Shown here: positions 1 to 64,000 of the stretch, piece by piece | Position numbering within the stretch: position 1 is the first letter of the stretch | Layout of the letters: every line of letters begins with the position of its first letter | Source of the DNA: an uncultured Desulfobacterales bacterium | Lineage (GTDB): Bacteria; Desulfobacterota; DSM-4660; Desulfatiglandales; HGW-15 | Length of the DNA: 64,000 bases | NCBI GenBank assembly: GCA_964647905.1 | Contig: CAZYJR010000020.1 | Coordinates: 577-64,576, forward strand | Direction: 5' to 3' | Program-made: the position numbers and the translations under genes | Notes under the pieces: model-generated | Seen by the model: only the letters and a program-made list of their open reading frames with translations | Told to the model about the DNA's origin: nothing | Databases searched by the model: none

Positions 1-184
1 AAGAGATATGAAGCAGCGTGAACAGGGCAAAGAGATGGAGGAGCGCTTCTCCTCTCCTCCTGAGCGCTGGGATCGCGGCCCAGATGCCCAATGGTATGAA
101 CAGGGGCAGGAGCTCCACGCCCAGGCCCAGGGTCTCGGCCCGGCCCCAGCCGCCGGCGAATGTCTCTATCAGGGAGGAAAACAT
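1..184 (-). CDS. Partial CDS (5' end only; runs off the window start): small hydrophobic/membrane protein N-terminus, family unknown
   Basis: An ATG at 184 (minus) opens a frame that reaches the window edge: MFSSLIETFAGGWGRAETLGLGVELLPLFIPLGIWAAIPALRRRGEALLHLFALFTLL. Third codon positions are G/C-rich like neighbouring genes. It is absent from the ORF track because it is open-ended. Confidence 0.3.
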   Translation of the reverse strand, partial: MFSSLIETFAGGWGRAETLGLGVELLPLFIPLGIWAAIPALRRRGEALLHLFALFTLLHIS

Positions 185-252
185 AGGGGCGTACACCCTC
201 CACGCGGTCGGTGTGTTGAAGTCTTTTTCGAATCATACGTAGATGCCGGGGG

Positions 253-969
253 ATGTCAATGGATTCGGAGGAGATGAAGTCGAGCCGGGCCACGGATCCG
301 CGGGGGCGCCCTGCAAGACCCGGCAGCCCGGGCGGGAGGGGGACCGCCGGGTTGGTTCTGGCTGCCGGCGAGTCTTCAAGGATGGGGGATACGATCAAGC
401 AGCTCCTGCCCGCCGGTGGTTCCATAACCGTCTTGGAGCGGGTCCTGAAGGCGGTGCTGAAATCCGAGCTGGACACCGTGGTCTTGGTCCTGGGCTACAA
501 GGCGGATTTGGTCAAGGACTCGCTCAAGCCGGAGCTGAAGGGCGATCCCAGATTGGTGTTGGTGGAGAATCCGGCATACAGGGATGGCCTCAGCACGTCT
601 CTTATTGCCGGTCTGCGTGCGGTTGCCGAGACCCATGACCGGGTCATGGTCCTGCTGGGAGACATGCCCGGGATCCACCCGGGGCTCATAAACCGCCTGG
701 ATCGTGAGGTGGCGGGATCAGGCCGCCACTTGGGGGCGGTGAGGGTCGAGGGACGCCGCTCACTGCCCGCGGTCATAGGGCGGCGCTTTTACCGGGAAGT
801 CTTCGAGCTCAGCGGTGACGTAGGGGCGCGCGAGTTCTTCAGCCGTTATCCAGGCGATGTACTGCTGGTGGATGAGGACGACTACGACGACATGGACATC
901 GACACCCCGGAGGATTATCGGACCTACGTGAGCACGGAAAGGGGGCGGCCCCGACCCTTGCGGGGGTGA
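253..969 (+). CDS. MobA/MocA-like nucleotidyltransferase (molybdenum cofactor cytidylyl/guanylyl-transferase family)
   Basis: The 238 aa ORF carries the N-terminal NTP-transferase motif GLVLAAGESSRMG..KQLL and a later VLLGDMPG motif. The exact start is uncertain. Confidence 0.75.
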   Translation: MSMDSEEMKSSRATDPRGRPARPGSPGGRGTAGLVLAAGESSRMGDTIKQLLPAGGSITVLERVLKAVLKSELDTVVLVLGYKADLVKDSLKPELKGDPRLVLVENPAYRDGLSTSLIAGLRAVAETHDRVMVLLGDMPGIHPGLINRLDREVAGSGRHLGAVRVEGRRSLPAVIGRRFYREVFELSGDVGAREFFSRYPGDVLLVDEDDYDDMDIDTPEDYRTYVSTERGRPRPLRG

Positions 970-984
970 CGGCCCATCCAGTGC

Positions 985-2886
985 CTATCGGAGTCCGGGC
1001 AGGGGCTCTATCCTTATCTCCGCACGCTCTCGAAGCTCCCGGAGCCACGCCTCAAAGAGCACCCTGTGCTTCATCTCCCGTATTGAAGAGAGGTAATCCT
1101 CCTTCTCCTCGGCCAGTGACTCTTCGTCGATATCCCTGGAGCCCGCCCATCTCATAATCACAACCCCTGATTCGGTCTCAAAGACCTCTTCAGGGTATGG
1201 GTCGTCCTCATCCAGCCGGAACGCCGCTTCCTGAAGCACAGGATTGTTTCCCAGGCCTGGAACCGCTTGATTTCGCTTGAAAAAGTCCGTGGTCTGGGGG
1301 CTCAGGCCCTGCTCGCCGACCACGGCCTCCCAGTCCCCCCCCTGTCTCAAGCGCTCCAGCACCTCTTGAGCCTTTGCGCGGGCCTTTTCCCGCGCGCGCT
1401 CGGATAGGAGGTCTTCCCTCACTTCTTCCCTTACGCCGGCCAACTGCGGGAGGTGGGAAGGCCTTGTCTCGTCCACCTGGAATATAAAGAAAGAGTCATT
1501 GAATTCGATCACATCGCTCACCGCCCCTCTTTCCAGGTTGAAAAGGACCTCTTCCAGCTTGTCGCTCTCACCCAGGCCCGGGATCTCCTCCCCCCGGCTG
1601 AAAAGGCCGGTGTCATGAACCAAAAGGCCGTGGGACCCGGCATGCTCCTTCAGGTCCACTTCATAGGGCATTTGGTCCATTAAGGAGAGGGCCTCCTCGT
1701 GCGCTATGTCCGAGGCCCGGACCGAGGTCAGGTGCTCGGCTATTTCCCCTCGCACTTCTTCAAAGGGCCTGGTCCGGGCCTCCTGGATGTCTTCCACCTT
1801 TATTATGTGATACCCGAACCCGGTCCTGACCAAGTCGCTTATCTCACCCTCTTCAAGCTTGAAGGCCGCTTCTTCGAAACCTTCGACCATCTCCCCTCGA
1901 GAGAAGTACCCCACGTCTCCACCCTGGTCCTTTGAGGGGCCTTCGGAATAGGTCTTTGCAAGCTCTGAAAAATCCTCACCTTTTTTGGCTTTGTTAAGGA
2001 CCTCAAGAGCTTTCTGTTTAACTTTAGCTTCCTCTTCTTCAGTCGCTTTCTGATCCAAACGAAATAGTATATGCTTTGCTTTAACTCTTTTCTTCTCTTT
2101 ATATCGTTCTATATTCTCCTGATAGTAAGCCTTCAATTGTTCTTCAGATATCTTTATCTGATCAAAAAAGGTTGAAGGCTCGATTTTTATATACTTAACA
2201 CTGATTTTGTCTGGGATTCTGTACTCTTCTTTACGGTTTTCAAAGTACTCCTCCACCTCGGCCGGTTCGAGCCGGATGCCTTCCCGGAAATCGGCAGGGT
2301 CAAAGGCGACGTATTGGACCTTTGTTTGCAGGTTCAGATACCTGTAGTACTCCCTTACTTCATGGTCGGTCACCGGCTGGAAGGCGGTCAGGAATTGATC
2401 GGCCTTGTCCTTCAGCAGGGCTTGGGCCACCGTACGCTCGAAGTCCTCCGGTGTCATTCGGTTCTGGTCCAGGACCGCCCTGTAACGGCCTTCGTGGAAT
2501 CGTCCCTGGAACTGAAATGCCGGATAGGACATTATCTCACTGCGTATCTCGTCCTCGGTTACGTCCAGTCCCAGTCTCCTGGCCTCCTGGGTGATCAGCC
2601 TCTGGTCGATGAGCTGCTGCAGGGCCTGGCGCTTAAGATCAAAGGCCTCTATCAGGTTCTCGCTCCACATGTCTCGGTATTGACGCCTAAGTGACTCCAA
2701 GAGGTCCTTATACGCCTTTTGGTATTCAGTGCTGGTAATGGGTTCCCCGTTTACGCTCGCCACCTTGACCCCCTCCCTGGAGCGGAAGGAGTAGCCGAAG
2801 TAGAAAATGAAGACCACGGCGATGATGGCGATCAATACCTTGATCAGGTACGACTTGGCGTGCTTCCTCATCAGGCTCAGCAGCAT
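985..2886 (-). CDS. ppiD: Periplasmic chaperone / peptidyl-prolyl isomerase, PpiD-like (SurA-N + parvulin domain)
   Basis: 633 aa. The N-terminus has the typical PpiD membrane anchor MLLSLMRKHAKSYLIKVLIAIIAVVFIFYFG. A parvulin rotamase segment follows: KAKHILF ... GGDVGYFSRGEMVEGFEEAAF ... GFGYHIIKVED. Confidence 0.8.
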   Translation of the reverse strand: MLLSLMRKHAKSYLIKVLIAIIAVVFIFYFGYSFRSREGVKVASVNGEPITSTEYQKAYKDLLESLRRQYRDMWSENLIEAFDLKRQALQQLIDQRLITQEARRLGLDVTEDEIRSEIMSYPAFQFQGRFHEGRYRAVLDQNRMTPEDFERTVAQALLKDKADQFLTAFQPVTDHEVREYYRYLNLQTKVQYVAFDPADFREGIRLEPAEVEEYFENRKEEYRIPDKISVKYIKIEPSTFFDQIKISEEQLKAYYQENIERYKEKKRVKAKHILFRLDQKATEEEEAKVKQKALEVLNKAKKGEDFSELAKTYSEGPSKDQGGDVGYFSRGEMVEGFEEAAFKLEEGEISDLVRTGFGYHIIKVEDIQEARTRPFEEVRGEIAEHLTSVRASDIAHEEALSLMDQMPYEVDLKEHAGSHGLLVHDTGLFSRGEEIPGLGESDKLEEVLFNLERGAVSDVIEFNDSFFIFQVDETRPSHLPQLAGVREEVREDLLSERAREKARAKAQEVLERLRQGGDWEAVVGEQGLSPQTTDFFKRNQAVPGLGNNPVLQEAAFRLDEDDPYPEEVFETESGVVIMRWAGSRDIDEESLAEEKEDYLSSIREMKHRVLFEAWLRELRERAEIRIEPLPGLR

Positions 2887-3073
2887 GAGTGTTCCCTCTC
2901 CCTGAATAATTGCGTGACCGCGTAGGCTAGCATGATACTCGGGTGGTGTCCAATACTATCTCCGCGGAAACCCCCGTCTTGGCGGGGCGCGCCGGGTTGA
3001 CTGAGACGGGGGCCTCTGGTAGCTTCCGGTTGAGCGGACGGCGGGAGAGAGGCTTTTCCCGGCCGGATCGCCA

Positions 3074-4285
3074 TTGCATCGGGTTCAACTAGGGGGACTG
3101 CAGGTGGCTCGTACCGCGACCGGATTGGACCGGGTGGGGGACAAGGGGCCGGAGTTGGGTCTGGACGGCCTGAGGCTTGGTCTGTTGTGCAATCAGGCCT
3201 CGGTGGATTCCCACCTCCGCCCGGCCCCGGCCGTTGTCGGCAAGGCCTTTCCGGGCCGCCTCAAGGCCCTTTTCGGCCCCCAGCACGGCTACGGGGGCGA
3301 GGACCAGGACAACATGGTCGAGACCGCCCACTCCTACGCCCCGGCTTACGGGGTCCCTGTCTTCAGTCTCTACTCTGAAGATCGTGCCCCCCGACCCTGG
3401 ATGCTGGAGGAGATCGACGTCCTCCTGGTGGACGTCCAGGACGTGGGTGCCAGGGTATATACCTTTGCCTCCACCCTGCTCCAGTGCCTCAAGGCGGTCT
3501 CCCCGGCCGGCAAGAGGATCGTGGTGCTGGACCGCCCAAATCCGTTGGGTGGGAGGATCGTGGAAGGCAATCTCCTCTCACCCGAGCTGTACTCCTTTGT
3601 GGGGCCCTGCCGCCTGCCCATGCGCCACGGCATGACCATTGGGGAGATGGCGATCATGTTCAACCGGGTCTTCGGGCTGGAGGCTGACCTGGAGGTAATA
3701 CCCATGGCCGGATGGGAGCGTTGGATGCAGTGGGAAGATACCGGATTGCGGTGGATAATGCCCTCCCCGAACATGCCCTGGCCCGGGACCGCCCGCGTCT
3801 ACCCGGGGCAGGTCCTGTGGGAAGGCACCAACGTATCCGAGGGCCGGGGCACTTGTCGCCCCTTTGAGCTCTTTGGTGCGCCCTTCATTGACCCCCTTCG
3901 CTTGATGAGGCTCTTGCCGCCCGGGGCACTCAAGGGCTGTGTCTTGCAGGATTTCTCCTTTCGTCCTACCTTTCACAAATGGGAAGGGCGAATCTGCAAG
4001 GGGTTCTTCATCCATGTCCTTGATCGGGAGGAATTCAGGCCGTACTCCACCGCCCTGGCGCTTTTGGGCGCCGTAATACGGGAACATGGGGATCAATTCC
4101 AGTGGCGGGACCCTCCGTACGAGTACGAGTACGAGCGCCTCCCCATAGACTTGATCTTGGGAGACAGCAGCCTCCGGGTCTCACTGGAATCCGGGGCCGA
4201 CCCCATTGGGCTGATCGAGGACCATCAGGGCCGGCTAATGGACTTCTTGGAGCAGTGGGAGCCCTATCTCATTTATCCAGCTTGA
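3074..4285 (+). CDS. DUF1343 family protein (NamZ-like exo-beta-N-acetylmuramidase family)
   Basis: Motif series typical of DUF1343: LCNQASVD, LFGPQHGYGGEDQDNM, VDVQDVGARVYTF, VLDRPNPLGG, PMRHGMTIGE, SPNMPWPGTARVYPGQVLWEGTNVSEGRGTCRPFELFGAPF. The true start may be downstream of 3074. Confidence 0.85.
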   Translation: MHRVQLGGLQVARTATGLDRVGDKGPELGLDGLRLGLLCNQASVDSHLRPAPAVVGKAFPGRLKALFGPQHGYGGEDQDNMVETAHSYAPAYGVPVFSLYSEDRAPRPWMLEEIDVLLVDVQDVGARVYTFASTLLQCLKAVSPAGKRIVVLDRPNPLGGRIVEGNLLSPELYSFVGPCRLPMRHGMTIGEMAIMFNRVFGLEADLEVIPMAGWERWMQWEDTGLRWIMPSPNMPWPGTARVYPGQVLWEGTNVSEGRGTCRPFELFGAPFIDPLRLMRLLPPGALKGCVLQDFSFRPTFHKWEGRICKGFFIHVLDREEFRPYSTALALLGAVIREHGDQFQWRDPPYEYEYERLPIDLILGDSSLRVSLESGADPIGLIEDHQGRLMDFLEQWEPYLIYPA

Positions 4286-4327
4286 CGGGCGGCTGAGGTC
4301 CGCAATAGGGCTCGCCGGCATTTACGG

Positions 4328-4498
4328 CTACCTGCTTTGCTCGCCGCTGATCCACTTGTCTATGGCTTCCTTGTCGAACCTCCACACTCTCCCGATACGA
4401 ATGGCCGGGATCTTTCCTTCTGCAGCATATTTGCATATTGTTATTTCGTGAAGTTTTAAGTATTTAGCAAGCTCTTTGGTCGTCATTATTTCTGGCAT
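4328..4498 (-). CDS. Small helix-turn-helix DNA-binding protein (excisionase/MerR-like HTH_17 type), 56 aa; below the ORF-track size cut-off
   Basis: Hand translation of the minus strand gives MPEIMTTKELAKYLKLHEITICKYAAEGKIPAIRIGRVWRFDKEAIDKWISGEQSR, with a TAG stop at 4328-4330. The T.KE.A.YL......I......G.IPA.RIG..WRF pattern is the excisionase-family HTH signature. The gene lies in a locally AT-rich patch. Confidence 0.6.
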   Translation of the reverse strand: MPEIMTTKELAKYLKLHEITICKYAAEGKIPAIRIGRVWRFDKEAIDKWISGEQSR

Positions 4499-4529
4499 AT
4501 TAAGCTCCTTACTATATCATCGACTGGAG

Positions 4530-5213
4530 ATGGCGCAGATGGCGAAATTAAGTATCATTATATATAATTCCCAAAAACAGCAAAGTCAACAAAAACCTGG
4601 TGCACTACTCGTGGCCTTGCTGCTCCTGGCCCTGGCGGCGCCCCCCGCCTTTTCGGCCGGCGCCTTCAGGGTGGATTTCGTGTGCGACGGGGACACGGTG
4701 ATCCTCGAGTCCGGGGAGACCGTCAGGTACATAGGGATCGACGCGCCCGAAATGGGAGACGAGGAGGTCCCGCCGGAGTTCCTCGCCCGGGAGTCCAGGG
4801 ACTTTAACCGAAGCCTGGTGGCCGGGCGTCCGATCCGGCTGGAGTTCGACCAAGAGAGGCGGGACCGCTACGGCCGACTGCTTGCATATCTTTATCCTGA
4901 GGACGGGGGCATGGTCAATCTGCTGCTGGTGAGAAGGGGGCTTGCCCGCGTGCTGGTGACCCCGCCCAATACGGCCCGCGCGCGGTCTCTCTTGGAGGCC
5001 CAGCGCAGGGCCATGAGGGCCGGGGTAGGTTTGTGGGGCCGGCCGGCTGAATCGGGAGGCGGTCCATATGTGGGGAGCAGAAGGTCCTATAGGTTCCATC
5101 GCCCCGGCTGTCCTTACGGCATGCGTATACGGGAGAGAAACCGGATCAAGTTCGAGAGCCGCAGGGATGCGTTTTGGGAGGGCTTCAGTCCCTGCAGAAA
5201 ATGCATGCCTTGA
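4530..5213 (+). CDS. Secreted thermonuclease (SNase-like) with a C-terminal Ada-like Cys4 metal-binding tail
   Basis: Signal-like segment GALLVALLLLALAAPPAFSAG. SNase motifs GDTVILESGETVRYIGIDAPE and RDRYGRLLAYLY. C-terminus YRFHRPGCPY ... FSPCRKC. The track ORF begins at 4476 but would overlap the HTH gene; Met codons at 4530 and 4539 are more plausible starts. Confidence 0.8.
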   Translation: MAQMAKLSIIIYNSQKQQSQQKPGALLVALLLLALAAPPAFSAGAFRVDFVCDGDTVILESGETVRYIGIDAPEMGDEEVPPEFLARESRDFNRSLVAGRPIRLEFDQERRDRYGRLLAYLYPEDGGMVNLLLVRRGLARVLVTPPNTARARSLLEAQRRAMRAGVGLWGRPAESGGGPYVGSRRSYRFHRPGCPYGMRIRERNRIKFESRRDAFWEGFSPCRKCMP

Positions 5214-5294
5214 CCGGATCGGACAGGGCCTTGACTGCCCGGCGGCCGGGGTCTATAACCCGAGTCCAGTCAAGCCGTTGCATTACCCGGGACG

Positions 5295-7586
5295 TTGAGC
5301 ATGAAACCACTTCTGCGCTTCAAGCTGAAAAACCCCAGGCTGAGCATGGCCGGGAAGAGGCTCTTTTTTTATGCCTTGATCGGAGTCATAGCCGGGCTGG
5401 GATCCGTGGTCTTTCACTACCTCTGCCAGTTGGGGGCGTACGGGTTCATGGAGCTCTTGGCCGGTTACCGGCCGCCCGACCCTGCCGGGGAGGCCCATCT
5501 CTTCCCTCCCTCAGGGGTGCCTTTCCGGCGCTGGATGCTGCTCTTCCTGCCCGCCATCGGGGGGCTGATCAGCGGTTGGCTGGTCTATACCTTCGCCCCG
5601 GAAGCGGAAGGGCACGGAACCGATGCGGCCATCGATGCATACCACAACCGAGGCGGGGCCATCCGCAGCCGAATACCGATCATCAAGACCTTGGCCTCGG
5701 CCGTGACGCTCACCTCGGGCGGCTCTGGGGGCAGGGAGGGCCCCATCGCCCAGATAGGGGCGGGGTTCGGCTCCTTTTTGGCCACCAGGCTTAATCTTTC
5801 AGACCGGGATCGCAGGATCATGATGGCGGCGGGCATGGGAGCCGGGGTGGGCAGCATTTTCCGAGCCCCGCTGGCAGGGGCGCTTTTCGCCGCCGAGGTC
5901 CTCTACAAGGAGCCGGAGTTCGAGAGCGAGGTGATCATACCAGCGGGCATCTCATCGGTGGTGGCCTACTGCATATTCTGCCTGGTCTTCGGATGGGGAT
6001 CACTCTTCCAGACCGAGCACTTCGTTTTCCGCAATCCCCTGGAGTTGGGTCCATACGTGGTCCTCGCCTTTGTGCTGGCAGGCGGCGGCTTCCTATACGT
6101 AAAGGCCTTCTACGGGGTTCAGCGCTTCTTCGCGCGGAAGATCCCCCTGCCCAACCACCTTAAGCCCGCCCTGGGAGGGCTCTTCACAGGGCTGATCGGT
6201 TTCTTCCTCCCACAGACCCTGGCCTTCGGCTATGGGTTCGCCCAGATGGCCCTGGACAACCAACTCCCCTGGCTGTTTCTCATGGGGTTGGCCTTTGGAA
6301 AGATACTGACCACGTCCTTTTCCATCGGTTCAGGGGGTAGCGGGGGTGTGTTCGGTCCCTCGGTGGTAATCGGCGGCGCCTTCGGCGGTGCTGTGGGCCG
6401 GATGTTCAACGCCTTGATGCCCGGCGTGGTCACCCACCCGGGCGCCTTTGTGGTGGTCGGAATGGCGGGCTTTTTCGCCGCGGTCTCCAACACGCCCATT
6501 TCGACCATCATATTCGTGAGCGAGATGACCAACTCATATCATCTCCTCCTGCCCAGCCTCCTGGTGTGCTCACTGGCATACCTCCTGTCCCGGAACTGGA
6601 CCATCTATGAGAAGCAGGTACCCTCCAAAATAGATTCCAACGCACACCTCGGGGAGTTCTTCGTGGATGTGTTGGGCAGCATACGGGTGGAGGAGCTGAT
6701 GCCTCAGGTACGCAAGGTGGAGACAGTGCCTGAGGACATGACTTTCAGCGCCTTCAGGCGCGTTTTCAGCTCCACCCAGCAGCACTACTTCCCTGTGGTG
6801 GACAAGGATGGAAAGCTCTCAGGGATTTTTTCCATCAACGACATAAGGAGCGTGCTCTTCAACCAGGAGATCGGCGACCTGGTGTTGATGAAGGATATAG
6901 CCAACACCGAGATCATCTCCACAACGCCCAGCGAGGACTTGAACGAGGTCCTGAAGAAGTTCACAGTACGCAACCTCCACAGGCTGCCCGTGGTGCGGGA
7001 CGAGGACCCTCGTGAGTTCCTGGGCATGCTGGACCGGCGCGAGGTGATCCAATACTACAACAGTCGTGTGGAAGAGATCAAGGCCGGCAGGCATCGCATA
7101 AGCGTGGATTCGGACAGGGAGGTCTCCCTGCTCAAGAACGTAGCCGTGGGTGAGGCCATGAATACCCTGTGCGAGACCATACGCGAGGACATGCCCGGCG
7201 ACGCCCTCAGGGACTTTTTCTACCGATCCAAGCACAGGAGCTTCCCGGTGGTGGACCAAGCGGGCCGCCTGGTCGGGGTCATTTCCTTCTCAGACGTGGA
7301 AAGGCTTCCCTTGAGCGGCGAGGTGCGCGGCCTGACCGCCAGGGAGTTCGCCACCAAGAATGTGGTCACGGTGAGGCGGGAAGACAGCCTCTTCCTGGCC
7401 CTGAGCCGCATCAGCCAAGGGGACTTCTCCATCGTTCCGGTGATCGACGGACCCGCCTCCAGGAGGGTCTTGGGGGTGGTGAGCCGCAGGGACATCGTTG
7501 CCGGGTATGAAAAGGCCCTGCTGGGGTCCGGCTTTCCCAAGAGGATAAAGGGCCGGGATAAGCAACAGGCCGCCGGAGGACTCTAG
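5295..7586 (+). CDS. ClC-family voltage-gated chloride channel/antiporter with four C-terminal CBS domains
   Basis: 763 aa and polytopic. ClC selectivity motifs GGSGGREGPIAQIGAG and GSGGSGGVFGPSVVIGGAFG. Two consecutive CBS pairs follow (..YFPVVDKDGKLSGIFSINDI.., ..LHRLPVVRDED.., ..SFPVVDQAGRLVGVISFSDV.., ..SIVPVIDGPASRRVLGVVSRRDI..). Confidence 0.9.
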   Translation: MSMKPLLRFKLKNPRLSMAGKRLFFYALIGVIAGLGSVVFHYLCQLGAYGFMELLAGYRPPDPAGEAHLFPPSGVPFRRWMLLFLPAIGGLISGWLVYTFAPEAEGHGTDAAIDAYHNRGGAIRSRIPIIKTLASAVTLTSGGSGGREGPIAQIGAGFGSFLATRLNLSDRDRRIMMAAGMGAGVGSIFRAPLAGALFAAEVLYKEPEFESEVIIPAGISSVVAYCIFCLVFGWGSLFQTEHFVFRNPLELGPYVVLAFVLAGGGFLYVKAFYGVQRFFARKIPLPNHLKPALGGLFTGLIGFFLPQTLAFGYGFAQMALDNQLPWLFLMGLAFGKILTTSFSIGSGGSGGVFGPSVVIGGAFGGAVGRMFNALMPGVVTHPGAFVVVGMAGFFAAVSNTPISTIIFVSEMTNSYHLLLPSLLVCSLAYLLSRNWTIYEKQVPSKIDSNAHLGEFFVDVLGSIRVEELMPQVRKVETVPEDMTFSAFRRVFSSTQQHYFPVVDKDGKLSGIFSINDIRSVLFNQEIGDLVLMKDIANTEIISTTPSEDLNEVLKKFTVRNLHRLPVVRDEDPREFLGMLDRREVIQYYNSRVEEIKAGRHRISVDSDREVSLLKNVAVGEAMNTLCETIREDMPGDALRDFFYRSKHRSFPVVDQAGRLVGVISFSDVERLPLSGEVRGLTAREFATKNVVTVRREDSLFLALSRISQGDFSIVPVIDGPASRRVLGVVSRRDIVAGYEKALLGSGFPKRIKGRDKQQAAGGL

Positions 7587-8455
7587 TCCAGGGCCTCCAG
7601 CTTTTTCGCCGCCAACTTCGCCTCGTTGGAGTCGGGGAAATCCTTGGTGATCTTCTTCAACAAGAGCCGGGCGCTGGTCTTGTCCTCTATCTCCAAGAAC
7701 GCCACTGCCTGCCGGTACATGGCGTTCGCCACCTTGTTCCCTTTCGGGTAATCCTTTATCACCTTTTGATAAGAGAGGATGGCCTGTTCGAACTGCTCCA
7801 TGGCCATGTGGCATTCACCGATCCAGAAATGGGCGTTGTCCGCCCTGTCAGACTCGGGGTGGCGCTCCAGGAATGTCTTGAAGGCGGCCATTGCCTCTTC
7901 GTAGCGCTTGTCGCCGAAAAGCGAGCGAGCGCGCTCATAGAGCTCCTCTTCGCCCGAGGGGAGTGTCTCCTCGGGCGGCGCGGGTTCAGGAGCAGCCCCC
8001 GGCCCGGGCGCCGGGGCGAGCTCCGGGGGAGCGAGGGGCCTCTCTCCTTCGGGGGCTTCCAGCCCCAGGTATGCCTGCTGCTGGCGCACCATGCCTTCGA
8101 GGGTCCGGATTTCACTGGAGAGCGCTTCGACCTCCCCCTTCAGGGCGTCCAGTCGGCTGAGGTCCTCCTCCACGATCCGCTTCAGCAAATGCGCGTTGTC
8201 CTCGCTCCTGCCAGATATCCGGCTGACCTCCTCCTTTACTTGATTCGTCTCCAGCCGCAACTGGGCTTGGTTGGCCTCCATGGTCTCCAGGCGGGAGGGA
8301 AGGTCGCTTCCCGCCGTCTCCTGCAAGTCCGAGACCTTTTGGTTGAGCGAGTTGATCTGGCGGTTGAAGTACGCCATTTCCCGGTCGTACGTGCAGGAGC
8401 AAAAGACGAGGGAGACGGCGAAAATCAGTAACAGCCACTTCGGATATTTCATCAT
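7583..8455 (-). CDS. ybgF: Tol-Pal system protein YbgF/CpoB (coiled coil + TPR)
   Basis: Signal/lipobox-like N-terminus (LVFCSC), a long coiled-coil region and a C-terminal TPR block (YERARSLFGDKRYEEAMAAFKTFLERHPES..AHFWIGECH). It sits directly downstream of pal. Confidence 0.85.
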   Translation of the reverse strand: MMKYPKWLLLIFAVSLVFCSCTYDREMAYFNRQINSLNQKVSDLQETAGSDLPSRLETMEANQAQLRLETNQVKEEVSRISGRSEDNAHLLKRIVEEDLSRLDALKGEVEALSSEIRTLEGMVRQQQAYLGLEAPEGERPLAPPELAPAPGPGAAPEPAPPEETLPSGEEELYERARSLFGDKRYEEAMAAFKTFLERHPESDRADNAHFWIGECHMAMEQFEQAILSYQKVIKDYPKGNKVANAMYRQAVAFLEIEDKTSARLLLKKITKDFPDSNEAKLAAKKLEALD

Positions 8456-8560
8456 GTGCTACCCGAAATCGGAGTGCATCCTGGGAGTCCGATGAAGGGG
8501 CGACCGGTCCCCGCCGCCTGTAGGCGGGCGGGGCACCGGCCGGCAAGTTCTCTCCGGTCG

Positions 8561-9169
8561 CTACTTCTTGAAGAGCTTGAACTCGTCTCGGCGGTTCTTG
8601 GCCCAGGCATCTTCGTTGTGCCTGGGATCGGCCGGCCTCTCCTCTCCGTAGCTGATGGTGGTTATCCGGTCTTTGGAGATGCCCAGGCTCATCAGATAAT
8701 TCTTGGCCGCGTTGGCCCTCCTCTCGCCCAGAGCGAGGTTGTACTCGTTGGTCCCGCGCTCGTCGCAGTGCCCCTCTATGCGCACTGCGTACTCAGGGTT
8801 TTTCTTGAGCCACTGCGCCTTCTTCTTCAGGGTCTGCTCGGCCTCGGGCTTTATCTCTGACCTGTCGAAGTCAAAGTAGATGTTCTTGGCCTCAAATGCC
8901 TCGATCTCCGATTGCTTCCTGCGAAGGGCCTCCGCCTCCGCCTGTCGTTCTTTCTCGCGCTCGGCATAGCCTTCCTCCTTGGCCTTCTTTTCGGCGGCGG
9001 CGGCGGCTTCTTTTTCCTGCGCCGAAGGCTCCTCCGTCACCTGGGCCTGCCCCACACCCACCTGCTTCTTGGCGCACGAGGCGAACAGCACGAGTGAGGA
9101 GCATGCGAGAACCATTACCATCCAGATCAACACCGATTTCTTCTTCATCCTCTTGATCCCTCCTGACAA
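8561..9169 (-). CDS. pal: Peptidoglycan-associated lipoprotein Pal (OmpA-like)
   Basis: Lipobox LVLFASC. OmpA-C-like domain IYFDFDRSEIKPEAEQTL...VRIEGHCDERGTNEYNLALGERRANAAKNYL. Tol-Pal gene order. Confidence 0.9.
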   Translation of the reverse strand: MSGGIKRMKKKSVLIWMVMVLACSSLVLFASCAKKQVGVGQAQVTEEPSAQEKEAAAAAEKKAKEEGYAEREKERQAEAEALRRKQSEIEAFEAKNIYFDFDRSEIKPEAEQTLKKKAQWLKKNPEYAVRIEGHCDERGTNEYNLALGERRANAAKNYLMSLGISKDRITTISYGEERPADPRHNEDAWAKNRRDEFKLFKK

Positions 9170-9344
9170 GGTATTGTTACAGTGGAAAGGGCCTGCCGTA
9201 TTGAGACGGGGTCGTCACAATAATCGTTAACCTATGGATGTTTACCACTTCCCGGTCCTCGATTCAAGGCTAAAGTGGGGCTCGGAAAACAGCATGTCGG
9301 AGAAAAATCCAAGGATGCCCAGTCCTTTTGACCGCGGCCCGGGT

Positions 9345-10688
9345 TCAGTATGGCGACCAGCTTGGGGAGGTCTGTTCCCCGTCCTGAAAGGTTATTCGTT
9401 TCTGGACCCGCCCGCCCGCTGTCATGATGTACAGGTGATAGCCTCCTTCGCGGTTGGAGGAGAAGGCGATGTAGCGTCCGTCCCGGGACCAACTGGGGTC
9501 TTCATTGTTGCCCCGGCCCTGGGTGAGATTCTGCAGGCCGCTCCCATCGGGATTGATGGTGAATACGTCGAAGCTCCCGTTGTTCATGCCCGAGTAAGCG
9601 ATCTGGTCCATGCTGGACCACGAAGGGGAGGTGTTGTACTTGCCCTCGTAAGTCAATCGTCGTTCTTCTCCGGTCTCAAGGTCGTGAACGTAGATTTGGG
9701 GGGAACCGGACCGGTTGGAGACAAACGCGAGCTTGCTCCCGTCCGGGGAATAGGTAGGTGATACGTCTATGCCCCAGTGGTCGGTCAGCCGCTTCAGGAT
9801 GTTTCCGTTCAGATCAATGGTGTAGATGTCCGGATTGTCGCCCCGGCTGAGGGTCAGGGCCAGCCTTTGACCGTCAGCGGCCCAGCAAGCGCCGATATTC
9901 AGGCCCTGCCTCGAAGAGATCCGCCGGTCCTTTCCGGTTTCCATGTCCTTTAGGTAGAGCATGGGACCGCCGTCTCTGTAAGAGTTGTATATCAGTTTTT
10001 TCCCGTCCGGCGACCACCTGGGCAGCAGCGCTATGCTCCTGTCAAAGGTTATCCGCCTCCTGTTGTGCCCGTCCACATCACAGATGAAAATTTCCTTGTC
10101 GCCTTCGTGCCTGTTCACGTAAGCTATTCTGGAGAGAAACATTCCCTTCTGCCCGGTGAGCAGATGCAGGAGCTCGTTGCTGAGGCGGTGCACCAGCCTG
10201 CGGTGGTCGCTCACAGCGCCCAGCAGCCGCTTGGAGTAGACCCGCCTGGCCCGAAAGACGTCGTAGAGTCGGACCTCCAGCTCCAACGAATCCCCTATAC
10301 AGGTATAGGTGCAGTCGAGCAGGAGCTCCGCCCCTATCACCGACCAGTCCCTGAACCGCACCGAGCCCCGGTCCAGGGCTTCCACCGCCCCCTGGAGAAA
10401 CGCCTCTTTTTCAATGGCCAGGAAGTAGCCGCTGAGCTCCAGGTCCCCGGAGGCCACTTGGGCCAGGGTCGAGCCGAGCTCCGGGTGCGCCCCGCCCGCC
10501 GAATTGTTCCGGAACTCCGGCACCGCGATCCTGAGCCGCTCGATCTGCGGGGCGTTTATGTCGATGAAGATCCTAGCCGGACATTCCCTGGGCTGCAGGA
10601 CCGTTATGAGGCCGAGCAGGAAAGCGAGGAGAACAAGGCTAGGACCTTCCCAGTTCTTCAAGGGAGAAACGGACTTCGATTTCGTCAT
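9345..10688 (-). CDS. tolB: Tol-Pal system beta-propeller protein TolB
   Basis: Repeated WD-like/TolB blades (WSPDGKKLIYNSYRDGGPMLY, YSPDGSKLAFVSNRSGSPQIYV, WSRDGRYIAFSSNREGGYHLY). The likely start is the ATG at 10688 (MTKSKS...LVLLAFLLGL signal). The track ORF extends to 10790. Confidence 0.9.
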   Translation of the reverse strand: MTKSKSVSPLKNWEGPSLVLLAFLLGLITVLQPRECPARIFIDINAPQIERLRIAVPEFRNNSAGGAHPELGSTLAQVASGDLELSGYFLAIEKEAFLQGAVEALDRGSVRFRDWSVIGAELLLDCTYTCIGDSLELEVRLYDVFRARRVYSKRLLGAVSDHRRLVHRLSNELLHLLTGQKGMFLSRIAYVNRHEGDKEIFICDVDGHNRRRITFDRSIALLPRWSPDGKKLIYNSYRDGGPMLYLKDMETGKDRRISSRQGLNIGACWAADGQRLALTLSRGDNPDIYTIDLNGNILKRLTDHWGIDVSPTYSPDGSKLAFVSNRSGSPQIYVHDLETGEERRLTYEGKYNTSPSWSSMDQIAYSGMNNGSFDVFTINPDGSGLQNLTQGRGNNEDPSWSRDGRYIAFSSNREGGYHLYIMTAGGRVQKRITFQDGEQTSPSWSPY

Positions 10689-11526
10689 GGCTCTTTCGAT
10701 ATGCTTCCGGAAACGGAGGTAAGGGGTTGGAGCGTTCAATGGCCCGCATGACCGATTCGTCGAATACTTCGTTGGATGAGCTCTTGACAAGCCGGCTCGA
10801 GGTTATGGTCCCGTCCCTTCTGACCAGCAAAAGGACCGTGGCCTCCGGATTGCCCTTGGTCTCCAGAGCAACCGGATACGACCAGTTGCCCGCGATCCAC
10901 TCGTGGACGCGCGACTGATAGATCTGTATCAGGGTCCCGGTCAGCCCCCCGCCCCCGGGGCGTGAACCGCCCGCCCGGGACTCCTTTCCGGCCTGGGACC
11001 GGAGTTCGGCCAGCGCACGTTCCAGATGGCTCTGCTCGGGCTTCTCACGCCGGGGTTCCTCCTTTTCCTTTTGCGGCCTGGATAGGACTTCCCTGTCTAT
11101 TCGGGAAATCGCCTTGTCAATGAGCTCGGAAGGAGAGGCCTCTGGTTCCTTCTTCACTGGTTTGGGCTTGGTATCCACGGTCCGCTTGGCCACCACAAGG
11201 GGCTTTTGCTCCCTCTTGATTTCCGCGATCCGCCTGGCGGGCTTGGGCTTTTGCACCGCAGCCTTCCGGGGCTTGCTCTCCGCCTCTTCGGCCTCGACAG
11301 GGACGGAGGCCTGGGCCGCCGGCTCCTTGTCGCCGCCGGATGGGAGCTCCACCAGCTCGACTTGGTAGACCTGGTCCCCCGGCGGCCTGCGAATTGACCC
11401 GGCGTCCGGGACGAAGAGTACCAAGGCGAACAGGACCGCATGGAAGAGAAGTGATACGCCCAACATCGGGCTCCACCTCACGCCTTCCGGATCCGTGGCG
11501 CCAGTGTTTGTCCATTTGCTAGTCAT
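10639..11526 (-). CDS. tolA: TolA-like protein (N-terminal TM anchor, Pro/Lys/Glu-rich linker, TonB-C-like domain)
   Basis: TM segment LGVSLLFHAVLFALVLFV, a charged low-complexity linker, and a C-terminal TonB_C-like fold (VLLLVRRDGTITSSRLVKSSSNEVFDESVMRAIERSNPLPPFP). It lies between tolR and tolB. Confidence 0.75.
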   Translation of the reverse strand: MTSKWTNTGATDPEGVRWSPMLGVSLLFHAVLFALVLFVPDAGSIRRPPGDQVYQVELVELPSGGDKEPAAQASVPVEAEEAESKPRKAAVQKPKPARRIAEIKREQKPLVVAKRTVDTKPKPVKKEPEASPSELIDKAISRIDREVLSRPQKEKEEPRREKPEQSHLERALAELRSQAGKESRAGGSRPGGGGLTGTLIQIYQSRVHEWIAGNWSYPVALETKGNPEATVLLLVRRDGTITSSRLVKSSSNEVFDESVMRAIERSNPLPPFPEAYRKSHDEIEVRFSLEELGRS

Positions 11527-11560
11527 ATCCCTTTCCTATACCGCACGAGCGCCCAAGAGA

Positions 11561-11968
11561 TCAGTCCTCGGGTTCGGTCACCATCCCCACCTTATCGATG
11601 CCGGCCCGCTTCAACTCGGCCATAACCCTGATTACGACACCGTACGGCACCTCGCGGTCCGCTCGGATGAGGATCCCCTTGTCTCGGCGGTACTTGGAGA
11701 TCGTCCTGATCTTTGATTCCAGATCTTCCAGCCCTATCTTGTCCTGCTCCAGGAAGATCTCCCGGTTCTTCCTTATGGTGAGGAACAGGGGCTCCTCCTT
11801 GGTCTTGATGTTCTTGGTCGTGGTCTGCGGGAGATCCACCTCCAGACCCTGAATCATCATCGGCGCTGTCACCATGAATATTATCAGGAGCACCAGCATC
11901 ACGTCCACAAAAGGCGTGACATTGATGTCCGACATGAGCCGCCTTCGGCCTGTTCCGTTGGTGATCAT
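11561..11968 (-). CDS. tolR: Biopolymer transport protein TolR/ExbD
   Basis: 135 aa with the ExbD/TolR signature INVTPFVDVMLVLLIIFMVTAP. Operon context. Confidence 0.85.
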   Translation of the reverse strand: MITNGTGRRRLMSDINVTPFVDVMLVLLIIFMVTAPMMIQGLEVDLPQTTTKNIKTKEEPLFLTIRKNREIFLEQDKIGLEDLESKIRTISKYRRDKGILIRADREVPYGVVIRVMAELKRAGIDKVGMVTEPED

Positions 11969-12020
11969 AGCTCGATCCTCCGAGCCGGGCCCGTGTGGTT
12001 CCGGGGCCGGGACCCGGTTT

Positions 12021-12782
12021 TCAGGCCTCCTTTGATGCGCTCTGCCGCTTCAACAACTGCCTTTCGATTACGCTGAGAAAGTCCGAGGAAAAGGTCTCCA
12101 TCTCGGATTCGAACATCGCCGCCTTGTGGCTGAAGTGATTGAAGGCGACCACGGCCGGGATCGCCGCGGCCAGGCCTGCGGCCGTGGCGATCAAGGCCTC
12201 GGAGATTCCCGGGGCTACAACTGCCAGGCTGGCCGAGCCCCGCAGCCCTATGCCGCTAAAAGACTCCATTATCCCCCACACTGTCCCGAAAAGACCTATG
12301 AAGGGGGCGGTGTTCCCGGTGGTGGCCAAAAACGATGATGCCTTTCCCAGCCGGTTGCTCTGCTCGGTGGCCGACCTCCTGAGAGCCCTTTCCACCTGGC
12401 TGAGGACCGTCTCCACGCCCGCGGTGTTCACAGATCCGGGGTTGTTCAACTTGCGGGTTCTCCGGAACTCGGCATACCCGGAGCGAAAAAGCTGGGCCAG
12501 AGGGCTGCAGCCAAGCTCGGCGGATTCGTTGAGCAGGGTCGCGAACTCTGTCCCTTCCCAGAACCTCTCCAGGAAGTACGCGGACTCCGCCTTTGCCTTG
12601 CGGTAAAGACGCCACTTCATGAATATGATCGCCCAGGTGGCTATGGAAAAGACCAGGAGGATCAGCATGACGAACTTCACCACGGGACCCGCACCGGCCA
12701 CCATGTGAATGATGTCTCCTCCGAAGCCCGTACCCACGGCGCCCGGGGAGAACAAGATGGGTTGGAGCTCAATGAGTGTCAT
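12021..12782 (-). CDS. tolQ: MotA/TolQ/ExbB proton-channel protein TolQ
   Basis: TolQ/ExbB motif TGNTAPFIGLFGTVWGIM and three TM segments. The likely start is the ATG at 12782 (MTLIELQP...); the track ORF extends to 12878. Confidence 0.85.
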   Translation of the reverse strand: MTLIELQPILFSPGAVGTGFGGDIIHMVAGAGPVVKFVMLILLVFSIATWAIIFMKWRLYRKAKAESAYFLERFWEGTEFATLLNESAELGCSPLAQLFRSGYAEFRRTRKLNNPGSVNTAGVETVLSQVERALRRSATEQSNRLGKASSFLATTGNTAPFIGLFGTVWGIMESFSGIGLRGSASLAVVAPGISEALIATAAGLAAAIPAVVAFNHFSHKAAMFESEMETFSSDFLSVIERQLLKRQSASKEA

Positions 12783-12970
12783 GTTTCTCCTGAGATGTCG
12801 CCTCGGCCGTGCTCGATCCGCAGGCCTCGGCTTGGTATTTTCCCGCCCGCCACTGGAACGCGGTGGAATCTGACTCAAACATTTCTATAATCCCGGTTGC
12901 CGGCATGCAAGTACAATTTGGGTGTCGGGTGTCGGGGCGGGCAAGAGAGCTGTTCACCGTTCACGTGGTC

Positions 12971-13531
12971 TCATGAGCCGGCCCGGGTTTTCCCTTGGAG
13001 GCCGAAGCGCCTGACCAGGAATTCCGCCAGACCGCGGGTGTCGCCCGGGGAGAAGACAGGGCCTGACCAGTCCACCGGGTCGTCTGTGATCATGGCGATA
13101 AGGCGCCGGTCTCCCGGGCAGAAAGGGCGTTCGGAGACAGCCGCCCTGAAGACCTCCATCTTTGGTATGGGGGCGTTCTTGTATCCCTCGGCCAGGACCA
13201 GGGCCACTCCCGGGAGCATCAGGGCCAGCTCCCTAGGGTCGTGGTCGTAATCCACGTCGCGGATCAACCCGATCGCCGCCGGGGAGGATATGATCGTGCC
13301 GGCGGCTCCGGCCCGGCGATGGACCCAGGAGTCCTTCCCGGGCGTGTCCATGTCAAAGCTGTGTTCGTGATGCTTGACCGTGCCCACTACCAAGCCCATG
13401 GCCTTCAGCGCCGGTATCAGTCTTGCGATCAAAGTGGTCTTGCCCGCTCCCGAAAACCCGGCCACCGATACCACGGGCGGGCTCATCCCCTGCTCTGGTT
13501 CACTCGAATATCTCACGGAATATCTCGTCAT
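12971..13531 (-). CDS. mobB: Molybdopterin-guanine dinucleotide biosynthesis adaptor MobB
   Basis: P-loop VVSVAGFSGAGKTTLIARL followed by GTVKHHEH, the classic MobB pattern. Confidence 0.85.
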   Translation of the reverse strand: MTRYSVRYSSEPEQGMSPPVVSVAGFSGAGKTTLIARLIPALKAMGLVVGTVKHHEHSFDMDTPGKDSWVHRRAGAAGTIISSPAAIGLIRDVDYDHDPRELALMLPGVALVLAEGYKNAPIPKMEVFRAAVSERPFCPGDRRLIAMITDDPVDWSGPVFSPGDTRGLAEFLVRRFGLQGKTRAGS

Positions 13532-13829
13532 CTGCTTTTAGGCATCTATCCTTCAAAAGTGTGTATTTCCTGAGGAGTTCCTTGCCTGCCTCGGTCACCT
13601 GAGAGCCGCGCCTGCCGTCCGGATGTACCAGGCGGGTTTCCAGATGGCTCTCCGTGGCCTTTATCTTGCTCCAGACCGCCTTGTAAGACATCCTGAGAAG
13701 CTTCGCCGTCTTATTAATGGATCCGGTCTTGTCGATGGTCTCCAGGATTTTCATCCTGCCCTCACCCATTACCATTTGACCCTTTTTATTGACTATCCAT
13801 TGCCTGGAACGGAGTCTTAATTCAGTCAT
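13500..13829 (-). CDS. ModE-N-terminal-like winged-helix (LysR-type HTH) regulator
   Basis: 109 aa. The HTH ILETIDKTGSINKTAKLLRMSYKAVWSKIKATE matches the ModE N-domain / molybdenum-pterin-binding regulator family. It lies in the Mo-cofactor cluster. Confidence 0.7.
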   Translation of the reverse strand: MTELRLRSRQWIVNKKGQMVMGEGRMKILETIDKTGSINKTAKLLRMSYKAVWSKIKATESHLETRLVHPDGRRGSQVTEAGKELLRKYTLLKDRCLKADDEIFREIFE

Positions 13830-13863
13830 GTCCGGCCTCCCCGGGTGGCCCCGTGCGCCTGGT

Positions 13864-15798
13864 CTAAGATATTTCCGCGCATACCTCTCCGCTCCTGGAG
13901 GGGTCGTAACCTCCCAGTTCCTTTACCCGCTTGCGGAAACCCTCGGAGCGGATGGTCTCCAGCATGACCCCCAAGTTGGGCTCGTCCAGCCCGGAGGAAG
14001 GCACCACGAGCTGGTATTGCTCCCGGACCACCGGGATGAAGTCTAGATCCAAGGCCCTGGCTGCAGCCAATATGCCCATGCCGCAGTCGGCCGCTCCGGA
14101 GAGGACATCCACGGCCACCGCCATGTGCGTGAATTCCTCATGATCGTAGCCCCGGATCCGCTCGGGCCTCATCCCGCAAAGTGCCAGGCGATGATCCAGG
14201 AGCACCCGGGTGCCGGAACCGGCCTGCCTGTTCACGAAGGTTACCTCGTTTTCCGCCAGGTCCTCCAGGCCGCGAATACCCTTGGGGTTGCCCTTGGGGA
14301 CCATGAGGCCCTGTTCCCTCTCCACCAGGTGGAAGAGGGTGACCGGCTGGCTCTTGAGGTAGCGCTTGACATAGGGGATGTTGTACTCCCCTGTCTCCGG
14401 ATCCAGGAGGTGGGTCCCGGCCGCGTGGCAGTTCCCTTTCCTGACCGCCATGAGCCCCCCCAGACTCCCCACGTTTCCGGACGAGACCCTCAGATCGTGC
14501 CCCCTCTCTCGGATCTCGTCGGCCAGCAGGTCTAGGGTTATATCATGGCTTCCAATTATGATGATCGTCTTGTCCAGGTCTTCCTCGCTCACCAAGAGCT
14601 CTGCTTCCCCCTCCTCATCCTGGCCCACGCCTTCCGAGAGGGCGGGTATCCGAAGGATTCCTTCGGCCCTGGTCATGGTGGTTATGGATCCGGCGGCCCG
14701 CGGGAGTGGAGTGGCGACGCACCGGCCGCTTATCCTGCCTATGTTGACCCTGACGAACTCCTCTATTCCCGGCTTTGACGGGATGTCCCGTGAAGGGCGC
14801 ACCCTGACCGTGTCGGGCCGGGGAGCGGGAAGCCCCTGGAGGGCGAAGAGGAGGGGGCGGACGAACTGCTCGAAGGAGAGCGCGGCTGATACCGTGTAGC
14901 CGGGATTCCCCACCACCGGGGTCCCCCTTATATCGCCCAGTATGGTGGGCTTGCCGGGCATCATGGCCACCCCGTGAACCATTATCTCGCCCAAATCGCT
15001 TATCACCTTGGCGGTGTAATCCTTGCTGCCAGCAGAGGAACCGGCGTTCACCACTACCACGTCCGCCCCGGAAGCCAGCGCCCTCTCCACGGCCTCTCGT
15101 ATGGCCGGCTCATCGTCCGGGATGATCTCATGGACCGCGGCCGTTCCTCCGCATTCCTCCACCATGGCCGAGAGGGTGACGGAGTTGTACTCCAGTATCT
15201 TTCCCGGCGCGAGCCGGGGGGCGTCCTGCAGACCCCTGTGGGAGACAAGCTCCGAGCCAGTGGGGAGGATGGCAACCAAAGGTCTTTTCCACACCCGCAG
15301 GTCAAAGACGCCGGCGGATATGAGGGCCCCCATGTCCGAGGGGCGGATGCGGTGATTCCGGGGGAGCAGGAGTTGGGTGGCTACTATGTCCTCGCCCACT
15401 TTGCGCACGTTCTGCCAAGGGTGCGCGGGCGCGCGGATCTCCAGGTGCTCGCCGTCCACCTGGTGGAGCTTTTCCACCATGATCACGGCGTCGAAGCCCT
15501 CCGGCAGGATCTGCCCGGTGTTTATCCAGACCGCGTCTTTGCCTGTCTCCAGGATGCGGGGCCTTCTCTCCGTTGTCCCGTAGGTCTCTTGCGCCCTGAC
15601 AGCCACCCCGTCCATGGCGGCGGAATGGTAGTTCGGAGATGAGAGCCCGGCAAAGACGGTCTCAGCCGTGACCCGGCCGAGGGCCTTTTCCACGGGCACG
15701 GATTCCCCGGTGTTGAGGCTCGTGGTACCGAAACGCCCCAGAAAGAGTTCCCTGGCCTCCCGGAGCGGCTTCATGGCCAGATATACGTTTCTTTTCAA
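13864..15798 (-). CDS. moeA: Molybdopterin molybdenum/tungsten-transferase MoeA fused to a C-terminal periplasmic-binding-protein-like (PBP-like) domain
   Basis: 644 aa. MoeA motifs SPNYHSAAMDGVAVRA, ILPTGSELV, NAGSSAGSKDYT, VAMMPGKPT. About 230 extra C-terminal residues follow (IIIIGSHDITLDLLADE ... VNRQAGSGTRVLLD), typical of an anion-binding PBP-like domain. Confidence 0.85.
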   Translation of the reverse strand: MKRNVYLAMKPLREARELFLGRFGTTSLNTGESVPVEKALGRVTAETVFAGLSSPNYHSAAMDGVAVRAQETYGTTERRPRILETGKDAVWINTGQILPEGFDAVIMVEKLHQVDGEHLEIRAPAHPWQNVRKVGEDIVATQLLLPRNHRIRPSDMGALISAGVFDLRVWKRPLVAILPTGSELVSHRGLQDAPRLAPGKILEYNSVTLSAMVEECGGTAAVHEIIPDDEPAIREAVERALASGADVVVVNAGSSAGSKDYTAKVISDLGEIMVHGVAMMPGKPTILGDIRGTPVVGNPGYTVSAALSFEQFVRPLLFALQGLPAPRPDTVRVRPSRDIPSKPGIEEFVRVNIGRISGRCVATPLPRAAGSITTMTRAEGILRIPALSEGVGQDEEGEAELLVSEEDLDKTIIIIGSHDITLDLLADEIRERGHDLRVSSGNVGSLGGLMAVRKGNCHAAGTHLLDPETGEYNIPYVKRYLKSQPVTLFHLVEREQGLMVPKGNPKGIRGLEDLAENEVTFVNRQAGSGTRVLLDHRLALCGMRPERIRGYDHEEFTHMAVAVDVLSGAADCGMGILAAARALDLDFIPVVREQYQLVVPSSGLDEPNLGVMLETIRSEGFRKRVKELGGYDPSRSGEVCAEIS

Positions 15799-17099
15799 TC
15801 GCGATCTCCTGCTGCCGCCTTCCTCACCCCGCCGCGGAGGGCGCCCATTACATGGAAAGGCATCACCTCCACCACGGAGCCCTGGTAGAGCCCCTCGGTG
15901 AATCGGTCCACGCGCACCAGGCCGTCCGCCTCCACCAGTGGGGATATGAGGCCGGACTTACCGAACAGGGGCTCCGCAACCAGCCGCCTCTCAACGCTTA
16001 TCAATCTCACCCTGATGAAGTCGTCCCTGCCCTGGGCGGACTCGATGTTGCGGGCCAGTTCGGCCTCAACCCCTGGTATGCGGGGGGACGGCCAGTGCGC
16101 TTCACCGGCCAGCCGTCTTATGAAGGGGGAGAGAAGCACCTCGGCGACCACCAAGGCCGAGGCTGCGTGACCGGGCAGACCCCAGACCGTCTTGGCTCCC
16201 ATGCGGGCGAAGATCGTCGGCTTCCCCGGGCTTATGGAGACGCCGTGGGCCAGGATCTCCATGCCGGGAAAAGACTCCATCACCTGGACGGTCATGTCCC
16301 TGGTCCCCACCGAGCTCCCGCCCGAGATCCACAGAGAATCGGCCTTTTGGAGTCCCAGTTCCGCCTTCTCCCTCAAACTCTCGAACCGGTCCGGGGCCAG
16401 ACCCAGCACCACGGGCACCGCGCCCAGGGATCGACAGAATGCGGCCAGGGTATGGCTGTTCACGTCCCTTACCTCTCCCGGCCCCGGGGCTCGTTCCACC
16501 GGGACCACCTCGTCCCCGGTGGAGAGGACGGCCACCCTGGGCCGCCTGACCGCTGCGACTTCGGTCAAGCCGAGGCCGGCCAGGACTCCCACGTCCTGGG
16601 GCCTCAGCAGAGAGCCCCGGGTGAGCACCGTTTCGCCCCTCCTCACGTCGTCGTCGGGCTGGATAACGTTTTCCAGCGGGGAGACCGCACGGGCCACCTC
16701 AATGGTGCGCTGGTCAAGGCAGTGGCAATACTCTATCATGACCACGGCATCGGCGCCCGGAGGCAGCATTCCGCCGGTGGCGATCCTGACGGCCTGCCCC
16801 GCACCCACCTCCACTTCAGGGACGCGGCCCATGGAGACCTCTCCCGTGATCTCCAACAATGCAGGCAGGCTCTCTGTGGCCCCGAAGGTATCCTTGGCCC
16901 TGACCGCGAAACCGTCCATGGCTGAACGGCGGAAACCGGGCAGATCCTCCCCGGCCCCCACGTCGCGGGCCAGGGTGCGGCCGTAGGCCGTATCCAAGGG
17001 AACGGCCTCTTGGTCCAGGACCTGGAGATCTTCCATGATCGCGATTAGTTCCTCTATGGTCTTGAGGCGGAAGAACAAGCCCCCTCCTTGGAAATCCAC
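15795..17099 (-). CDS. moeA: Molybdopterin molybdenumtransferase MoeA (second paralogue)
   Basis: 434 aa with FRRSAMDGFAVRA, VLSTGDEVV, ISGGSSVGTRDMT, VSISPGKPT. A 4-nt stop/start overlap with the downstream moeA-PBP gene. Confidence 0.9.
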   Translation of the reverse strand: MDFQGGGLFFRLKTIEELIAIMEDLQVLDQEAVPLDTAYGRTLARDVGAGEDLPGFRRSAMDGFAVRAKDTFGATESLPALLEITGEVSMGRVPEVEVGAGQAVRIATGGMLPPGADAVVMIEYCHCLDQRTIEVARAVSPLENVIQPDDDVRRGETVLTRGSLLRPQDVGVLAGLGLTEVAAVRRPRVAVLSTGDEVVPVERAPGPGEVRDVNSHTLAAFCRSLGAVPVVLGLAPDRFESLREKAELGLQKADSLWISGGSSVGTRDMTVQVMESFPGMEILAHGVSISPGKPTIFARMGAKTVWGLPGHAASALVVAEVLLSPFIRRLAGEAHWPSPRIPGVEAELARNIESAQGRDDFIRVRLISVERRLVAEPLFGKSGLISPLVEADGLVRVDRFTEGLYQGSVVEVMPFHVMGALRGGVRKAAAGDRD

Positions 17100-17263
17100 T
17101 ACGCTCCTCTTGCGTTATGTCAAGCATGATACAATAATCGGGCCGGAAATCAATCCTCTTCTGGGGCACCGCTGTGAATCGCTCCGGAGGATTTGGTGTG
17201 TAAAAGGAAGCCCGGAGTGTGATAAGGAAACGCTCATCTCGGTACGAAGGAGGAAGGCGGCTG

Positions 17264-18022
17264 ATGAAGCCCAGAGGTCCTTATATCAAACATATCTACT
17301 GGCTCTCAGGGGAGCGGGAGCAGGCCCTGCGCCGGGACTTGGGCCTTCGCGGGATCAAGGTCCGTTCGGCAAAGGGAGTGGTTTGCACTCCGCTTGACGC
17401 CATAACCAAGATCGCCAGCGTGGCCCCGGAGGTATGGAGCGAGACCTGCTCCCGCCAGGGCAGTTGGTACCGGGCGTCGGATAAGAACGGCCTCTATCTG
17501 GTGGTGAGCTCCTTTGATCTCGAGGGGTATGAGGAGTGGAAGGCCGGCACCATAACCAGGTCTGATTTCACTCCGCCCAGGTATGCCTCCCCCGAGGAGG
17601 TGGAGGCCATGGCCTCGGATCCCGAACTGGCCTCCGCTGTGCCGGACGATTGGTCCAGGGCGGGAGAGACCGAGCGCCGCATCCAGTTGAGATGGGCGAG
17701 GAGATTGGACCCAGGGGCACCGGACTTTGATGTCCTTCACCGGATTCACACCGCCAATCATATCAATTTCATCAAACCCCGCCTGTTAGTGAAGGGGGAA
17801 GACGGGACCGTGATACCATACTCCATAGCGGGGAGCGCCCATCTTTGCTCCTGCTGCCTGGAACTCTTTCAGGTCTTGGGGGCCTTTTACCCCAGGAAGC
17901 TGGTGGCGCCGTGCCCGGGTGCGGTGACATTCGCCAGGCTCACCCCTGACGCCTATCTCCTGGCCGAGTCGGCGAGCGGAGAAGTATCCGGCGAATTGAA
18001 TCGGGAAAGGCCTCCGGCATGA
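17264..18022 (+). CDS. Hypothetical protein (no family recognised; C-terminal Cys cluster)
   Basis: The ORF has native-looking codon usage and its stop overlaps the start of the next gene (ATGA at 18019-18022). Notable segment SAHLCSCCLELF ... APCPG. The start is uncertain (17219 or the Met at 17264). Confidence 0.5.
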   Translation: MKPRGPYIKHIYWLSGEREQALRRDLGLRGIKVRSAKGVVCTPLDAITKIASVAPEVWSETCSRQGSWYRASDKNGLYLVVSSFDLEGYEEWKAGTITRSDFTPPRYASPEEVEAMASDPELASAVPDDWSRAGETERRIQLRWARRLDPGAPDFDVLHRIHTANHINFIKPRLLVKGEDGTVIPYSIAGSAHLCSCCLELFQVLGAFYPRKLVAPCPGAVTFARLTPDAYLLAESASGEVSGELNRERPPA

Positions 18023-18942
18023 TTCGGCTCAATGACCTGATTCTCCTCCTGGTGCTCTTTTCCTCCATGCTCTGTGGGATACTGGCACCGGAGTTCGGGG
18101 CCTTGTTCCAGCCCTATCCCCTGTACCTGATGATGCTCCTGCTGTTCACCAGCCTCTTGCCCATCAGGATGGACGCCGTATGGGTGGCCGTACGCGGCGG
18201 CTGGGGCGGGATAGCCCTATTGGCCGCCTGCAAGGTTGTAATACTCCCGGTGGCGGTCTTTTGTGCGGCGCGTTTCCTTTTCCCGGACTATGCAGTGGCC
18301 GCCCTCCTGCTCACCGGGATCTCCACCGGTGTGGTGGCCCCTTTCATCTCAAACCTGGTGGGCGGGAACAGCGCCCTGGTCCTGGTGATGGTGGTGGTCA
18401 CCTCCCCCCTGGTCCCCTTCACCCTGCCGCTCCTCGTAAAGATCCTCTCAGAGCAGGCCATGACCATTCCTCTGTGGGCGATGATAAGGATGCTCGCCTT
18501 GGTCGTATTCGTGCCCGTGGCGGCGGTGGAGGCGTTTAGGCGCATCGCGCCCGGCCTGCTGGCGGCCGTTGACAGGAGGCGCTTTCCCATCTCCCTGGCG
18601 GTTTTCGCCATGATAAACCTGGCGGTCTTTTCCAAGTACTCCGCCTTCTTCCACCAAAGACCCGGCACCATATTGGTGGCTGCGGGCGTTGTCGTAGTGC
18701 TGGGGGTGATCTATATCCTCAGCGGGCTCGCACTGTTCAGGAACAGGCCGGTCAAGGATCGCCTGGCGGCGGCCGTCAGCATGGGCAACATGAACAATAT
18801 CCTGGTAGTCGTGTTCGCCTCCAAATTCTTCTCTCCCCTGGAGCCGACCTTGGCGGCCATGTATATGATCCCTTTCTTCGGTCTTATACTGCCCCTGAGG
18901 GTCTTCAAGCGGTGGAAGGAGGCGGGAGAAGCCCCCGGCTGA
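18019..18942 (+). CDS. Bile acid:sodium symporter (BASS/SBF-like) family membrane transporter
   Basis: 307 aa with about 9-10 hydrophobic helices. The overall pattern (..LLLTGISTGVVAPFISNLVGGNSALVL..) resembles SBF-like/ACR3-like transporters. The family call comes from general resemblance only. Confidence 0.6.
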   Translation: MIRLNDLILLLVLFSSMLCGILAPEFGALFQPYPLYLMMLLLFTSLLPIRMDAVWVAVRGGWGGIALLAACKVVILPVAVFCAARFLFPDYAVAALLLTGISTGVVAPFISNLVGGNSALVLVMVVVTSPLVPFTLPLLVKILSEQAMTIPLWAMIRMLALVVFVPVAAVEAFRRIAPGLLAAVDRRRFPISLAVFAMINLAVFSKYSAFFHQRPGTILVAAGVVVVLGVIYILSGLALFRNRPVKDRLAAAVSMGNMNNILVVVFASKFFSPLEPTLAAMYMIPFFGLILPLRVFKRWKEAGEAPG

Positions 18943-19079
18943 GGCCCTTTTCCCTTTACACGTGCCCGGGCTGCAATCTATAAGATTGCCCGAACCTGAA
19001 ATGAACGGCCATTCACTTTCCGGACCCCGGAGAGGATAAGCGGTGCCGGCGGCCGAGAACAGGGAAGAGAGGTGAAGAC

Positions 19080-20327
19080 ATGAAGGAAGTAGTGATAGCA
19101 TCCGCATGCCGGACGCCCATAGGGGCTTTCGGAGGTTCGCTGAGAGAGGTCAACGCTGCGGAGCTGGCGGCGGTGACAATGAAGGAGGCCCTGGCTCGGG
19201 CCGGCATCCGGCCCGAGCAGGTCGACGATGTCAGATACGGCTGTTGCCTGGAGCCTGCGGACGCCCTGAACGTGGCCCGTGTGGGCTGGCTCTTGGCCGG
19301 TTTCCCGGACAGTGTGACCGCGGTCACCATCAACCGGGTCTGCACCTCGGCCATGGAGGGGGTGATCTCCGGGATGGCCATGATACAGTCCGGGCTGGCA
19401 GAGGTGATCCTGGCCGGGGGTACGGAGCACATGTCCGGCGTGCCCTACTCTGTGCCGGGGGCCCGCTGGGGATGCCGGCTTCAGGACCAGAGCTTCGTGG
19501 ACACCATGATCCATGCCCTCCACTGCGGATCACACCTCCTCCCGCACCCCGAGGAAGGACCGGTAAAGGAGGGAAAGCCCTTGGAGCTCTTCAAGGGAAA
19601 GCCCTACATCATGGGGCACACAGCGGAGTTCGTGGCCCAGCTCCACGGGATCAGCAGGGAGGAGATGGACGAAGTGGCCCTGAGGAGCCATAACAATGCG
19701 GAACGGGCCACCCGGGACGGGGACTTCCAGGAGGAGATGGTTCCGGTGGAAGTCCCGCGGAGGAAGAAGGGGCCCCTGATATTCGACAAGGACGAGCACT
19801 TCAGGCCGGGGCTTACCATGGATGACCTGAGGAAGCTGCCCCCGGCGTTCGTACCCGGAATCGGGAAGGTCACCGCGGGCAACTCCTCAGGGATCAATGA
19901 CGGCTCCGCGGGCATGGTGGTCATGTCCGCGGAAAAGGCAGAGGAGCTGGGTGTCCGCCCCCTGGCAAGGATTCGTGGCGTCGGTCGCGGGGCCTGCCAC
20001 CCGTCCGTAATGGGGCTGAGCCCCGTGCCTGCGGTAAGAGACCTCCTGGAGAGATCCGGCCTTGGAATAGGGGATTTCGAGCTCGTGGAGATCAACGAGG
20101 CCTTCGCCGCCCAGTACATCGGATGCGAGCGGGAGCTTGGTCTGAAAAGAGAGAGAACCAATGTGAACGGATCGGGAATAGGGCTGGGGCACCCGGTGGG
20201 CTGCACAGGGGTGAGGATCATGGTGACCCTGATCCATGCCATGCGGGAGAAGGGAAAGGGCTTGGGCCTTGCCACCCTGTGCGGCGGGGGCGGGGTCTCC
20301 ATGGCCTGTGCCCTGGAAATGCTCTAG
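19080..20327 (+). CDS. Acetyl-CoA C-acetyltransferase (thiolase II family)
   Basis: ASACRTPIGAFGG N-terminus, active-site Cys region INRVCTSAMEG, GNSSGINDGSAGMVVMS, and C-terminal GLATLCGGGGVSMACALE. Confidence 0.95.
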   Translation: MKEVVIASACRTPIGAFGGSLREVNAAELAAVTMKEALARAGIRPEQVDDVRYGCCLEPADALNVARVGWLLAGFPDSVTAVTINRVCTSAMEGVISGMAMIQSGLAEVILAGGTEHMSGVPYSVPGARWGCRLQDQSFVDTMIHALHCGSHLLPHPEEGPVKEGKPLELFKGKPYIMGHTAEFVAQLHGISREEMDEVALRSHNNAERATRDGDFQEEMVPVEVPRRKKGPLIFDKDEHFRPGLTMDDLRKLPPAFVPGIGKVTAGNSSGINDGSAGMVVMSAEKAEELGVRPLARIRGVGRGACHPSVMGLSPVPAVRDLLERSGLGIGDFELVEINEAFAAQYIGCERELGLKRERTNVNGSGIGLGHPVGCTGVRIMVTLIHAMREKGKGLGLATLCGGGGVSMACALEML

Positions 20328-20332
20328 ACCCT

Positions 20333-20354
20333 GCCGGCCTCCCCGGGCTTTTTT
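20333..20354 (+). terminator. Weak intrinsic-terminator-like hairpin + T6 after the thiolase gene
   Basis: GCCGG..CCGGGC forms a short, imperfect stem (about 5 bp with a bulge). It is followed immediately by TTTTTT at 20349-20354, 6 nt after the stop codon. Confidence 0.3.
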
Positions 20355-20451
20355 CGGTTAAGGAGCTTTCCGGCCCGGGGATTCTGTTGTATACTGGTAA
20401 AATAACCAGGACCGGCTGGATACACTAACGACTATCAGGAGGGAGCAGGCC

Positions 20452-20670
20452 ATGATTAGAAGACTCGTTATATTGCTGGCGCTCGGGTTGTTCCTCGCAG
20501 GCTGTGGGACCGCTGCGGAGCGCTCCGAGTTCTGGAAGCACGAGACCATGTACAAGAACTGGGACCATATGAAATACAGCTGGTCAGGGTATGCCAACCC
20601 CACCGAGGAAACCCTCGAGAAGTCCCAGGAACAAGAGTGGTGGGGCATCCCGGTACCGGAAGATCAGTAA
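20452..20670 (+). CDS. Small putative lipoprotein
   Basis: 72 aa with signal + lipobox MIRRLVILLALGLFLAGCG. An AGGAGGGAG RBS lies upstream. Confidence 0.5.
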   Translation: MIRRLVILLALGLFLAGCGTAAERSEFWKHETMYKNWDHMKYSWSGYANPTEETLEKSQEQEWWGIPVPEDQ

Positions 20671-20761
20671 CCGGCTAATTCATTCCCCGGGAGGGGGTCG
20701 GCGCCCGTGTCGGCCCCTTCCCGCAGGGTGAGAGCCCCCTCCGGAGTCGAGGGGTTGACTC

Positions 20762-21598
20762 TCAATCCTCCAATACGGCCGCTATATCCAGGTAGATGCG
20801 CCTTATCCCGGCCTCGAACGTCTCCCTGTCAAGGCCGGCCCGCAGCTCCCCCCTGTCCCACCACCCTATCTGGTTCAGGTGATCCGCATCAATGGTGCGG
20901 AGGTGGTAGCGCTCCTGCCAGAGTGCGGATGAAAGCGGGACCAGGCCGTCGTTCTCCCCCTCGCTCCTGCTTATGATGCGGTAGGAGAATTTCAAGGGCA
21001 GAAAGACCCGCTCCAGCGGCTGGACCCCGGCGACCGTGCGGTAGACTACTCCGTTTTGTTCCTCATAGGCCGATGCCGCCCGGTTGAAGCGCACGCAACT
21101 CTCGGTGGTGAGATCAAGGATGCCGCTGAGGTCCGGCCCCAGCTTCCCGGCCCGTGGAACCAACCAGCCGAGGCGTCCTACGCCCCAATCCGCATAGGGC
21201 GTCCCCAGGTGGGGCGTGCCTATGGTGGTAAGGGAGGCCACCCGCTCTTCCATACGGAATCTGAAGAGCATCATGCGCGCGTCCATGCCCCCCATGCTGT
21301 GGGCTATGATATGGACGCGGGGCCACCGGGTGAACCCCTCGGTCAAGCGCAGGAGCTCCCTGCGGAGGTCCCGGGCGCGGGCCTCCATACTCGAGGCCCA
21401 TCCCACCCTGGAATGAAATGCGGCGTATCCGTTCCGGATGAGAGTGCTCCTTATCAGCCGGAAGTAGTGGAAACGGTCGTCGCCGGTGTTGTCCCTGCCG
21501 CGCAGGGGATGGAGCACCCGATTGAAAGGGCATATCCCGTGGGCCAAAATGATGGGGAGCCTGGCGGGCAATCTGGGCTTTCCTCCTTCGATCCGCAC
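20762..21598 (-). CDS. Alpha/beta-hydrolase, lipase/esterase family
   Basis: Oxyanion-region PIILAHGI and nucleophile elbow IIAHSMGG, 278 aa. Confidence 0.75.
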   Translation of the reverse strand: MRIEGGKPRLPARLPIILAHGICPFNRVLHPLRGRDNTGDDRFHYFRLIRSTLIRNGYAAFHSRVGWASSMEARARDLRRELLRLTEGFTRWPRVHIIAHSMGGMDARMMLFRFRMEERVASLTTIGTPHLGTPYADWGVGRLGWLVPRAGKLGPDLSGILDLTTESCVRFNRAASAYEEQNGVVYRTVAGVQPLERVFLPLKFSYRIISRSEGENDGLVPLSSALWQERYHLRTIDADHLNQIGWWDRGELRAGLDRETFEAGIRRIYLDIAAVLED

Positions 21599-21704
21599 TC
21601 AACGCCCTTATACCCCGGACGACTGGGGATTGTCAAAGCCGCGCCCACCGCCGGCCGTCCTCTTTCCAGCCCTGATGATCATCTCCTGCTGTGGAAAAAA
21701 TCGG

Positions 21705-21734
21705 TTGACAAAAATCTCTTTGCTGGATTAGGGT
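21705..21734 (+). promoter_or_regulatory. Possible sigma70-type promoter upstream of hdrA
   Basis: A perfect -35 hexamer TTGACA (21705-21710) is followed after 18 nt by TAGGGT (21729-21734), a weak -10. It lies about 60 nt upstream of the hdrA ATG. Pattern match only. Confidence 0.25.
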
Positions 21735-21794
21735 TACAGGTCTTGGGAAAAAAATCACGACCGTTTAACCCTACAGAATAAGGAGAGAAATTCC

Positions 21795-24700
21795 ATGCCG
21801 AAGGACATCAGGGGTTCCGTCATGGTCGTTGGTGGCGGCATCGCCGGGATGCAGGCGGCCCTGGATCTGGCCGATTCCGGCTATTACGTCTACCTGCTGG
21901 AGAAGTCCCCCTCCATCGGGGGGGCAATGGCCCAGTTGGACAAGACGTTTCCCACCAATGACTGTGCCATGTGAATTATCTCGCCCAAACTGGTCGAGGT
22001 CGGCCGGCACATGAATATCGAGCTGATCACCCTGGCCGAGCTCCAGGGCCTCAGCGGCAAAAAGGGAAACTTCGAGGTCAGCATACTCCAACACCCCCGG
22101 TTCGTGGATATGGAGAAGTGTATCGGATGCGGGACCTGCGCCGAGAAGTGCCCCAGAAAGGTGACCGACGAATACAACCAGGGCCTGGCCAAGAGAAAGG
22201 CCATCTATGTGCCCTATGCCCAGGCGGTCCCACTGAAGTACGCAATAGACAAGGATAACTGCATTTACTTCAAAAAGGGAAAGTGCAAGGCCTGCGAGAA
22301 GTTCTGCCCCACTCAGGCGATCAAGTTCGACGATCAGGAGAAGACCTTCACCCTGAACGTGGGCTCGGTAATACTCGCGCCCGGGTTCCAGGCCTTTGAT
22401 CCTGGCGCCTTTGACACGTACGGCTACGCCGGCCACCCGAACGTGGTGACCTCCATGGAGTTCGAGAGGATCCTCTCGGCCTCAGGTCCCACCACGGGGC
22501 ACCTGGTGCGGCCTTCGGACGAGAAAGAGCCCCGGAAGATAGCATTTCTACAATGCGTGGGCTCCAGGGACATCAATCGCTGTGATCACGGCTACTGCTC
22601 CGCGGTTTGTTGTATGTATGCGGTAAAGGAGGCCGTGATCGCCAAGGAGCACAGCGGGGACGGCCTGGACTGCGCCATTTTCTTCATGGACATGAGGACC
22701 CACGGTAAGGATTTCGAGCGGTACTATCGCAACGCCGAGGACAATCAGGGAGTCCGGTTCGTCCGCTCCAGGATCCACACCGTGCAGCCCGTGCAGGGAA
22801 GCGACGATCTGCTCATAAGATACACGGACGAAGAGGGCGGACTGGAGGAAGAGATCTTCGATTTGGCGGTCCTCTCCGTGGGCCTGGAGACGCCCCCGGA
22901 GCTCCGGGAGCTGGCGGGAAAGCTGGATCTGGAGCTCACTGAAGGCCTGTTCTGCAGCACCGGGAGCTTCACCCCGGTGGAGACCAGCCGTGAAGGGGTG
23001 TATGTCTGCGGCGTCTTTCAGGGACCAAAGGATATCCCCCAGTCGGTGATCGAGGCGAGCTCCGCGGCCGCCGTGGCGGGAGCGCCACTGAGCCCGGCCC
23101 GGGACACGGAGACCAGGACCCGGGAGGTGCCGGAGGAGCGGAACGTAATCGGTGATCCGCCGCGGATCGGGGTCTTTGTGTGCCGGTGCGGTGTGAATAT
23201 AGCCGGTGTGGTGGACGTTGACTCGGTGGTGGAGTACGCAAGGGGACTTCCTTATGTGGAGTACGTTGCGGACAACCTCTATTCATGCTCCCAGGACACC
23301 CAGGACAACATGGCCAAGGTGATCCGGGAAAACGACTTGAACCGCATCGTGGTGGCCGCGTGCACCCCCAAGACCCATGAGCCCTTGTTCCAAGAGACCC
23401 TGGTGGATGCCGGCCTGAACAAGTACCTCTTCGAGATGACCAATATCCGCAATCAGGACTCCTGGGTCCACAAGGACGACCCTGAAGCGGCAACAGAGAA
23501 GGCCAAGGATCTGGTCCGTATGGCGGTCTCCAAGGTCGCCCTGATGGAGCCCCTGAAGGAGGCCGAGCTGGACGTCAACCAGCGGGCCCTGGTCCTGGGA
23601 GGCGGGATCTCGGGGCTGGTTGCGGCCAAGACCCTCAGCTCGCACGGCTATGACGTAACCCTGGTGGAGCGGGGAGGGACCCTGGGAGGACAGGCCCTGA
23701 ACCTGTACAGGACCTGGAAGGGGGAGGACATACAAGAGAGACTGGGCGCCCTGGTGGAGGCCGTTGAAAAGGACGGCCGTATCGATGTGCGGTTGAACAC
23801 AGAGTTGGTCCAGGTGGACGGCTTTGTGGGGAACTTCGAGTCGGTTCTCTCCACCGGAGGCGATGAGAGCACAGTGGAGCACGGTGTGGCTATCCTGGCC
23901 ACGGGCGCACAAGAATTGAAGCCCGCGGAGTACCTATACGGGGAAGATCCCAGGGTGCTCACCCACCAGGACCTCGACCGCAGGTTCATACAGGAGGATC
24001 CGGCCCTGAGCGACGTCCGGAGCGCCGTTTTCATCCAGTGCGTGGGGTCCAGGGAGCCCGATCGCCCTTATTGCTCCAGGGTTTGCTGCACCCACTCGGT
24101 GGAAAGCGCCCTTCACCTCAAGGAGGTCAATCCCGAGATGCGGGTCTATATCCTCTACAGGGATATGCGGACCTACGGAGAAAAAGAGGTCGTCTACAAG
24201 AGGGCCAGGGAGGCCGGGGTGATCTTCGTGCGCTATGAACCGGAGCGCAAGCCCGTTGTCAAGGCGGGCAAGGAGAGTCTGGACATTGAGGTCTACGACC
24301 CGATCCTGGGCAGGCCCGTCCTGATACATGCGGATCTGCTGGCCCTGGCCGGGGCCATCGTTCCGTACAAGGACGAAGGGCTGGCCCGGTTCTTCAAAGT
24401 GGCCATGAACGAGGACGGCTTCTTCGTGGAGGCCCACGCCAAGCTGGCGCCTTCCGAGTTCGCAACGGACGGGGTCTTCCTGTGCGGCATGGCCCATTAC
24501 CCCAAGCCCATCGACGAGTCCATAGCCCAGGCCCAGGCGGCCTCCTCCCGGGCCATCACCCTGCTGGCCAGGAAGGCCATAGCCACGAGCGGGACCGTGG
24601 CCTATGCAAATCCGGCCATGTGCAGCAGTTGCGGTGTGTGCGTGTCCATATGCCCGTACGGTGCGCCCTCGCTGCTTAAGGAGGGGCCTTTTGCCGGACG

Positions 24701-24824
24701 CGCCGAGGTCAACCCCGTACTCTGCAAGGGCTGCGGCCTGTGCGTGGCTTCCTGCCGTTCCGGGGCCATAAATCTCAAGGGCTTTGAGACCGGGCAGATA
24801 ATGGCCATGATCGATCATATGTAA
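21795..24824 (+). CDS. hdrA: HdrA-like heterodisulfide reductase subunit A family flavoprotein, long form (~1009 aa), with in-frame TGA (predicted selenocysteine) at 21972-21974
   Basis: The ATG at 21795 is preceded by an AGGAGAG RBS. The N-terminus [35 protein letters not shown] ... [23 protein letters not shown] is in the same frame as track ORF 22011..24824. The TGA replaces the Cys of the HdrA motif TNDC.MC. There are multiple 4Fe-4S Cys clusters ([35 protein letters not shown]). A second dinucleotide-binding segment [15 protein letters not shown] lies near residue 600. Confidence 0.85.
21990..22007 (+). promoter_or_regulatory. Candidate bacterial SECIS stem-loop for the hdrA UGA
   Basis: CUGGUC (21990-21995) pairs with GGCCGG (22002-22007): 4 G-C/C-G pairs plus 2 G-U pairs. 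The apical loop is GAGGUC and contains GGUC. The hairpin starts 15 nt after the UGA. Folded by eye only. Confidence 0.4.
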
Positions 24825-24908
24825 GCGGACCGGAGCGCCCGGCAAGAGCGCTCCCGGATATGGTTACAACCACCAGGCGCTTGACGCGCCGAGGATGATT
24901 CATCGAGC

Positions 24909-24930
24909 GGTTTCGCTCCCGAGCGAAACC
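24909..24930 (+). promoter_or_regulatory. Intercistronic stem-loop between hdrA and mvhD
   Basis: GGTTTCGCT (24909-24917) / AGCGAAACC (24922-24930) forms a 9-bp perfect stem with the 4-nt loop CCCG (24918-24921). It lies just upstream of the mvhD RBS (AAGGAGAAAGG). A second imperfect hairpin lies at 24830-24857. Confidence 0.5.
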
Positions 24931-24946
24931 CGGCAAGGAGAAAGGC

Positions 24947-25378
24947 ATGACTGAGTGGGAACCGAAGATCACGGCGTTCTTGTGCAACTGGTGCACGTAC
25001 GGGGCGGCGGACCTGGCAGGGGTCAGCCGCATGCAGTACCCGCCCAACATCAGGGTGATCCGCGTGCCTTGCTCGGGGCGGGTGTCGCCCAAGTTCATTT
25101 TGGCCGCCTTCAGGCACGGCGCGGACGGCGTGTGGGTCTCGGGGTGACACCCCGGCGACTGCCATTACCTGGAAGGTAATTACTACGCCAGACGCAAGTT
25201 CGTGCTTTTCAAGAATCTACTGGAGCATATTGGGATCGAGCCTGGAAGGCTCCACTTCTCCTGGATTTCCTCGGCCGAGGCCACCAAGTTCGTGGATGTG
25301 GCCAGGGAGGTGATCCAGGCCGTGAAAGAGGCCGGGCCCGCCGGGCGTCTCATCAAAGGCAAAGCCGAGGTGGCATGA
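24947..25378 (+). CDS. mvhD: MvhD/FlxD-like (methyl-viologen-reducing hydrogenase delta subunit family) protein with in-frame TGA (predicted selenocysteine) at 25145-25147
   Basis: Track ORF 24947..25147 ends ...[11 protein letters not shown]. The same frame continues [18 protein letters not shown]...KGKAEVA to the TGA at 25376-25378, whose ATGA overlaps the next gene's start. The joined sequence reproduces the MvhD motif (V.GC.PG.CHY) with U in place of Cys. Confidence 0.85.
25164..25180 (+). promoter_or_regulatory. Candidate bacterial SECIS stem-loop for the mvhD UGA
   Basis: AUUACC (25164-25169) / GGUAAU (25175-25180) forms a perfect 6-bp stem with the loop UGGAA. It starts 16 nt after the UGA, nearly the same spacing as in hdrA. 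Folded by eye only. Confidence 0.4.
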
Positions 25379-26331
25379 TGATCGAGTACACTGAGAAGAT
25401 AAGGGTGCGGGCCAAGGACTTGCTGGAAAAGGGAACGGTGGACGTCTTCATAGGATACAAGAAGGGCACCGTTCCCATGATGAACGAGCCTGTCCTGGTG
25501 ACCGACCCGGACAAGGTGGACATTCTCCACTGGGACAGCAACTGCGGCCTGAACCTGTGCAACTATCTCACCGGCCGGAAGGACAAGGTGGGAATACTTG
25601 CCACCGGCTGCAACTCCCGCAACATCGTGACCCACGTAATAGAGAACCAGGTGCAGCGGGAGCAGCTCTACATACTGGGAGTGCCTTGCACCGGCGTCAT
25701 AAACCACCGGGCGGTCAAGCGCGCAGTGAAGTACAGGGAGATCAGGGAGGTGGTGGAGGAGCCGGGCGGGCGTTTCACGGTCAAGGGACCCGGCTACGAG
25801 GAGACTTTTGACAAGGCGAAGTTCCTGCAGCTCAATTGTTCGGTCTGCACACACCGCAATCCGGTGGAATATGACGAGCTGGTGGCCGAAGAAGTCCCCG
25901 AGCAGGAGGGAGTGAGCCCATTCAAGGACGTGGACAAGATCGAGGCCATGGACCCGGACAAGAAATGGGGTTTCTTCACCCGAATGATCTCGCCCTGCAT
26001 AAGGTGCTACGCCTGCCGGAACGCCTGTCCCCTCTGCTATTGCCCGACTTGCTTCGTGGACGAATCCAGGCCCCAGTGGGTGGGCAAGAGCGTGGACCCC
26101 ACGGACACCATGACTTTTCACTTCCTGCGGGCTTATCACTGCGCGGGCAGGTGCACGGACTGCGGGGCCTGCGAGCGGGTGTGTCCGGTGGGCATACCGG
26201 TGCGCCAGTTCACCAAGAAGCTGAACAAGGACGCCCTGGAGCTGTTCGGTTGGGAGGCGGGCCTGAGCCTGGAACAGAGGCCTCCCCTGGATGTGTACCG
26301 CGTGGGCGACTACAACGAATTCGTGCGGTGA
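25375..26331 (+). CDS. Iron-sulfur oxidoreductase subunit (4Fe-4S dicluster protein; FlxC / sulfhydrogenase-beta-like)
   Basis: 318 aa with Cys clusters CIRCYACRNACPLCYCPTCF and CTDCGACERVCPVGI. Translationally coupled to mvhD. Confidence 0.75.
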   Translation: MMIEYTEKIRVRAKDLLEKGTVDVFIGYKKGTVPMMNEPVLVTDPDKVDILHWDSNCGLNLCNYLTGRKDKVGILATGCNSRNIVTHVIENQVQREQLYILGVPCTGVINHRAVKRAVKYREIREVVEEPGGRFTVKGPGYEETFDKAKFLQLNCSVCTHRNPVEYDELVAEEVPEQEGVSPFKDVDKIEAMDPDKKWGFFTRMISPCIRCYACRNACPLCYCPTCFVDESRPQWVGKSVDPTDTMTFHFLRAYHCAGRCTDCGACERVCPVGIPVRQFTKKLNKDALELFGWEAGLSLEQRPPLDVYRVGDYNEFVR

Positions 26332-26382
26332 CCCACGCCGGGGCATCAAGCCCGGTGGCTGAGAGGACACCTGATTTGAAGG

Positions 26383-27432
26383 ATGAATGCAATGAGCACG
26401 AAACTGTTTGCCAAGGATGAGTGGGTCGGGGCCCTCCAGGGCCTGACCGGCTCCTACCGGGTTTTCGCCCCGGTCAAGGAAGGGGATTTTCATAACTTCA
26501 GGGTGCTGGAAAACGGCACTCGGCCGAGCTTTGACTTCCAGAACACCCGACTCTCGCCGAAGCGCTTCTCCCTCCCCCAGTCCGAGAGGATGTTCGAATA
26601 CTCCCTGGGAGGTGAACAGGATGCACACATCCTGAAGGAGGCGGACAAGGAATTACCTCCCCAAGCGGTGGTGGGGGTTCGGCCTTGCGATGCATATGCG
26701 TTCCAGTTGGTCAGGAGGAACTTCGACAACCCGGAGCACCGCGATCCATGGTGGGTGAGGCGATACGAGTCCACTACGTTCGTGGGCCTGGGGTGCAACG
26801 AACCTTGCACCACCTGCTTTTGCGCCTCGGCCGGAACCGGGCCTTTCGGACGCAAGGGCCTCGACGTCCTCCTCTTCGACCTGGGAGATGCTTACCTGGC
26901 CAAGGGGCTTACCGACAAGGGCGAGGAGCTCCTTGGCAAGCTGGACGGGGGGAAGGAGGCGGACCAGGCCTCGGTCAAGAAGGCGGAGTCACTGACCCGC
27001 CAAGCCGCTTCCAAGTTCGACTCCAGGGTCCCTACGGACAAGCTGGGGGAAAAGGTGGTGACCGAGCTCTTTGATGCGCCTTTTTGGGAAGAGGTGGCCT
27101 TTGCCTGCATCAACTGCGGCACTTGCACCTATCTCTGCCCCACATGCTGGTGCTTCGACATCCAGGACGAGGTCCGACCCCTGAGACAGGAAGGGGACCG
27201 AATCAGGAACTGGGATTCGTGCATGTTTCCCCTGTTCACGCTTCACGGCTCAGGGCATAATCCCAGGGCGGACAAGACGGCTCGGGTAAGGCAGCGGTTC
27301 ATGCACAAGCTCAAGTATTACGTGGACAAGTACCGCGACGGGATCCAGTGCGTCGGCTGCGGGAGATGCATCCAGTTCTGCCCGGTAAACATTGACATCC
27401 GCGAGGTGGCCCGGCGGATAAACGACTTCTGA
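26383..27432 (+). CDS. Iron-sulfur oxidoreductase subunit (4Fe-4S dicluster protein; FlxB / AsrA / sulfhydrogenase-beta-like)
   Basis: 349 aa with CTTCFCASAG, CINCGTCTYLCPTCWCFD and CVGCGRCIQFCPVNI. The start may be the Met at 26392. Confidence 0.75.
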   Translation: MNAMSTKLFAKDEWVGALQGLTGSYRVFAPVKEGDFHNFRVLENGTRPSFDFQNTRLSPKRFSLPQSERMFEYSLGGEQDAHILKEADKELPPQAVVGVRPCDAYAFQLVRRNFDNPEHRDPWWVRRYESTTFVGLGCNEPCTTCFCASAGTGPFGRKGLDVLLFDLGDAYLAKGLTDKGEELLGKLDGGKEADQASVKKAESLTRQAASKFDSRVPTDKLGEKVVTELFDAPFWEEVAFACINCGTCTYLCPTCWCFDIQDEVRPLRQEGDRIRNWDSCMFPLFTLHGSGHNPRADKTARVRQRFMHKLKYYVDKYRDGIQCVGCGRCIQFCPVNIDIREVARRINDF

Positions 27433-27521
27433 GAATGCCTTGTGCGGTCCGGTGCGCACCCAAACGGTCTCCCGGGCGGGGCGCACCAGGGACGAACATA
27501 ATTGATACAGGGGGTGTTCCA

Positions 27522-28364
27522 TTGGAAAATCCGTATCTTCCATATCCGGTTTGGATAGACCGCATCGTAACCGAGACCGAGGACAAGAACCTCAAGACTT
27601 TTGATCTGGTCTTCCTGGAGTCCGGAGACGAGGCCAAGTTCGCTTATACGCCCGGCCAGTTCGCCGAGCTCTCCATCGCAGGGCAGGGGGAGATCCCCAT
27701 AGGTATAGCCTCCTCGCCTACTGAGAAGGGCTTCATCAGGTTCACCGTGAACAAGGTGGGCAAGGTGACCTCCCATCTCCACAGCATGAAGGAAGGGGAC
27801 ATCATGGGAGTGCGCGGTCCCCTGGGAAACTGGTATCCTTGGGAGGAGATGGAAGGCAGGAACGTGGTGATCATAGGCGGCGGGTTCGCCTTCACCACCC
27901 TCCGGTCCAGCATTGTGTACATGCTGAACCCTGACAATCGGGAGAGATTCAAGGATATTACCGTGGTCTACGGGGCCCGGTCGCCCGGGATGCTCCTCTA
28001 CAAGGAGGAGCTCATGGATTGGGAGAAGCGCGACGACCTGGAGATGCACATCACGGTTGACGCCACGGACGACCCGGATTGGAAGTACAATGTGGGATTC
28101 GTACCTCAGATCACCGAGGAGAAGATCACCAGCTCGGATGACGCCATGGCCATCGTGTGCGGACCTCCGATAATGATCCGCTTCACGCAGCCGGTTCTGG
28201 AAAAGCTGGGCTTTCCGCCGGAACGCATCATACTCTCACTGGAAAACCGCATGAAATGCGGTATAGGCATGTGCGGCAGGTGCAACATAGGCGATCAGTA
28301 CGTATGCAAGGACGGGCCGGTCTTTTCCCTGGCCAAGCTGAAGGAGCTTCCCCCGGACTACTGA
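27522..28364 (+). CDS. FAD/NAD(P)-binding oxidoreductase with a C-terminal 2Fe-2S site (FlxA / HydG / PyrK-like)
   Basis: Ferredoxin-reductase-type fold: FAYTPGQFAELSI, VVIIGGGFAFTTLRS, and C-terminal CGIGMCGRCNIG..YVCKDGPVF. The proposed start is TTG at 27522 (ENPYLPYP...), after a purine-rich ACAGGGGG. The track ORF begins at 27435 and overlaps upstream sequence. Confidence 0.8.
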   Translation: MENPYLPYPVWIDRIVTETEDKNLKTFDLVFLESGDEAKFAYTPGQFAELSIAGQGEIPIGIASSPTEKGFIRFTVNKVGKVTSHLHSMKEGDIMGVRGPLGNWYPWEEMEGRNVVIIGGGFAFTTLRSSIVYMLNPDNRERFKDITVVYGARSPGMLLYKEELMDWEKRDDLEMHITVDATDDPDWKYNVGFVPQITEEKITSSDDAMAIVCGPPIMIRFTQPVLEKLGFPPERIILSLENRMKCGIGMCGRCNIGDQYVCKDGPVFSLAKLKELPPDY

Positions 28365-28407
28365 TCAGGATGTCCGTTTCAGTCCCACCTCTCTCCGACG
28401 AGGCGAG

Positions 28408-28761
28408 ATGGCCAAGAAGACACCCATAACCTTTGTGGCTCAAGGCACCCGTTTCCAGGGGGACATCCACAGTGATGCACGGATAGTGGTGGAAGGGACC
28501 GTGGAGGGAAACGTCCGCTGCATGGAGATGACCATCGCTCCGTCCGGACGCGTGGTGGGCGATTTGCAGGCAGCCTCCCTGGCTGTGGCCGGGACCTACA
28601 AGGGGAACCTGGTGGCCCACCGCAGGGTCACGATCCACGCAACGGGCTCGGTGGAAGGGGGCTTGTTCACCCGCACCCTGGTGGTGGAGGAGGGCGGACG
28701 CATGAACGGCGACATCAAGGTGATGACCTCGATGGATGAGTTCCCTGAAGTGATCTCTTGA
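28408..28761 (+). CDS. Bactofilin (polymer-forming cytoskeletal protein, DUF583)
   Basis: 117 aa with a repetitive beta-helix pattern: FQGDIHSDARIVVEGTVEGNV...GRVVGDLQAASLAVAGTYKGNLVAHRRVTIHATGSVEG. Confidence 0.85.
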   Translation: MAKKTPITFVAQGTRFQGDIHSDARIVVEGTVEGNVRCMEMTIAPSGRVVGDLQAASLAVAGTYKGNLVAHRRVTIHATGSVEGGLFTRTLVVEEGGRMNGDIKVMTSMDEFPEVIS

Positions 28762-28785
28762 TGCCGCCCGGCGCACCAATCCTTC

Positions 28786-30282
28786 CTATATGTCCTCTCC
28801 CCGGGAATGGGTCTGCCGGAGCCCCGAAAGAGTCTCCCAGATCTCTTTCACCTGCCTCCGGGTCTCTTCCATACTCCCGCTGTTGTCTATTACGAAATCG
28901 GCGTAGCCCGGCTTCTCTTCTATGGGGAGCTGGGCGCGGAGCATGTTGGAAGCCTCTTCTTCGCTGATGCCGTCCCTTGCAGCCAGCCTCCGGATCTGCT
29001 CCTCGGCGGGAATGTAGACGACCAGGATCTTGTGGAACATGTACTGGAGGTTTAGCTCCAAGAGCAGCGGCACCGCCACCTGGATCACCGAGCCGGGTCT
29101 CCGGGAGGCTATCTCGTTCACCCGGCGGGCGAACCGCTCGAAGATCCTTGGGTGAGTGAACGACTCCAGCTTCTTTCTCTTTTCCATGTCCCGGAACACT
29201 ATGGACGAGAGCCTCTTGCGGTCCAGGCGTCCGTCTTCGGACAGGACCTGCTTCCCGAAGTACTCCACTATCTCCCGGTAGGCGGGTTGTCCCGGCTCCA
29301 CCACTTCCTTGGCGATTACGTCGAAGTCGATCATGGGCGCTCCCAGCTCCTCCAGCATGGATGAGACCGTGCTCTTGCCGCTGGCGATCCCCCCGGTCAC
29401 GCCGACGAGCAGCCGGCCGTCCTCGCCCCGGATCTCCTTTGCGGTCCGCTCCAAGCGGGTGTAGGCCGTGGGGAGCAGGGCGTATACGTCCGACTCGGCT
29501 CCTGCAAAGCTGATGGGGTATCGGATCCCGCGGCGGTAGAGGGACTCGAGCCCCCTGACCGCCTTTTCCACCGCCCGGGCGGGGAGGGCCATTACCAGTT
29601 CGTCGTCCTGGGCATGGCCGTATCTCCTCTCTCCGTAGCAGGGAATGGTGAGCTTGGGTCTGTCCTCCAGGTAGCATCTGGCCAATGCGTCCGCGCACGA
29701 AGTCTCTCCCACGCAGGAGAACTCCATGACCTCGTAGTCCTCGAACTGGAGCGCGTTGATCAGCAGTATCACTTGGGCGGGGTTGCCGTAGATGAGCACG
29801 ATATCCGGCTCAAAGGGATCGTAGACCAGCGGGGCCATTACCACGGCCTGGTATTTCCCGAGGGGGAGGTGAGGGATGGAGCTTTCATACTTCTTGCCGT
29901 CCTCCCGGCACTTGACCCAGACAATGCTCCTGAAGGTGCCGTCCATGTAAATGCCGGGCTTCTCCCTGAGCCCCAGCATGGCGGGGCACGAGGGAAGGGC
30001 GAAATCCGCGTCCTCCGCCCCCACGGTCCAATCGAAGTTCCGGACCAGGTTTATCATCTGGCAAAGCGTCAGGTTCCTCTCCGGTCGCCTGAGAAACGGG
30101 ATGGTCTCCAGATCCTCCTTGTTGTCCAGCATCTTGAAGGCCACGGGAAAGGAACGGAGTCTGAGCAGTCGTTCGAGCTTCTTGACCAACGGTTCCCACT
30201 TGGCGGTCTCTCCCATCGCGTTCGGCTCCTTCTGTTTCCGATGAGGGCTTCGAATCGCGCAGCAGTCATCGGGTGCGGTCAT
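28786..30282 (-). CDS. coaE: Fusion protein: N-terminal DUF169 domain + C-terminal dephospho-CoA kinase (CoaE)
   Basis: A single 498 aa frame. The N-terminal half resembles DUF169 (FPVAFKML...LTLCQMI...LPSCPAMLGLRE). The C-terminal half is CoaE (LLVGVTGGIASGKSTVSSMLEELGAPMIDFDVIAKEVV...). There is no stop and no ATG/GTG/TTG start codon directly ahead of the P-loop. Confidence 0.75.
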   Translation of the reverse strand: MTAPDDCCAIRSPHRKQKEPNAMGETAKWEPLVKKLERLLRLRSFPVAFKMLDNKEDLETIPFLRRPERNLTLCQMINLVRNFDWTVGAEDADFALPSCPAMLGLREKPGIYMDGTFRSIVWVKCREDGKKYESSIPHLPLGKYQAVVMAPLVYDPFEPDIVLIYGNPAQVILLINALQFEDYEVMEFSCVGETSCADALARCYLEDRPKLTIPCYGERRYGHAQDDELVMALPARAVEKAVRGLESLYRRGIRYPISFAGAESDVYALLPTAYTRLERTAKEIRGEDGRLLVGVTGGIASGKSTVSSMLEELGAPMIDFDVIAKEVVEPGQPAYREIVEYFGKQVLSEDGRLDRKRLSSIVFRDMEKRKKLESFTHPRIFERFARRVNEIASRRPGSVIQVAVPLLLELNLQYMFHKILVVYIPAEEQIRRLAARDGISEEEASNMLRAQLPIEEKPGYADFVIDNSGSMEETRRQVKEIWETLSGLRQTHSRGEDI

Positions 30283-30306
30283 GTAAGCTTCAAGGGCGGT
30301 CTGGGC

Positions 30307-31443
30307 TCACCGCTCTTGATTTCCCCTGAACTCCACGGGTAGGCACCGCCCGGTCTTGATCGCCCGGATCAGGTCATGTTCGTCTCTTAACGAAGCCGGC
30401 AGGCGGGTGGCGTAGGTTCCCACCTCGGCCGCCTCATGGGCGTCGCTGCCTCCGGTCAGAGGCAGGCCCAGGCCCGAGGCCACGCGCCGGGCGAAGCGGT
30501 TCTCCTCCACGTTCACCTTCCCGTTGAGGACCTCCACTGCGTCCACCTTGGAGAATACCGGGCGGTCCATGGCCTTTCCGGCTGTAAGGCCCAGCTTGTC
30601 CACACCGAAGGTCAAAAACCCCCGGAAGGGATGCGCCGCTATCATTACCCCTCCTGACGCCTCCACGCCGCGCCGCAGATCCTCCAGGCGGATTATGCCT
30701 TTGACGTCTTCGTCAAAGCCGAAGACTAGGATATCGCCCTGGTCCGTGGTGATCTCGTTGCCCCGGAGGATCAAGAGGTCGTGTCTTCGTCTCAGGGCCT
30801 CCACCTGCTCGAGCGGCCATACATGGTTGTGGTCGGTAAGGCAGACTCCGTCCAGGCCTATACGAGCCGCCTCCTCCAGGACCTCATCCACCCCGGCCGA
30901 GCTGCACGGCGAGGCCGGATAGGTGTGGACGTGGAGATCGATGACCACGCCCGGCTGCCCGTCCTCATCCACGGCAAGCGTGCCCTTTGGTTCCGCGTCC
31001 TCTTCGCGGGGCTCATCCTCTCCGGGCCCCGGGCCTTCCCCCCGGGCCCGCATGCCTTGGTCTTCGACCAAACCCAGGGCTTCCCGTATCGAATGGCAGC
31101 ACTCGATCAGGATGTTGGCGAAGTGACGGCAGGCCCTGCGTCCCACACGTTTCTGGAGCTTCCGGGAGATCTCCTCTTCGTGCACCCTCAGCCCCAGGGC
31201 GCCTTCCAGCCGGTCCGCTGCCCTCGGGCATTCGGGGGTCGTCCAGCGTTTCCACCACCCCTCCACGCTCCTTATTTCCCCGGAGGAGCGGTCTATTACC
31301 ATTCGCACCTCCAGGCCGTATATGTCGTCGTCCAGTATTCCGTGGGCCGCCACCGCCGAAGGCCCTTCGAACCATACGGCGACCCGCTTGCTCCTCAAGA
31401 AACCCAGCATCCGATCCTCCGCTCCGCTGTCTTCAGTCGGCAT
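30307..31443 (-). CDS. PHP-domain phosphoesterase with an N-terminal DUF2889-like domain
   Basis: PHP motifs VIDLHVHTYPASPCS, GVCLTDHNHV, GGSDAHEAAEVG. The N-terminal ~130 aa (..ACRHFANILIECCHSIREA..) resemble the upstream DUF2889-like protein. The DUF assignment is from memory. Confidence 0.7.
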   Translation of the reverse strand: MPTEDSGAEDRMLGFLRSKRVAVWFEGPSAVAAHGILDDDIYGLEVRMVIDRSSGEIRSVEGWWKRWTTPECPRAADRLEGALGLRVHEEEISRKLQKRVGRRACRHFANILIECCHSIREALGLVEDQGMRARGEGPGPGEDEPREEDAEPKGTLAVDEDGQPGVVIDLHVHTYPASPCSSAGVDEVLEEAARIGLDGVCLTDHNHVWPLEQVEALRRRHDLLILRGNEITTDQGDILVFGFDEDVKGIIRLEDLRRGVEASGGVMIAAHPFRGFLTFGVDKLGLTAGKAMDRPVFSKVDAVEVLNGKVNVEENRFARRVASGLGLPLTGGSDAHEAAEVGTYATRLPASLRDEHDLIRAIKTGRCLPVEFRGNQER

Positions 31444-31951
31444 GGTTCTCGCCGGGGGGCTCTATGCCTTCCACAATGGAGCTCCCGGGCGCGAATGCGG
31501 CACAGCGGTTGTAAAGCCTTATATTTTTCCTGACCAGCCTTGCGAAGTGGGAGCGGGCCTCCTCCAGGTCTTCAGGCACCAGGGCAAGGTCGTCCTTGGT
31601 GAAATAAAGGATTACCCCGTGGCAGCATTCCTCCACCATGAACACCAGTTGCCGGAAGGGCACCGAATCTCCGACCAAGCCCTGGATAATCTTGGACATC
31701 CCGGGGCCGATGCGAACACCCACGGCCTTGCCAAGGCCCCCGCAGTCCCGGGCTGCGGCCAGGTCCGGGCTGCGAATGACCCGGCTCTCCACCCCGGTTA
31801 TCTCCAGATCGGGCAATGCCACTGTTATGGTCACCTCGGCCTCGGTCAGGGTGTCCTGCAGCCTGCAGGAGGCCCTGAGAGTCTCCCGGTCCAGCCTCTC
31901 CACCGATGTTGTGCGGTTCCTGGAAAAAGAGAGCAATTGCGGGATGGACAA
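31433..31951 (-). CDS. DUF2889-like protein
   Basis: 172 aa. The pattern ..ASCRLQDTLTEAEVTITVALPDLEITGVESRVIRSP...VEECCHGVILYF.. is paralogous to the N-terminal domain of the next gene. An 11-nt overlap indicates co-translation. Confidence 0.55.
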   Translation of the reverse strand: MSIPQLLSFSRNRTTSVERLDRETLRASCRLQDTLTEAEVTITVALPDLEITGVESRVIRSPDLAAARDCGGLGKAVGVRIGPGMSKIIQGLVGDSVPFRQLVFMVEECCHGVILYFTKDDLALVPEDLEEARSHFARLVRKNIRLYNRCAAFAPGSSIVEGIEPPGENHAD

Positions 31952-32034
31952 GGTCTCAGCCTCCTTTCATGCGGCAGGGCCCCAGCAGCTCCGGCCTCTT
32001 CCGGGTCGGGGGCCTTGGAGTGGTTTTCAGGGGA

Positions 32035-33765
32035 TCAGTCCTTCAGATTCAGGGTCTGACCCACCGGAAGCCCGAGCTCCCGGGCCCTTAGTACGCGCCG
32101 CAGGGTCTTGCCACTGCGGGTCTTGGGAATGCTGTCCAGGAAGTCGATCTCCTGGACTACTATCTCGGGCGAGAGATTGGCCCGCAGGAATGCGCGGATC
32201 TCCTGCTTCAACCGTGTGGAAGGCGAGAACCCCGGGTTGAGTGTTATGAAGGCCTTTATGGTGGATCTCCCGGAGCCCGGATCCCCTCCTTTGGAGATCA
32301 CCGCGGTCTCGGCCACAGCCGGGTGCAGGTATAGGACGTGCTCGATCTCGTAGGGTCCTATCATCTTGACCCCGCCCACCTTGATGAGGTCGTCGTTCCT
32401 GCCTTGGTGGTAGTAGTAGCCTTCATCGTCCTCCAGGGCCATATCGCCGGTAAGGAACCAGCCTTCCAGGCGGAAGTATTCGGCATATCTCTCTTCTTCC
32501 CCCCAGAGCCCGCTCATCAGGCCCGGCCAACCCACCCGGAGGGCCAGCTCGCCCATGGCCATGGGGGGCAGGCGCTCCCCCTCCTCGTCCACAACGGCCG
32601 CTTCAACGCCCGGCACCGGCTTTCCCATGGAGCCGGGCTTTATGTCCATGGTGGGGAAGTTGGCCAAGCAGATTATCCCAGTCTCGGTCATCCACCAGGT
32701 GTCGTGCGGAGAATGACCGAGGTTCTTGCGGGTCCAATAGAAGAGGTCCGGGACCAACGGCTCTCCCACAGTGGCTATGTGACGGAGACCGGAGAAGTCG
32801 TATCGGCCCGGGAGGTCTTCTCCGGCCTCCATCAACCGCCTGATGGTGGTGGGGGTGGTGTACCATACCTCCACCCGGTGCCGCTCCAGGGTCCTGTAGA
32901 GGTTGGAGGCGGTCAGAGGGTCGCCCTGGATCAGGGTGGTGGAGCCGCAGAGCCACGGCGCAAATGCCCCGTAAACCGTGCCCGTGACCCAGGCGGGGTC
33001 CGCCTCTGTCCAGACCACCGTCCCCGGCGCCAAGTCCAGGACGAACGTGCCGGTGGCGTGCATGCCTATCATGTCGTGGTGGGTATGTACGATCCCCTTG
33101 GGCATGCCGGTGGACCCGGAGGTGTAGTTCAGATACAGCGGCGCCCTCCGGGGGAAGAGTCGGTTCTCAAAGACAGGCGGCAGGCTCTCCGCTTCCCCTC
33201 GGGTGAGGACCTCCGAAGGGAAGACTCCGGGTAGCGGGTCCCTGGTAAGGAAGACCTTTCTCACGTACTCCATGCCCTCGGCCGGCAGGCGCTCGGCGAG
33301 ATCAGGATGGGTGATGATGCCCGAGGGCCGGGCGCTCTTGATGCGCACCACCATCTCGTCATAGGTGATGGTGGAAAAGAGATTGCAGAAGATCACCCCG
33401 ATCCGGGCGCAGGCCAGCATGGCGAAGTAGGTCTCAGGGGAAGGCGGATGAAATATGAACAGACGCTCCCCGGCTCGGAAGCCGTGCCCTGCCAGGAGAT
33501 TTGCCCAACGGCAGGAGACCTCCATGAGCTCCTTGAAGCCGTAAGCCTCGACTCGTCCCCCTCCCTCGAAGATCAGCGCCGGCCTCTCTCGGTCATCGGG
33601 GCTCTCGGCCCACCGGTCCACGGCTTTTTCCACGATGTTGATCCGCTCGGGCGCCGAGGGGAACAGCGTCTTCTCGGCCCGGTCCCAGGAGAATCCCTTT
33701 CTCATCTCCTCGTAAGGCCCTATCCGTGCCCCCGGATTTTCAGCCTTGACTCTCGCCCTTATCAT
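32035..33765 (-). CDS. AMP-forming acyl-CoA synthetase (acetyl-CoA synthetase-like, ANL superfamily)
   Basis: YTSGSTGMPKGIVHTH (A3), WMTETG, GDMALEDDEGYYYHQGRNDDLIKVGGVKMIGPYEIE (A8), and C-terminal IPKTRSGKTLRRVLR (A10 Lys). Confidence 0.9.
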   Translation of the reverse strand: MIRARVKAENPGARIGPYEEMRKGFSWDRAEKTLFPSAPERINIVEKAVDRWAESPDDRERPALIFEGGGRVEAYGFKELMEVSCRWANLLAGHGFRAGERLFIFHPPSPETYFAMLACARIGVIFCNLFSTITYDEMVVRIKSARPSGIITHPDLAERLPAEGMEYVRKVFLTRDPLPGVFPSEVLTRGEAESLPPVFENRLFPRRAPLYLNYTSGSTGMPKGIVHTHHDMIGMHATGTFVLDLAPGTVVWTEADPAWVTGTVYGAFAPWLCGSTTLIQGDPLTASNLYRTLERHRVEVWYTTPTTIRRLMEAGEDLPGRYDFSGLRHIATVGEPLVPDLFYWTRKNLGHSPHDTWWMTETGIICLANFPTMDIKPGSMGKPVPGVEAAVVDEEGERLPPMAMGELALRVGWPGLMSGLWGEEERYAEYFRLEGWFLTGDMALEDDEGYYYHQGRNDDLIKVGGVKMIGPYEIEHVLYLHPAVAETAVISKGGDPGSGRSTIKAFITLNPGFSPSTRLKQEIRAFLRANLSPEIVVQEIDFLDSIPKTRSGKTLRRVLRARELGLPVGQTLNLKD

Positions 33766-33780
33766 TAGACCGATCCCTGC

Positions 33781-34830
33781 TTAGTCCGTCCAAACCCGAT
33801 ACCGGCGGTGGACATCCATCGCCCTGCCGGCCAACTCCAAGGCCCGCCCGCCCGCCTCGCCCTCGACTCGCTCGGACCCTTCGTCGCGGAGGAGCACTCC
33901 CAGCACCTCTCCCACGCAGCGGGCGAGAGAGGGAGGATCATACCCCCCTTCGAGGGCCAGAAGCAAGGGAGGAGGCCGCTTCTCTTTTCCGAGGCGGCTG
34001 AGCAATAGGCGGGTCAAGCCCCCGAAGGCTCGCTCGGTCAGCCGGTTGCGGCCGACAGGGTCGTCATGATGTGCGTCGAACCCGGCGGCAGCCAGGATCA
34101 GCTCCGGTTGGTATCTCTCCATCACCGCCCCCAGGACATGGTGGTATAGAAGGACGAACTCGGCGTCGGTGAGGTCCCTGGGGATGGGCATGTTCACTGT
34201 GAAGCCCTCGCCCTCTCCCCTCCCCGCTTCGTCCCAGTCCCCGGTATGGGGGTAGAGCAGTGTGTCATGGGTGGACAAGTAAAAGACCTCCCGCTCGCCG
34301 TAAAAGAGGTCGTTCAGGCCGTGGCCGTGGTGCACGTCCCAGTCCACCACGAGGATCCGCTTGAAGCCGTATCTCTTTCCGGCGAATCTTGCTGTGACGG
34401 CCAGGTTGTTGAAGATGCAAAAACCCGAGACCCGGTTGGGCAAGGCGTGGTGGCCCGGGGGGCGCACCAGGGCGAAACAGACGTCGCACTCCCCGGCCAG
34501 CATTGATTCCAGCCCCCTGATGCATCCCCCCACGGCCAGCCATGCGGCCAGGTATGTCTTGGAACTTGCAGGGGTGTCCGGGGCCAGGCTGGTGAATTCC
34601 TGCTCTGCGGTCTTCAAGACCTTCTTGATGTGAGCCGGAGTGTGGACAAGCTCCAGTTGCTCCATGGTGGCCATCTCGGCCTCCATGTCGATCAGCCCCT
34701 CGAGCGGCGGGTCTCCCGAATCTAGCATCCTGTGCACGGCCCGGAGGCGGCTGGGGTGCTCGGGATGGAGGTGCCCTGTCTTGTGCTCCAGGAACCGCCG
34801 GTCGCGGATTATTCCCACCCTGGATTTCAT
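33781..34830 (-). CDS. Histone-deacetylase-family (class II HDAC / AcuC-like) Zn-dependent deacetylase
   Basis: VRPPGHHA, VDWDVHHGHG, AAGFDAHHDDP, ALEGGY. Confidence 0.9.
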   Translation of the reverse strand: MKSRVGIIRDRRFLEHKTGHLHPEHPSRLRAVHRMLDSGDPPLEGLIDMEAEMATMEQLELVHTPAHIKKVLKTAEQEFTSLAPDTPASSKTYLAAWLAVGGCIRGLESMLAGECDVCFALVRPPGHHALPNRVSGFCIFNNLAVTARFAGKRYGFKRILVVDWDVHHGHGLNDLFYGEREVFYLSTHDTLLYPHTGDWDEAGRGEGEGFTVNMPIPRDLTDAEFVLLYHHVLGAVMERYQPELILAAAGFDAHHDDPVGRNRLTERAFGGLTRLLLSRLGKEKRPPPLLLALEGGYDPPSLARCVGEVLGVLLRDEGSERVEGEAGGRALELAGRAMDVHRRYRVWTD

Positions 34831-35384
34831 GACTCCGCCTGCATGATGAGTTCCATGGTGCGCTCGCTCTCGAAACGCCCGGCGTCGGTGAACCGGAAGC
34901 CCGATTTGAGGTAAAGGGCGATTGCCGGGAAGTTATAGGTGCCGACCGACAGCCACAGCCGCCTGAGTCCGCGTCCCCGGGCTTCCTTCAGTGCTTGCCC
35001 GGTCAGCCGCGTCCCCACGCCTCGGTTTCGGTTGTCCTGATCCACGAAGATCAGGTATTCGCCCCGGGCCTCGGCCGGGTCCGGGATTATGACCACGTGC
35101 CCTACGACCCTATCCCCCCGAAGCGCCACCGTGTTCAGCCCGGCCTCCACCAGACGGCGTGCCCATTCCCTGCAGGCGGCCGGATCCTCCGGGGGGACGC
35201 CCTGGAACTTTCCCTTGGGGGAGAAACAGTCGTACATGGCGCAGAGTGCGCCCATATCCCCCTCCCGGTAGGGCCTTACCTCGAAGGCGAGGCCCGTTTT
35301 ATCCCAGTGGATCATGCCGGCCTCCCCAAGGCGGAGGAGCTTCGGGGCTCGGGTCTCCCCGGGCTCTCGGATGAGCTGTTCCAC
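34827..35384 (-). CDS. GNAT-family N-acetyltransferase
   Basis: 185 aa with the acetyl-CoA-binding motif FVDQDNRNRGVGTRLTGQALKEARGRG. A 4-nt overlap with the deacetylase gene. Confidence 0.8.
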   Translation of the reverse strand: MEQLIREPGETRAPKLLRLGEAGMIHWDKTGLAFEVRPYREGDMGALCAMYDCFSPKGKFQGVPPEDPAACREWARRLVEAGLNTVALRGDRVVGHVVIIPDPAEARGEYLIFVDQDNRNRGVGTRLTGQALKEARGRGLRRLWLSVGTYNFPAIALYLKSGFRFTDAGRFESERTMELIMQAES

Positions 35385-35600
35385 GACCGGATAGGAGCCC
35401 CGCCGGGCAGCGGGGTGAGCATGTGGCCGCGCAGCTTGAGCGATGATATGCCGCGTCTTTCCACGTGCTCGCGCCCTTCCCCGGCCGCGGATCGAATCAC
35501 CGTGGGTGCTGTGTAGGACTCGGCCGCCCTGTATCTTTCCACTCCCCTCCTGGAGATGTTATTTCGGGTCTTCAATGGAACACGGACAACCGGTCCCTCA

Positions 35601-37487
35601 TCAATGCGCCTTGGGCTTGTCCAGGCGGGCGCGGAGCACCACCATGTCCCCTTCGTAGGATGTGGATATCTCGTAGTGGAGCTTCTTGAAGAGCCGGATC
35701 ATGGCCCGGTTGGAGGGATCCGTGTATGCCGCCAGGGCCTTGATGCCTTGTTCCCGGGCGGTTTCCACCAGCTTCTCCTGTATCACCGTGGATATCCCCT
35801 TGCCCTGCCAGGACTTGTCCACGCTGAAGGCCACCTCCGCCGTGTTGGAGGCCGGCTCCAGGAAGTACCCGCCGACCGCTATGACCCGCTCGTAACCCGG
35901 ATCGCCGATGACCGCCACTATGGCCATGTCGTGGATGTAGTCCACCTGGAAGAGCCCGGCCACGTCCTCCCTGGCGAAGGCGGTCTTCTCGTGCATGAAT
36001 CGCCGCACCACATCCCTGCGGTCCAGGCTGTAGAAGTGCTCCTGCACGGCCCGCTCGTCAGTGGGCCTGGCGGGCCTGAAAAGGACGCGGCGCCCCTCCA
36101 TCACCCTGGTCTCCTCCACCTTGAGGGGGTAGACGCTCCTGATGCTCTCGGCCAGGGTCCTCTCCTGACCCAAGAGGCCCATTTGCTTGGCCTCGTGAAA
36201 GAGTCGGTCGCGGAAATCGGGGTGGGCCACACTGATCAGGGCTATGGCCCGCTCCTGGAGGCTTTTGCCGAAGAGATTGACCACCCCGTACTCGGTGACC
36301 ACGTACTGGACGTCACCGCGGGGCACCACCACCGGGATATCCCCCAGGGAAGGTACTATTCGGCTGGCCTTCCCGTCCATGGTGGTGGAGAACATCATGA
36401 TCAGGTTCTTCCCCCCGTCTGATCTGGCCGCACCCTGGACAAAGTCCATGAACCCGTTTACTCCGGTGAAGTGGTTGTAGAGCAGGGCGTCGGCTCCCAC
36501 CTGTCCTGTCAGATCCATGGCCATGGCCATGTTTATGGCCACCATGCGGTTGTGGCGGGAGATGACCCCGGGGTCGTTGACGTAATCCGAAGGGTGAAAC
36601 TCGATCCCTGGGTTGTCGTGAATGAACTCGTAGAGGTCAGAGGAGCCGATGGCCCCGCTTGCCACCAGCTTTCCCGCGTTGAAGCCCTTCCGCCTGTTAT
36701 TGATCACTCCCCTCGCGGCCAGGTGCATGATCCCGTCGCTCAGGAATTGGGTGTGGACCCCCAGGTCGTTCTTGTCCGACAGCCCGGCCAGAAGGGCCTG
36801 GGGCGTGGCCCCCAGGCTGATCTGCAGGGTGGAGCCGTCCTCGATCAGCTTGGCGGCGTGCCTGGCTATGAGATTGGCCGATGGGACTTCCGGCGGGCTC
36901 CCCACGGTCAGGATGTCCTCCTCTTGTTCCACCACCGCGTCCACCTCGTTGACGTGTATGAAGCTCCGCCCCATCACCCGGGGCATCTTGGGATTGACCT
37001 GGGCGATCACCAGATCGGCCGAGTGGGCCGCGGCCAGGGTCACGTCCACACTCACCCCCAAACTCATCCACCCGAAGTCGTCCGGCTCTGAGACCTGGAT
37101 CAGGGCGGCGTGGAGCGGCATCTGGCGGGATTTGAACAGGCGCGGCACTGCCGAGAGGTTGACCGGGGTGATGAAGCGCTTGTTCGCTGAGAGCGCCCTG
37201 GGCTTGGCCGAACCCAGGTAGAAGGTGCGTAGATTGAAGCTCTGGCAGGCTGTCTGATCGGCCATCATGGTGAGCGGGACGGTCTCCAGGCTGAGGACGC
37301 GGACGATCTCAAGGTCGGACAGGACCGGGGCGCGGGCGGCAAGCTCCCGCACCAGCGCCTGGGGCTCGCCGCAGGAAGACCCGGTGAATACCCGCTGGCC
37401 GCGGCGGATCAGGCCTACGGCCCCGGCCGCCGTGGTTCGTTTGGCCAGGTAATCATCCGGCCAATAGGGTCTCTTGGACTTGTCCAT
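35601..37487 (-). CDS. Bifunctional acetyl-CoA hydrolase/transferase-family domain + C-terminal GNAT acetyltransferase
   Basis: The start is reassigned to the ATG at 37487 (MDKSKRPYWPDDYLAKRTTAAGAVGLIRRGQRVF...). The N-terminal ~440 aa resemble acetyl-CoA hydrolase/transferase (..AINMAMAMDLTGQVGAD..). The C-terminal GNAT is VIAVGGYFLEPASNTAEVAFSVDKSWQGKGISTVIQEKL. Track ORF residues 1-97 look non-coding. Confidence 0.85.
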   Translation of the reverse strand: MDKSKRPYWPDDYLAKRTTAAGAVGLIRRGQRVFTGSSCGEPQALVRELAARAPVLSDLEIVRVLSLETVPLTMMADQTACQSFNLRTFYLGSAKPRALSANKRFITPVNLSAVPRLFKSRQMPLHAALIQVSEPDDFGWMSLGVSVDVTLAAAHSADLVIAQVNPKMPRVMGRSFIHVNEVDAVVEQEEDILTVGSPPEVPSANLIARHAAKLIEDGSTLQISLGATPQALLAGLSDKNDLGVHTQFLSDGIMHLAARGVINNRRKGFNAGKLVASGAIGSSDLYEFIHDNPGIEFHPSDYVNDPGVISRHNRMVAINMAMAMDLTGQVGADALLYNHFTGVNGFMDFVQGAARSDGGKNLIMMFSTTMDGKASRIVPSLGDIPVVVPRGDVQYVVTEYGVVNLFGKSLQERAIALISVAHPDFRDRLFHEAKQMGLLGQERTLAESIRSVYPLKVEETRVMEGRRVLFRPARPTDERAVQEHFYSLDRRDVVRRFMHEKTAFAREDVAGLFQVDYIHDMAIVAVIGDPGYERVIAVGGYFLEPASNTAEVAFSVDKSWQGKGISTVIQEKLVETAREQGIKALAAYTDPSNRAMIRLFKKLHYEISTSYEGDMVVLRARLDKPKAH

Positions 37488-37714
37488 TCGGCTTATTCTT
37501 TCAGCCCGACCGGCTGTTCTTGTTTGCCCTTGGTCTGCCCGCCCGCGATTTGAAGCCTTCCTTCCTGGTATGGCCTCTCCGGTACAAAGCATAGGAGATC
37601 GGGGTCCGGGAGTCAACCTGGGGCCCTCGGGATTGCGCCTTGACACGCCCCATGGGTTTGAATGAAAATAAAACGCCCCCGGCGGCCCGGTGTGGATTTT
37701 CCAAGGAGGAAGCC

Positions 37715-39010
37715 ATGAGTAAACTTTTGAGCAATGCATCTCCTGAGTTCCGGAAGGCGCTGGAAGTGGGGCGTCCACCCAACGTGGCCCGCCTGTTCCC
37801 CAACTCCAAGGCCTTGATTGTCAGCGGCAAGGTAATAGACAGGGCCATGCTCGCCAAGGGCAAGGCGATTGCAATCGCAGCCAACGGCCGGAACCATTTC
37901 ATAATAAGGGGGGCGCTGCTCGCGGCCCAACGGGCCAATGCAGCCCTGATCATCGAAATAGCCAAGTCCGAGGGCGGGGCCAATGCCTACTGCGCCGTCA
38001 ACCTGTGGAATCTGGCCCGGCAGGTGGACTCCGTCTGCAATGAAATGGGCGTCACCGTCCCGGTGGCCGTGCATGCGGATCACTACGGGATCAAGGGGGA
38101 GGCGGATGCAAAGACGGCCAGGGTGGAGATCCCCAGCATGTTCGACGCCGGCGTCACATCCATAGCCGTTGATGCATCCCACCTGCCCGAGGCCGACAAC
38201 CTGCTGGTCAATATAGATCTCCGCCCCTTTATACCCGGCTGGGCGGGCTACGAGACAGAGGTCGGGGAGATCAAAGGCCAGGCTGGGCTGTCCACGGTGG
38301 AAGAGGCGCTATTCCTCATACAAGGCCTGAACGCCCATGACATATTCCCTGACTGGATAGCCCTTAACAACGGCACCACCCACGGCATCCAGGACGCGGA
38401 TGCGGGGATACAGGTGGAGCTTACCGCCCGGATCCACGACGCCCTGGCCCCTTACGGGGTCTCCGGGGCCCAGCACGGGACCTCGGGGAACGATTCGGGG
38501 CGCCTGAGGAGGATCGCCAAGGAGACCCGGACCACAAAGGCCAACGTGGCCACCGCCCTCCAAATGCTGACCTGGGGGGTGGAGGTCAATGAATACGGAA
38601 ACGCCATATTGGATGAGAACGGAGAGTTCCTGAAGCAGAAGGACAAGGGGGTCACCGAAGAGCTATGGGCCGAGATGGCGGCCTATGCCAAGGAGAGGAA
38701 GTGGAAGAGCGGGGACTACAAAAAACTCAACCTCCCCTTTGAGAACCGCCTGCTGGCCCAGCTGCGTGAGGTCAGGGAGCGCATGACCGAGGCTGTGGCG
38801 GAGTTCGTCTACGGGCTCATAGTGGATGTCTTCGACAGCAGGGATACCGCGCCCTTGGCCGTGGAGAACATATTGGAGGCCGGGTCGTACGACCCCGGGC
38901 CCAAGGCGCGGAGGATCGAGGACCCGGCCGAGTGGACCGAGGAAAAGATCCGGGAGCGCGGGGCGGCATTGGCGAGGGACCGGGGCCCCGCCGGGGACTT
39001 CGACGACTGA
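37715..39010 (+). CDS. fba: Class II fructose-bisphosphate aldolase (long form)
   Basis: The ATG at 37715 follows an AAGGAGGA RBS. Class II metal/substrate motifs VAVHADHYG, SIAVDASH, LNNGTTHG, GAQHGTSGN. Confidence 0.85.
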   Translation: MSKLLSNASPEFRKALEVGRPPNVARLFPNSKALIVSGKVIDRAMLAKGKAIAIAANGRNHFIIRGALLAAQRANAALIIEIAKSEGGANAYCAVNLWNLARQVDSVCNEMGVTVPVAVHADHYGIKGEADAKTARVEIPSMFDAGVTSIAVDASHLPEADNLLVNIDLRPFIPGWAGYETEVGEIKGQAGLSTVEEALFLIQGLNAHDIFPDWIALNNGTTHGIQDADAGIQVELTARIHDALAPYGVSGAQHGTSGNDSGRLRRIAKETRTTKANVATALQMLTWGVEVNEYGNAILDENGEFLKQKDKGVTEELWAEMAAYAKERKWKSGDYKKLNLPFENRLLAQLREVRERMTEAVAEFVYGLIVDVFDSRDTAPLAVENILEAGSYDPGPKARRIEDPAEWTEEKIRERGAALARDRGPAGDFDD

Positions 39011-40060
39011 ATGGAGCATCCTTCGGAAATACGGAACGGCAAGATTCACCCTTGGGTGGAGGAGCTCAAGGAGAACGACCTGGTCCGAGGGGACTACCTG
39101 GTCAAGTTCAAGCGACTGGGAATCACCCGCAGGGGAGACCCCTACCTTAGCATGACCCTTGCGGACAGGACCGGCGAAGTGGAGGCGCGGGTCTGGGAAG
39201 GGGCCGAAGATGTCGGCGGGATGTTCGCCGAGGGGGATATAGTCTCGGTCGAGGGAAAGGCAGGGTCCTATCGGAACGAGGTCCAGCTCATACTCAGCCG
39301 GGTGGAGAAGTCCGAGGCGGTCTCGGATCCCTCCATCTTCCTGGAGTCCACGAGGCATGATGTAAAGGGGATGACGGCCGAGCTGAGGGAGCTCCTGGGC
39401 ACGATGGAGGATCCCCACTTGCGGCGTCTCTCAGATCGCTTCCTCTCGGACCCCGAGTTCGCAACGGACTTCAGGCGGGCCCCGGCCGCCAAGAGCTTTC
39501 ATCACGCCTATCTCGGCGGACTCTTGGAGCATACATTGAGCGTGTGCAGGCTTTCAGCGGCGGTCTCCGGGCACTACCCGGACCTGGACCGGGATCTGCT
39601 GCTTTGCGGTGCGTTTCTGCACGATATAGGAAAGGTGCGGGAGTACACCTATAGCACGTATATAGACTACACGGACGAAGGGAGGCTGATGGGCCATTTG
39701 GTCCTGGGGGCCGCGATGCTGGAGCAGAGGCTCTCCGGGATCAAGGGGTTCCCCCGGTCCCTGGCCCTGAGGCTCAAACACCTGATCTTGAGCCATCACG
39801 GGGAGTTCGATTTCGGCTCCCCCAAGCGGCCCAAGTTCCTGGAGGCCTTTGCGCTTCACCTGGTGGACGACCTGGACGCCAAGATGAGCGGGCTGGACCG
39901 TTTCATGTCCCGCGACAGGCGTGAAGGGTCATGGACTGAGTTCAACAGGCTCTTTGAGCGGTATTTCCTCAAGGGGCCCATCCAGGACCGGGATCCCGCC
40001 TCCCGCGCCTTGGAGCCCGCTGAAGAGGACAAGAGGCAAGGGAGCCTCTTTTCCACTTGA
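39011..40060 (+). CDS. OB-fold + HD-domain 3'-5' exoribonuclease, YhaM-like
   Basis: N-terminal OB fold (YLSMTLADRTGEVEARVWEG) and an HD domain (HHAYLGGLLEHTLSV ... FLHDIGKV ... LSHHG). The start abuts the fba stop. Confidence 0.8.
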   Translation: MEHPSEIRNGKIHPWVEELKENDLVRGDYLVKFKRLGITRRGDPYLSMTLADRTGEVEARVWEGAEDVGGMFAEGDIVSVEGKAGSYRNEVQLILSRVEKSEAVSDPSIFLESTRHDVKGMTAELRELLGTMEDPHLRRLSDRFLSDPEFATDFRRAPAAKSFHHAYLGGLLEHTLSVCRLSAAVSGHYPDLDRDLLLCGAFLHDIGKVREYTYSTYIDYTDEGRLMGHLVLGAAMLEQRLSGIKGFPRSLALRLKHLILSHHGEFDFGSPKRPKFLEAFALHLVDDLDAKMSGLDRFMSRDRREGSWTEFNRLFERYFLKGPIQDRDPASRALEPAEEDKRQGSLFST

Positions 40061-40135
40061 TCGTTCAAGGGCGGGGCGCCGCCGGAGGATGCAAGGCTCA
40101 AAGAGCGGGACTGCTCTCGTGGAGGCGGGAAAGGA

Positions 40136-41164
40136 ATGAGCCCATTGGAGGACATCGCTGCGAGCCGGGAGGGCGCCCGGGGGTTGGTGGACGGAAACAA
40201 CCGCGAAATCAACTACCTGCGTGTCTCACTGACCGATCGCTGCAACCTGAGATGCATTTACTGTATGCCGCCCGAAGGGATTCGGCCTCTTCCCCACGGC
40301 GAGATCCTGACATACGAGGAGATCCTTCACGTGGTGCGCCTGGCCGTCAGCGGGGGCATACGCAAGGTCAGGCTCACAGGCGGCGAGCCGCTGGTCCGCA
40401 GGGAGGTCATGGGCTTCATCCGCCGCTTGGTGGAGCTCCCCGGCCTGGAGCAGGTGACCCTGACCACCAACGGGGTCCTGCTGGCTGAATGCGCGGGGGA
40501 GCTCAGGGACCGCGGTGTGACAGGGGTCAACGTCAGCCTGGACTCACTGCGCCCGGAACGCTTCGCCAAGATCACCAGAAGGGATCTCTTTCATCGCGTT
40601 CGGGACGGGCTGCTGGAGGCGGAGCGGGTGGGGTTCCGCTCCATCAAGATCAATGTGGTGGCCATGCGGGGCATAAACGACGATGAGATACTGGATTTCG
40701 CCCGGTTGAGCCTAGAGAGGCCTTATCACGTCCGGTTCATAGAGTTCATGCCGGTAGGACTGGAAAACGGCTGGAACGACGACAGGTTCATACCAGCAGG
40801 CGAGATCCGGGAGCGGATACAAGAGGTCGGACCGCTCCGCCCCCTGGTTCACAGGCCCCTGGACGGACCCGCGGAGCGGTTCATGCTGGAGGGCGCCCGT
40901 GGAGAGCTGGGCTTCATAGCCGCTCTCTCGCACCATTTCTGCACCTTGTGTAACCGACTCCGCCTGACGCCGGAGGGGCACTTGAGGGGGTGCCTGTTCT
41001 CGGACCAGGAGATCGATCTGAAAGGCCCCATGCGGGCCGGTACATCGGACGAGGCCCTCATGGAGCGGATCCTGTATGCCGTGGAGAGCAAGCCCGGGTG
41101 GCACGGCCGCCTGGTGAACGCCCCCCGCAAGTGCACGCGGCCCATGTCCTCCATCGGGGGCTAG
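40136..41164 (+). CDS. moaA: GTP 3',8-cyclase MoaA (radical SAM)
   Basis: LRVSLTDRCNLRCIYCMP radical-SAM cluster motif, RLTGGEPL, and the C-terminal second-cluster region CTLCNRLRLTPEGHLRGCL. Confidence 0.95.
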   Translation: MSPLEDIAASREGARGLVDGNNREINYLRVSLTDRCNLRCIYCMPPEGIRPLPHGEILTYEEILHVVRLAVSGGIRKVRLTGGEPLVRREVMGFIRRLVELPGLEQVTLTTNGVLLAECAGELRDRGVTGVNVSLDSLRPERFAKITRRDLFHRVRDGLLEAERVGFRSIKINVVAMRGINDDEILDFARLSLERPYHVRFIEFMPVGLENGWNDDRFIPAGEIRERIQEVGPLRPLVHRPLDGPAERFMLEGARGELGFIAALSHHFCTLCNRLRLTPEGHLRGCLFSDQEIDLKGPMRAGTSDEALMERILYAVESKPGWHGRLVNAPRKCTRPMSSIGG

Positions 41165-43083
41165 GTCCCGGAGTCCGGCCCTTGCCCACCTCCTCCGCCC
41201 AGGATCATCCTCCTGTCCCCGGACGCCAGCAGCGGGGCCTGAAGCCTTACCGGCTCTCCTATGTCCTTGAAGAGCAGGTCGCCTTCCCCCAGGAGGTTTT
41301 CCGCCCCCCTCATCCCCAGGAGCATATTGGATTCAATGGGCTTGTTCATCTTGAACGCGGCCCTGGCCGGGATGTTTGCATCCAACGCCCCCTTTACCAC
41401 TTCCCGGCTGGGCTGCTGGGTGGCCATGAGCAGGTGTATGCCCGCCGACCTGGCCTTGGCCCCGATCCTGAAAACCAGGGATTCGACCTCGCGCCGCTCG
41501 GAACGGCCCCTGCTCACCAGGTCCGCGTATTCGTCGCAGATGCAGACGATCCTGGGCTCCACCCGCCCGGTGCGGATCATGTACTCCCCCAGGTCATCCG
41601 CTCCGCACTCCTGCAGGAGGCGGTAGCGGCGTTCCATCTCCTCGGCCATGGCGGAGAAGGCGTTTGGGGCCGGCTCCTCGTCGGGAAACACCAGGGCCCG
41701 GTCATTGAGGAGGAACGGGGATTCCGCCATGTCGTTGAAGGCGGTGCGTTTGGGATCGATCAGGACCAGCCTCAGGGTCTCCGGCGTGTTGGTGATAACC
41801 AGCCCGGCCAGCACCGACCTGAGCCATTCGCTCTTTCCGCTCCCGGTGGTGCCTGCGGCCAGGATATGGCAGTTTTCAGGCTGGGATAGGTCGGCGGAGA
41901 CCAGGTCTCCCTCCAAGTCCACCCCCAGGATGATCCTGGAGCAGCCCCGGCTCGATCTCCAGGATTCGAGCTCCGAGCGGATCCGAGCAAAGTCGACCAC
42001 CTCTCTGTCCGCTCGCTGGAGATCGGCCACCACCCTGCCGTCCGATATGTGGACCAGCGGCGGTGCGCTGAGCTTCAACCTGTGCTGCACCTCCCTGGCC
42101 ACCTTCCGGACCCCCTGGATGGTGACCCCCTTTTCCAGCTTCAGCGGGTAGCGCACAAAGGTGGGCCCTTCCACCGGGGGGCCGTCAATGGAGACCGGCC
42201 TGCCGTACTCACGGAAGATGGCGGCCAGCCGTTCGCCCTGCTCGTGGTGGGCCGGGGACTGTTCCGGCTCGCTCGAGGACACGGCGGCCGGGGGTTGTTC
42301 CTCCGGCGCTGGTCGAGCCACGCCGCTCCTCGGCCCGGGCGAGACCCCGGCAAGCACGCCGATCAGGGATACCAGCTTCTGCTGGGTCTTTCTCAGCTCG
42401 GGACCGGAAAACAGGATCTCTTCCATTTCCGGCCTAAAGGCGACCAAGGCGGCTGGGCCCTGGGATTCCGGTCGGTTGGATCTGGTCAGGATGAGATGAT
42501 ACAAAGCTGCCTGAGCCAGGTCCGCCTCAGGGCAGCCCATGCCCAGCTTGAGCTCCACCAGGCACCAGCCCGGGCGGCCAGGGATCCTGATCACCAGGTC
42601 CGCCAGCCCGGTCAATCGCACGGCATCGCTCCATTGAGGCATACGCAGCCCCAAGCTGAGGCGCTCGTCGGGGAAGAGCTTGATGCGGGCGCCGGGGCCC
42701 TTCTCAAAGTGGTCGCCGGCCTCCCATAGCAGGTCCACCATCCACCGGTTGAGGTTCTTGGCCGCTTCCCAGAGGGCGAGCACCCCGTCCGCAGACCCGT
42801 GCAGGCGGGCCTGCTCCCGTCCCAGGCGGGGGCCTATCAGCCGCTCGTAGATATGAGTCTCCAGGGCCCGGCGCCAGGCCTCCTTGTGAGGGGGTGTATC
42901 GCGCACCGCCTCCTGCCAGGAGCAGGGATGCCGGGGGCTGAAGAGTGAGGAAAAGGACTCGTGGAATATGCTCCCCAGGAGGCGGGCGGCGTGCACGGGG
43001 AGACGCTCGCCGCCCCCCTCCCCGCAGCCTGCACCTTGATAAACGGCCCTTCTGACTTCGCTTACCGAAAGCCTCACCGGCAT
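41161..43083 (-). CDS. Fusion protein: N-terminal RecB/Cas4-type PD-(D/E)xK nuclease domain + FtsK/SpoIIIE-type DNA-translocase ATPase domain
   Basis: 640 aa. Nuclease motif set: GSIFHESF ... GLADLVIRI(13 aa)CLVELKLG ... QAALYHLIL (D / ExK / QxxxY). After a Pro-rich linker come FtsK motor features: GPTFVRYPLKLEKGV, Walker A ILAAGTTGSGKSEW, Walker B IVCICDEYADL, LLMATQQPS. No TM segments were seen. Confidence 0.8.
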   Translation of the reverse strand: MPVRLSVSEVRRAVYQGAGCGEGGGERLPVHAARLLGSIFHESFSSLFSPRHPCSWQEAVRDTPPHKEAWRRALETHIYERLIGPRLGREQARLHGSADGVLALWEAAKNLNRWMVDLLWEAGDHFEKGPGARIKLFPDERLSLGLRMPQWSDAVRLTGLADLVIRIPGRPGWCLVELKLGMGCPEADLAQAALYHLILTRSNRPESQGPAALVAFRPEMEEILFSGPELRKTQQKLVSLIGVLAGVSPGPRSGVARPAPEEQPPAAVSSSEPEQSPAHHEQGERLAAIFREYGRPVSIDGPPVEGPTFVRYPLKLEKGVTIQGVRKVAREVQHRLKLSAPPLVHISDGRVVADLQRADREVVDFARIRSELESWRSSRGCSRIILGVDLEGDLVSADLSQPENCHILAAGTTGSGKSEWLRSVLAGLVITNTPETLRLVLIDPKRTAFNDMAESPFLLNDRALVFPDEEPAPNAFSAMAEEMERRYRLLQECGADDLGEYMIRTGRVEPRIVCICDEYADLVSRGRSERREVESLVFRIGAKARSAGIHLLMATQQPSREVVKGALDANIPARAAFKMNKPIESNMLLGMRGAENLLGEGDLLFKDIGEPVRLQAPLLASGDRRMILGGGGGQGPDSGT

Positions 43084-43092
43084 GGGGTTTCC

Positions 43093-44982
43093 CTACTCAT
43101 CCCAGAGGTAGCTCTCCGGGACGTATTGAAAGAGAGCGGGCGGCGATCCTTCAAGGTATCCCACCAGCGCGGGGTTTTCGCCGGCCAGGCGCCTGATCGG
43201 GTCCTCACCGCATTCCAGCTCCCGGGCGGCCTCCTCCAGGGCCAAGATCTTTCGGGTCTCGAGGAGGGAGAGGACTCTCTGCAAAAGGGCCGGATCCCCC
43301 CGGTCGCGCTCCGCTCTCCTTCCCACCACGTTCTCGGCCAAGTCCCTCAGCCTACCCTCCAAGGAGCGCCTGAGCCAACTCAGGACCGTGTCCTGGGATA
43401 ACGTCGTTCCGCGGGCCGAGAGGTCTCCCGCCTTGGCGTCGGCCAGGACCGCCCTCAAGGCCTCCAACGCGGCCATGACCTCCTGGTCCGGTTGAATAAG
43501 GACCGCCCCCTCCTGCTGGAGCTCCTCCAGGTATTGACGCGTCTTCTTGGCCTGCTTTCCGATGGTCAACCACGGATGGCGCACCAGGAACAGGGAGTCC
43601 AACCCCCCTTGCTTGATCTGTGATCTCACCCGCTTCAGGCGTCCGGCCAGGCTGTTCATGTTTCGGTGGTTGCACAGGCTGACTCCCACCCGCCGCCCCG
43701 GGCCGGCCAGGACCATGTCCACGTCCCTGAGATCGTTTGCATCCTCCTCCCTCCAGGCCTCGTCCAATACGTGCACCAGCAAAGGCAGGGCCCCGTGGAC
43801 CAGGTCGTCGGTCTCCTCGGGGCTCAGGGTCCGGAGGGCGGATTCCTTCCTCCGCACCCACTCCCCCGCCAGGAAGTCTTCCACCGAGGATTCCACCGGA
43901 CCGGCGGACCCTTGCAGGGAGGCCCCTCCAGTCCATGATTCGTATGCCTCGGCGCAGAATTGCAGGACCTCGCGAACGGTCCTCGGCTCGTCCTGCATGT
44001 GGGCCCGGAGCTTGCCCTCCAGCACCCGAAAGAACCGCTCCTGCATGTTCGGGGCGAGCCCGCCCGACTCCAGGCGCACGCGGGCGAGCTCCAGGGCCTG
44101 GTCCGGGTCAAGGGGGTTGAGGCTTGACCTGTACACGGAGAGCCGGTCGTAGTTGGGCTTCATGACCGCCTCCTCCAGGACTTCGAGAAAGTAGGCCTGG
44201 ACGCACGATACCATGAGTACGTTGGTGCATTCGTCATGGAGGTGCTGGGCCACCTGGCCCAAGGCGAAAAGCCCCTCCCTGTCCCTGGGGTACCTCTGAA
44301 TCGCCTCCACCTGGTCGAAGCAGAACAGTACAGGGATGGGGGCGAAGAGCCTGAGGAGCTCCTCCACTATCTCGCGGGCCAGGAATTCGGCGTCGCCCGG
44401 CTCTTCACCTTCTTCCTGGACCAGGGCCAGCCTCCTCATGCTGTGCTCGGGCAGGGATCGGCCCATGAGCCAGGCCGCCGCATCGCGCCTGAAGCGGCCT
44501 CTCAGGAGGTGCTCCAGGGCCAGGCAGAGGTTGGGCGAGAGGCGTCTTTCCTCTCCCAGGCGCTCGGTGAGCTCCCTGAGCTCGCCGGCCGAGACCCGCA
44601 TCCTCCCGGCTATACGATGCAAACGGGCCTTTGTCACCCAATCCAGTTGAGGTGTCCCTCCCCTCACCGGGCGGAGGAGGCTCTCCACAAAGCACTTCCT
44701 GATGTGCCGCCATATGCGGTGGGGGCTGGATTGGAGCCGGATGGACACGAAAAGAGCGGGCCTGCGGCTGCTTCGTATGTGGCTGTAGAGCCTTCCCAGG
44801 AGATGGGTCTTGCCCGTGCCCGCCTCGCCGAACAGGAGCACGGATGAGCTCCGGCGCTCGGATGCCACCCGGTCCAGGACCGCCAGGCAGAGCTCAAAGG
44901 CCTTCCTCCCGATATCCGGGACGTCCGCGCTGGGCTCGGACCAGGGGTCGGTGGCTATGGCTTGCCGGAACGGGTTTCCCAT
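43093..44982 (-). CDS. AAA+/P-loop NTPase with a long helical C-terminal region (family not resolved)
   Basis: 629 aa. N-terminal GNPF..DPW lead-in, Walker A VLLFGEAGTGKTHLLGRL, Walker B PVLFCFDQVEA. About 350 aa of helical sequence follow. It lies 9 nt upstream of the nuclease-FtsK gene. Confidence 0.75.
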   Translation of the reverse strand: MGNPFRQAIATDPWSEPSADVPDIGRKAFELCLAVLDRVASERRSSSVLLFGEAGTGKTHLLGRLYSHIRSSRRPALFVSIRLQSSPHRIWRHIRKCFVESLLRPVRGGTPQLDWVTKARLHRIAGRMRVSAGELRELTERLGEERRLSPNLCLALEHLLRGRFRRDAAAWLMGRSLPEHSMRRLALVQEEGEEPGDAEFLAREIVEELLRLFAPIPVLFCFDQVEAIQRYPRDREGLFALGQVAQHLHDECTNVLMVSCVQAYFLEVLEEAVMKPNYDRLSVYRSSLNPLDPDQALELARVRLESGGLAPNMQERFFRVLEGKLRAHMQDEPRTVREVLQFCAEAYESWTGGASLQGSAGPVESSVEDFLAGEWVRRKESALRTLSPEETDDLVHGALPLLVHVLDEAWREEDANDLRDVDMVLAGPGRRVGVSLCNHRNMNSLAGRLKRVRSQIKQGGLDSLFLVRHPWLTIGKQAKKTRQYLEELQQEGAVLIQPDQEVMAALEALRAVLADAKAGDLSARGTTLSQDTVLSWLRRSLEGRLRDLAENVVGRRAERDRGDPALLQRVLSLLETRKILALEEAARELECGEDPIRRLAGENPALVGYLEGSPPALFQYVPESYLWDE

Positions 44983-45887
44983 TTGCCGTCCCTGAGTACA
45001 ATTCCTATGAAAAATCCGCCTTTGCCGTCTGGTACTGCTGCCGCCCGCTCTGAGTCGTTCATCTGCGCCGGGTCCACATGGCGGTGGAGCCAGACGCGGC
45101 CTTGGCGCGCCAGCTTGAGCACCGCGCGATCAAAGCTCTCTTTGGGCGCTCCCACCGCATCCCTCAGCCTGCGCAGCGATACCATGGCCTCCTGAGCGGC
45201 CGCGGGCTCCATCTCCAGGGCCTTGCTTATCACATTGTCGCCCAGGTCCTCCTCGGGCGCCTCGGCTTGTATCTCTCCCGCCGGAGCCTCCCGGCTCGGG
45301 CCAGCTTTCCCTGTGAGCTCCCGCACCAGGGCCTCCAGGACCGCCTGATCGGAGACCCCTGCTTCCTCCAGTTTTTTTCGGACCGCCTGATACTCTTTCA
45401 AAACCTTTCCCAGATACGGGGCGGGGTCGGGCGGCAGCGCCGAAAAGCGCCGGGCCTTCTGCCTCGGTGCAAGCGGGTATTGAAACACCTTCTTTTCAGA
45501 TACAAGCCCGGGAAGTACCTTCTTCCTCAACGCCTCAGCGGCCGTCTTTGTGCACCCGAAGAGCGATCTCCCCAAGGCCCTGTCCAACTCGGCCAGGGTC
45601 AAGGCCTTGTTAGAGAGGATCCGCGCCGTCTCGGCCCCGGCAACCGCCTCCGGATCCTTCACCCAGAAGCGCTTTCCCCCTCTTGAACCCGGCCACGAAA
45701 AAACGCCGGCTGAAGGGCCTTCTCTTTCCAGCCCTCGGGTCAGGACGGCCGGTTTCACCTTGAACGGGCGTGGCAGTTGCTCTGAGATCCGCTTTGCAGT
45801 CAGCGGAGCGGGGGAGCGTTCCAGGACTTTTCGGGCTACCGACAAGGTGTCGCTGCTGAGCTCATCGGTTTCATGGGATCCTTTCAT
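44955..45887 (-). CDS. Hypothetical protein, possibly multi-winged-helix DNA-binding (first gene of the three-gene operon)
   Basis: The start is reassigned to the ATG at 45887, which follows GGAGGTG. 310 aa, helical, with no catalytic motif. wHTH-like stretches: SVARKVLERSPAPLTAKRISEQL and FDRAVLKLARQGRVWLHRH. It overlaps the AAA+ gene by 28 nt. Confidence 0.55.
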   Translation of the reverse strand: MKGSHETDELSSDTLSVARKVLERSPAPLTAKRISEQLPRPFKVKPAVLTRGLEREGPSAGVFSWPGSRGGKRFWVKDPEAVAGAETARILSNKALTLAELDRALGRSLFGCTKTAAEALRKKVLPGLVSEKKVFQYPLAPRQKARRFSALPPDPAPYLGKVLKEYQAVRKKLEEAGVSDQAVLEALVRELTGKAGPSREAPAGEIQAEAPEEDLGDNVISKALEMEPAAAQEAMVSLRRLRDAVGAPKESFDRAVLKLARQGRVWLHRHVDPAQMNDSERAAAVPDGKGGFFIGIVLRDGKWETRSGKP

Positions 45888-46250
45888 CGCCACCTCCCCG
45901 GCGCCTCCGACGGCCGATTCCCACCCCGGGCCGTGGCGGGGATCATCTTTAAGACAAGTCGAAACATACCACCGCACCTAAAATCCCTGCAAGGCAAAAG
46001 CGGGTGGGATAGCTTTCCCTCCCTGTAACCTTACCGTTGTCCTTGTGCGCCGGGTTGCCATCAACCCGCGTGATGTATGTCCTTGCAAAATTGAGGCTTG
46101 CTTTGATCATCCCTAATGGGTACTATGCTCGCATCTATGCATGCTTTCTTAGGATTTGGATAGCGATTTTGCCGCACTAGCGAGGGAGCTATGCCTCAAG
46201 GCGCACCCAAAGCCCCATTTCTCATGAGAGACGTGGGGCTTTGCGTTATG

Positions 46251-46548
46251 GAGACAGATGCGCAATGGGGGGCGACGTTCAAGCTGCGGGAGGTCCTATG
46301 CGGGAATCTGAACGAGTCGGGCTTGAATCTCGAATCCTGCGGTTTTCAAGATTGTAGGGCAAATGTGGAATCCGATGGCCTCCATCGCTACAATTGGAAT
46401 TACTCACTTCTCGGTTTTGAGCGTTAAGAACTCAAGACCCAATCCCCCTGTTCGCCGGTATTCTAACTACCATACCGTTGTCATGGCCCGCAAGGAAATC
46501 AAGGCCGTGCTGGCGAACTTGTACGGAGACAAATAGTTGATGGCCTCG
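46251..46548 (+). pseudogene. Tyrosine recombinase remnant (integron-integrase/XerD-like clade), frameshifted and with an internal stop
   Basis: Frame 1 reads ..TFKLREVLCGNL.. (compare the integrase helix ..LLFLYREVLG..). A shifted frame reads PVRRYSNYHTVVMARKEIKAVLANLYGDK-TAG-LMAS, which matches the ..RLPVVLTREEVKAVLA.L.GDKWLMASLLYG.. pattern with TGG(W) changed to TAG at 46534-46536. The similarity stops after LMAS. Confidence 0.45.
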
Positions 46549-46597
46549 TTCGACAGACCAATACCCAGCCTTGGTTTAAGGCCGAAAAGGTGGTAAA

Positions 46598-46894
46598 ATG
46601 CCAGTGAATTATAATTTCGAATGGGACCCTATAAAGGCCCGCGAGAACCTAAATAAGCATAATGTGGGCTTTGACGAAGCGGCGACGATATTTAGAGACT
46701 CAAAGGCGCTTTCCATATTTGATCCAGACCACAGCGAAACCGAAGACCGATGGATAACTATGGGTATTTCAGAAAAGGGACGGTTGCTGATTGTCAATCA
46801 TAGTTTCCTAGAAGAAAGTCGAGAAGAAGTCAAGATCAGAATTATGTCAAGCCGAAGGGCTACAAAAAGGGAAACAAAAAAATACGGTGACTAA
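46598..46894 (+). CDS. brnT: BrnT-family toxin (DUF497)
   Basis: FEWDPIKARENLNKHNVGFDEAATIF...DPDHSETEDRWITMGISEKGRLLIVNH...IRIMSSRRATKRETKKY is the canonical BrnT pattern. Confidence 0.85.
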   Translation: MPVNYNFEWDPIKARENLNKHNVGFDEAATIFRDSKALSIFDPDHSETEDRWITMGISEKGRLLIVNHSFLEESREEVKIRIMSSRRATKRETKKYGD

Positions 46895-46896
46895 AC

Positions 46897-47097
46897 ATGA
46901 GAAAAGAATACGATTTTTCGAGAGGTGAAAGAGGCAAGTTTTATCGTCCAGATATGAAGCTTAACATTCCCATTTATCTTGATGATGAAGTTTCAGCGTT
47001 TGTGGAGAAGATTGCTTCCAAGAAAGGAATTGATCGATCTTCAGTAGTGAACGATTTGCTAAGGGGCGATATAAAAATCGCTGAGGCAATGGAATAA
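46897..47097 (+). CDS. brnA: BrnA-like antitoxin
   Basis: 66 aa, MRKEYDFSRGERGKFYRP...IPIYLDDEVSAFVEKIASKKGIDRSSVVNDLLR. It starts 3 nt after brnT. Confidence 0.75.
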   Translation: MRKEYDFSRGERGKFYRPDMKLNIPIYLDDEVSAFVEKIASKKGIDRSSVVNDLLRGDIKIAEAME

Positions 47098-47207
47098 GGG
47101 GATAGGAACTTGCTTTTTAGGTAGCAGGATAGCGGAAGGCATCTTTGGGTGTCAACAAGAAACGCCTAAACTTGTTCCGCTGGACGCGCTCCGAACTTCC
47201 GGCGGAC

Positions 47208-47337
47208 ATGCGGCGCTCACTCCGTTCGCGACCTTGTCCTCGTCGCACGGAGCGCGCCTCGGAACAAGGCCGCTTTACCTGGCTCTGCGTCCGTCAAGCC
47301 TTCGGCTTTCCGCCCGTCTCGCAGGTGAGCGCCGCAT
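47208..47337. repeat. GC-rich imperfect palindromic element between TA modules (13-bp perfect terminal inverted repeat plus internal complementary blocks)
   Basis: ATGCGGCGCTCAC (47208-47220) is the exact reverse complement of GTGAGCGCCGCAT (47325-47337). CTTGTTCCG (47171-47179) is complementary to CGGAACAAG (47260-47268). The GC-rich block is embedded in AT-rich sequence. Confidence 0.6.
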
Positions 47338-47408
47338 TACCCAATAAACCACTTGACAACATGACCTCTAAAATGTGCACGTGAATGCACATTATAAGGA
47401 GATATGAT

Positions 47409-47642
47409 ATGAAAACTGTAACATTTACAGATTTTAGAAACAAGGCATCAAATTTTATTACTGAAGTTGAACATGGTGAAACTATAATCCTTTTAAGGCT
47501 ATGAAAGCCTATTGCTGAAGTAATTCCGTTTTCTGATAAATTACGATGGACTCCTTCATGGAAACGCCAAAACGTCAGCTTGCAAATTCAAGGAAGCGAC
47601 CTTTCATAAGCAATTATGGAAGAACGTGAGTCCGAGCAATGA
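47409..47642 (+). pseudogene. Phd/YefM-family antitoxin, disrupted (in-frame TGA at 47502-47504 plus a frameshift before the C-terminus)
   Basis: MKTVTFTDFRNKASNFITEVEHGETIILLRL-TGA-KPIAEVIPFSDK... has the typical YefM/Phd N-terminus. The terminal ..AIMEERESEQ-TGA, which overlaps the vapC ATG, is in a different frame. Confidence 0.65.
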
Positions 47643-47950
47643 AACTAATAACAGATTCATCTGCTCTATCAAAAAGATATGTACTTGAAGCCGGCAGTGA
47701 TAAAATAAATCAGTTTTTACAGAATGCCTCACAATTAGGTTTATGTACCATTTTAGTGTCTGAAATAATATCCGCTCTAAATCGGAGACGTCGAGAAAAG
47801 ATTTTAGCATCAAATGATTATCGGACAATAAAAAGACAATTGATGGAAGATGTCCATGATGCAGTCATGCTTCAAGGGACGCCTTCTGTTATTTCTCATT
47901 CAGTAAGACTTTTCCTGAGTTTTAGGTACCGCTGCCTCGGTAGGTTATAA
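47639..47950 (+). CDS. vapC: PIN-domain toxin VapC, probably 3'-truncated
   Basis: MKLITDSSALSKRYV..(Asp6)...ILVSEIISAL (Glu). At 103 aa the distal acidic PIN residues are missing. The reading frame ends 20 nt before the IS fragment. Confidence 0.6.
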   Translation: MKLITDSSALSKRYVLEAGSDKINQFLQNASQLGLCTILVSEIISALNRRRREKILASNDYRTIKRQLMEDVHDAVMLQGTPSVISHSVRLFLSFRYRCLGRL

Positions 47951-47969
47951 CTCCCTGCAACCATTGATA

Positions 47970-48582
47970 TTACTGGCTAGACAGCTGTAGAACCCAACTA
48001 TCCTTCACCTGATACCCGAATGTGGCGAGAATGCGGCTCTGGATTTCGCCGGGTTCTTCAATGGACATCTGATGTGAATCTGAATGCACTTGCCAGGTGA
48101 GGACGCTGAGGAGCTGCTCCATTTGTTCAACGGCCGTCCGTGCGCTGAGGCCGTCCCCAATTTGGAGCTCAAGGAGCCTGAGCGCGGTAAGGGCGAAGAC
48201 GCAGCAGAGGAGATGACAGCGGATCTTGCTGTCGGTCCAGTGAAACAGAGGCTTGACCCGGAGCTGGGATCTGCTCACCTGGAACTGCCTCTCGATGGAG
48301 GCTCGGTCAAGGGACGCCTGTACGACCTCCTCCGTAGTCCGGTGGTGCTTGTCTGTCACGATGATATTCTTTTTTATTGAAGAACCTCCTGGCGATCTCC
48401 TCGATCTGGTCTTTGGAGACGCGTTCCCATTTCTCCCAGTACCTCTCGGAGCTCAAGGCCTTTATGTCCACCGGTCGGATCTGCTCGATGGCCGTACTCC
48501 TGTACCAGGCCTCCAGGGCCCGTTTGCTCCAGGGCTCGACCATTCGGTTGGCCCAGGTACTTGAGATCATCCCCGGCGTCAA
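47970..48582 (-). pseudogene. IS1634/IS4-like transposase remnants (two overlapping out-of-frame fragments)
   Basis: ORF 47970..48359 (..LFHWTDSKIRCHLLCCVFALTALRLLE...EIQSRILATFGY..) and ORF 48307..48582 are in different frames. The C-terminal ..E.Q.RIL...G.. tail also occurs in the intact transposase at 59505..61199 (NELQRDILSILDV) and in the fragment at 58062..58313 (SELQDRILAILGL). Confidence 0.6.
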
Positions 48583-48626
48583 AAATTGGTTGACTGGTGT
48601 TTACGAATAGTATACTTATCAAAGCA

Positions 48627-49208
48627 ATGGACCTTGATGAACAGGTGATCGTTGAGAGAATTAAGGCTTTCCGCCTGCAGCAGGGGCTGACGCTGGACCA
48701 GCTCGCCGAGCTCTCGGGTCTTACCAAGGGCTATCTGTCACGCATCGAGAACTCGGACAAATCGCCCCCTTTTTCCACGCTGGCAAAGCTTGCGTCGGCC
48801 CTGAACACCGACATCATCTCTTTTTTTGCCGATGAAAACGGAGGGGCCGAGGATGTCAATATCAACATCGATATCGTCCGCTCGGAGAGCTCGAGAAAGG
48901 TCAATCGCAGGATAGCTCCCGAGGCCTACGTATACGAGTCCCTCGCCTATCGAATGCGCGGCAAGAACATGGAGCCCATGCTGGTCGTCCTCGAGAAGGA
49001 CGCCCCTGTGACCAAGTTCCATCATGAGGGAGAGGAATTCATCTACATCCTGGAAGGGACCCTGGAGTTCCGGTTCGAGAGTAAGACCTACATACTGGAG
49101 CCGGGGGACTCTGCCTACTTCAACTCGGGCATAGAGCACTCGGGCCGAAGCCTTGGAGACGGGCCCGCCAAGTTCCTGTGTGTAATCTATTCCTACAGGC
49201 GGGGGTAA
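48627..49208 (+). CDS. XRE-family HTH transcriptional regulator with a C-terminal cupin sensor domain
   Basis: HTH LTLDQLAELSGLTKGYLSRIENSDKSPPFSTLAKLASAL. Cupin HHEGEEFIYILEGTLEF...GDSAYFNSGIEHSG. The start is probably the Met at 48627. Confidence 0.85.
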   Translation: MDLDEQVIVERIKAFRLQQGLTLDQLAELSGLTKGYLSRIENSDKSPPFSTLAKLASALNTDIISFFADENGGAEDVNINIDIVRSESSRKVNRRIAPEAYVYESLAYRMRGKNMEPMLVVLEKDAPVTKFHHEGEEFIYILEGTLEFRFESKTYILEPGDSAYFNSGIEHSGRSLGDGPAKFLCVIYSYRRG

Positions 49209-49260
49209 TTTTTTTTGCCCGGCGGGTTTACAAATTGTAAACAAACCGGAGGTGATCAAA

Positions 49261-50184
49261 ATGGACAAGCTCATCATCACGGCGGCCATCACCGGGGGGG
49301 CGTCTCCGGATTCGAATCCCTATCTTCCCAAGACGCCCAGGGAGCAGATAGAGGCCACTGTCGAGGCCTGGGAGGCGGGCGCATCGGTGGTTCACCTTCA
49401 TCCCAGGAACCCCGAGACAGGGAAGGGCGAGAACAAGGCCGAGTGGTATGCCGAGGCTGTCCGGGGCATAAAGGAGCGCTGCGACATAATCGTGAACGTC
49501 TCCACCGGCGGGGGCACCGGGAGACGGGTAGACGGGGACTGGCTGTACAAGGAGATACCGGAAGAGTCGGTCAAGGGCCGGATAGGCGTCATCCCAAAGC
49601 TCGCCCAGGACCCCATGACAAAACCCGACATCGCGTCTTTCAATGCCGGATCCCCGGTCATCGACATCTACAATAAGAAGAGCCGGGAGTTCCTGCTCAA
49701 GTTCGTCATGGTGCAGAGCTTTCCGGACATGGTCCACATGGCCGAGGTGATGAAGGAGCGCGGCGTCAAGCCCGAGCTCGAGTGCTACGATACGAGCATG
49801 ATCAATAACTGTAAGGTGCTGGCCGAGCTCGGTTATCTCGAGGAGCCGCTGTACTTCCAGTGCGTCCTGGGCGTGTTGGGCCAGATACCGGCGAGCGTGG
49901 ACAACCTCAATCACATGGTCCGGAACATCCCCGAGGGCACACCCTGGTCGGTCTGCGCGGTCGGTTTGAACGAGTTCCCCATGACCACAGTAGGCATGAT
50001 CATGGGGGGACACGTCCGTGTCGGGTTCGAGGACAATATCTACATCTCCAAGGGAGTTCAGGCAAGGAGCAATGCTGAGCTGGTGGAGAAGGTGGCGCGG
50101 ATCGCCAAAGAGCTGGACCGCGAGATTGCCACGCCAGCGGAGGCAAGGTTCCTCCTTGGACTTCCACCGAAGGGGCCCACTTGA
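49261..50184 (+). CDS. BKACE-family enzyme (3-keto-5-aminohexanoate cleavage enzyme family, DUF849)
   Basis: The ATG at 49261 follows GGAGGTG. MDKLIITAAITGG, VHLHPRNPETG, ELECYD, GGHVRVGFEDN are classic BKACE TIM-barrel motifs. Confidence 0.85.
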   Translation: MDKLIITAAITGGASPDSNPYLPKTPREQIEATVEAWEAGASVVHLHPRNPETGKGENKAEWYAEAVRGIKERCDIIVNVSTGGGTGRRVDGDWLYKEIPEESVKGRIGVIPKLAQDPMTKPDIASFNAGSPVIDIYNKKSREFLLKFVMVQSFPDMVHMAEVMKERGVKPELECYDTSMINNCKVLAELGYLEEPLYFQCVLGVLGQIPASVDNLNHMVRNIPEGTPWSVCAVGLNEFPMTTVGMIMGGHVRVGFEDNIYISKGVQARSNAELVEKVARIAKELDREIATPAEARFLLGLPPKGPT

Positions 50185-50197
50185 TCGGGGGGATGTC

Positions 50198-50947
50198 ATG
50201 GAGGACTCCATTCTCGTTGAAGCCCGGGATATCTGTAAGAATTTCGGAGGGCTTCATGTGCTCACGGATGTGAACCTGGAGGTGAAGAAGTCCAGCATTC
50301 ATTCCATTATTGGACCCAATGGGGCCGGGAAGACCACACTCTTCAACCTACTCACTGGCGTTTACCCAGTCTCGAGTGGCGTGTTCCTATTCAAGGGAGA
50401 GGACATCACGAACCTCCCTGCCTACCGGATCTCCAGAAAAGGCATAGCGAGGTCCTTCCAGATTACGAGCATCTTCCCCGAGCTCTCCGTGTACGAGAAC
50501 ATAAGGGTGGCAGCACAGAACACGGCTCATGGCTCGGCCAACTTTCTCATGCCCTATACCCGGCTAGGGCACGCGCTGGAAAAGGCGGATGAGGTCGTGG
50601 AGATGATAGGGCTCGAAAAAAAGAGATCCCTTGTTTCGCGGAACCTCTCTTACGGCGAGAAGCGGATCCTCGACATAGGCATCTCCCTTGCCACAGAGCC
50701 CGAGCTGATCCTGCTGGACGAGCCCATGGCCGGACTGCAGTCCGCGGACATGCAGTGGATGATGAAGCTGGTGGAGAGGATCTCCTCCAGGCTCACAGTG
50801 ATCCTCATCGACCACAATATCGATCTGGTGGTGGCCCTTTCAGACAGGATCACGGTCCTGAACCAGGGGCTGGTAATCGCCGACGGCAGGCCGGCGGAGA
50901 TCCAGGACAATGAAAAGGTTCAGCAGGCTTACCTGGGAGGATACTGA
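50198..50947 (+). CDS. Branched-chain-amino-acid-type (HAAT/Liv) ABC transporter ATP-binding protein, LivG-like
   Basis: GPNGAGKTTLFNLLTG, LSYGEKRILDIGISLATEPELILLDEPMAG. The start is reassigned to the ATG at 50198. Confidence 0.9.
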   Translation: MEDSILVEARDICKNFGGLHVLTDVNLEVKKSSIHSIIGPNGAGKTTLFNLLTGVYPVSSGVFLFKGEDITNLPAYRISRKGIARSFQITSIFPELSVYENIRVAAQNTAHGSANFLMPYTRLGHALEKADEVVEMIGLEKKRSLVSRNLSYGEKRILDIGISLATEPELILLDEPMAGLQSADMQWMMKLVERISSRLTVILIDHNIDLVVALSDRITVLNQGLVIADGRPAEIQDNEKVQQAYLGGY

Positions 50948-50949
50948 CC

Positions 50950-51645
50950 ATGCTGACCCTCAGGGACATCAACAGCTACTATGACGAAAGCCACATACTC
51001 AAGAGTCTTTCCATGGAGATCGGCCGGGGGGAGACCGTGACGCTCCTGGGCAGAAACGGGGCGGGCAAGACTACCACGGTCAAGACTATAATGGGCCTGG
51101 TTACCCCCAGGTCCGGCTCGGTCATCCTCCAGGGCAGGGATGTGACAGGGCTAAGTCCCCACAAGATCGCCAAGCGCGGGGTGGGCTACGTGCCCGAGGA
51201 GCGGGGCATCTTTCCCAGCCTGACGGTGCTTGAGAACCTCTCACTCCCGGTCTGGGGCCGGGGGGAGGAAGGCTGGCCTCTCGAAAAAATCTACGAGGTC
51301 TTCCCAGTGCTTGAGACGCGTCGCGGGCACCGGGGTTCCAAGCTCAGCGGGGGCGAGCAGCAGATGCTGGCCATCGCCAGGATACTGCACGCCCGGATAG
51401 AGCTGATCCTGCTGGATGAGCCCACCGAGGGCCTGGCACCACTCCTGGTACGCGCCATAGGCTCCATTATCGGCGAGATAAAGGAAAGCGGCCTCACCGT
51501 GCTGCTCATTGAGCAGAACACCAGGTTCGCGTCCAGGGTGGCGAACCGCCACAACATCCTCTACGGGGGCGGCATCGTCTACAGCGACACCAATGAGGCC
51601 TTCTGTAGCGCACACGATGTACAGAAGGGGTACCTGGGTGTCTGA
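50950..51645 (+). CDS. HAAT/Liv-type ABC transporter ATP-binding protein, LivF-like
   Basis: GRNGAGKTTTVKTIMG, LSGGEQQMLAIARILHARIELILLDEP. Confidence 0.9.
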   Translation: MLTLRDINSYYDESHILKSLSMEIGRGETVTLLGRNGAGKTTTVKTIMGLVTPRSGSVILQGRDVTGLSPHKIAKRGVGYVPEERGIFPSLTVLENLSLPVWGRGEEGWPLEKIYEVFPVLETRRGHRGSKLSGGEQQMLAIARILHARIELILLDEPTEGLAPLLVRAIGSIIGEIKESGLTVLLIEQNTRFASRVANRHNILYGGGIVYSDTNEAFCSAHDVQKGYLGV

Positions 51646-51761
51646 TCGAGGAGATCGCATCACCCAGCAGGTCTCGGAGAGGAGGTGAGACAGGGAAAAG
51701 GCCAGTCCGCGCAGTATGCGTAACCACGGAAAGAGATCACCAGCAACAAAGGAGGAATCCC

Positions 51762-52961
51762 ATGTTCAAGAAAACCATGATAGGAGCCGTAAGTATTCTT
51801 GTGCTCGTGACAGCGACGGCCGTTCCCGCCTTCTCCGCGGATACGGTCAAGGTGGGCCTCGTGAGCGTTCTCTCCGGACCGCTTGCTGTCATAGGCAATG
51901 GTGAGAAGTGGTCCGCCGAGATGGCCATCGAGGACTACGGGACAGTGCTGGGCAAGAAGATCGAGCTCATCGCCAGGGACCACGCCTACAACCCGGGCGT
52001 TGCCAATGAGAAGGCAAAGGAGCTTTACGAGAAGGAAGACGTGGATGTCATTGTTGCATGTCCCAACAGTGCCGCGGCCCTGGCCGTAGCGGAGCAGGCC
52101 CGGCTTCACAAGAAGCCCTTCATCTCCACCTCCGCCGGGACCACCGACCTCATAGGGAAGAAGTGCAACAAGTACGTCATCAAGTGGAACTACAACGACT
52201 ACATGCTTGCCACGACGGTCGGGCTCTGGGGGGCCGACAACCTGGGAAAGCGATGGTACACCATCACCTCCGACTACGCTTGGGGTCACGATCTCCTCAA
52301 GCATTTCACGGCTGCGCTGAAGGAGAAGGGAGGCGTCCACGTGGGCAACGATATGGTGGCCCTCGGGACCTCGGACTACAGCCCCTACATTCTCAACGCA
52401 ATGAACGCCGACCCGGACGTCCTGGTCCTGCTGAACGTGGGGAAGGACGCCGTCAACTCTGCAAAGGCGGCCATGGAGTATGGCCTGAAGAAGAAGGCCA
52501 AGATAGTGCACGCTCTCCTTTTCGAGCCCAACATCAAGGGGGCCGGCCCAGAGGTCTTTGCGGACAACTACGTGGCCGCATCCTGGAACTGGAAGGTGGA
52601 CTACCCCGGGGCGCGGGAGTATGCGGACAAGTACTTCGAGCGGCACGGCGAGCGTCCACATTTCATGGCAGCGGCTGTCTACAGCGCCACCTGGCAGTAT
52701 CTGGAGGCCGTGAAGCGGGCTGGGAGCACGGATCCGGACAAGATCATAGCGGCCCTGGAAGGGCACACCTTCAGGGATATGTTCGCCGATCCCGGGTACA
52801 TCAGGCCCGGAGACCACATGCAGGTGGGCAAGGCCCTGCTTCTGCGGGCCAAACGTCCGGATGAGATAACCGAGCAGGACGATTACTTCGAGATTGTGGG
52901 CACCCTCCCGCCCGAAGAGGCCTTCGGTGAGGAAGGGCAGTTCGGCTGCGACCTCGAGTAG
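51762..52961 (+). CDS. HAAT/Liv-type ABC transporter periplasmic substrate-binding protein
   Basis: Signal peptide MFKKTMIGAVSILVLVTATAVPAFSA, then DTVKVGLVSVLSGPLAVIG (type I PBP, LivK-like), 399 aa. Confidence 0.9.
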   Translation: MFKKTMIGAVSILVLVTATAVPAFSADTVKVGLVSVLSGPLAVIGNGEKWSAEMAIEDYGTVLGKKIELIARDHAYNPGVANEKAKELYEKEDVDVIVACPNSAAALAVAEQARLHKKPFISTSAGTTDLIGKKCNKYVIKWNYNDYMLATTVGLWGADNLGKRWYTITSDYAWGHDLLKHFTAALKEKGGVHVGNDMVALGTSDYSPYILNAMNADPDVLVLLNVGKDAVNSAKAAMEYGLKKKAKIVHALLFEPNIKGAGPEVFADNYVAASWNWKVDYPGAREYADKYFERHGERPHFMAAAVYSATWQYLEAVKRAGSTDPDKIIAALEGHTFRDMFADPGYIRPGDHMQVGKALLLRAKRPDEITEQDDYFEIVGTLPPEEAFGEEGQFGCDLE

Positions 52962-52974
52962 CCGTCATATGAGC

Positions 52975-53007
52975 CGGAAGGAGAGAGGGCGCGCCCCTCT
53001 CCTTCCG
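52975..53007 (+). terminator. Strong intercistronic stem-loop immediately after the substrate-binding-protein gene (partial terminator / mRNA stabiliser)
   Basis: CGGAAGGAGAG(A)GGG-CGCG-CCCCTCTCCTTCCG forms a 14-bp stem with one bulged A and a CGCG tetraloop. It starts 14 nt after the stop. No T-tract follows. Confidence 0.55.
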
Positions 53008-53045
53008 ACAACAAAGAGAACCCTTCACTTGCAGGGCCCCATAAC

Positions 53046-53924
53046 ATGACTGCTCAGTTTCTGTTTATGCAGCTCTTCAACGGGCTGATTATGGGTTCCA
53101 TCTATGTCCTCCTCTCCCTAGGGCTGACGATCATATTCGGAACCCTGGGGGTGGTCAACTTCGCCCACGGCGCGCTTTACATGCTGGGAGCCTACGCGGC
53201 CTACACCGCAGTAAGCCTCCTGGGGCTCCCCTTTTTCGCAGCCATCATCTTGTGCCCCGTCCTGGTGGGCGTTATCGGCATAATACTGGAAAAGACCCTT
53301 GTGAGTAAGCTCTACGACCTGCCCCATTTCTACAACCTGCTTTTGACCTTCGGCATTATGTTCGCCATACAGGACGGAATCAAGATCATTTACGGGCCCG
53401 AGGGGGAGCCTTTCAACATCCCTGACGCCCTTTCCGGCGCCGTGAACCTAGGGTTCATGTACTACCCCAAGTACCGCCTTTTCATCATCGTCCTGACCGC
53501 AGCGCTGGCATTCGGGGTATGGTTCTTCATCGCCAGGACCAAGCTCGGGGCTATTATCCGCGCAGGGACCGACAACAGCGAGATGGTCAGCTCCCTCGGC
53601 ATAAACATCTCCAGAACGTTTACCCTGGTGTTCGGGTTGGGGGCGGTGCTATCAGGGCTTGCCGGTGTTCTCTCAGCACCGCTCCAGAACGTGCAGCCCC
53701 TCATGGGAATGGACATCCTCGTCGAGACCTTTGTAGTGGTCATCATAGGCGGAATGGGGAGCATAGGCGGCTCCATCCTGGCGGGCCTGATCATAGGGGA
53801 GCTGGTGACCCTGGGGATCATTTTCTGGCCGCCCATGGCCAACACCCTCATATATGCTTTCATGGCCTTTATTCTCATCATCCGGCCGCGTGGTCTTTTC
53901 GGCCGTGCCGAGTTCTTCGAGTAG
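53046..53924 (+). CDS. HAAT/Liv-type ABC transporter permease, LivH-like
   Basis: 292 aa polytopic protein: LFNGLIMGSIYVLLSLGLTIIFGTLGVVNFAHGALYMLGAY. Confidence 0.9.
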   Translation: MTAQFLFMQLFNGLIMGSIYVLLSLGLTIIFGTLGVVNFAHGALYMLGAYAAYTAVSLLGLPFFAAIILCPVLVGVIGIILEKTLVSKLYDLPHFYNLLLTFGIMFAIQDGIKIIYGPEGEPFNIPDALSGAVNLGFMYYPKYRLFIIVLTAALAFGVWFFIARTKLGAIIRAGTDNSEMVSSLGINISRTFTLVFGLGAVLSGLAGVLSAPLQNVQPLMGMDILVETFVVVIIGGMGSIGGSILAGLIIGELVTLGIIFWPPMANTLIYAFMAFILIIRPRGLFGRAEFFE

Positions 53925-53939
53925 ACGAGGCGAGCACAA

Positions 53940-54866
53940 ATGGAAAAGAGAAGCCCGCATCTGTATTGGATGGCACCGGCCGCAGCGATACTGCTCCTGG
54001 CACTGCCCTTTATCACGCCCTACAAGGCGCTTGCCAGCCAGATGCTCATCTTCGCCATCTTCGCCATAGGGTATGACATCTGTTTCGGCTACACAGGCCT
54101 TCTCTCCTTCGGGCACGCGGCCTTTTTCGGTCTTGGAGCCTACGCCACCGGGCTCAGCCTGATCCATCTGGCCGTACCCGCGCCTGTGGGCCTTGTGTTC
54201 GGCATCCTGGTGAGCGTAGCTGCGTCCTTTGTCATAGGCCTCTTTTCGATCCGCCGGCACGGGATCTACTTTGCCATGGTCACGCTGGCCTTCGGCCAAA
54301 TGGTCTATTTCATCGCATTCAAGTGGCGGGCGGTTACAGGGGGAGACGACGGCCTGCACGGTGTCCCGAGACCGGCCCTGGGGCCGATCGACTTCACGTC
54401 CGAACTCGTCCTCTACTACTTCATCCTGCTCTGCTTCGTCCTGGCGCTCCTTTTCGGAATTCGGATCATTAACTCGCCGTTCGGAAAGACCCTGGAATGC
54501 CTCAGGGAGAACGAAGCCAGGGCCAAGAACATCGGTTACAACCCCAGGTTCTTCAAGCTCACCTCGTTTATGCTCTCAGCCTCGTTTGCTGGCCTTGCAG
54601 GAGGGCTCTACGCCCTGCTCCAGAACTTCGTGCCCCTGTTTGCGCTGCACCTCGACACCTCCGGCGACATAGTCCTGATGACCCTCATAGGCGGCATGGG
54701 GACGCTCTACGGCCCCATTATGGGGGCCATGGGGCTGGTCTATATGAAAGACCTCCTGAGCTCCCATACTAACGTCTGGCCTCTGATACTGGGGCTTCTG
54801 TATGTGGTATCGGTCATGGTCTTCAGGAAGGGGATCTTCAGGGCATTGAAGAACAGGATCATGTAG
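53940..54866 (+). CDS. HAAT/Liv-type ABC transporter permease, LivM-like
   Basis: 308 aa polytopic protein: FAIGYDICFGYTGLLSFGHAAFFGLGAY. Confidence 0.9.
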   Translation: MEKRSPHLYWMAPAAAILLLALPFITPYKALASQMLIFAIFAIGYDICFGYTGLLSFGHAAFFGLGAYATGLSLIHLAVPAPVGLVFGILVSVAASFVIGLFSIRRHGIYFAMVTLAFGQMVYFIAFKWRAVTGGDDGLHGVPRPALGPIDFTSELVLYYFILLCFVLALLFGIRIINSPFGKTLECLRENEARAKNIGYNPRFFKLTSFMLSASFAGLAGGLYALLQNFVPLFALHLDTSGDIVLMTLIGGMGTLYGPIMGAMGLVYMKDLLSSHTNVWPLILGLLYVVSVMVFRKGIFRALKNRIM

Positions 54867-54944
54867 GGGGGCGGTGTCTTAATCCCGCCGCGCCTGCTTT
54901 CACGGCAAACGCTCACCGGAACACAAGATAGGGAGGTTCTGTAC

Positions 54945-55892
54945 ATGTCCATACTCATTACCGGAGGATGCGGCTTCATCGGCGTGAACCTGGCGCGCGT
55001 CTATCTGGATAAGGGCGAGAAGGTGGTCATCCTCGATTCCGCGCCCGAGGAATGGCTCCCCCACGATCTCAGGGGCCAGGCGCGCTACATTCAGGGGGAC
55101 ATCACCAACTGGGTGGAGGTGGTGGACGCGGTCAAGGACAACCAGGTCAGGGACATATTCCATCTGGCGGGCATTCTTTCGGCCCCCTCCGAGGCCAACC
55201 CCTCCCGTTCCTACCGCGTAAACGTGGAAGGAACCTTTCACGTCATGGAGGCGGCCAGGATTTGCGACGTCAAAAAGGTTCTCTTTTCGAGCTCCATGGG
55301 GGTTTACGGCGTTTCGCGAGATCAGGTGGTCACCGACGACACCATCCAGCAGCCTAACATCATGTACGGCGTCACCAAGGCCTTTGACGAGCTCCTGGGC
55401 AGGTACTACTCCCTGCGCTACGGGATCGACTTTCGCGGCATCCGGTTCCCCCAGCTGGTAGGTCCGGGCGTCCGCTCGGGCGGGTTCGGCCAGTACAACC
55501 CCGGGATGATCGAGGCGGCCGCGGCCGGCAGGCCTTACGAGGTCTGGGTGCCCGAGGAGACCGTTGTTCCACTTCTCTACATCAAGGATGCGGTCCGGAG
55601 CCTGGAGCTCCTCTATGAGGCCGATCCCTCCGGCATCAAGACCCGGAGCTATAACCTGGGACAGATCACCCCCTCACCCACGGCCCGCAAACTGGCCGAC
55701 ATCGTAAAGAGGTATGTGCCCGGGGCGGAGATCACATTCAAGCCGGACCCCCGCGCCGTGGAGGTGATCCAGTCCATCCCCGCCACGATCGACGGGAGCA
55801 ATGCCAGCAAGGAGTGGGGCTGGCATATCCTCTACAGTGCCGAAGACATGGTCAGGGATTTTCTGGACGAGCTGAAACGGGGAAAATCGTGA
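54945..55892 (+). CDS. NAD-dependent epimerase/dehydratase-family (extended SDR) protein
   Basis: MSILITGGCGFIGVNLA Rossmann motif and the catalytic YGVTK (YxxxK). Confidence 0.85.
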   Translation: MSILITGGCGFIGVNLARVYLDKGEKVVILDSAPEEWLPHDLRGQARYIQGDITNWVEVVDAVKDNQVRDIFHLAGILSAPSEANPSRSYRVNVEGTFHVMEAARICDVKKVLFSSSMGVYGVSRDQVVTDDTIQQPNIMYGVTKAFDELLGRYYSLRYGIDFRGIRFPQLVGPGVRSGGFGQYNPGMIEAAAAGRPYEVWVPEETVVPLLYIKDAVRSLELLYEADPSGIKTRSYNLGQITPSPTARKLADIVKRYVPGAEITFKPDPRAVEVIQSIPATIDGSNASKEWGWHILYSAEDMVRDFLDELKRGKS

Positions 55893-56854
55893 GCGATGCA
55901 ACGACGATCTTGAGAAACGGGCGTGTGGCGGTTGCGGGGGTGGGGCTCATGGGGCACGGCATAGCCCAGGTCTTCGCCCGCAGCGGCTGTCGCGTAAACC
56001 TCTACGATGTGAGCGAGGGTATCCTGAACAAGGCGCTCCGGAGCATCGAGAGAAACCTGGAGACCTTTGTAAGCGAGGGCCTTGAGACCGATTCCAGCGC
56101 AGGATGGGCCCTCTCCCGCATTAGGCCGGTGCTCGACCTCGAGCACGCGGTCCGGGAAGCCGATTTTGTGGTGGAAGCGGCCCCCGAGGACCCGGGAATC
56201 AAGAGGGATCTGTTCACCAGGCTGGACGCCGCCGCACCCGGACATGCAATCCTAGCCAGCAACACGTCCATGCTCTCCATATCAGAGTTCGGGGCGGGCT
56301 GCCGGGGAAGGGATCGCCATGTTATAACCCACTGGTTCAACCCTCCACATATCGTCCCGGTGGTGGAGGTGGTGGCCGGTGATGAGACCTCGGACGAGAC
56401 GGTGGAGATCACCCTGGCCCTGCTGAAGGCCGCCGGCAAGAGTCCTGTAAGGGTGAGAAAAGAGATCCCCGGCTTTTTGGTGAACCGCATCCAGACGGCC
56501 ATGTTCAGGGAGGTGCTCTCTCTCCTGGAGCAGGGCGTGGCCTCGGCTGAGGACATCGACACCGCGATCAAGGGGAGCTTCGGCCTGCGCTTGGGGGCCG
56601 TCGGGGTGCTGGAGACCATGGACATGGCCGGGCTGGACCTCATGCTGAACGGGACTGCGCACCTCTACCGGCACATCGAGAGCACGGACAAGCCCCAGAA
56701 GATCCTGGAGGAGAAGGTCTCCAAGGGGGAACTGGGGGTCAAGACCGGCAAGGGGTTCTACTCCTATGGCTCCCCCGCCGCTGAGGGTGACTCCAGGGAG
56801 GCGATCGATGCCAGAGACAGGAGGCTGCTTCGCCTCCTGAGGGCACGTTCTTAA
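55889..56854 (+). CDS. 3-hydroxyacyl-CoA dehydrogenase (NAD-binding, HBD-like)
   Basis: The proposed GTG start at 55889 overlaps the upstream stop (GTGA). VAVAGVGLMGHGIAQVFARSG, ASNTSMLSI, HWFNPPHIVPVVEVV. Confidence 0.85.
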   Translation: MSDATTILRNGRVAVAGVGLMGHGIAQVFARSGCRVNLYDVSEGILNKALRSIERNLETFVSEGLETDSSAGWALSRIRPVLDLEHAVREADFVVEAAPEDPGIKRDLFTRLDAAAPGHAILASNTSMLSISEFGAGCRGRDRHVITHWFNPPHIVPVVEVVAGDETSDETVEITLALLKAAGKSPVRVRKEIPGFLVNRIQTAMFREVLSLLEQGVASAEDIDTAIKGSFGLRLGAVGVLETMDMAGLDLMLNGTAHLYRHIESTDKPQKILEEKVSKGELGVKTGKGFYSYGSPAAEGDSREAIDARDRRLLRLLRARS

Positions 56855-56873
56855 TCAACCCGGTGCGGCCATA

Positions 56874-57029
56874 GCGGAGCAGATCTTCGGAGGCCTGGAA
56901 TGGCTTGCAGCCATGCGCTACTACAAGGGCGAGCGGATGGTAGCATACTACGGCTACTACAGTAATGTTTACGGAGGAAGACGGAAAGCCAAGGGGGAAG
57001 ACGATCTCATTCATAGGCTCTTCTTATGA
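56874..57029 (+). pseudogene. IS91-family (Y2-transposase) C-terminal remnant
   Basis: A short open frame reads ..IFGGLEWLAAMRYYKGERMVAYYGYYSNVYGGRRKAKGEDD.. This matches the ..F.PLEFLA.L..HIP.KG...VRYYG.YSN..RG.RK.. tail of IS91-family transposases, with an apparent internal deletion. No start codon is present. Confidence 0.45.
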
Positions 57030-57120
57030 GCCGCAGGGGCCTCGACAATCGCTTGCATTTGGTCCATGCTAGTACACGAATTCAGGGTCCTGAAGAGGAC
57101 CGAATCGCGGGAGGCGGGGC

Positions 57121-57948
57121 ATGAACCAAGGGGAGATCGGGATATACGTGAACGAGAGGCCCATGTCGGTCGAACAGGGCGCGACCGTCGGCGAGTTGCG
57201 GGACCGGGTGAAGCCCGGGGCGGACGTCCTGGTGGTGAACGGTTTCCCTTCGGAGTCCGAGACCGTGATCCGGGAGCGGGACAAGGTGGTCCTGATCAAG
57301 AGGGGGGAGAGGCCTTCCCGCCGGGAGCTGGAGATCCTCATGGCCGCCAGGCACACACCCGGAGTGCACGAACGGATGCGGGAGGCGCGGGTGGGAGTGG
57401 CCGGACTGGGCGGGCTGGGCTCTTCGGTGGTGATCGCCCTGGCCCGCATGGGGGTGGGGGAGCTGGTGGTTGCGGACTTTGACGTGGTGGAGCCGAGCAA
57501 CCTCAACAGGCAGCAGTATACAGTGGATGACATCGGCATGCCCAAGACCGAGGCAATGTCCCGGCAGGTGGCGGTTATCAATCCTTGTGTAAGGCTCGAG
57601 GCCCACCGGGTGGTGCTCGAGCCGGGAAACATCCCCGAGGTCTTCTCAGGGGTGGAGGTGCTGGTGGAGTGCCTGGACAGGGCCGAGGCCAAGGCCATGT
57701 TCATAAGGGCCGCTTCTCAAGGCCTGCCCGGTACGTTTCTGGTCGGCGCCTCGGGTGTTGCCGGGTACGGTGACGGGAATTCGATCCGTACCGTTCGCCT
57801 GGGGGACCAGGTCTTCATGACAGGGGATATGGTGAGCGCGGCCCAGCCGGGCAGGGGGTTGATGGCCCCCCGCGTAGGAATAGCGGCCCACCATCAGGCC
57901 GACATGGTGGTCAGTCTCCTCATGGAGGGTCAAGAGACTAGGCCTTGA
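57121..57948 (+). CDS. thiF: ThiS-like ubiquitin-fold domain fused to ThiF (sulfur-carrier adenylyltransferase)
   Basis: The N-terminal ~65 aa is ThiS-like (IYVNERPMSVEQGATVGELR...VVLIKRG). The E1-like domain follows: GVAGLGGLGSSVVIALARMGVGELVVADFDVVEPSNLNRQQY. Confidence 0.85.
   Translation: MNQGEIGIYVNERPMSVEQGATVGELRDRVKPGADVLVVNGFPSESETVIRERDKVVLIKRGERPSRRELEILMAARHTPGVHERMREARVGVAGLGGLGSSVVIALARMGVGELVVADFDVVEPSNLNRQQYTVDDIGMPKTEAMSRQVAVINPCVRLEAHRVVLEPGNIPEVFSGVEVLVECLDRAEAKAMFIRAASQGLPGTFLVGASGVAGYGDGNSIRTVRLGDQVFMTGDMVSAAQPGRGLMAPRVGIAAHHQADMVVSLLMEGQETRP
57861..57925 (+). repeat. Direct repeat copy 1 (last ~22 codons of thiF); attL-like
   Basis: A 65-nt block has 62 of 65 positions identical to 62928-62992. 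Looser similarity continues to ~57950. The motif ATCAAAAGCTTGTGG follows at 57952-57966. Confidence 0.8.
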
Positions 57949-58061
57949 GGGATCAAAAGCTTGTGGCCTGCGGTTTCCTGGTGCGCTAGCCCGAGTTTCC
58001 TTCTTATCGTGAGGCAAGCCGGTATTATCTGAATAATCAGGATGATACGGCATGCCTCGCC

Positions 58062-58313
58062 TTACCCTAAAACCTCGATTTTGTCTTTGCTGAGGCCCAA
58101 AATCGCCAGGATCCGGTCTTGTAGCTCCGAGGTCTTCGTCAGTACGGTTTGCTGGCGCGCGGCCTTCTTCCCCCGCTTTTTGGGGTAGACGTTGATCACT
58201 TCCCGAATCGTATCGAGTTCTGTGAGGAAGCGCGGCATGGACAAGGTCAGACCGGCCCGGCTCACACGCCTCAGAGCCAATGCCCTCAGCAACAAGGCGA
58301 TCGTGCAGTACAA
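58062..58313 (-). pseudogene. IS1634/IS4-like transposase C-terminal fragment
   Basis: The 83 aa ORF ends ..LTELDTIREVINVYPKKRGKKAARQQTVLTKTSELQDRILAILGLSKD. It has the same C-terminal architecture as the intact transposase at 59505..61199. The catalytic region is missing. Confidence 0.55.
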
Positions 58314-58382
58314 ACAGTGGACGCGGATTTTCGGAATCCGTCCAGTGGTGAAGCGGCCACCAGCTCCCGGTCCGCCGCTCCT

Positions 58383-58883
58383 TTATGAACGATTATCCTC
58401 GCCAACGATTTGCAAAGCAGCCGTGATTATATTATCGGACACTCTAAACCCGTTTGAGCGAAGCGCCAATAACAAAGGCTCCACCTTTGAGGTCAGGCCC
58501 TTTTTTTTGGCTTTTATTATGATGGCTATTGTTCCAACAATGCTGATATTAAAGACCTCAGCACATTTCTTCGCTGCCTTGTCATCTATCGCGGCTGCAA
58601 AATCCTTGTTCTGAAAGGCAAAAGCGATGACCTGGGATTCACCTTTGCCGAGGTTCCACTCAAATATTATTGCCGGAACTTCTATCCTCCTGAGCTTTGC
58701 CTGATAATCCTGGGCTTTGAGCCATTCAATAGCCGGATCATGCTCCTTATGGGCATTTATTTCCTCAAAAACACCCTCCGGGATAACGAGTTGTTCAAAC
58801 AAGCCCGACAGAAAATCAGCGCAGCCGATTTTGGCAAGGGATATAATCGGAGAAGCATTGACTACAAGCTTATCCGACTTCAT
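58383..58883 (-). CDS. DUF3368-family PIN-like nuclease (putative toxin)
   Basis: LVVNASPIISLAKIGCADFLSGLFEQLVIPEGVFEEI is the DUF3368/PIN-like N-terminal pattern. It overlaps the upstream UPF0175 gene by 14 nt. Confidence 0.7.
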   Translation of the reverse strand: MKSDKLVVNASPIISLAKIGCADFLSGLFEQLVIPEGVFEEINAHKEHDPAIEWLKAQDYQAKLRRIEVPAIIFEWNLGKGESQVIAFAFQNKDFAAAIDDKAAKKCAEVFNISIVGTIAIIIKAKKKGLTSKVEPLLLALRSNGFRVSDNIITAALQIVGEDNRS

Positions 58884-59115
58884 CGATCAACTCCTCAGGC
58901 GTGAGTTGATAAGGTGAAACTTTATGTTCATATAAATGCTCAAGAAATTCCTGCCGTGATATATCGGCGATTTCAGCAGCCTTGGACTGAGAAATTCTGC
59001 CGTCCTCATACCATTTGACCAGGGCTGTTATTTTCATTGATCGGACAAATTCAGCAGGCGTCTGTTTGAATGCCGCAAACGCTGTGTCCGGCACATCTAC
59101 TGTCAATTGTGTCAT
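58870..59115 (-). CDS. UPF0175-family protein (putative antitoxin partner of DUF3368)
   Basis: 81 aa: ..KITALVKWYEDGRISQSKAAEIADISRQEFLEHLYEHKVSP.., the characteristic UPF0175 HTH-like core. Confidence 0.7.
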   Translation of the reverse strand: MTQLTVDVPDTAFAAFKQTPAEFVRSMKITALVKWYEDGRISQSKAAEIADISRQEFLEHLYEHKVSPYQLTPEELIDEVG

Positions 59116-59479
59116 GGGTCAGGCCCTCCTGAAATTATATAATCCAATATCCATTTGATATACAACTTGGATTTCGCTCTTTGAAAATGGCCGTTCTTCT
59201 TTTTCGTGCTGAATTTGGTTCATCGACGCGGAAAGAGGGATTCTCAAAATCCGCTCCGGAACCGGCCGTACCGCATCCCTGGGCACAGGCTGGCATGAGG
59301 GCGAAGTTGTCAAGGCCATGCGCCTTCTGGGTTGGCTCCGCCAAGCCTTGACAGGCTTGCCTGGCTCGTGCCCTGCAGAATTGCGGGCGATGGGCGGGAT
59401 GCTCCTTGTCATTGGGTCGTCTGCCAAATTCCGGTTCAAATGTCGAAGAGGCATATTCATTTGATCTAGGCCCAACCAG

Positions 59480-61400
59480 TTATTGTTCTAATTGCATTAG
59501 CTGCTTAGCTGCTTTTAGAAAGATATTGGTATGTATAGCATTCCTCCGGAACATCAAGTATCGATAGAATATCGCGCTGTAGCTCGTTAAGCTTGGAAAC
59601 GAAACCATATAATTTACCATCAGGAAGATTCATTTCTCCCTTCACAACGAATTCGAACTCTTTAAGAAGATATTCGGTCCTTGGCTTTCGCACATTTTTT
59701 CTGTTTGGCATGAAGTCATCAAGGCCTTTGTCCCTTTCGTTGATATTTTTTCTTGCTGTTCTCTCGATCAAGACAATGACTTGTAGGGCGATTTTAAAGA
59801 GTAGTAATAGTGCTTCAATTCGCTCAGGTGTATGGAGATAAATTGGCTCAAGGTTATAACTACTTTTAACTCTTCGGTTGATGTGCTCACTTTTGTATTG
59901 GTTCTTATGGGCCATCATTGCATCAGTGATAGATAGATCCTCTTGCGGCTTGTTTGTTATAAGGGGATAATACCCGCAGTAATATAGTTCACTTTCATAT
60001 GCTTTTTCGTCGAAGAGCAGTTTTAAACTGAAGTGATCGTTCACAACTTCAGTTTTTTGCGGAAGGTTGTTTTTTGAGGGACGCCCTCTCTTGGCATTCT
60101 TATATGATATAGTAGGATTATTGATTATATTGTATTCAAAAAAACCTGATGTATGATGCTTTTTTAAAACTTGGTCACATGCTTTTTGAATACTTTCTTT
60201 AGTTTTTAGGTTGTATTTATTCAATTTATTGCTAATTTCATTGAATGCAATGCGTGTTTTTTCTATGCGAGCATCAATCGTTTTGCGTTTCCTGGCAGAT
60301 AAAGCCTGATCATAAAGAATGATCATTCGGAAAGCGTACTCCTTCTCCTCATGTGTCACACGGAGAGGAACTTCAAAACCACGATTCATTTGTTCTTTGT
60401 ACGGTATAAGAACTTCTTGTTTGTGCTGTTCCAATGCTTCATTAAGTGCATTTTTATAGGTGTCATACATCGGTGCTGGCGCAATGAAGAACCCCTCGTT
60501 GTCGTGTATATGCGCCATATTGTCTTTGGTGATGAGTTTTGAGTCGGCAACATAAAGAAAATCACGGTTACCCAAAAGGTCGATTAGATTGTTCCATTGC
60601 TCAACATATGTCGTCACATCTGCGGTGTTTCCACTGTAAGCCTTTTGAAATAATGGGAATGCACTGTCAGAGCTGACAGACAATGACCAGACTAGCTGCT
60701 TCAAATCTTCGCGATACTTTTTGCTGTACCCAAAAGAGATTTTGATACTCTCATTGGTTCTATTTTTGTCACAGTTGCCGTAAACGGAAGCCGAAGTAGT
60801 ATCATTATGGCAAAGCTTTGATTGAATTTCAAATTCTTCGATCATGCGCTGGGTTAACTGCGTTTCAAGGTTCTCAATGCCATAACCGTATACAGCATCT
60901 AATGTATCAGCTAATCGATCATCGAAGTATTCATAGTGTGGTATATCAGGATAGATGGTTTCAAGGACTGTAGTCTTCTTTGCAAACTTGCAAAGTCTAT
61001 AAAGTTGCAATACCTGAAACATAACACCCGTAATCATGGCGACACAGGCTTGCCCATGAGAGAGCACTTTCCTCCTCGGATCAAGTGGCACGTTTTCATC
61101 AATGATCTCAGCGATGCCGCATCTTTCGAAGTAATGTTGGAGTATGGGGGCAAAGCCAACGCCTTTGGTCTCAACGTCTTCCAGTATGCCTTCGGCCATC
61201 GGTAGGGTATCCTTTCCTTGGAATTTTAGAAGGATACCCTGCCATAATGAGAAGAAGGTGTCCAGAAGCCTTACTATCGATTACGGCCTTTTAGAGAAAC
61301 TTATGATCCTCAACCGCTCAAAAACTCGATTTTTAGCTGTTTTTCAGCCAAAAGCTAAATTTCCTAAACGACCAAGAACAAAGAGCGAAATGTGAGATAC
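59480..61400 (-). mobile_element. IS1634-family insertion sequence (ends not resolved)
   Basis: The span covers the transposase gene plus AT-rich flanks. The truncated SBP pseudogene ends at 61449, suggesting the upstream IS end lies at ~61400-61445. I could not identify terminal inverted repeats by eye. Confidence 0.5.
59505..61199 (-). CDS. IS1634-family (IS4-related) DDE transposase, apparently intact
   Basis: 564 aa from an AT-rich gene. The N-terminus GFAPILQHYFERCGIAEIIDENVPLDPRRKVLSHGQACVAMITGVMFQVLQLYRL is typical of IS1634-type transposases. FLYVADSKLITKDN marks the DDE Asp region. Confidence 0.85.
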   Translation of the reverse strand: MAEGILEDVETKGVGFAPILQHYFERCGIAEIIDENVPLDPRRKVLSHGQACVAMITGVMFQVLQLYRLCKFAKKTTVLETIYPDIPHYEYFDDRLADTLDAVYGYGIENLETQLTQRMIEEFEIQSKLCHNDTTSASVYGNCDKNRTNESIKISFGYSKKYREDLKQLVWSLSVSSDSAFPLFQKAYSGNTADVTTYVEQWNNLIDLLGNRDFLYVADSKLITKDNMAHIHDNEGFFIAPAPMYDTYKNALNEALEQHKQEVLIPYKEQMNRGFEVPLRVTHEEKEYAFRMIILYDQALSARKRKTIDARIEKTRIAFNEISNKLNKYNLKTKESIQKACDQVLKKHHTSGFFEYNIINNPTISYKNAKRGRPSKNNLPQKTEVVNDHFSLKLLFDEKAYESELYYCGYYPLITNKPQEDLSITDAMMAHKNQYKSEHINRRVKSSYNLEPIYLHTPERIEALLLLFKIALQVIVLIERTARKNINERDKGLDDFMPNRKNVRKPRTEYLLKEFEFVVKGEMNLPDGKLYGFVSKLNELQRDILSILDVPEECYTYQYLSKSS

Positions 61401-61448
61401 AATCTTAATATATCATAAGTACGCGCTCAGGCAACAGTCAATTCGTAG

Positions 61449-61751
61449 TCAGTAGTCGGTGGCGAAGTATGAGGCGGTTTCCGCGGTTTTCTTGTGGGGG
61501 AAGGAGGCGAACACCTTGCCGCTGCGGACCCGGTGCCCGCAGGCACCCCACGTGGCAAACGTGAAGGCCGTGTCAAGACCGGACGCCGCGAATGCCCGGC
61601 GAACCACTTCGGCCGTGAAGCCGCAGTCCGGAAGCTACTTGGAAACGTACGGGTCCCACTCTCCGGTCGCGATGGTGACGGTCTCCGCCGCCGCCGAAAA
61701 CCCGAACAACTGAACGGCGCACACCAGCAGAACGGCCCATTTCATCCTCAT
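61449..61751 (-). pseudogene. Solute-binding protein (family-3/PAAT-like) 5' fragment with an internal TAG, truncated next to the IS
   Basis: Minus-strand translation gives MRMKWAVLLVCAVQLFGFSAAAETVTIATGEWDPYVSK-TAG(61635-61637)-LPDCGFTAEVVRRAFAASGLDTAFTFATWG.... This shows a signal peptide and the ATGEW.PY motif of SBP_bac_3 proteins. Only about 100 codons remain. Confidence 0.6.
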
Positions 61752-61788
61752 GAGTAGTTGGTTTCGCCCTGATCCCCAAACCGATTGG

Positions 61789-62238
61789 CTACTCCATTTC
61801 CCGTAATTTGGCCAGATCGGAGCGGTCCTGGCTTCGGTTGGATATCTCCTTTGACTTGATCAAGTTGGCCCGGTCAATGAAGTTCACCGTCTGTCCACCA
61901 TAGGCCCCTTGAACCCGGTTTTCCCAGATCTTCCTGAAATCGAGGCCTTTCAGCGAGGTAATGATGTCGATTCGAACAGGCTCGTATCCGAGTTGGACGA
62001 TTTTGTCCGGTGTGGAGAAATCGTCGGGAGTCAGGTCCAGTGACCCGAATCCGAAGTCCTGGAGGGCGCGCAATATCTTTTCCGCGTTTTCGAAGCTGGC
62101 TTCAACAAGAATGTCGATGTCCTTCGTATATCGGGGTTCCACATGATAGGCTAAAGCAAAGGCGCCGATAATGCAGTACTTGACGTTATGCTTGTTCAAC
62201 AACGCTAAGAACTCTTCGTAGTCTTTTTCCGTTTTCAT
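61789..62238 (-). CDS. Nucleotidyltransferase-fold protein (TA-associated type, family not resolved)
   Basis: 149 aa: ..YCIIGAFALAYHVEPRYTKDIDILVE.. is the G.(x)n.DxD NTase pattern. Confidence 0.55.
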   Translation of the reverse strand: MKTEKDYEEFLALLNKHNVKYCIIGAFALAYHVEPRYTKDIDILVEASFENAEKILRALQDFGFGSLDLTPDDFSTPDKIVQLGYEPVRIDIITSLKGLDFRKIWENRVQGAYGGQTVNFIDRANLIKSKEISNRSQDRSDLAKLREME

Positions 62239-62389
62239 CCGGGACCACCCCCGAAGCCCCGAAATGGGCCTCCCGCAGAAACTGAACGGTCTCTACCCGT
62301 TGGGCTGCGGTCATGCTGTTGTAGTATTGCCTGTCAAACCTGTCGGCCGCTGCGAACGAGTCTGCCTTGTTTACCCAGATTATTTTCAT
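62186..62389 (-). CDS. Small hypothetical protein upstream of, and overlapping, the nucleotidyltransferase gene
   Basis: 67 aa, MKIIWVNKADSFAAADRFDRQYYNSMTAAQRVETVQFLREAHFG... It overlaps the NTase ORF by 53 nt in another frame. The partner role is inferred from position only. Confidence 0.4.
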   Translation of the reverse strand: MKIIWVNKADSFAAADRFDRQYYNSMTAAQRVETVQFLREAHFGASGVVPDENGKRLRRVLSVVEQA

Positions 62390-62927
62390 AACTAACCTAT
62401 AACATTAACTTTTATGGATATCAACCCATAAACGCGGAATATCGCGATGGCGTAACCGGACCCTGCCGTCCCTTCCTTCAGGGATCCCCGTAACACCGTC
62501 GGCGTTGAGGTGCATGGTGAACACCGACGGGTCTTCGGGGCGGATCGTGCCGACGGCGTCGTCCATAGACTCGTCTGCAGGTTTCCATGATCAACCCATA
62601 CCCTTGAAACCATGGATGTCAAAATCCATCTCGGGATTCACGGCATGGGTCCGCATTTTTCCGACTCTTCCAGATTTTGAATTGAATGATTTCGATTGTA
62701 GCACTCAGACCCCTAAATTTCCATATTAACCCTAAGCTTCCTGAAAATCGACCAAAGTCAAGCCAGGACCGAAGAAAATGAGCCATTTTGGTTAGTACAA
62801 CAATATGTAGTGGTCAGGAAAAAGCTCGTTGGGGTGAGGGTGGTGTGTACGAGGAAGTGAACGCCGTTTGATGGGGCATTTCGAAGAACAGGGATGGCAA
62901 GGGATCCACATCAAAAAGCTTGTGGGT

Positions 62928-62992
62928 GATGGCCCCCCGCGTGGGCATGGCGGCCCACCATCAGGCCGACATGGTGGTCAGTCTCCTCATGG
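62928..62992 (+). repeat. Direct repeat copy 2 (orphan thiF 3'-end-like sequence); attR-like
   Basis: 62 of 65 positions are identical to 57861-57925. All three differences fall on third codon positions of the thiF frame (GTA/GTG, GGA/GGC, ATA/ATG). It is preceded by ATCAAAAAGCTTGTGG at 62910-62925. Confidence 0.8.
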
Positions 62993-63014
62993 CAAGAGGC
63001 CAGGCCCTGAGGAG

Positions 63015-63266
63015 TCAGGTGCCCAACTCGACTGTCCGGTGGGGTCTCGGGGGGCGGAGCTCAAAGACCGCATCCGGTATACGGCGGTTGAACGCGATCT
63101 TCTCGTTTCTGAACCGGACCCCGCCGCGGCCGGGGACGCGCATGTCCACTTTTTCGGCGTACGCTGTTCCGTCCTCCTCGGTGAACCCCTGAAAGGACGC
63201 CTTGAATCCGGTTTCAGTGAACACCACCTCCCTCGGATTCCGCCCCGCAGGGCCGCCTACCACCAC
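63015..63266 (-). CDS. LolA/LolB-like (DUF4292-like) C-terminal domain; probably the 3' part of a longer, disrupted gene
   Basis: ..FKASFQGFTEEDGTAYAEKVDMRVP...IAFNRRIPDAVFELRPP resembles the C-terminal strands of lipoprotein-sorting-fold proteins. The same frame stays open upstream to ~63500 (..DPRTAWAFLRGYPELPDDWAVSEIKHDRFLV..) without a convincing start. Confidence 0.35.
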   Translation of the reverse strand: MVVGGPAGRNPREVVFTETGFKASFQGFTEEDGTAYAEKVDMRVPGRGGVRFRNEKIAFNRRIPDAVFELRPPRPHRTVELGT

Positions 63267-63516
63267 CCAACGGCCGGGCGACCCTGTCCCGCTCGTGACC
63301 AGGAACCGGTCGTGCTTTATCTCCGAGACGGCCCAGTCATCCGGGAGTTCGGGGTAACCGCGCAGGAAGGCCCAGGCCGTGCGTGGATCCGGGGACCCGG
63401 GCAGAAAGCGGTCCGTGGAGTGAGGCGGCCTTCTCCAGGTGCTCGAGGGCCTTTTCGTATTCGCCCTTCTGGAAGTAGACCCAGCCCAAACTGTCTACTA
63501 TATAGCCGCTCTCCGG

Positions 63517-63990
63517 CTACAACTTCAGAGCGTGGGTTATCAGGTCCAGGGCCTCGTTCAACCTGATTCCCTTCTCCGCATACGTGTAGCCGATATAGTT
63601 GAGCGCGTCCGCATGATCGGGCTGGATCTCCAGTACCCGCCTCATCTGTTCGATGGAGACGTCCCTCTGCCCCGATTTGTCCAGGATTACCCCCAGGCGG
63701 AACACCATCTCGGCATTGTCCGGGTGGCGGCCAAGGCACCTCTCCAGCACCTCGCGCGCCTCCTCATACTTCTCCCGTCCCTCCAGGGTGGAGGCCAGCA
63801 TCAGGTAGATCTCGCTTTTGTCCCGGTTCTTGGCCAGGGCCTCCCTGAGGACCTTTTCGGCCTCAGCCGGTTTGTCTCTGGAGTCCAGGATATAGGCTAT
63901 ATGCATCTGGGCGTTCAGATAGTACTCGGAGTCCCCTGGTATCGCCCTGAAGTGATCCAGGGCCTCTTCGGCACGCGCGTGGTCCCCCAT
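63517..63990 (-). CDS. Tetratricopeptide-repeat protein (5' end beyond the window); ends at a TAG that looks premature
   Basis: TPR repeats run throughout (..AEAEKVLREALAKNRDKSEIYLMLASTLEGREKYEEAREVLERCL..). After the TAG at 63517-63519 the same frame continues with TPR-like PESGYIVDSLGWVYFQKGEYEKALEHLEKAASL. Confidence 0.7.
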   Translation of the reverse strand: MGDHARAEEALDHFRAIPGDSEYYLNAQMHIAYILDSRDKPAEAEKVLREALAKNRDKSEIYLMLASTLEGREKYEEAREVLERCLGRHPDNAEMVFRLGVILDKSGQRDVSIEQMRRVLEIQPDHADALNYIGYTYAEKGIRLNEALDLITHALKL

Positions 63991-64000
63991 CTCCAGAAAC

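Follow-up and report, generated by a model that had tools for sequence, protein, structure and literature searches.

The in-frame TGA codon at the beginning of the hdrA gene described here is very probably a selenocysteine (Sec) codon, and the gene containing it is predicted to encode a flavo-iron-sulfur protein of 1009 residues that consists of two fused HdrA-like units. An earlier note on this DNA had proposed the same reading, together with a SECIS-like hairpin following the TGA; the observation is confirmed, all of the coordinates given for it hold, and the selenocysteine interpretation is supported by the results presented below. The type of gene is already known, as lists of deltaproteobacterial selenoproteins have included HdrA and MvhD/FrhD since 2006, and the statement in the note that HdrA is an established selenoprotein family agrees with this literature (PMC1794560, PMC1976440, PMC2702500). 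The positions of different features within the window (viz. the whole 64-kb stretch of DNA that was analysed) are listed in Table 1.

Table 1. Features of the hdrA-mvhD gene cluster and the evidence on which each of them is based.
Feature	Positions	Strand	Basis
Shine-Dalgarno-like AAGGAGAG, ahead of the predicted hdrA start	21780..21787	+	read from sequence
Predicted full-length gene of 1009 codons for a fused double HdrA-like selenoprotein (about 110 kDa)	21795..24824	+	translation, Pfam, solved-chain matches, alignment A1
In-frame TGA, predicted selenocysteine codon, residue 60 (= Cys/Sec197 of methanogen HdrA)	21972..21974	+	alignment to Cys homologues, PDB chains, related loci
Candidate SECIS hairpin CUGGUCG-AGGU-CGGCCGG, 18 nt, 7-bp stem, 4-nt loop	21990..22007	+	MFE fold, codon freeze, bSECIS fit
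ATG of mechanical ORF calling and public annotation, evidently not the real start	22011..22013	+	ORF list; P0001; Leu in most orthologues
mvhD/vhuD-like gene, 143 codons, predicted second selenoprotein gene of the cluster	24947..25378	+	translation; 5odc_D; NCBIfam
In-frame TGA of mvhD (VWVSG-U-HPGDCHY), predicted selenocysteine codon	25145..25147	+	alignment, related sites
Candidate mvhD SECIS hairpin AUUACCU-GGA-AGGUAAU, 7-bp stem	25164..25180	+	fold z = -2.1; frozen codons
Fe-S protein gene	25375-26331	+	Pfam, NCBIfam
HydB/ShyB/AsrA-like Fe-S beta subunit gene	26383-27432	+	Pfam, NCBIfam
HydG/ShyC/AsrB-like FAD/NAD(P)-binding gamma subunit gene	27435-28364	+	Pfam, NCBIfam

The reading frame and the start of hdrA

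Translation from the ATG at 21795-21797 gives a frame of 1009 codons that extends to a TAA at 24822-24824 and contains a single internal stop, the TGA at 21972-21974. Direct reading places the GGAG core (21782-21785) of the Shine-Dalgarno-like sequence 9 nt before this ATG, and it is thus as the earlier note had claimed, viz. that an ATG with a good ribosome-binding site opens the hdrA frame and that the TGA is its only interruption. The N-terminal region so recovered matches the N-terminus of full-length Cys-type relatives residue for residue, inclusive of the GxGxxG FAD-binding fold (alignment A1), and the Pfam match in the full-length product begins at residue 8; the FAD-binding N-terminus of HdrA expected upstream of position 22011 is, accordingly, found there. 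The suspicion that automated annotation will lose 72 codons of the gene is also borne out, as the gene begins at ATG 22011 in the ORF list, with a product of 937 aa, and the public database record P0001 is the identical short product (937 aa, 100% identity). The closest relatives listed in the protein database are mostly 904-937 aa in length, which is consistent with the same 5' loss. A scan of the region 21400-28900 for promoters and terminators gave nothing useful.

If the TGA were a genuine stop codon, then the protein will start at ATG 22011 and the 59 codons upstream of the TGA will represent either a remnant or a separate small ORF. This reading agrees with the length of the product in both the ORF list and the public record, with a GAGG sequence 11 nt ahead of ATG 22011, and with the use of TGA as a normal stop elsewhere in the window. 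However, the 937-aa product will be lacking the GxGxxG FAD-binding strand-helix as well as the CxxC/U motif of the first TrxR-like domain. Further, codon 73, which is ATG 22011 in this gene, specifies Leu in 46 of the 58 orthologues, and in 32 of these it is a CTN codon that is unable to initiate, so that a start at 22011 is, on the aligned codons, not conserved among the relatives. The upstream 59 codons are also conserved as protein, the TGA is kept in 62 loci, and a remnant would not retain the frozen hairpin described below. Based on these considerations, a genuine stop at this position is very improbable.

The TGA codon and its amino acid

The sequence context of the TGA is TNDCAM-U-IISPK, and the resulting motif is C57-A-M-U60. 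In alignment A1, the TGA column corresponds to the invariant second Cys of the TNDC(S/A)MC motif in 18 full-length Cys homologues, and in comparison with proteins of known structure residue 60 aligns with Cys197 in 8rvv/8rvu and with an X (Sec) in 9sfi_A; the paper on 9SFI (Methanococcus maripaludis HdrA) names this residue Sec197/U197 (PMC13518236). The placement of the TGA at the second Cys of a TNDC.MC motif, as made in the note, is therefore correct. For comparison of the codon itself, a set of 80 related loci from distinct Desulfobacterota genomes was used, inclusive of those of Desulfatibacillum alkenivorans, Desulfoluna butyratoxydans, Desulfosudis oleivorans and Olavius symbionts (among them Delta 4), in which 69 codons could be aligned at the TGA site. 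The aligned codon is TGA in 62 of these 69 cases and TGY in the remaining 7. The alignment with Cys- and Sec-containing orthologues that the note had called for thus shows Cys in the 18 homologues, Sec in 9sfi_A and TGA in most of the related loci.

A different possibility is that the UGA is read as Trp, Gly or Cys, by means of a variant code or near-cognate suppression, rather than as Sec. UGA is known to be reassigned in some bacterial lineages and Cys is tolerated at this position in homologues. However, TGA is the commonest true stop in the window, where it ends at least 23 of the 40 family-supported genes, and hence there has been no global reassignment of the codon. Within such genes, internal TGAs were found in two cases only, viz. 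in hdrA and mvhD; each of these coincides with a redox Cys position, and at a fixed spacing behind each there is a frozen hairpin with a G-containing loop. The use of Sec is also documented for relatives such as Db. autotrophicum and the Olavius symbionts (PMC2702500, PMC1976440). The probability that another amino acid is inserted here is, in our view, very slight. Among the approximately 60 ORFs of the 64-kb window, searches with Pfam and NCBIfam identified no selA, selB or selD gene, and ARAGORN found no tRNA, inclusive of tRNA-Sec (selC), within it.

A candidate SECIS element downstream of the TGA

The hairpin begins 15 nt past the TGA, as was noted earlier, and in its loop are G27 and G28, the U of the UGA being nt 1. 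In the MFE fold, 7 bp (CUGGUCG/CGGCCGG) enclose the loop AGGU, which is the previously described 6-bp stem with a GAGGUC loop extended by one closing G-C pair. The bSECIS model requires an apical loop of 3-9 nt, an upper stem of 4-16 bp, a G in the first two loop positions, a UGA-to-loop distance of 16-37 nt and an MFE of <= -7.5 kcal/mol (PMC13188914, Fig. 2 legend), and the hairpin fits every one of these limits (4-nt loop, G at position 2, 7 bp, 22-nt spacing, and -9.1 kcal/mol when the hairpin is folded by itself). In this sequence of 60% GC, a 49-nt fold has an energy of -10.2 kcal/mol with z = 0.05, 85 of 200 shuffles being as stable or more, and z = -0.20 for the 91-nt fold. As the folding energy is at the background level, the case that this hairpin is not due to chance is based on comparative data rather than on the single sequence. 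The 91-nt MFE fold also contains an outer helix (UGUGCC/GGCACA) enclosing the UGA. This helix was rejected, as it pairs with the freely varying third position of a Cys codon (TGT in 22 cases, TGC in 36) and needs the first base of codon +13, which is different in most relatives. No Rfam match at the gathering threshold was obtained for the whole window, and a permissive scan of 21900-25300 gave matches at chance level only.

The comparative data are of the following kinds. Among 58 distinct sequences of the Sec type, the six hairpin codons +6 to +11 do not vary at all, whereas the entropy at four-fold sites on either side is close to its maximum; the frozen stretch also takes in the preceding AAA (21987-21989). 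In a scan of synonymous entropy over the whole gene (35 full-length orthologues of 55-79% amino-acid identity, 6-codon windows), every one of the ten least variable windows falls wholly or partly within codons 60-74, where the UGA and the hairpin are located; for the two that lie inside the hairpin the entropy is 0.000, compared with a gene median of 0.80 and a value of 0.54 for the lowest unrelated window. The exact hairpin is present in all 60 main-type TGA genes and absent in all 7 Cys-type genes, which encode the same peptide with varied codons and weak folds. This pattern argues that selection acts on the hairpin at the RNA level, beyond any coding constraint. The SECIS-like character claimed for the hairpin is thus upheld by its fit to the bSECIS limits and by a synonymous freeze that is confined to the TGA-bearing genes. 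An invariant hairpin such as that of hdrA leaves no room for compensatory changes, and the helix itself is thus backed only by the model fit, by a divergent paralogue (L055/L057), which has a different 7-bp stem yet again a GGUC loop after its TGA, and by analogy to mvhD.

The invariance of this stretch of 18-21 nt, in place of covariation, will be unusual if structure alone mattered, and it could point to some RNA function other than a SECIS, such as that of a pause site, of a recombination hot spot or of a site recognised by an sRNA or a regulatory protein. However, this would not account for the restriction of the exact hairpin to the TGA-bearing genes, or for its agreement with the bSECIS geometry, which is repeated in mvhD with another sequence and is accompanied in the paralogue by another stem with a GGUC loop; a function of this kind is, therefore, very improbable.

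The second TGA in mvhD

The mvhD product gives a full-length match to the solved MvhD chain 5odc_D (residues 1-132, E = 4.8e-51) and it also shows NCBIfam matches to VhuD and to the HdrA2 C-terminal family; as the VhuD score of 137 bits is below the equivalog cut-off of 215 bits, its membership is at the family level only. Its TGA aligns with the Cys of GGCHLGDCHY in 5odc_D and is kept in 66 of the 73 related sites. As in hdrA, the loop of the mvhD hairpin has its GG at nt +27/+28, when counted from the U of the UGA, and little or no variation is seen at codons +6 to +11 among 57 distinct sequences. At one related locus (L059), a two-sided change from U:A to A:U has occurred in the seventh pair, giving AUUACCA-GUC-UGGUAAU. 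Automated annotation shortens mvhD to a 66-codon fragment. It is scarcely credible that the hdrA TGA is an artefact of sequencing or assembly, or that a TGC/TGT Cys codon has recently mutated to it in the course of pseudogene formation. A single base does separate TGA from TGC/TGT, and the source is apparently metagenome-assembled, with MAGs as the closest relatives. However, an identical TGA occupies this codon in 62 loci that were assembled independently, mvhD contains a second conserved TGA, and the 3-kb frame is otherwise intact.

Protein architecture and proposed role of Sec60

The predicted protein is composed of two HdrA-like halves. Half 1 (residues 1 to about 440) contains an FAD/TrxR-like domain, an inserted 2x[4Fe-4S] ferredoxin domain and the C57-A-M-U60 motif, and its residues 4-434 match 9sfi_A, 8rvv_A and 5odc_A with E values of 6.5e-121 to 2.1e-119; half 2 matches the solved HdrA chains with E = 2e-120. 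Fer4 motifs are found around residues 104-173 (Pfam), and the cluster motif C-x-G-x-R-D-x(6-8)-C-S-x-x-C-C is present twice (residues 254-273 and 749-765), with its Cys residues invariant in A1. The N-terminal-type cluster domain is located in half 2 (C463, C465, C498, C523), and the Cys197-type ligand, Sec60, in half 1. Hence, both of these characteristics of HdrA appear to be present, but split between the fused halves. No CCG-domain match indicative of an HdrB/HdrC partner was found among the neighbouring genes (Pfam, NCBIfam), and due to this the protein is referred to here as HdrA-like and not as a proven heterodisulfide reductase.

Judging from its sequence signature, and by analogy with the E. 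coli mechanism, the hairpin would act as a bacterial SECIS during translation and recruit SelB·GTP·Sec-tRNASec to the ribosome, so that the UGA is read as Sec and not as a stop. Sec60, in its C-x-x-U motif, would adjoin the bifurcating FAD at the Cys/Sec197 position, and homology suggests two roles for it. It could be the fourth ligand of the [4Fe-4S] cluster in the N-terminal-type domain of half 2; as this domain lies on the second half of the same chain, the protein would then be an intramolecular pseudo-dimer. Alternatively, a Cys-Sec selenylsulfide may serve as a relay linking the half-2 [4Fe-4S] cluster with the FAD. Within this orthologue group, the candidate SECIS is kept without change at the sequence level and not just as a structure, although the proteins are only 55-79% identical to that in the window. 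A broader reading, which we regard as rather unlikely, is that the protein is a natural single-chain asymmetric HdrA in which Sec60 serves the one [4Fe-4S] domain of half 2, and that the invariant SECIS reflects either an unusually sequence-specific recognition by SelB or its spread by gene conversion or horizontal transfer. If true, such a protein would provide a clean system for distinguishing Sec197 as a cluster ligand from the selenylsulfide relay, both of which were under consideration for the methanogen enzyme in 2026.

Comparison with known systems

A close parallel is with the HdrA of M. maripaludis (PDB 9SFI/9T1S), which has a homologous TrxR-like FAD domain (E = 6.5e-121), Sec at the identical aligned position (DCAMX-ILAPK versus DCAMU-IISPK in the window; PMC13518236) and, likewise, a Sec-containing VhuD/MvhD as partner. 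However, in M. maripaludis the protein consists of one HdrA only (about 658 aa), assembles as a homodimer and has HdrBC and Vhu/Fdh as its partners, whereas that in the window is a bacterial fused double HdrA with no adjacent hdrBC; the Sec of the former also depends on an archaeal-type SECIS and not on a hairpin in the coding sequence, in contrast to the in-frame bSECIS predicted here. In bacteria, HdrA and FrhD/MvhD are established selenoprotein families that are clustered together, with fused hdrA-hdrA genes in Deltaproteobacteria, and the organisms possessing them have large selenoproteomes (PMC1794560; PMC1976440; PMC2702500). The clusters in Syntrophobacter fumaroxidans, Syntrophus, Desulfotalea, the Olavius delta symbionts and Desulfobacterium autotrophicum have a UGA-bearing hdrA followed by a Sec-containing frhD/mvhD, as is also predicted here. 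However, the published five-gene operon glpC-hdrA-frhD-frhG-frhA contains a hydrogenase, whereas in the window mvhD is followed by HydB/HydG-like subunits and a hydrogenase large subunit is lacking. The 'HdrL' of Db. autotrophicum was considered as an orthologue and rejected, as it is described as an Hdr/glutamate-synthase fusion and not as tandem HdrA-like halves.

The division of the N-terminal cluster domain and the Cys197 ligand between two halves is also known for ANME HdrA3/4 and for the HdrA of Moorella thermoacetica (HdrABC-MvhD-MetFV) (PMC9012536), and it suggests an intramolecular heterodimer. However, in the described HdrA fusions the N-terminal domain is in the first half and Cys197 in the second, while the window shows the opposite order, with the predicted Sec in place of Cys197.

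The resemblance of the loop to that of E. coli fdhF, pointed out in the earlier note, is real, as an AGGUC apex is common to both. The fdhF SECIS is a stem-loop in the coding sequence just 3' of the UGA, after which the gene reads GGUUGCAGGUCUGCACC in NC_000913, and its hairpin GCAGGUCUGC can be compared with UCGAGGUCGG in the window; SelB is the presumed reader of both. They differ in that the loop GG is at nt 22-23 from the U of the UGA in fdhF versus nt 27-28 in the window, where the 7-bp stem is also without an evident bulged U, and the stem sequences are unrelated.

The gene cluster and its significance for annotation

The three genes downstream of mvhD likely constitute an NAD(P)H-linked partner module, although their matches are below the equivalog cut-offs and the assignments are thus at the family level only. 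As hdrA heads a cluster with a predicted Sec-containing MvhD and HydB/HydG-like NAD(P)H-oxidoreductase subunits, the cluster points to flavin-based electron bifurcation by an NAD(P)H-linked module, and not to a classical CoM-S-S-CoB reductase. In biological terms, the locus is one further instance of a family catalogued for many years, and the value of these results is chiefly practical, in that the public 937-aa product is without its FAD-binding N-terminus and redox-active C-x-x-U motif. Due to the shortening of both the hdrA and mvhD products, reconstructions from Desulfobacterota MAGs will under-call two selenoproteins per cluster, and the selenium dependence of these organisms may be misjudged in metabolic reconstructions. 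Such annotations could be repaired with the aid of a simple marker, viz. the exact 18-nt hairpin preceded by a TGA at a distance of 15 nt.

The HdrA-like gene and its in-frame TGA codon

The reading frame that opens at ATG 21795 extends over 1009 codons to a TAA at 24822-24824, and its sole internal stop is the TGA at 21972-21974 (codon 60). By mechanical ORF calling the gene starts at ATG 22011, 72 codons downstream, and the same truncated product (P0001, 937 aa, 100% identity) is found in the public protein collection. The earlier note had described this arrangement, viz. an ATG with a ribosome-binding site, the TGA as the only interruption and an ORF track from 22011; it had further proposed that the 72 codons missed by automated annotation encode the FAD-binding N-terminus of HdrA and had named orthologue alignment as the test, and all of these points are borne out. 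In an alignment (A1) with 18 full-length Cys-type homologues of 1008-1021 aa, one of which is a protein of Desulfatibacillum alkenivorans bearing the annotation HdrA, homology and collinearity with the window protein start at residue 1 in all 18, and the FAD/pyridine-nucleotide-disulfide-oxidoreductase fold recognised by Pfam begins at residue 8. Judged from these comparisons, the upstream 72 codons are part of the HdrA-like protein. Initiation at codon 73, the annotated start, is not conserved, because this codon specifies Leu in 46 of 58 relatives, in 32 of them as CTN. The closest database relatives are mostly 904-937 aa long, which is explained by the conserved TGA, most of them being truncated in the same way.

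The TGA falls, as had been claimed, on the second Cys of the TNDC.MC motif. A Cys is present at this column in all 18 A1 homologues (TNDC(S/A)MC(I)(M/L/I)), and when residues 4-434 are compared with methanogen HdrA structures (E = 6.5e-121 to 2.1e-119), residue 60 pairs with the Cys of D-C-S-M-C in chains 8rvv and 8rvu (residue 197 by the numbering of 5odc) and with the X in DDCAMXILAPKMV of chain 9sfi_A. Entry 9SFI gives the structure of Hdr-Vhu-Fwd from Methanococcus maripaludis, and its authors describe a selenocysteine, Sec197/U197, at this site (PMC13518236); the TGA therefore lies where a homologue has been shown by experiment to have Sec. When a single genome of each species was scanned, 80 related loci were recovered, each in a MAG or isolate of the Desulfobacterota or of an unclassified "delta proteobacterium"; across them the aligned hdrA codon is TGA in 62 cases and TGT/TGC in 7. 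With 62 TGA codons, neither a sequencing error nor a private pseudogene can account for the one in this gene. Nor is TGA reassigned in this genome, because at least 23 of the 40 family-supported genes in the window terminate on it. We consider it very probable that TGA 21972-21974 is a selenocysteine codon, the interpretation originally offered for it.

Features of the hdrA/mvhD cluster and of the low-GC island at 58000-62900
Feature	Position	Description
Ribosome-binding-type sequence	21780-21787	AAGGAGAG, ahead of ATG 21795
hdrA hairpin	21990-22007	CUGGUCG-AGGU-CGGCCGG, lowest-energy form; begins 15 nt after TGA
HdrA-like protein, half 1	residues 1 to about 440	FAD domain, inserted ferredoxin domain, CxGxRD...CSxxCC cluster motif, C57-A-M-U60
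HdrA-like protein, half 2	residues about 447-1009	aligned to methanogen HdrA from its residue 4; HdrA N-terminal-type domain with C463, C465, C498 and C523
mvhD/vhuD-like gene	24947-25378	directly downstream of hdrA; unannotated
mvhD in-frame TGA	25145-25147	...VWVSG*HPGDCHY...
mvhD hairpin	25164-25180	AUUACCU-GGA-AGGUAAU; codons +6 to +11; fold z = -2.1
Downstream cluster genes		Fe-S protein; HydB/ShyB/AsrA-like beta subunit; HydG/ShyC/AsrB-like FAD/NAD(P)-binding gamma subunit
DUF3368 PIN-like protein	58383-58883	
DUF4277/DDE transposase	59505-61199	minus strand
AbiEii/DUF2204-type nucleotidyltransferase	61789-62238	

The hairpin downstream of the hdrA TGA

The lowest-energy stem adds one closing G-C pair to the 6-bp stem first noticed. 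By single-sequence folding this hairpin is statistically unremarkable in a sequence of 60% GC (-10.2 kcal/mol, z = 0.05, an equally good fold in 85 of 200 shuffles), and due to this a single-sequence reading is unable to settle it. The constraints on bacterial selenocysteine insertion (bSECIS) hairpins given in a 2026 review, viz. an apical loop of 3-9 nt, an upper stem of 4-16 bp, a G in the first two loop positions, a UGA-loop distance of 16-37 nt and an MFE <= -7.5 kcal/mol (PMC13188914), are all satisfied by the hdrA element, with its 4-nt loop AGGU, 7-bp stem, 22-nt spacing and -9.1 kcal/mol. The likeness to the E. coli fdhF SECIS, which the earlier note had remarked upon, also holds: the fdhF element (UGACACGGCCCAUCGGUUGCAGGUCUGCACC, from NC_000913) shares the AGGUC apex, although its GG lies five nucleotides nearer the UGA. 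No Rfam family matched the hairpin.

Codons +6 to +11 (CTG GTC GAG GTC GGC CGG), which are precisely the 18 nt of the hairpin, show zero variation in 58 distinct Sec-type (TGA) sequences. The third positions of Ser +3 and Pro +4 have entropies of 1.98 and 1.86 bits (maximum 2), and His +12 is CAC in 22 and CAT in 35. The 7 Cys-type genes likewise encode KLVEVGRH, with mixed codons, and the folding energies of their 18-mers are 0 to -7.8 kcal/mol, compared with -9.1 for the Sec type; all 60 main-type TGA genes carry the exact 18-nt hairpin and no Cys-type gene has it. When every 6-codon segment was scanned in an alignment of 35 full-length orthologues of the Sec type (sharing 55-79% of their amino acids with the window protein), normalised codon entropy was 0.000 in two segments, starting at codons 65 and 66, and each of the ten lowest segments overlapped the UGA/hairpin region (codons 60-74); the lowest unrelated segment had 0.54 and the gene-wide median was 0.80. 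By this comparative evidence the hairpin is under RNA-level selection, and the predicted SECIS would bind SelB and direct selenium incorporation into the HdrA-like protein.

A divergent Sec-type HdrA paralogue in two related loci (L055:10547 and L057:10383; ...DCAI-U-ILSPKMLDVGRH) lacks the invariant 18-mer and carries a GGUC loop on another 7-bp stem, GGAUGUC/GGCAUCC; the loop motif, thus retained, is ~4-5 nt farther from the UGA. A Cys-type (TGC) gene in another locus, L043:6178 (CTGGTCGAGGTGGGCCGG), is a single base off the Sec-type hairpin and folds at -7.8 kcal/mol, which could represent a fossil SECIS after Sec-to-Cys conversion or merely GC-rich codon usage.

A second predicted selenoprotein gene and the cluster context

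The 550 bp separating hdrA from the following listed ORF seem empty but contain an mvhD/vhuD-like gene, of which mechanical ORF calling recovers only a 66-codon fragment (24947-25147). Its protein matches the solved MvhD 5odc_D over the full length (E = 4.8e-51), with the in-frame TGA aligned to the Cys of GGCHLGDCHY, and in the related loci this site is TGA in 66 and TGY in 7. Codons +6 to +11 are again frozen or nearly so (57 distinct sequences), and in one locus (L059) the hairpin reads AUUACCA-GUC-UGGUAAU, the seventh pair having changed on both sides from U:A to A:U. In both the hdrA and mvhD hairpins a GG occupies nucleotides 27-28 counted from the U of UGA. The mvhD-like gene is thus predicted from sequence to be a second selenoprotein gene in the cluster, and two independent UGA-plus-hairpin sites of the same geometry point strongly, if indirectly, to Sec decoding in this organism. 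Profile and tRNA searches found no sel genes or tRNA-Sec within the 64-kb window.

Several related loci (L023, L036, L040, L055, L069 and others) carry two hdrA-like and/or two mvhD-like genes within ~10 kb, Sec and Cys types mixed, and in many loci, such as L037-L048, a Sec-type motif lies ~3 kb upstream of the query-matching gene; tandem paralogy of hdrA/mvhD modules appears to be common in these genomes.

Neither hdrB/hdrC nor a gene for a hydrogenase large subunit is present in the cluster; due to this, and to its downstream Fe-S, HydB-like and HydG-like genes, it has the look of an electron-bifurcating HdrA-MvhD module linked to NAD(P)H, not of a CoM-S-S-CoB reductase, and the protein is therefore named HdrA-like. 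Two HdrA-like halves are fused in it: the first has no HdrA N-terminal domain, and the second has neither an inserted ferredoxin domain nor the Cys197 motif. In the enzyme of M. wolfeii, the N-terminal [4Fe-4S] cluster of an HdrA is completed by Cys197 from the partner HdrA, and fused HdrAs with complementary loss of both features have been interpreted as built-in heterodimers (PMC9012536). In M. maripaludis, density joins Sec197 to a Cys and a selenylsulfide relay between cluster and FAD was proposed, the role of Sec197 being left open by the authors (PMC13518236). By homology, Sec60 may act as a cluster ligand or in a selenylsulfide relay.

Relation to known selenoproteins

That HdrA is an established selenoprotein family, as the earlier note had stated, is confirmed by M. 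maripaludis Sec197 and by deltaproteobacterial cases. HdrA and FrhD/MvhD are listed as bacterial selenoprotein families with many deltaproteobacterial copies (7 HdrA and 8 FrhD in Syntrophobacter fumaroxidans), their genes cluster, and fused hdrA-hdrA genes were noted (PMC1794560). The Olavius delta-1 and delta-4 symbionts have 4 Sec-HdrA each, mostly beside FrhD (PMC1976440), a Delta 4 symbiont being the source of one of our related loci, and Desulfobacterium autotrophicum has Sec-containing HdrA and MvhD with a full selA, selB, selC and selD set (PMC2702500). Sec recoding in hdrA is therefore already known, and the present case is a known recoding event correctly recognised; its practical value lies in annotation correction, the annotation of hdrA being wrong in the present record and in those of many relatives.

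Other features of the window

Molybdenum-cofactor genes at 253-969, 12971-17099 and 40136-41164 (MocA-like cytidylyltransferase, MobB, two MoeA-type, MoaA) fit an organism possessing molybdo/tungsto-enzymes, for example formate dehydrogenases, a group in which selenoproteins are frequent; the window itself encodes none of these enzymes. Immediately after the hdrA cluster, a 117-aa ORF of high GC3 (28408-28761) had no match in NCBIfam, the one library searched, and its sequence, with repetitive beta-strands, looks bactofilin-like on visual inspection. A low-GC island at 46000-48000 (GC 0.43-0.47 vs 0.60 overall) has no ORFs other than short ones, one of which encodes a BrnT-family ribonuclease toxin (46598-46894), and adjoins genes for FtsK/SpoIIIE-like proteins and AAA ATPases (41161-44982); it may be a small insertion of mobile or defence type. 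A second island at 58000-62900, with GC down to 0.38, looks like an IS element with toxin-antitoxin cargo.

Follow-up and report, generated by a model that had tools for sequence, protein, structure and literature searches.

A predicted selenocysteine codon with a SECIS-like hairpin in the MvhD/FlxD-type gene of a Hdr/Flox-like cluster from an uncultured Desulfobacterales bacterium

In the 64-kb stretch of DNA analysed here (the window), an open reading frame on the forward strand (24947..25147) closes at a TGA (25145-25147) straight after ...ADGVWVSG, and public gene calls cut the gene there to a 66-residue fragment. Does this TGA terminate a short protein, or is it read as selenocysteine (Sec) within a longer one? 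Both the interruption and the continuation of the frame, as described in the original prediction, were seen in the sequence: past the TGA the frame stays open for 76 codons, up to a second TGA (25376-25378), which overlaps the ATG of the next gene at 25375. The joined gene (24947..25378) has 143 residues (66 + Sec + 76) and is preceded, 6 nt 5' of its ATG, by a Shine-Dalgarno-like AAGGAG (24935..24940, same strand) read from the sequence. We conclude that the UGA is very probably decoded, via a SECIS hairpin, as Sec67, in place of the first cysteine of the GCHPGDCHY motif, in an MvhD/FlxD-type gene.

The joined product, a predicted [2Fe-2S] adaptor subunit, matched PF02662 (FlpD) with an E-value of 1.2e-54 and 183.9 bits (cut-off 22.3), the complete profile (1-123 of 123) covering residues 8-130 and spanning the UGA. 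It also aligned over residues 1-132 with MvhD of known structure (PDB 5ODC_D, E 4.8e-51). Its homologues are 143 aa long with 76-85% identity, and the nearest relative, found by genome scan in a Desulfatiglandales MAG, exhibited 86% amino-acid identity. The GC3 of the gene is 0.82. Residues C13, C16, C42, U67 and C72 align with cysteines of 5ODC_D, 7BKB_F, 8RVU_F and 9SW2_D. All five conserved cysteine positions of MvhD/FlpD (CxxC ... C ... CxxxxC) are matched, position 67 being the UGA, and a 66-aa product ending there would be without two of these five invariant cysteines. The gene had been named MvhD/VhuD; membership of the MvhD/FlpD family stood (PF02662, 5ODC_D), whereas the VhuD part of the name fell, the score against the VhuD equivalog (NCBIfam NF045873, F420-non-reducing hydrogenase subunit D) being 137.1 bits for a cut-off of 215. 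The setting is not of the VhuD type either, mvhD being adjoined by Fe-S and FAD/NAD proteins, with no mvhA/mvhG (vhuA/G/U). By NCBIfam score, the predicted product is an MvhD/FlxD-type adaptor of a Hdr/Flox-like cluster.

At the UGA position (25145..25147, forward strand; G-U-H-P-G-D-C-H-Y), cysteine is found in 120 of the 120 best homologues and in the solved MvhD structures, and none of the homologues stops naturally there, all being full-length at about 143 aa. Translation as two small proteins, namely the 66-aa N-terminal piece and a C-terminal piece from an internal start, could draw on an ORF that opens with GTG at 25202..25378 (58 aa). However, this GTG is 18 codons beyond the UGA, a protein started from it would be without the invariant HPGDCHY motif, and it has no evident ribosome-binding site. 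None of the 120 best homologues is split, and the MvhD domain forms a single fold in solved structures; we consider such a split extremely unlikely.

An error of sequencing or assembly, with TGC or TGT as the true codon, has in its favour nothing specific, only the generic possibility that exists at any single base. The doubt about the authenticity of the TGA was answered by five independent public run assemblies (Logan SRR7048218, SRR7048219, SRR7048220, SRR7048227 and SRR7048228), all of which agree at the TGA and around it; codons specific to the hairpin described below also co-occur with the TGA. An error is the least likely of the alternatives, with a negligible probability.

We found also at least 119 reference-genome stretches with the pattern GGN-TGA-CAY-CCN-GGN-GAY-TGY-CAY-TA, compared to about 0.3 expected by chance as derived from the degeneracy of the pattern, and all these matches run on in frame as MvhD. 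The genomes with this G-UGA-HPGDCHY motif include Desulfobacterota, Bacillota and Cloacimonadota. That at least 119 stretches from several phyla share a TGA at this codon is difficult to reconcile with a pseudogene, in which a TGY-to-TGA nonsense mutation would have inactivated mvhD while the downstream frame is still undecayed. Such a change from TGC or TGT takes one base and is expected occasionally at cysteine codons, and the ending of mvhD at 66 aa by gene callers in all five public assemblies would agree with it. Against it, the 76 downstream codons are intact and highly conserved and give a full-length Pfam match, the accompanying hairpin is kept by selection on synonymous sites, the overlap of the mvhD stop with the start of the next gene preserves translational coupling, and the upstream hdrA exhibits the same pattern of UGA and hairpin. 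Inactivation of mvhD is thus highly unlikely.

This upstream hdrA-like gene (21795..24824, forward strand), the first of the cluster, has 1009 codons including one in-frame UGA and codes for a large duplicated HdrA-type flavoprotein, matched in 3 stretches by NCBIfam HdrA/HdrA2 models (E 5e-251). HdrA appears as a CxxU selenoprotein in a published listing (PMC13188914). The proposed recoding of this neighbour was borne out, its UGA (21972..21974, ..TNDCAM-U-IISPK.., forward strand) being at the canonical HdrA Sec site, as was the hairpin proposed 15 nt after it (CUGGUCG-AGGU-CGGCCGG, 21990..22007, same strand), which is present and conserved. The hdrA TGA motif recurs in 15 other loci, 5' of Sec-mvhD, and the 18-nt hairpin hardly varies among the other Sec-hdrA genes that adjoin Sec-mvhD, RNAfold predicting it in most of them; for the hairpin region of the window's own hdrA, the minimum-energy fold is a different structure. 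In a crude scan of the window for ORF pairs joined by one TGA, only those at 21972 and 25145 had a recognisable protein context, and the remaining pairs resembled GC-rich off-frame noise.

In mvhD, 16 nt (25148-25163) separate the UGA from a SECIS-like upper stem-loop, AUUACCU-GGA-AGGUAAU (25164..25180, forward strand), situated inside the coding sequence and given both by RNAfold and by the RNAalifold consensus of 64 sequences. It consists of a 7-bp stem and a GGA triloop at nt 27-29, counting from the U of the UGA. The 6-bp hairpin first proposed, AUUACC-UGGAA-GGUAAU, had the right position and 16-nt spacing but not the right length, RNAfold extending the stem to 7 bp. The SECIS of E. coli fdhF is a stem-loop within the ORF shortly past the UGA, whose small apical loop includes a G. 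The mvhD hairpin is comparable to it in geometry (16-nt spacer, 7-bp stem, GGA loop), without sequence similarity and without a bulged U, and may be regarded as a candidate SelB site; a stem-loop with a small G-containing loop shortly 3' of the UGA and inside the ORF is what is expected of a bacterial selenoprotein gene. RNAfold gave in addition a possible outer stem, weak and optional, of GGCG (25154-57) with CGCC (25186-89) (25154..25189, forward strand); it showed no consistent conservation or Sec-specific signal among 66 class-A, 50 class-B (the two classes are defined below) and 118 Cys-form sequences.

The single-sequence fold of the hairpin region is not significant (z = -1.08 over 71 nt), and the significance of the hairpin comes from comparative evidence and codon usage, not from single-sequence thermodynamics. 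At gathering score, no Rfam family matched anywhere in the window, and between 21700 and 25500 a search at E up to 10 returned chance-level unrelated families only and no SECIS family. Bacterial SECIS elements are generally too short and variable for curated RNA models, which makes the Rfam miss weak evidence. The codons that form the stem are rare in the window (CAT 28% of His, GGT 8.5% of Gly, AAT 27% of Asn), and, given the window's own codon usage, the four codon choices required by the stem would come together with a probability of about 0.004.

The comparison of Sec-form with Cys-form genes showed that the hairpin is a real feature, as originally proposed: it is conserved in the former and absent from the latter as a group. 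A stem of 7 bp or more without interruption was present within nt 13-42 in 88% of 121 Sec-form genes compared to 6% of 118 Cys-form genes, the two sets being drawn from different collections with no one-to-one phylogenetic matching; from the Cys-form value, an equally long stem arises there by chance in about 6% of cases. The local minimum free energies of the two sets differed (Mann-Whitney p = 9e-22), and the difference in stems persisted across every identity band. The Sec forms couple their His and Gly codons (Fisher p = 4e-30), 66 having CAU with GGU and 51 having CAC with GGC, a coupling absent from the Cys forms (p = 0.21). Close Cys orthologues, 81-85% identical in amino acids, have CAC/GAG/GGG or GGC/AAC codons and are without the hairpin. 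Among the 66 relatives that share the window's hairpin class, four synonymous stem sites are fixed in all 66, compared to minor-allele frequencies of 27-50% at six flanking synonymous sites. Pair 26:30 is U-A in 45, A-U in 16 and broken in 3 of 64 sequences, a compensatory change; six of the seven stem pairs being constant in the class, classical covariation amounts to this one pair together with the argument from synonymous sites.

These data bear also on a reading of the UGA without Sec, by near-cognate insertion of Cys or Trp or under a generic stimulating hairpin, with no use of the Sec pathway. UGA followed by C is a leaky termination context, which counts for such read-through, and no Sec machinery was found within the 64-kb window: neither selA, selB nor selD was detected among the 38 ORFs scanned with NCBIfam or Pfam, and the window contains no tRNA and hence no tRNA-Sec (selC). 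For such machinery elsewhere in the genome, hdrA as a second recoded gene is indirect support. The spacing and the G-containing apical loop of bacterial SECIS elements are like those of the mvhD hairpin. With its 16-nt spacer and short G-containing apical loop, this hairpin also resembles the hdrA element, which speaks against such read-through; moreover, UGA is otherwise the normal stop, mvhD itself terminating in TGA. Sec or Cys is furthermore already known at the position of the mvhD UGA, in a selenoprotein family that is well established (PMC13188914, PMC4989117), and relatives with such genes encode selABCD (PMC2702500). The claim that MvhD/VhuD is such a family agrees with the literature, where MvhD/FrhD/VhuD (PF02662) is listed as experimentally verified and hdrA-frhD selenoprotein operons are known from Deltaproteobacteria (PMC13188914). 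Read-through of this kind, if the least improbable of the alternatives, is very unlikely.

We favour, therefore, Sec decoding, in which the UGA at 25145-25147 would be the selenocysteine codon of one 143-residue MvhD/FlxD-type [2Fe-2S] protein. The hairpin at 25164-25180 would act as a bacterial SECIS and, while the ribosome pauses at the UGA, would bring SelB-GTP-Sec-tRNA(Sec) to it, and the weak termination context UGA-C would favour Sec decoding. This mechanism is taken over from the established bacterial pathway; we also infer that selenium is actually incorporated at this UGA and that the recoding depends on SelB.

The Sec-form hairpins fall into two classes, both encoded within one conserved peptide, D-C-H-Y-x-x-G-N, with the synonymous codons of each class linked almost perfectly. 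Class A, to which the window's mvhD belongs, is CAUUACC-N5-GGUAAU with its loop at nt 27-29 and is found in Desulfobacterales, Desulfatiglandales, Syntrophobacterales and Cloacimonadota. Class B is UGCCACUA-UGN-UAGUGGCA with its loop at nt 24-26 and is found in Bacillota and Desulfarculales. We suggest tentatively, as plausible rather than probable, that the SECIS of Sec-mvhD exists in two mutually exclusive, lineage-specific hairpin forms and, separately, that Sec67 could be a selenolate ligand.

The mvhD gene starts 122 nt 3' of the end of hdrA (24824) on the same strand, an arrangement repeated in related loci, and is followed by three conserved neighbours, all on the forward strand. These are a FlxB/C-like Fe-S protein gene (25375..26331, 318 aa, Fer4_8), whose ATG overlaps the mvhD stop (ATGA) and whose counterpart adjoins mvhD in the orthologous loci L245-L251, a second FlxB/C-like Fe-S protein gene (26383..27432, 349 aa, Fer4_22; sulfhydrogenase beta / AsrA-like) and a FlxA-like gene for an FAD/NAD(P)-binding Fe-S flavoprotein (27435..28364, 309 aa; HydG/AsrB-like). 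A bactofilin gene (28408-28761) comes next; in its place, the related loci L246-L248 carry Fer4 and CCG genes. This set of hdrA, MvhD-like FlxD, two Fe-S proteins and an FAD/NAD(P) flavoprotein, its order kept in L245-L251, matches that of the NADH dehydrogenase-heterodisulfide reductase FlxABCD-HdrABC / Hdr-Flox from Desulfovibrio vulgaris and Syntrophobacter fumaroxidans (Sfum_1970-1977) (PMC5947623). The window differs from Hdr-Flox in that no hdrB/hdrC (or hdrD) follow, CCG-domain genes being absent among the scanned window ORFs, and in its hdrA of about 1009 aa in the duplicated form. The cluster hdrA(Sec)-mvhD(Sec)-FeS-FeS-FAD/NAD would form a Hdr/Flox-like module with mvhD translationally coupled. 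In such modules MvhD serves as a one-electron relay that links the subunits on the NAD(P)H side with HdrA, the bifurcating flavoprotein.

Sec-containing mvhD genes are already known from similar organisms. Like the window's gene, mvhD1, 2, 3 and 5 of Desulfobacterium autotrophicum HRM2 and FrhD/MvhD of S. fumaroxidans code for PF02662 selenoproteins, and Deltaproteobacterial Sec-mvhD likewise lies directly 3' of a Sec-containing hdrA or hdrL; in D. autotrophicum, four Sec-mvhD genes adjoin hdrA/hdrL and selABCD is also encoded (PMC2702500). A Sec-mvhD on the S. fumaroxidans-like contig L247 exhibits a hairpin core, CAUUACCUGGAAGGUAAU, identical to the window's. In contrast, mvhD is the Cys form in an orthologous S. 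fumaroxidans-like Hdr/Flox cluster, whereas hdrA and mvhD of the window are both Sec forms. Compared to the known Deltaproteobacterial cases, the window's gene comes from an uncultured relative and is cut to a 66-aa fragment in public gene calls.

Archaeal VhuD/MvhD of the Mvh(Vhu)ADG-HdrABC complexes (5ODC chain D; M. maripaludis VhuD, 9SW2 chain D) is a [2Fe-2S] adaptor docking on HdrA. Among verified selenoproteins, VhuD has two Sec residues, separated by about 50 codons (PMC4989117). This spacing fits positions 16 and 67 of the window's mvhD, one Sec being consistent with position 67; in PDB sequences, both of the positions that come into question for Sec in VhuD are given as C. The window differs in having no mvhA or mvhG nearby, one Sec instead of two, and a SECIS in the coding region (bacterial type) instead of the 3' UTR. 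BamF of the class II benzoyl-CoA reductase from Geobacter metallireducens is also a Sec-containing, MvhD-homologous [2Fe-2S] adaptor and docks on an HdrA-like bifurcating subunit that is a fused HdrA dimer (preprint 10.64898/2026.04.10.717634). It is more than 100 residues longer than the window's mvhD product, and its Sec, residue 19, is located close to the N-terminal Cys motif and not at the GCHPGDCHY position, where Sec67 falls; none of the bamB-I genes is present in the window. As to which four of the five cysteines bind the [2Fe-2S] cluster, the open literature gives only indirect hints (BamF preprint, archaeal VhuD Sec spacing). The extra, non-ligand cysteine appears to be the N-terminal one, which is Sec in BamF. 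Sec67 probably ligates the cluster or sits beside it and may be a direct selenolate ligand.

The Sec-mvhD case described here is correct but ordinary: the family is already known in sulfate-reducing bacteria, and current knowledge of selenoproteins is unchanged by it. Sec-form and Cys-form mvhD provide a clean natural example of synonymous sites selected for RNA structure within a coding region, and the codon signature CAU-UAC-NNN-NNN-GGU-AAU or CAC-UAU-NNN-AGU-GGC could flag Sec-form mvhD with its SECIS in metagenomes. The split into two SECIS classes, if true, would point to lineage-specific co-evolution with SelB. Correct calling of Sec genes matters for metabolic reconstruction and selenoproteome counts: with mvhD truncated and hdrA split in public gene calls, the Hdr/Flox-type electron-bifurcation module of this uncultured relative of sulfate reducers looks broken, whereas it is probably intact and selenium-dependent.

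The mvhD gene starts with an ATG at 24947 (+ strand), with a Shine-Dalgarno-like AAGGAG upstream at 24935-24940. As originally predicted, its frame meets a TGA at 25145-25147 directly after ...ADGVWVSG and continues for 76 more codons to a terminal TGA (25376-25378) overlapping the ATG of the next gene at 25375, and on the sequence we read 24947-25378 as one gene. With a cysteine put at the UGA position for profile and homology searches, the 143-residue product was covered end to end by Pfam PF02662 (FlpD/MvhD; E = 1.2e-54, profile 1-123 of 123, residues 8-130). The solved MvhD of the Mvh-Hdr complex (5ODC chain D) matched residues 1-132 (E = 4.8e-51), and three further solved MvhD/VhuD proteins also matched. 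The VhuD equivalog was rejected on its score (137 bits, with the cut-off at 215), and hydrogenase genes are absent nearby. Homologues number thousands in the database; the best 120 (139-165 residues, 76-85% identical) all carry a cysteine at the UGA position and none terminates there. Because gene callers truncate Sec forms, this set is skewed against them, and it is evidence for an invariant Cys column, not for the rarity of Sec forms.

A 66-residue truncated mvhD product was called on contigs of five separately assembled runs (SRR7048218, SRR7048219, SRR7048220, SRR7048227 and SRR7048228), which are 99.9-100% identical to the window with 0 mismatches in the mvhD region. The same TGA in five separate assemblies excludes a one-off sequencing or assembly error, already held to be unlikely in the original prediction. 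Scanning one genome per species with the pattern GGN-TGA-CAY-CCN-GGN-GAY-TGY-CAY-TA gave matches in at least 119 genome stretches, for about 0.3 chance matches expected from the pattern degeneracy, and 124 of the 124 matches listed stay in frame as MvhD-like proteins. They span Desulfobacterales, Desulfatiglandales, Syntrophobacterales, Desulfarculales, Peptococcaceae, Syntrophomonadaceae, Moorellales, Cloacimonadota and others, the nearest among those listed being a Desulfatiglandales MAG (86% amino-acid identity).

The hairpin AUUACC/UGGAA/GGUAAU (25164-25180, + strand) lies where it had been placed, 16 nt after the UGA, but its stem is longer than the 6 bp first described: RNAfold adds one pair, which makes 7 bp around a GGA loop, plus a weak outer stem for which no conservation was found across the compared sequences. 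By itself the hairpin is thermodynamically unremarkable (z = -1.08) and no Rfam model matched the candidate SECIS; its weight comes from comparative evidence, not from the single-sequence fold. In the window (61% GC; mvhD GC3 of 0.82) the codons required by the stem are rare (CAU 28% of His, GGU 8.5% of Gly, AAU 27% of Asn, GAA 23% of Glu), with a joint probability of about 0.004 from window codon usage, or 0.0005 counting Leu and Glu too. We compared 121 distinct Sec-form sequences (in-frame TGA) with 118 distinct Cys-form sequences collected by the same pattern with TGY. Counting stems of 7 bp or more without interruption within nt 13-42 past the codon, we found one in 88% of the Sec forms versus 6% of the Cys forms, a contrast seen in every identity band relative to the window protein, and local minimum free energies also differed (Mann-Whitney p = 9e-22). 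Four distinct close Cys orthologues (P0001, P0004, P0006 and P0071; 78-85% amino-acid identity) encode an identical or near-identical peptide with different codons, e.g. CAC UAC CUG GAG GGG AAU, and their DNA has no hairpin, in agreement with the view of the hairpin as a Sec-linked feature.

The Sec-form hairpins fall into two mutually exclusive classes (nucleotides counted from the U of UGA). Class A (n = 66), which includes the window, pairs A20-U36 to N26-N30 around a loop at nt 27-29, with the core CAUUACC-N5-GGUAAU, and requires His CAU, Tyr UAC, Gly GGU and Asn AAU. Class B (n = 50) pairs U16-A34 to A23-U27 around a loop at nt 24-26, with the core UGCCACUA-UGN-UAGUGGCA, and requires His CAC, Tyr UAU, Ser AGU and Gly GGC. 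The His and Gly codons are linked almost perfectly in Sec forms (66 CAU+GGU, 51 CAC+GGC; Fisher p = 3.6e-30) and independent in Cys forms (p = 0.21). Four synonymous stem sites are constant in 66/66 class A sequences, while those of six flanking codons vary freely (minor alleles 27-50%), so that shared ancestry does not explain the stem invariance. The innermost pair shows covariation brought about by amino-acid changes, with U-A from CUG-GAA or CUG-UCA and A-U from CAG-GUU or CAG-UCU, and the RNAalifold consensus of 64 sequences is exactly the class A hairpin (pair 26:30 U-A in 45, A-U in 16, broken in 3). Among the scanned loci (L006-L124) the classes follow lineage: Desulfobacterales, Desulfatiglandales, Syntrophobacterales, Syntrophorhabdus, Cloacimonadota and Delongbacteria carry class A, and Bacillota (Peptococcaceae, Syntrophomonadaceae, Moorellales, Desulforudis) and Desulfarculales carry class B. 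The upper stem is weaker in a few Desulfarculaceae sequences (YIAGN), which show a strong outer stem in its place.

The UGA at 25145-25147 is thus very probably read as Sec, as predicted, and a pseudogene, non-Sec read-through, sequencing error or a split gene are together improbable. No Sec machinery was found within the 64-kb window. The claim that MvhD/VhuD is an established selenoprotein family is borne out by the listing of MvhD/FrhD/VhuD (PF02662) and HdrA among experimentally verified prokaryotic selenoproteins, and co-located hdrA-frhD selenoprotein genes are known in Deltaproteobacteria (PMC13188914, PMC9312934). Four Sec-mvhD genes adjoin hdrA or hdrL in D. autotrophicum HRM2, which also encodes selABCD (PMC2702500). 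The window mvhD is therefore a case of an already known kind.

The neighbouring hdrA (21795-24824, + strand; 1009 codons) has an in-frame TGA at 21972-21974. Far longer than the archaeal HdrA of about 650 aa, and with two GxGxxG dinucleotide-binding sites and three stretches matching HdrA models, its product resembles a duplication or fusion of HdrA, a form also seen in BamE and in some HdrA proteins of Syntrophobacter. Its hairpin CUGGUCG-AGGU-CGGCCGG begins 15 nt past the UGA, which confirms the spacing comparison with mvhD, and is near-invariant in 15 other Sec-hdrA genes upstream of Sec-mvhD; since the RNAfold minimum-energy structure of the window region differs, the element was assigned from conserved sequence. 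At 13 other loci a Cys-form hdrA precedes Sec-mvhD, and in the orthologous cluster of S. fumaroxidans-like contigs Sec-hdrA precedes Cys-mvhD, so the two positions switch independently, as expected for Sec/Cys pairs. On these contigs (L247/L248, 2060-2510 and 2886-6432) a second mvhD adjoining hdrL, with an in-frame TGA and a class A hairpin, was called as a 67-aa fragment, and the Sec-hdrA next to Cys-form mvhD was broken by gene callers into 68 + 932 aa.

Downstream of mvhD lie genes for an Fe-S protein (Fer4_8, 25375-26331), a Fer4_22 sulfhydrogenase beta- or AsrA-like protein (26383-27432) and a HydG- or AsrB-like FAD_binding_6/NAD_binding_1/DHODB_Fe-S_bind protein (27435-28364), in an order kept in related loci. 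The cluster corresponds to the Hdr/Flox (FlxABCD-HdrA) type of S. fumaroxidans and Desulfovibrio (PMC5947623). However, where the related loci L246-L248 carry hdrC/hdrB-like (Fer4 + CCG) genes, the window has a bactofilin gene (28408-28761) immediately after the flx-like genes; no hdrB or hdrC was found downstream of these, and the heterodisulfide-reductase catalytic subunits are thus missing from the cluster. Elsewhere in the window, two MoeA-like molybdopterin molybdotransferase genes in tandem (one long, 644 aa) and moaA (13864-17099 and 40136-41164) place molybdenum/tungsten cofactor biosynthesis in the same neighbourhood, and a 498-aa ORF (28786-30282, minus) fuses DUF169 (COG2043) to dephospho-CoA kinase (CoaE). 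A low-GC island with small ORFs only (46001-48000; 45% against about 61% GC) adjoins FtsK/TraB-like translocase (41161-43083, minus) and AAA_16/AAA_22 ATPase (43093-44982, minus) genes and may be a mobile or defence island; a second low-GC stretch (58001-62000, 45-47% GC) holds an IS1634-family transposase gene (59505-61199, minus).

The MvhD of solved complexes, which harbours a single [2Fe-2S] cluster, shuttles electrons to or from the bifurcating FAD in HdrA (PMC6019823, PMC13518236), and by homology the window MvhD would do the same. The Sec of BamF is residue 19, and the equivalent Cys of methanogenic MvhD is near the [2Fe-2S] cluster and disulfide-forming (preprint 10.64898/2026.04.10.717634). 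In archaeal VhuD, two Sec are separated by about 50 codons (PMC4989117), a spacing that fits positions 16 and 67 of the window mvhD. Taken together, BamF and VhuD suggest that residue 67 may be one of the [2Fe-2S] cluster ligands. The main value of this expected selenoprotein call is the repair of a truncated mvhD annotation; a by-product, of modest value, is a dimorphic, lineage-partitioned candidate SECIS encoded within a conserved peptide.

Follow-up and report, generated by a model that had tools for sequence, protein, structure and literature searches.

Three genes lie tightly coupled on the minus strand of the window, the whole stretch of 64,000 nucleotides that was analysed, and all features of them given below are on that strand. 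They are g1 (44955-45887; 310 aa from an ATG in the ORF listing and the public gene calls), g2 (43093-44982; 629 aa) and g3 (41161-43083; 640 aa), all three taken from the ORF listing and checked by translation. An alternative GTG start at 45977 would lengthen g1 to 340 aa; the public gene calls give 310 aa. The translation check confirmed the coupling described in the original prediction, with a 28-nt overlap of g1 and g2, a 9-nt gap between g2 and g3, and a convergent 4-nt overlap of g3 with moaA (40136-41164, plus strand). All g2 and g3 motifs quoted there were also found at the expected residues.

The triad is a real, tightly conserved operon, as its recurrence and invariant residues are not due to chance. 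Among the independent loci found via g3, 57 of 64 carry g1, g2 and g3 in this order on the same strand, and g1 and g3 flank each of the seven full-length g2 homologues whose contigs leave space for them, in line with the co-conservation that had been proposed. Moreover, the three genes diverge together, g1 fastest, g2 less fast and g3 slowest, a sequence pattern indicating that they are inherited together as a unit under joint selection. With 71% (g3) and 76% (g2) identity, against 90% for the flanking FBA and 84% for MoaA, the triad diverges faster than its housekeeping neighbours.

We present g3 as the effector. Its sequence predicts a soluble protein in which a PD-(D/E)xK nuclease is fused to an alpha-beta motor of the FtsK type; hundreds of full-length homologues combine PF12705 with PF01580. 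The nuclease domain (aa 1-235; 42379-43083) is predicted to be active and of the PDDEXK_1 / RecB-AddB-Cas4 type. It contains the motifs GSIFHESF (37-44), GLADLVIRI (159-167), CLVELKLG (174-181) and QAALYHLIL (191-199), and the residues H41, D162, E177, K179, Q191 and Y195, the catalytic ones among them, are invariant in 30 homologues. PF12705 was the sole Pfam family matched: of 30 homologous N-terminal domains, 19 hit it, with E values down to 1e-11. This nuclease subfamily, with 161 representatives among 1.84 billion proteins, sits almost only at the N-terminus of proteins of ~600-660 aa.

A Pro/Ala/Ser-rich linker of variable length and sequence (aa 236-271; 42271-42378), gapped and unconserved in the alignment (columns ~270-330), leads to the FtsK alpha domain (aa 272-340; 42064-42270). 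The latter was delimited by alignment to P. aeruginosa FtsK (2IUU), which begins at g3 residue 272 and extends over the motor (E 1.3e-47), and by Pfam FtsK_alpha (aa 272-339, E 0.015), PF17854 being precomputed in many homologues. The RecA-like beta motor (aa 373-616; 41236-41967) matches FtsK_SpoIIIE (E 5e-34) and holds Walker A GTTGSGKS (aa 411-418; 41830-41853), Walker B CICDEYAD (aa 514-521; 41521-41544) and the sensor ATQQPSR (within MATQQPSR, aa 553-560; 41404-41427); the residues of both Walker motifs are the same in all 13 full-length homologues that were aligned. Unlike FtsK, g3 has neither a membrane anchor nor the KOPS-reading gamma domain: the NCBIfam FtsK alignment covers its model only to position 1234 of 1355, and g3 ends 24 residues past the motor. 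The PF12705, FtsK_SpoIIIE and 2IUU matches thus bear out the earlier description of a RecB/Cas4-type nuclease joined to an FtsK motor with no anchor and no gamma tail.

For g2, the original prediction had proposed merely a second P-loop NTPase with a ~350 aa helical extension. The P-loop NTPase assignment stands, and the AF2 model (pLDDT 87, pTM 0.81) takes it further. All of its best Foldseek matches are ORC1, Cdc6, Orc4 or archaeal Orc1 (E 1e-6 to 1e-4), the defence ATPases RdrA and BrxC ranking after them, and Pfam returned AAA_16 and AAA_22; by its modelled structure, g2 is an ORC/Cdc6-type AAA+ protein with extra C-terminal domains. Its AAA+ core (aa 26-290; 44113-44907) has invariant Walker residues in Walker A GEAGTGKT (aa 52-59; 44806-44829) and Walker B LFCFDQVE (aa 219-226; 44305-44328). 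The latter reads DQ and not DE, Gln replacing the catalytic Glu; across 52 homologues G52, G55, G57, K58, D223 and E226 are invariant and Q224 occurs in at least 90%. Near the N-terminus, within the zone of the 28-nt overlap with g1, an NPF motif (aa 3-5; 44968-44976) is formed by N3, P4 and F5, which are invariant in 19 and likewise in 52 homologues, and we infer that it is a putative docking peptide.

Beyond the core, the model does not show a purely helical extension: a lid is followed by a helical linker, an alpha/beta domain and, at the C-terminus, a winged helix. The alpha/beta insert (aa 408-497; 43492-43761) has the order alpha-beta-beta-beta-alpha-beta-alpha-beta, with pLDDT mostly 79-94. 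Because it has no conserved D...(D/E)xK residues and matched no nuclease in sequence and profile searches, it is by topology only a candidate inactive restriction-endonuclease-like (iREase) domain. The winged helix (aa 564-619; 43126-43293) is modelled as H564-577, E579-581, H582-589, H593-602, E607-610 and E616-619, with block-mean pLDDT of 74-92 over residues 561-620.

The wHTH-like character originally guessed for g1 agrees with its Pfam, PDB-profile and fold matches, which are mostly winged helices and all weak. Across 50 family members, the best-populated Pfam matches were mostly to winged-helix families (the families matched being RecX_HTH1, SelB-wing_2, HTH_20, RPA_C, TBPIP and MCM_C), and the profile matched the SelB winged helix in the PDB (E 8e-5). 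Three such units can be delimited. The first (aa 11-77; 45657-45857), modelled as H-H-H-beta-beta with pLDDT of 81-90 at residues 11-60 and ~70 by residue 77, is covered by profile matches to Hop2 and SelB winged helices. The second (aa ~79-130; 45498-45653) has weak profile matches to the winged helices of TFIIF-alpha and RPA32 (positions 78-132, E 0.1-0.4) and a poor AF2 model. The C-terminal winged-helix-like domain (aa 213-300; 44988-45251) is the most conserved part of g1 (K249, F252, D253, H270, D287, G290) and is modelled, with pLDDT of 60-77, as H-H-H and a long beta wing; it has weak winged-helix matches only (AlkZ-rel, WHD_CHMP7, Z-alpha). Overall, g1 evolves fastest in the triad, at 26% pairwise identity where g3 has 47%. 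In conflict systems the subunit that recognises DNA typically evolves fast, and g1 is presumed to be a DNA-specificity or adaptor subunit.

Given these parts, we lean towards the view that the triad intercepts and degrades invading DNA (plasmids, conjugative elements, phage genomes), a role deduced from domain logic, as was the 'defence-like' label it first received. The winged helices of g1 and g2 would choose the DNA, or the DNA structure, to act on. By binding ATP as a slow switch, g2 would recruit, assemble or license a g3 hexamer round double-stranded DNA, and the g3 ring would then pump DNA with ATP while the six nuclease domains tethered to it would cut DNA as it is threaded past. The switch is modelled on ORC/Cdc6, which loads the MCM ring; a loader or switch is the presumed role of g2, and its loading of g3 is purely conjectural. 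The pump-and-cut mode resembles that of HerA-NurA and of RecBCD/AddAB, and g3 resembles the REase-FtsK end of DndH/SspH.

The same likenesses bear on a second, rather unlikely reading, in which this loader-translocase-nuclease acts on the host chromosome in DNA maintenance and not in immunity. It could resect or clear broken or trapped DNA, handle stalled or terminating replication intermediates, or clear DNA from the division plane. HerA-NurA and RecBCD/AddAB, the closest functional analogues, are repair machines, and the g3 motor is nearest to cellular FtsK. However, the nearest relatives at domain level (the DndH/SspH end, BrxC, RdrA) are defence proteins, a free hexameric translocase with six active nucleases would be dangerous to self DNA without a discrimination step, and the very fast evolution of g1 would be unusual if its target were a fixed chromosomal feature.

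PADLOC reported motor-level similarity only, to SspH and mad8, the best match of the g3 motor being the SspH C-terminus (E 6e-45). Among defence systems that are named or have been studied experimentally, none was found to match the triad, in line with the original prediction. Its composition is not unplaceable, however: the domain set matches the class of Orc/Cdc6-coupled 'HerA/FtsK capture systems', a computational prediction for the destruction of invading DNA (PMC10853773, NAR 2024, section 22) that is restated in PMC12839542. The triad thus belongs to a class already predicted computationally and has no system name of its own; no experimental study of this class was found in the literature. 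The architecture, the joint selection, the fast g1, the divergence beyond that of the neighbours, the SspH motor match and the fit to this class all speak for an action on invading DNA, as do the rarity and patchiness of the family.

The family occurs in 239 of 185,579 species genomes and is very rare even in carrier phyla, so that it appears dispensable, which counts against a maintenance role, as does the faster divergence of the triad. Much of its distribution would nevertheless agree with an accessory system for repair or segregation, passed on vertically in a few lineages with large genomes. The g3 tree follows phyla, with 41-52% identity kept across them. Relatives share the site in the chromosome and the neighbouring genes until g3 identity drops to about 54-70%, and the neighbours are likewise shared between the window and locus L007. 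Of the annotated neighbourhoods, 8 of 9 consist of metabolic or housekeeping genes and lack integrase, RM and other defence genes. Full-length copies were absent from 72,556 plasmids and 2.9 million viral contigs. In a Desulfobacterales clade, a lone g3 with intact catalytic residues and no adjacent g1 or g2 is stably kept beside groEL. These observations strengthen the repair or segregation caveat originally attached to the triad and count against the anti-invader role. Synteny of the triad persists across relatives irrespective of islands; the earlier interpretation is therefore partly supported, the observation itself confirmed.

By its inheritance the triad resembles a long-established resident more than the usual mobile set of defence genes. 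The 'mobile' label was rejected in view of the phylum-following tree, the kept flanks, the housekeeping setting and the absence from plasmid and viral collections. We regard it as very improbable that a mobile element left the triad behind, as a domesticated module or a remnant serving DNA replication or transfer, in which the parts would be an initiator of Orc/Cdc6 type, a winged-helix protein binding the origin, an FtsK-type pump (as in Streptomyces TraB) and a nicking or processing nuclease. Conjugative and integrative elements do carry FtsK-family pumps and Orc/Cdc6-like initiators (PMC10853773), g3 has weak NCBIfam matches to plasmid TraB and conjugative TraD, and the triad behaves as a self-contained cassette whose flanks differ between phyla. 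Yet the locus shows no relaxase, no repeats of a replication origin and no boundaries of an element; flanking repeats and a tRNA are missing too, and their lack also tells against an anti-invader role. The plasmids and viral contigs yielded no full-length copy, each stable chromosomal site examined holds a single copy, and the g3 nuclease, of the RecB/Cas4 type and with a complete set of motifs for degradation, is unlike the HUH and Rep-type nickases.

The region next to the operon, originally described as rich in toxin-antitoxin, integrase and IS genes, does contain a BrnT toxin gene, just upstream of the triad, and IS fragments, but no integrase among the 10 ORFs scanned between 46.6 and 63.6 kb. 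The BrnT gene would suit a module of abortive infection, in which g2 and g1 sense an invader cue and free g3 onto any DNA, the host chromosome included, so that the infected cell dies and invader DNA is not selectively cleared. Within or adjoining the operon, no gene for modification or for another way of marking self was found; g2 also resembles switch-like ORC and STAND-type ATPases (e.g., RdrA, Avs), its Walker B DQ suggesting a latch and not a motor. We nonetheless consider it improbable, as several DNA-recognition domains (three in g1, one in g2) favour selectivity for a DNA site or structure over a soluble trigger, the domain searches revealed nothing that would sense small molecules or phage proteins, and vertical inheritance outside islands speaks against it as against any defence role. 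The operon itself has a GC content of 0.64-0.66, compared to 0.45 at 46-48 kb, which indicates a native composition, as first noted, and agrees with action on the host chromosome more than with action on invading DNA.

The three genes of the triad lie on the minus strand. The ORF list and direct translation place g2, encoding an AAA+ protein of predicted ORC/Cdc6 type (629 aa), at 43093–44982 and g3, encoding a nuclease-FtsK fusion (640 aa), at 41161–43083; g1, encoding a winged-helix (wHTH) protein, occupies 44955–45887 and measures 310 aa from its ATG, as it does in public gene calls. As the original prediction had it, 28 nt are shared by g1 and g2, 9 nt separate g2 from g3, and g3 overlaps the convergent moaA (40136–41164) by 4 nt; every motif that it quoted was also recovered in place by translation. 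The GC content of the operon is 0.64–0.66 and falls to 0.45 at 46–48 kb. A simple scan found five terminator-like sites against 4.5 expected in shuffled sequence, three of them inside g3, g2 and g1, on either strand, and this lack of excess is compatible with a single transcription unit.

The three genes, proposed as one system in the original prediction, are a genuine co-evolving unit and are selected together. For this, we searched 185,579 species, each represented by a single genome, for relatives of g3, which gave 239 positive genomes, and 80 loci were fetched. Of the non-redundant loci, 64 have 3.2 kb or more of upstream sequence; among these, the arrangement g1-g2-g3 was kept in order and strand in 57, g2 was present with g1 undetectable in one, and g3 was alone in six. 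When a metagenome search was started from g2, all full-length homologues with room on their contigs (7/7) were preceded by g1 and followed downstream by g3. Moreover, divergence is graded across the unit, 47% identity in g3 corresponding to 36% in g2 and 26% in g1.

It should be noted that a Blastocatellia contig carries a g1-like gene downstream of g3 (L069:2236–3072), its close relatives L080, L082 and L083 being g1-g2-g3; this gene order could be due to rearrangement at the locus, to a second copy or to misassembly.

The g3 protein consists of a nuclease domain (residues 1–235), a variable Pro-rich linker (236–271), an FtsK alpha domain (272–340) and an FtsK beta domain (373–616), and ends 24 aa past the motor. 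Pfam recognised FtsK_SpoIIIE at residues 373–559 (E = 5e-34) and, weakly, FtsK_alpha at 272–339 (E = 0.015), and PF17854 was found in many homologues. The best NCBIfam model was cellular FtsK (E = 2e-42), whose alignment stops short of gamma, at position 1234 of the 1355 in the model; the nearest solved structure is the alpha-beta motor of P. aeruginosa FtsK (2IUU, E = 1.3e-47), with the alignment beginning at residue 272. As indicated by the NCBIfam alignment and the assignment of the N-terminal domain, the membrane anchor and the gamma domain are both absent. The N-terminal 250 residues of the window protein alone gave no Pfam match; 19 of 30 homologous N-terminal domains matched PF12705 (PDDEXK_1, best E = 1e-11) and no other Pfam family, and H41, D162, E177, K179, Q191 and Y195 are invariant across 30 homologues. 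A profile of the domain found no match among PDB sequences, and the nuclease assignment is made from PF12705 and the invariant motifs. Judged by sequence, the PD-(D/E)xK domain is apparently active. The proposal that g3 joins a PD-(D/E)xK nuclease to an FtsK motor, without anchor and without gamma, is borne out by Pfam, NCBIfam and the homologue alignment. We also considered g3 as a paralogue of cellular FtsK serving division, and rejected this because it lacks the membrane and gamma domains and carries an invariant, apparently active fused nuclease.

Used on its own as a HMMER query against 1.84 billion representative proteins, the nuclease domain returned 161 relatives, and the complete ones among them are essentially all 600–660 aa long with the domain at the N-terminus. 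Given that the complete relatives are of fusion size, this nuclease subfamily is known only as a fusion, and its essentially exclusive association with FtsK is a new point. A second new point is that intact g3 can persist alone. This is illustrated by six loci (L011, L014, L030, L036, L024 and L049) in which neither g1 nor g2 was found in the 10 kb upstream or in the downstream stretch (0.1–10 kb); the lone g3 lies at 10001–~11890 in each of L011, L014, L030 and L036, and alignment of L011, L014 and L030 showed no change in the nuclease residues. Four Desulfobacterales loci with lone g3 form one clade and have a common context (groEL, a small ORF, a YgiQ-like radical-SAM gene, g3), indicating either that g3 has long been retained alone or that g1 and g2 are located elsewhere in the genome.

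By sequence, g2 gave AAA_16/AAA_22 and P-loop-level matches only. Its AlphaFold2 (AF2) model, built on 19 homologues (pLDDT 87, pTM 0.81), has an AAA+ core and lid to about residue 351, followed by two long helices, an alpha/beta domain (408–497), more helices and a wHTH (564–619). In a Foldseek comparison with the PDB, the top 20 were ORC1, Cdc6, Orc4 and archaeal Orc1/Cdc6 (E = 1e-6 to 1e-4), and the defence ATPases RdrA and BrxC came after them. The modelled fold is of the ORC/Cdc6 type, which is new for the triad family. The C-terminal domain, arranged as H-beta-H-H-beta-beta with a block-mean pLDDT of 74–92 over residues 561–620, is winged-helix-like in the model. The insert at 408–497 has the modelled topology alpha-beta-beta-beta-alpha-beta-alpha-beta and no conserved catalytic residues; by position, topology and missing catalytic residues it is a candidate inactive restriction-endonuclease-fold domain (iREase, the active form being REase). 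Profile methods gave this no support: a profile of 52 sequences had MutS2 as its best PDB match (E = 0.22), the per-member Pfam scan gave noise only, and hhalign against the g3 nuclease profile returned a probability of 0.2%.

The Walker A motif of g2 is invariant across 52 homologues. In the Walker B motif hhhhDQxE (residues 219–226; 44305–44328, minus strand), neither D223 nor E226 varies, and at least 90% of the 52 keep Q224. The replacement of the catalytic Glu by Gln points to ATP binding with slow hydrolysis, and this residue pattern suggests that g2 is an ATP-bound switch rather than a cycling motor. Moreover, an NPF tripeptide at residues 3–5 (44968–44976, minus strand), whose coding sequence sits in the g1/g2 overlap region, is invariant in all g2 homologues and precedes a conserved DPW; g1 or g3 may dock on this peptide.

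The g1 protein of the window was assigned to no family by Pfam, PADLOC or NCBIfam scans, and a word-indexed search yielded only two sequences, because g1, the fastest-evolving gene of the triad, changes so quickly. We used 50 homologues gathered from syntenic loci, whose leading per-member Pfam matches were the wHTH families RecX_HTH1, SelB-wing_2, HTH_20, RPA_C, TBPIP, MCM_C and TFIIE_beta. At successive positions, the g1 profile matched tandem wHTHs, those of SelB (E = 8e-5) and of Hop2, and the wHTHs of TFIIF and RPA32 with weaker scores (E = 0.1–0.4). The AF2 model, built on the two-sequence alignment, is poor (pLDDT 55); it contains a good N-terminal wHTH (residues 11–77) and, at moderate quality, a long-winged C-terminal one (213–300), the C-terminal unit being the most conserved stretch of the protein, and Foldseek gave weak wHTH matches (Fur, MarR, RPC62). 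The Pfam, profile and model matches together indicate about three wHTH units, so that the wHTH-like character first noticed in g1 is upheld by homologue Pfam, profile and, weakly, fold matches. No specific relationship to DndG or SspB was detectable with PADLOC models.

Section 22 of PMC10853773 (Nucleic Acids Res 2024;52:1005) defines Orc/Cdc6-coupled 'HerA/FtsK capture systems', one motor set of which bears an FtsK-alpha domain 'captured' from cellular FtsK. The model was restated in PMC12839542 (NAR 2026), in which the apparatus is positioned by its wHTH domains and foreign DNA is passed by the motor into the nuclease. Both papers are from the same group and purely computational, and we found no experimental report on the class in the literature. 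The class is otherwise unnamed, and likeness is judged here against its published description. The triad has in common with it an Orc/Cdc6 AAA+ protein (g2, by AF2 and Foldseek) to which an alpha/beta domain and a C-terminal wHTH are added (by the AF2 model), a HerA/FtsK motor with FtsK-alpha in front (by Pfam and the 2IUU alignment), an REase that is predicted to be active in g3 from the PF12705 matches and invariant residues, and an additional, rapidly evolving multi-wHTH protein, namely g1. Where the class has an iREase, after the AAA+ core and before the C-terminal wHTH, g2 has an alpha/beta domain without a nuclease profile match. The triad thus shows each structural trait of the class that was testable, the iREase identity of the g2 insert excepted; the mobile, conflict-associated neighbourhood described by the authors of PMC10853773, a contextual rather than a structural trait, was not found. 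The triad belongs to a computationally predicted class and is not categorically new; what is new is that the traits of the class have been checked for this family. The original prediction could place the composition in no named system, which stands as far as PADLOC is concerned but not with respect to the predicted class of PMC10853773, which the triad fits. PADLOC scans of the three proteins and of 50 g1 and 52 g2 homologues gave motor or P-loop matches only (SspH, mad8, Avs2, BrxC) and none at the system level, and named defence systems were rejected; PADLOC v2 holds no triad model, and the top match was the C-terminal motor of SspH (E = 6e-45).

In that match, residues 347–620 of g3 align with model positions 1472–1754 of 1766. 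DndFGH/SspFGH resemble the triad in that a single DndH/SspH polypeptide carries, towards its C-terminus, an REase immediately followed by an FtsK-type motor, and DndG, a triple wHTH, is analogous to g1 as a separate multi-wHTH subunit. In contrast, DndH/SspH are multidomain proteins of ~1,600–1,700 aa (inactive SWI2/SNF2, DAM-like module, TRDs, REase, HerA/FtsK), with SspH models of ~1,560–1,770 aa, whereas g3 has 640 aa. The triad also has an ORC/Cdc6 partner where DndFGH/SspFGH has a kinase, dnd/ssp modification genes do not adjoin the operon, and PADLOC detected no DndF/SspF or DndG/SspG homologues in it (no match for g1 and its 50 homologues, P-loop level only for g2).

Like cellular FtsK/SpoIIIE, g3 has an alpha and beta motor with Walker A, Walker B and a Gln sensor; unlike them, it carries a nuclease in place of the N-terminal membrane domain, has neither the long linker nor gamma (KOPS/XerD), and is a second, specialised FtsK copy in very few genomes. 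HerA falls within the same HerA/FtsK superfamily as the g3 motor, and in HerA-NurA and RecBCD/AddAB, as in g3, a DNA motor feeds an attached nuclease. The RecB/AddB nuclease domains are, like that of g3, of the PD-(D/E)xK (PDDEXK_1) family and tethered by a linker, whereas NurA is folded differently and forms a protein of its own, and RecBCD/AddAB use SF1 helicases instead of a ring translocase. Unlike the triad, these systems have no ORC/Cdc6 partner and no multi-wHTH subunit. NurA/HerA families gave no triad match above noise (a single PADLOC HerA match, E = 5e-5, over the P-loop), and neither the NurA-type nuclease nor the HAS-barrel HerA ATPase of HerA-NurA was found. The plan of BrxC from BREX (AAA+, helical bundle, wHTH, alpha+beta domain, wHTH) is similar to that of g2, but g2 is half its size and the sequence similarity is at the P-loop level, in 6 of 52 members (best E = 1.5e-5). 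Compared with BrxC, RdrA of RADAR and the eukaryotic and archaeal ORC/Cdc6 ring loaders, g2 has DQ in its Walker B, and its partner is an FtsK-nuclease, against PglZ/PglX or MCM in the BrxC and ORC/Cdc6 systems.

FtsK hexamers translocate dsDNA, ORC/Cdc6 proteins load MCM rings, and HerA-NurA, RecBCD/AddAB and DndH couple a motor to a nuclease; from these families we infer how the triad might operate. Its effector, g3, is a ring-translocase motor to which an apparently active nuclease is tethered, and four or so wHTHs are distributed over g1 and g2. By analogy, g1 and g2 would recognise a DNA site or structure, ATP-bound g2 would assemble or license the g3 hexamer at the recognised DNA, and g3 would pump DNA past its own nucleases, leading to degradation. 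We lean towards invading DNA as what such a machine would act against; an abortive-infection variant of the triad strikes us as improbable.

The g3 tree (neighbour-joining, 76 proteins) groups by phylum, with one clade for Desulfobacterales, which includes the window, another for Planctomycetota, two or three for Acidobacteriota, one for Myxococcota and another for a Gamma/Verrucomicrobia group. Flanking genes are common to loci whose g3 identity is just 54–70%, that is, the synteny across relatives regardless of islands that had been named as counting against a defence-like system was indeed found. In L007, the nearest relative of the window (g3 71% identical), the triad is at the same chromosomal site, and moaA, HD-domain and aldolase genes follow it downstream as they do in the window. 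Comparing window 37640–41164 with L007:3914–7378, identity is 90% for FBA, 84% for MoaA and 77% for the HD-domain protein; the corresponding value for g2 is 76%, and for g1 it is 81% over the 43-residue C-terminal fragment left on the L007 contig. Thus, g2 and g3 evolve faster than FBA and MoaA, and about as fast as the HD-domain protein.

Eight of nine annotated contexts are plain housekeeping or metabolic, with neighbours that differ between phyla, and no integrase, RM or other defence gene was present in the nine; a toxin gene and IS debris occur in the window alone, and there only on one side. No full-length copy was found in 2.9 million viral contigs or on 72,556 plasmids, the latter being a weak negative since PLSDB holds few plasmids from the carrier phyla. 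The annotated contexts give no sign of the enrichment beside defence genes or mobile elements for which a test was suggested at the outset. Around the operon we found neither meaningful repeats, direct or inverted, nor a tRNA or an Rfam match; that the triad is a domesticated element module seems very improbable to us. The triad family is largely vertically inherited, syntenic and not linked to defence islands, which is a new point and the opposite of the published mobile, conflict-associated picture of the class.

Two patches of the window (46000–48600 and 58000–62300) are low in GC, at 0.41–0.49 compared with about 0.61. In the first there is a BrnT-family toxin (46598–46894), accompanied by ORFs without a Pfam match, and a possible IS remnant ORF (47970–48359), likewise without a match; the second holds a DUF3368 protein (58383–58883), an IS4-type transposase (59505–61199; DUF4277 and DDE_Tnp_1) and an AbiEii/MNT-type nucleotidyltransferase (61789–62238). 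The region past ~46 kb had been described as rich in TA, integrase and IS genes; the analysis found the toxin, the transposase and the possible IS remnant there, and no integrase among the 10 ORFs scanned.

The g3 tree by phylum, the conserved flanks, the housekeeping contexts and the lack of plasmid or viral copies speak for a triad that acts on the host's own DNA. Against this stand the rarity of the family (239 species genomes; 161 representative clusters), the faster divergence of g2 and g3 than of their FBA and MoaA neighbours and the very quick evolution of g1, and we consider such a role unlikely, if far from negligible. We put slightly lower still a vertically inherited chromosomal machine, not immune in function, in which the ORC/Cdc6-like protein would load a nuclease-bearing FtsK ring on the cell's own DNA. 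Its job could be repair, replication-termination processing or chromosome clearance, performed by a bacterial initiator-type loader with a ring motor, and it could span Planctomycetota, Acidobacteriota, Desulfobacterales and Myxococcota, with g3 solo-capable in one Desulfobacterales clade.

If the proposed mechanism, loading of g3 by g2 and degradation of pumped DNA, is true, the triad would be a compact three-protein case of an ORC/Cdc6-type ATPase controlling a nuclease-bearing hexameric DNA pump. Such a pairing of ATPase and ring is known in eukaryotic and archaeal replication (ORC-MCM) and, to our knowledge, is undemonstrated for FtsK-family motors. The triad is small enough for biochemistry and cryo-EM; with it the 'HerA/FtsK capture' hypothesis could be put to experiment for the first time, and the REase-FtsK end of DndH/SspH, which is poorly understood, would gain a simpler model. 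Given its vertical, syntenic and island-free inheritance, whether the capture class is immune or serves the host chromosome becomes a testable question; the exclusive nuclease fusion, the vertical inheritance and the lone g3 keep the choice between defence and maintenance testable in cultured carriers, which include Sorangium strains, Planctomycetaceae SH248 and Planctomycetales 10988.

A minor observation from the g3 tree concerns three MAGs labelled Heliobacteriaceae/Heliomicrobium (L017, L054 and L060), whose g3 is nested inside the Acidobacteriota clades. Several flanking genes are also shared with Acidobacteriota loci, for example six between L060 and L080 and five between L017 and L027, and the taxonomic labels of the three are probably wrong.
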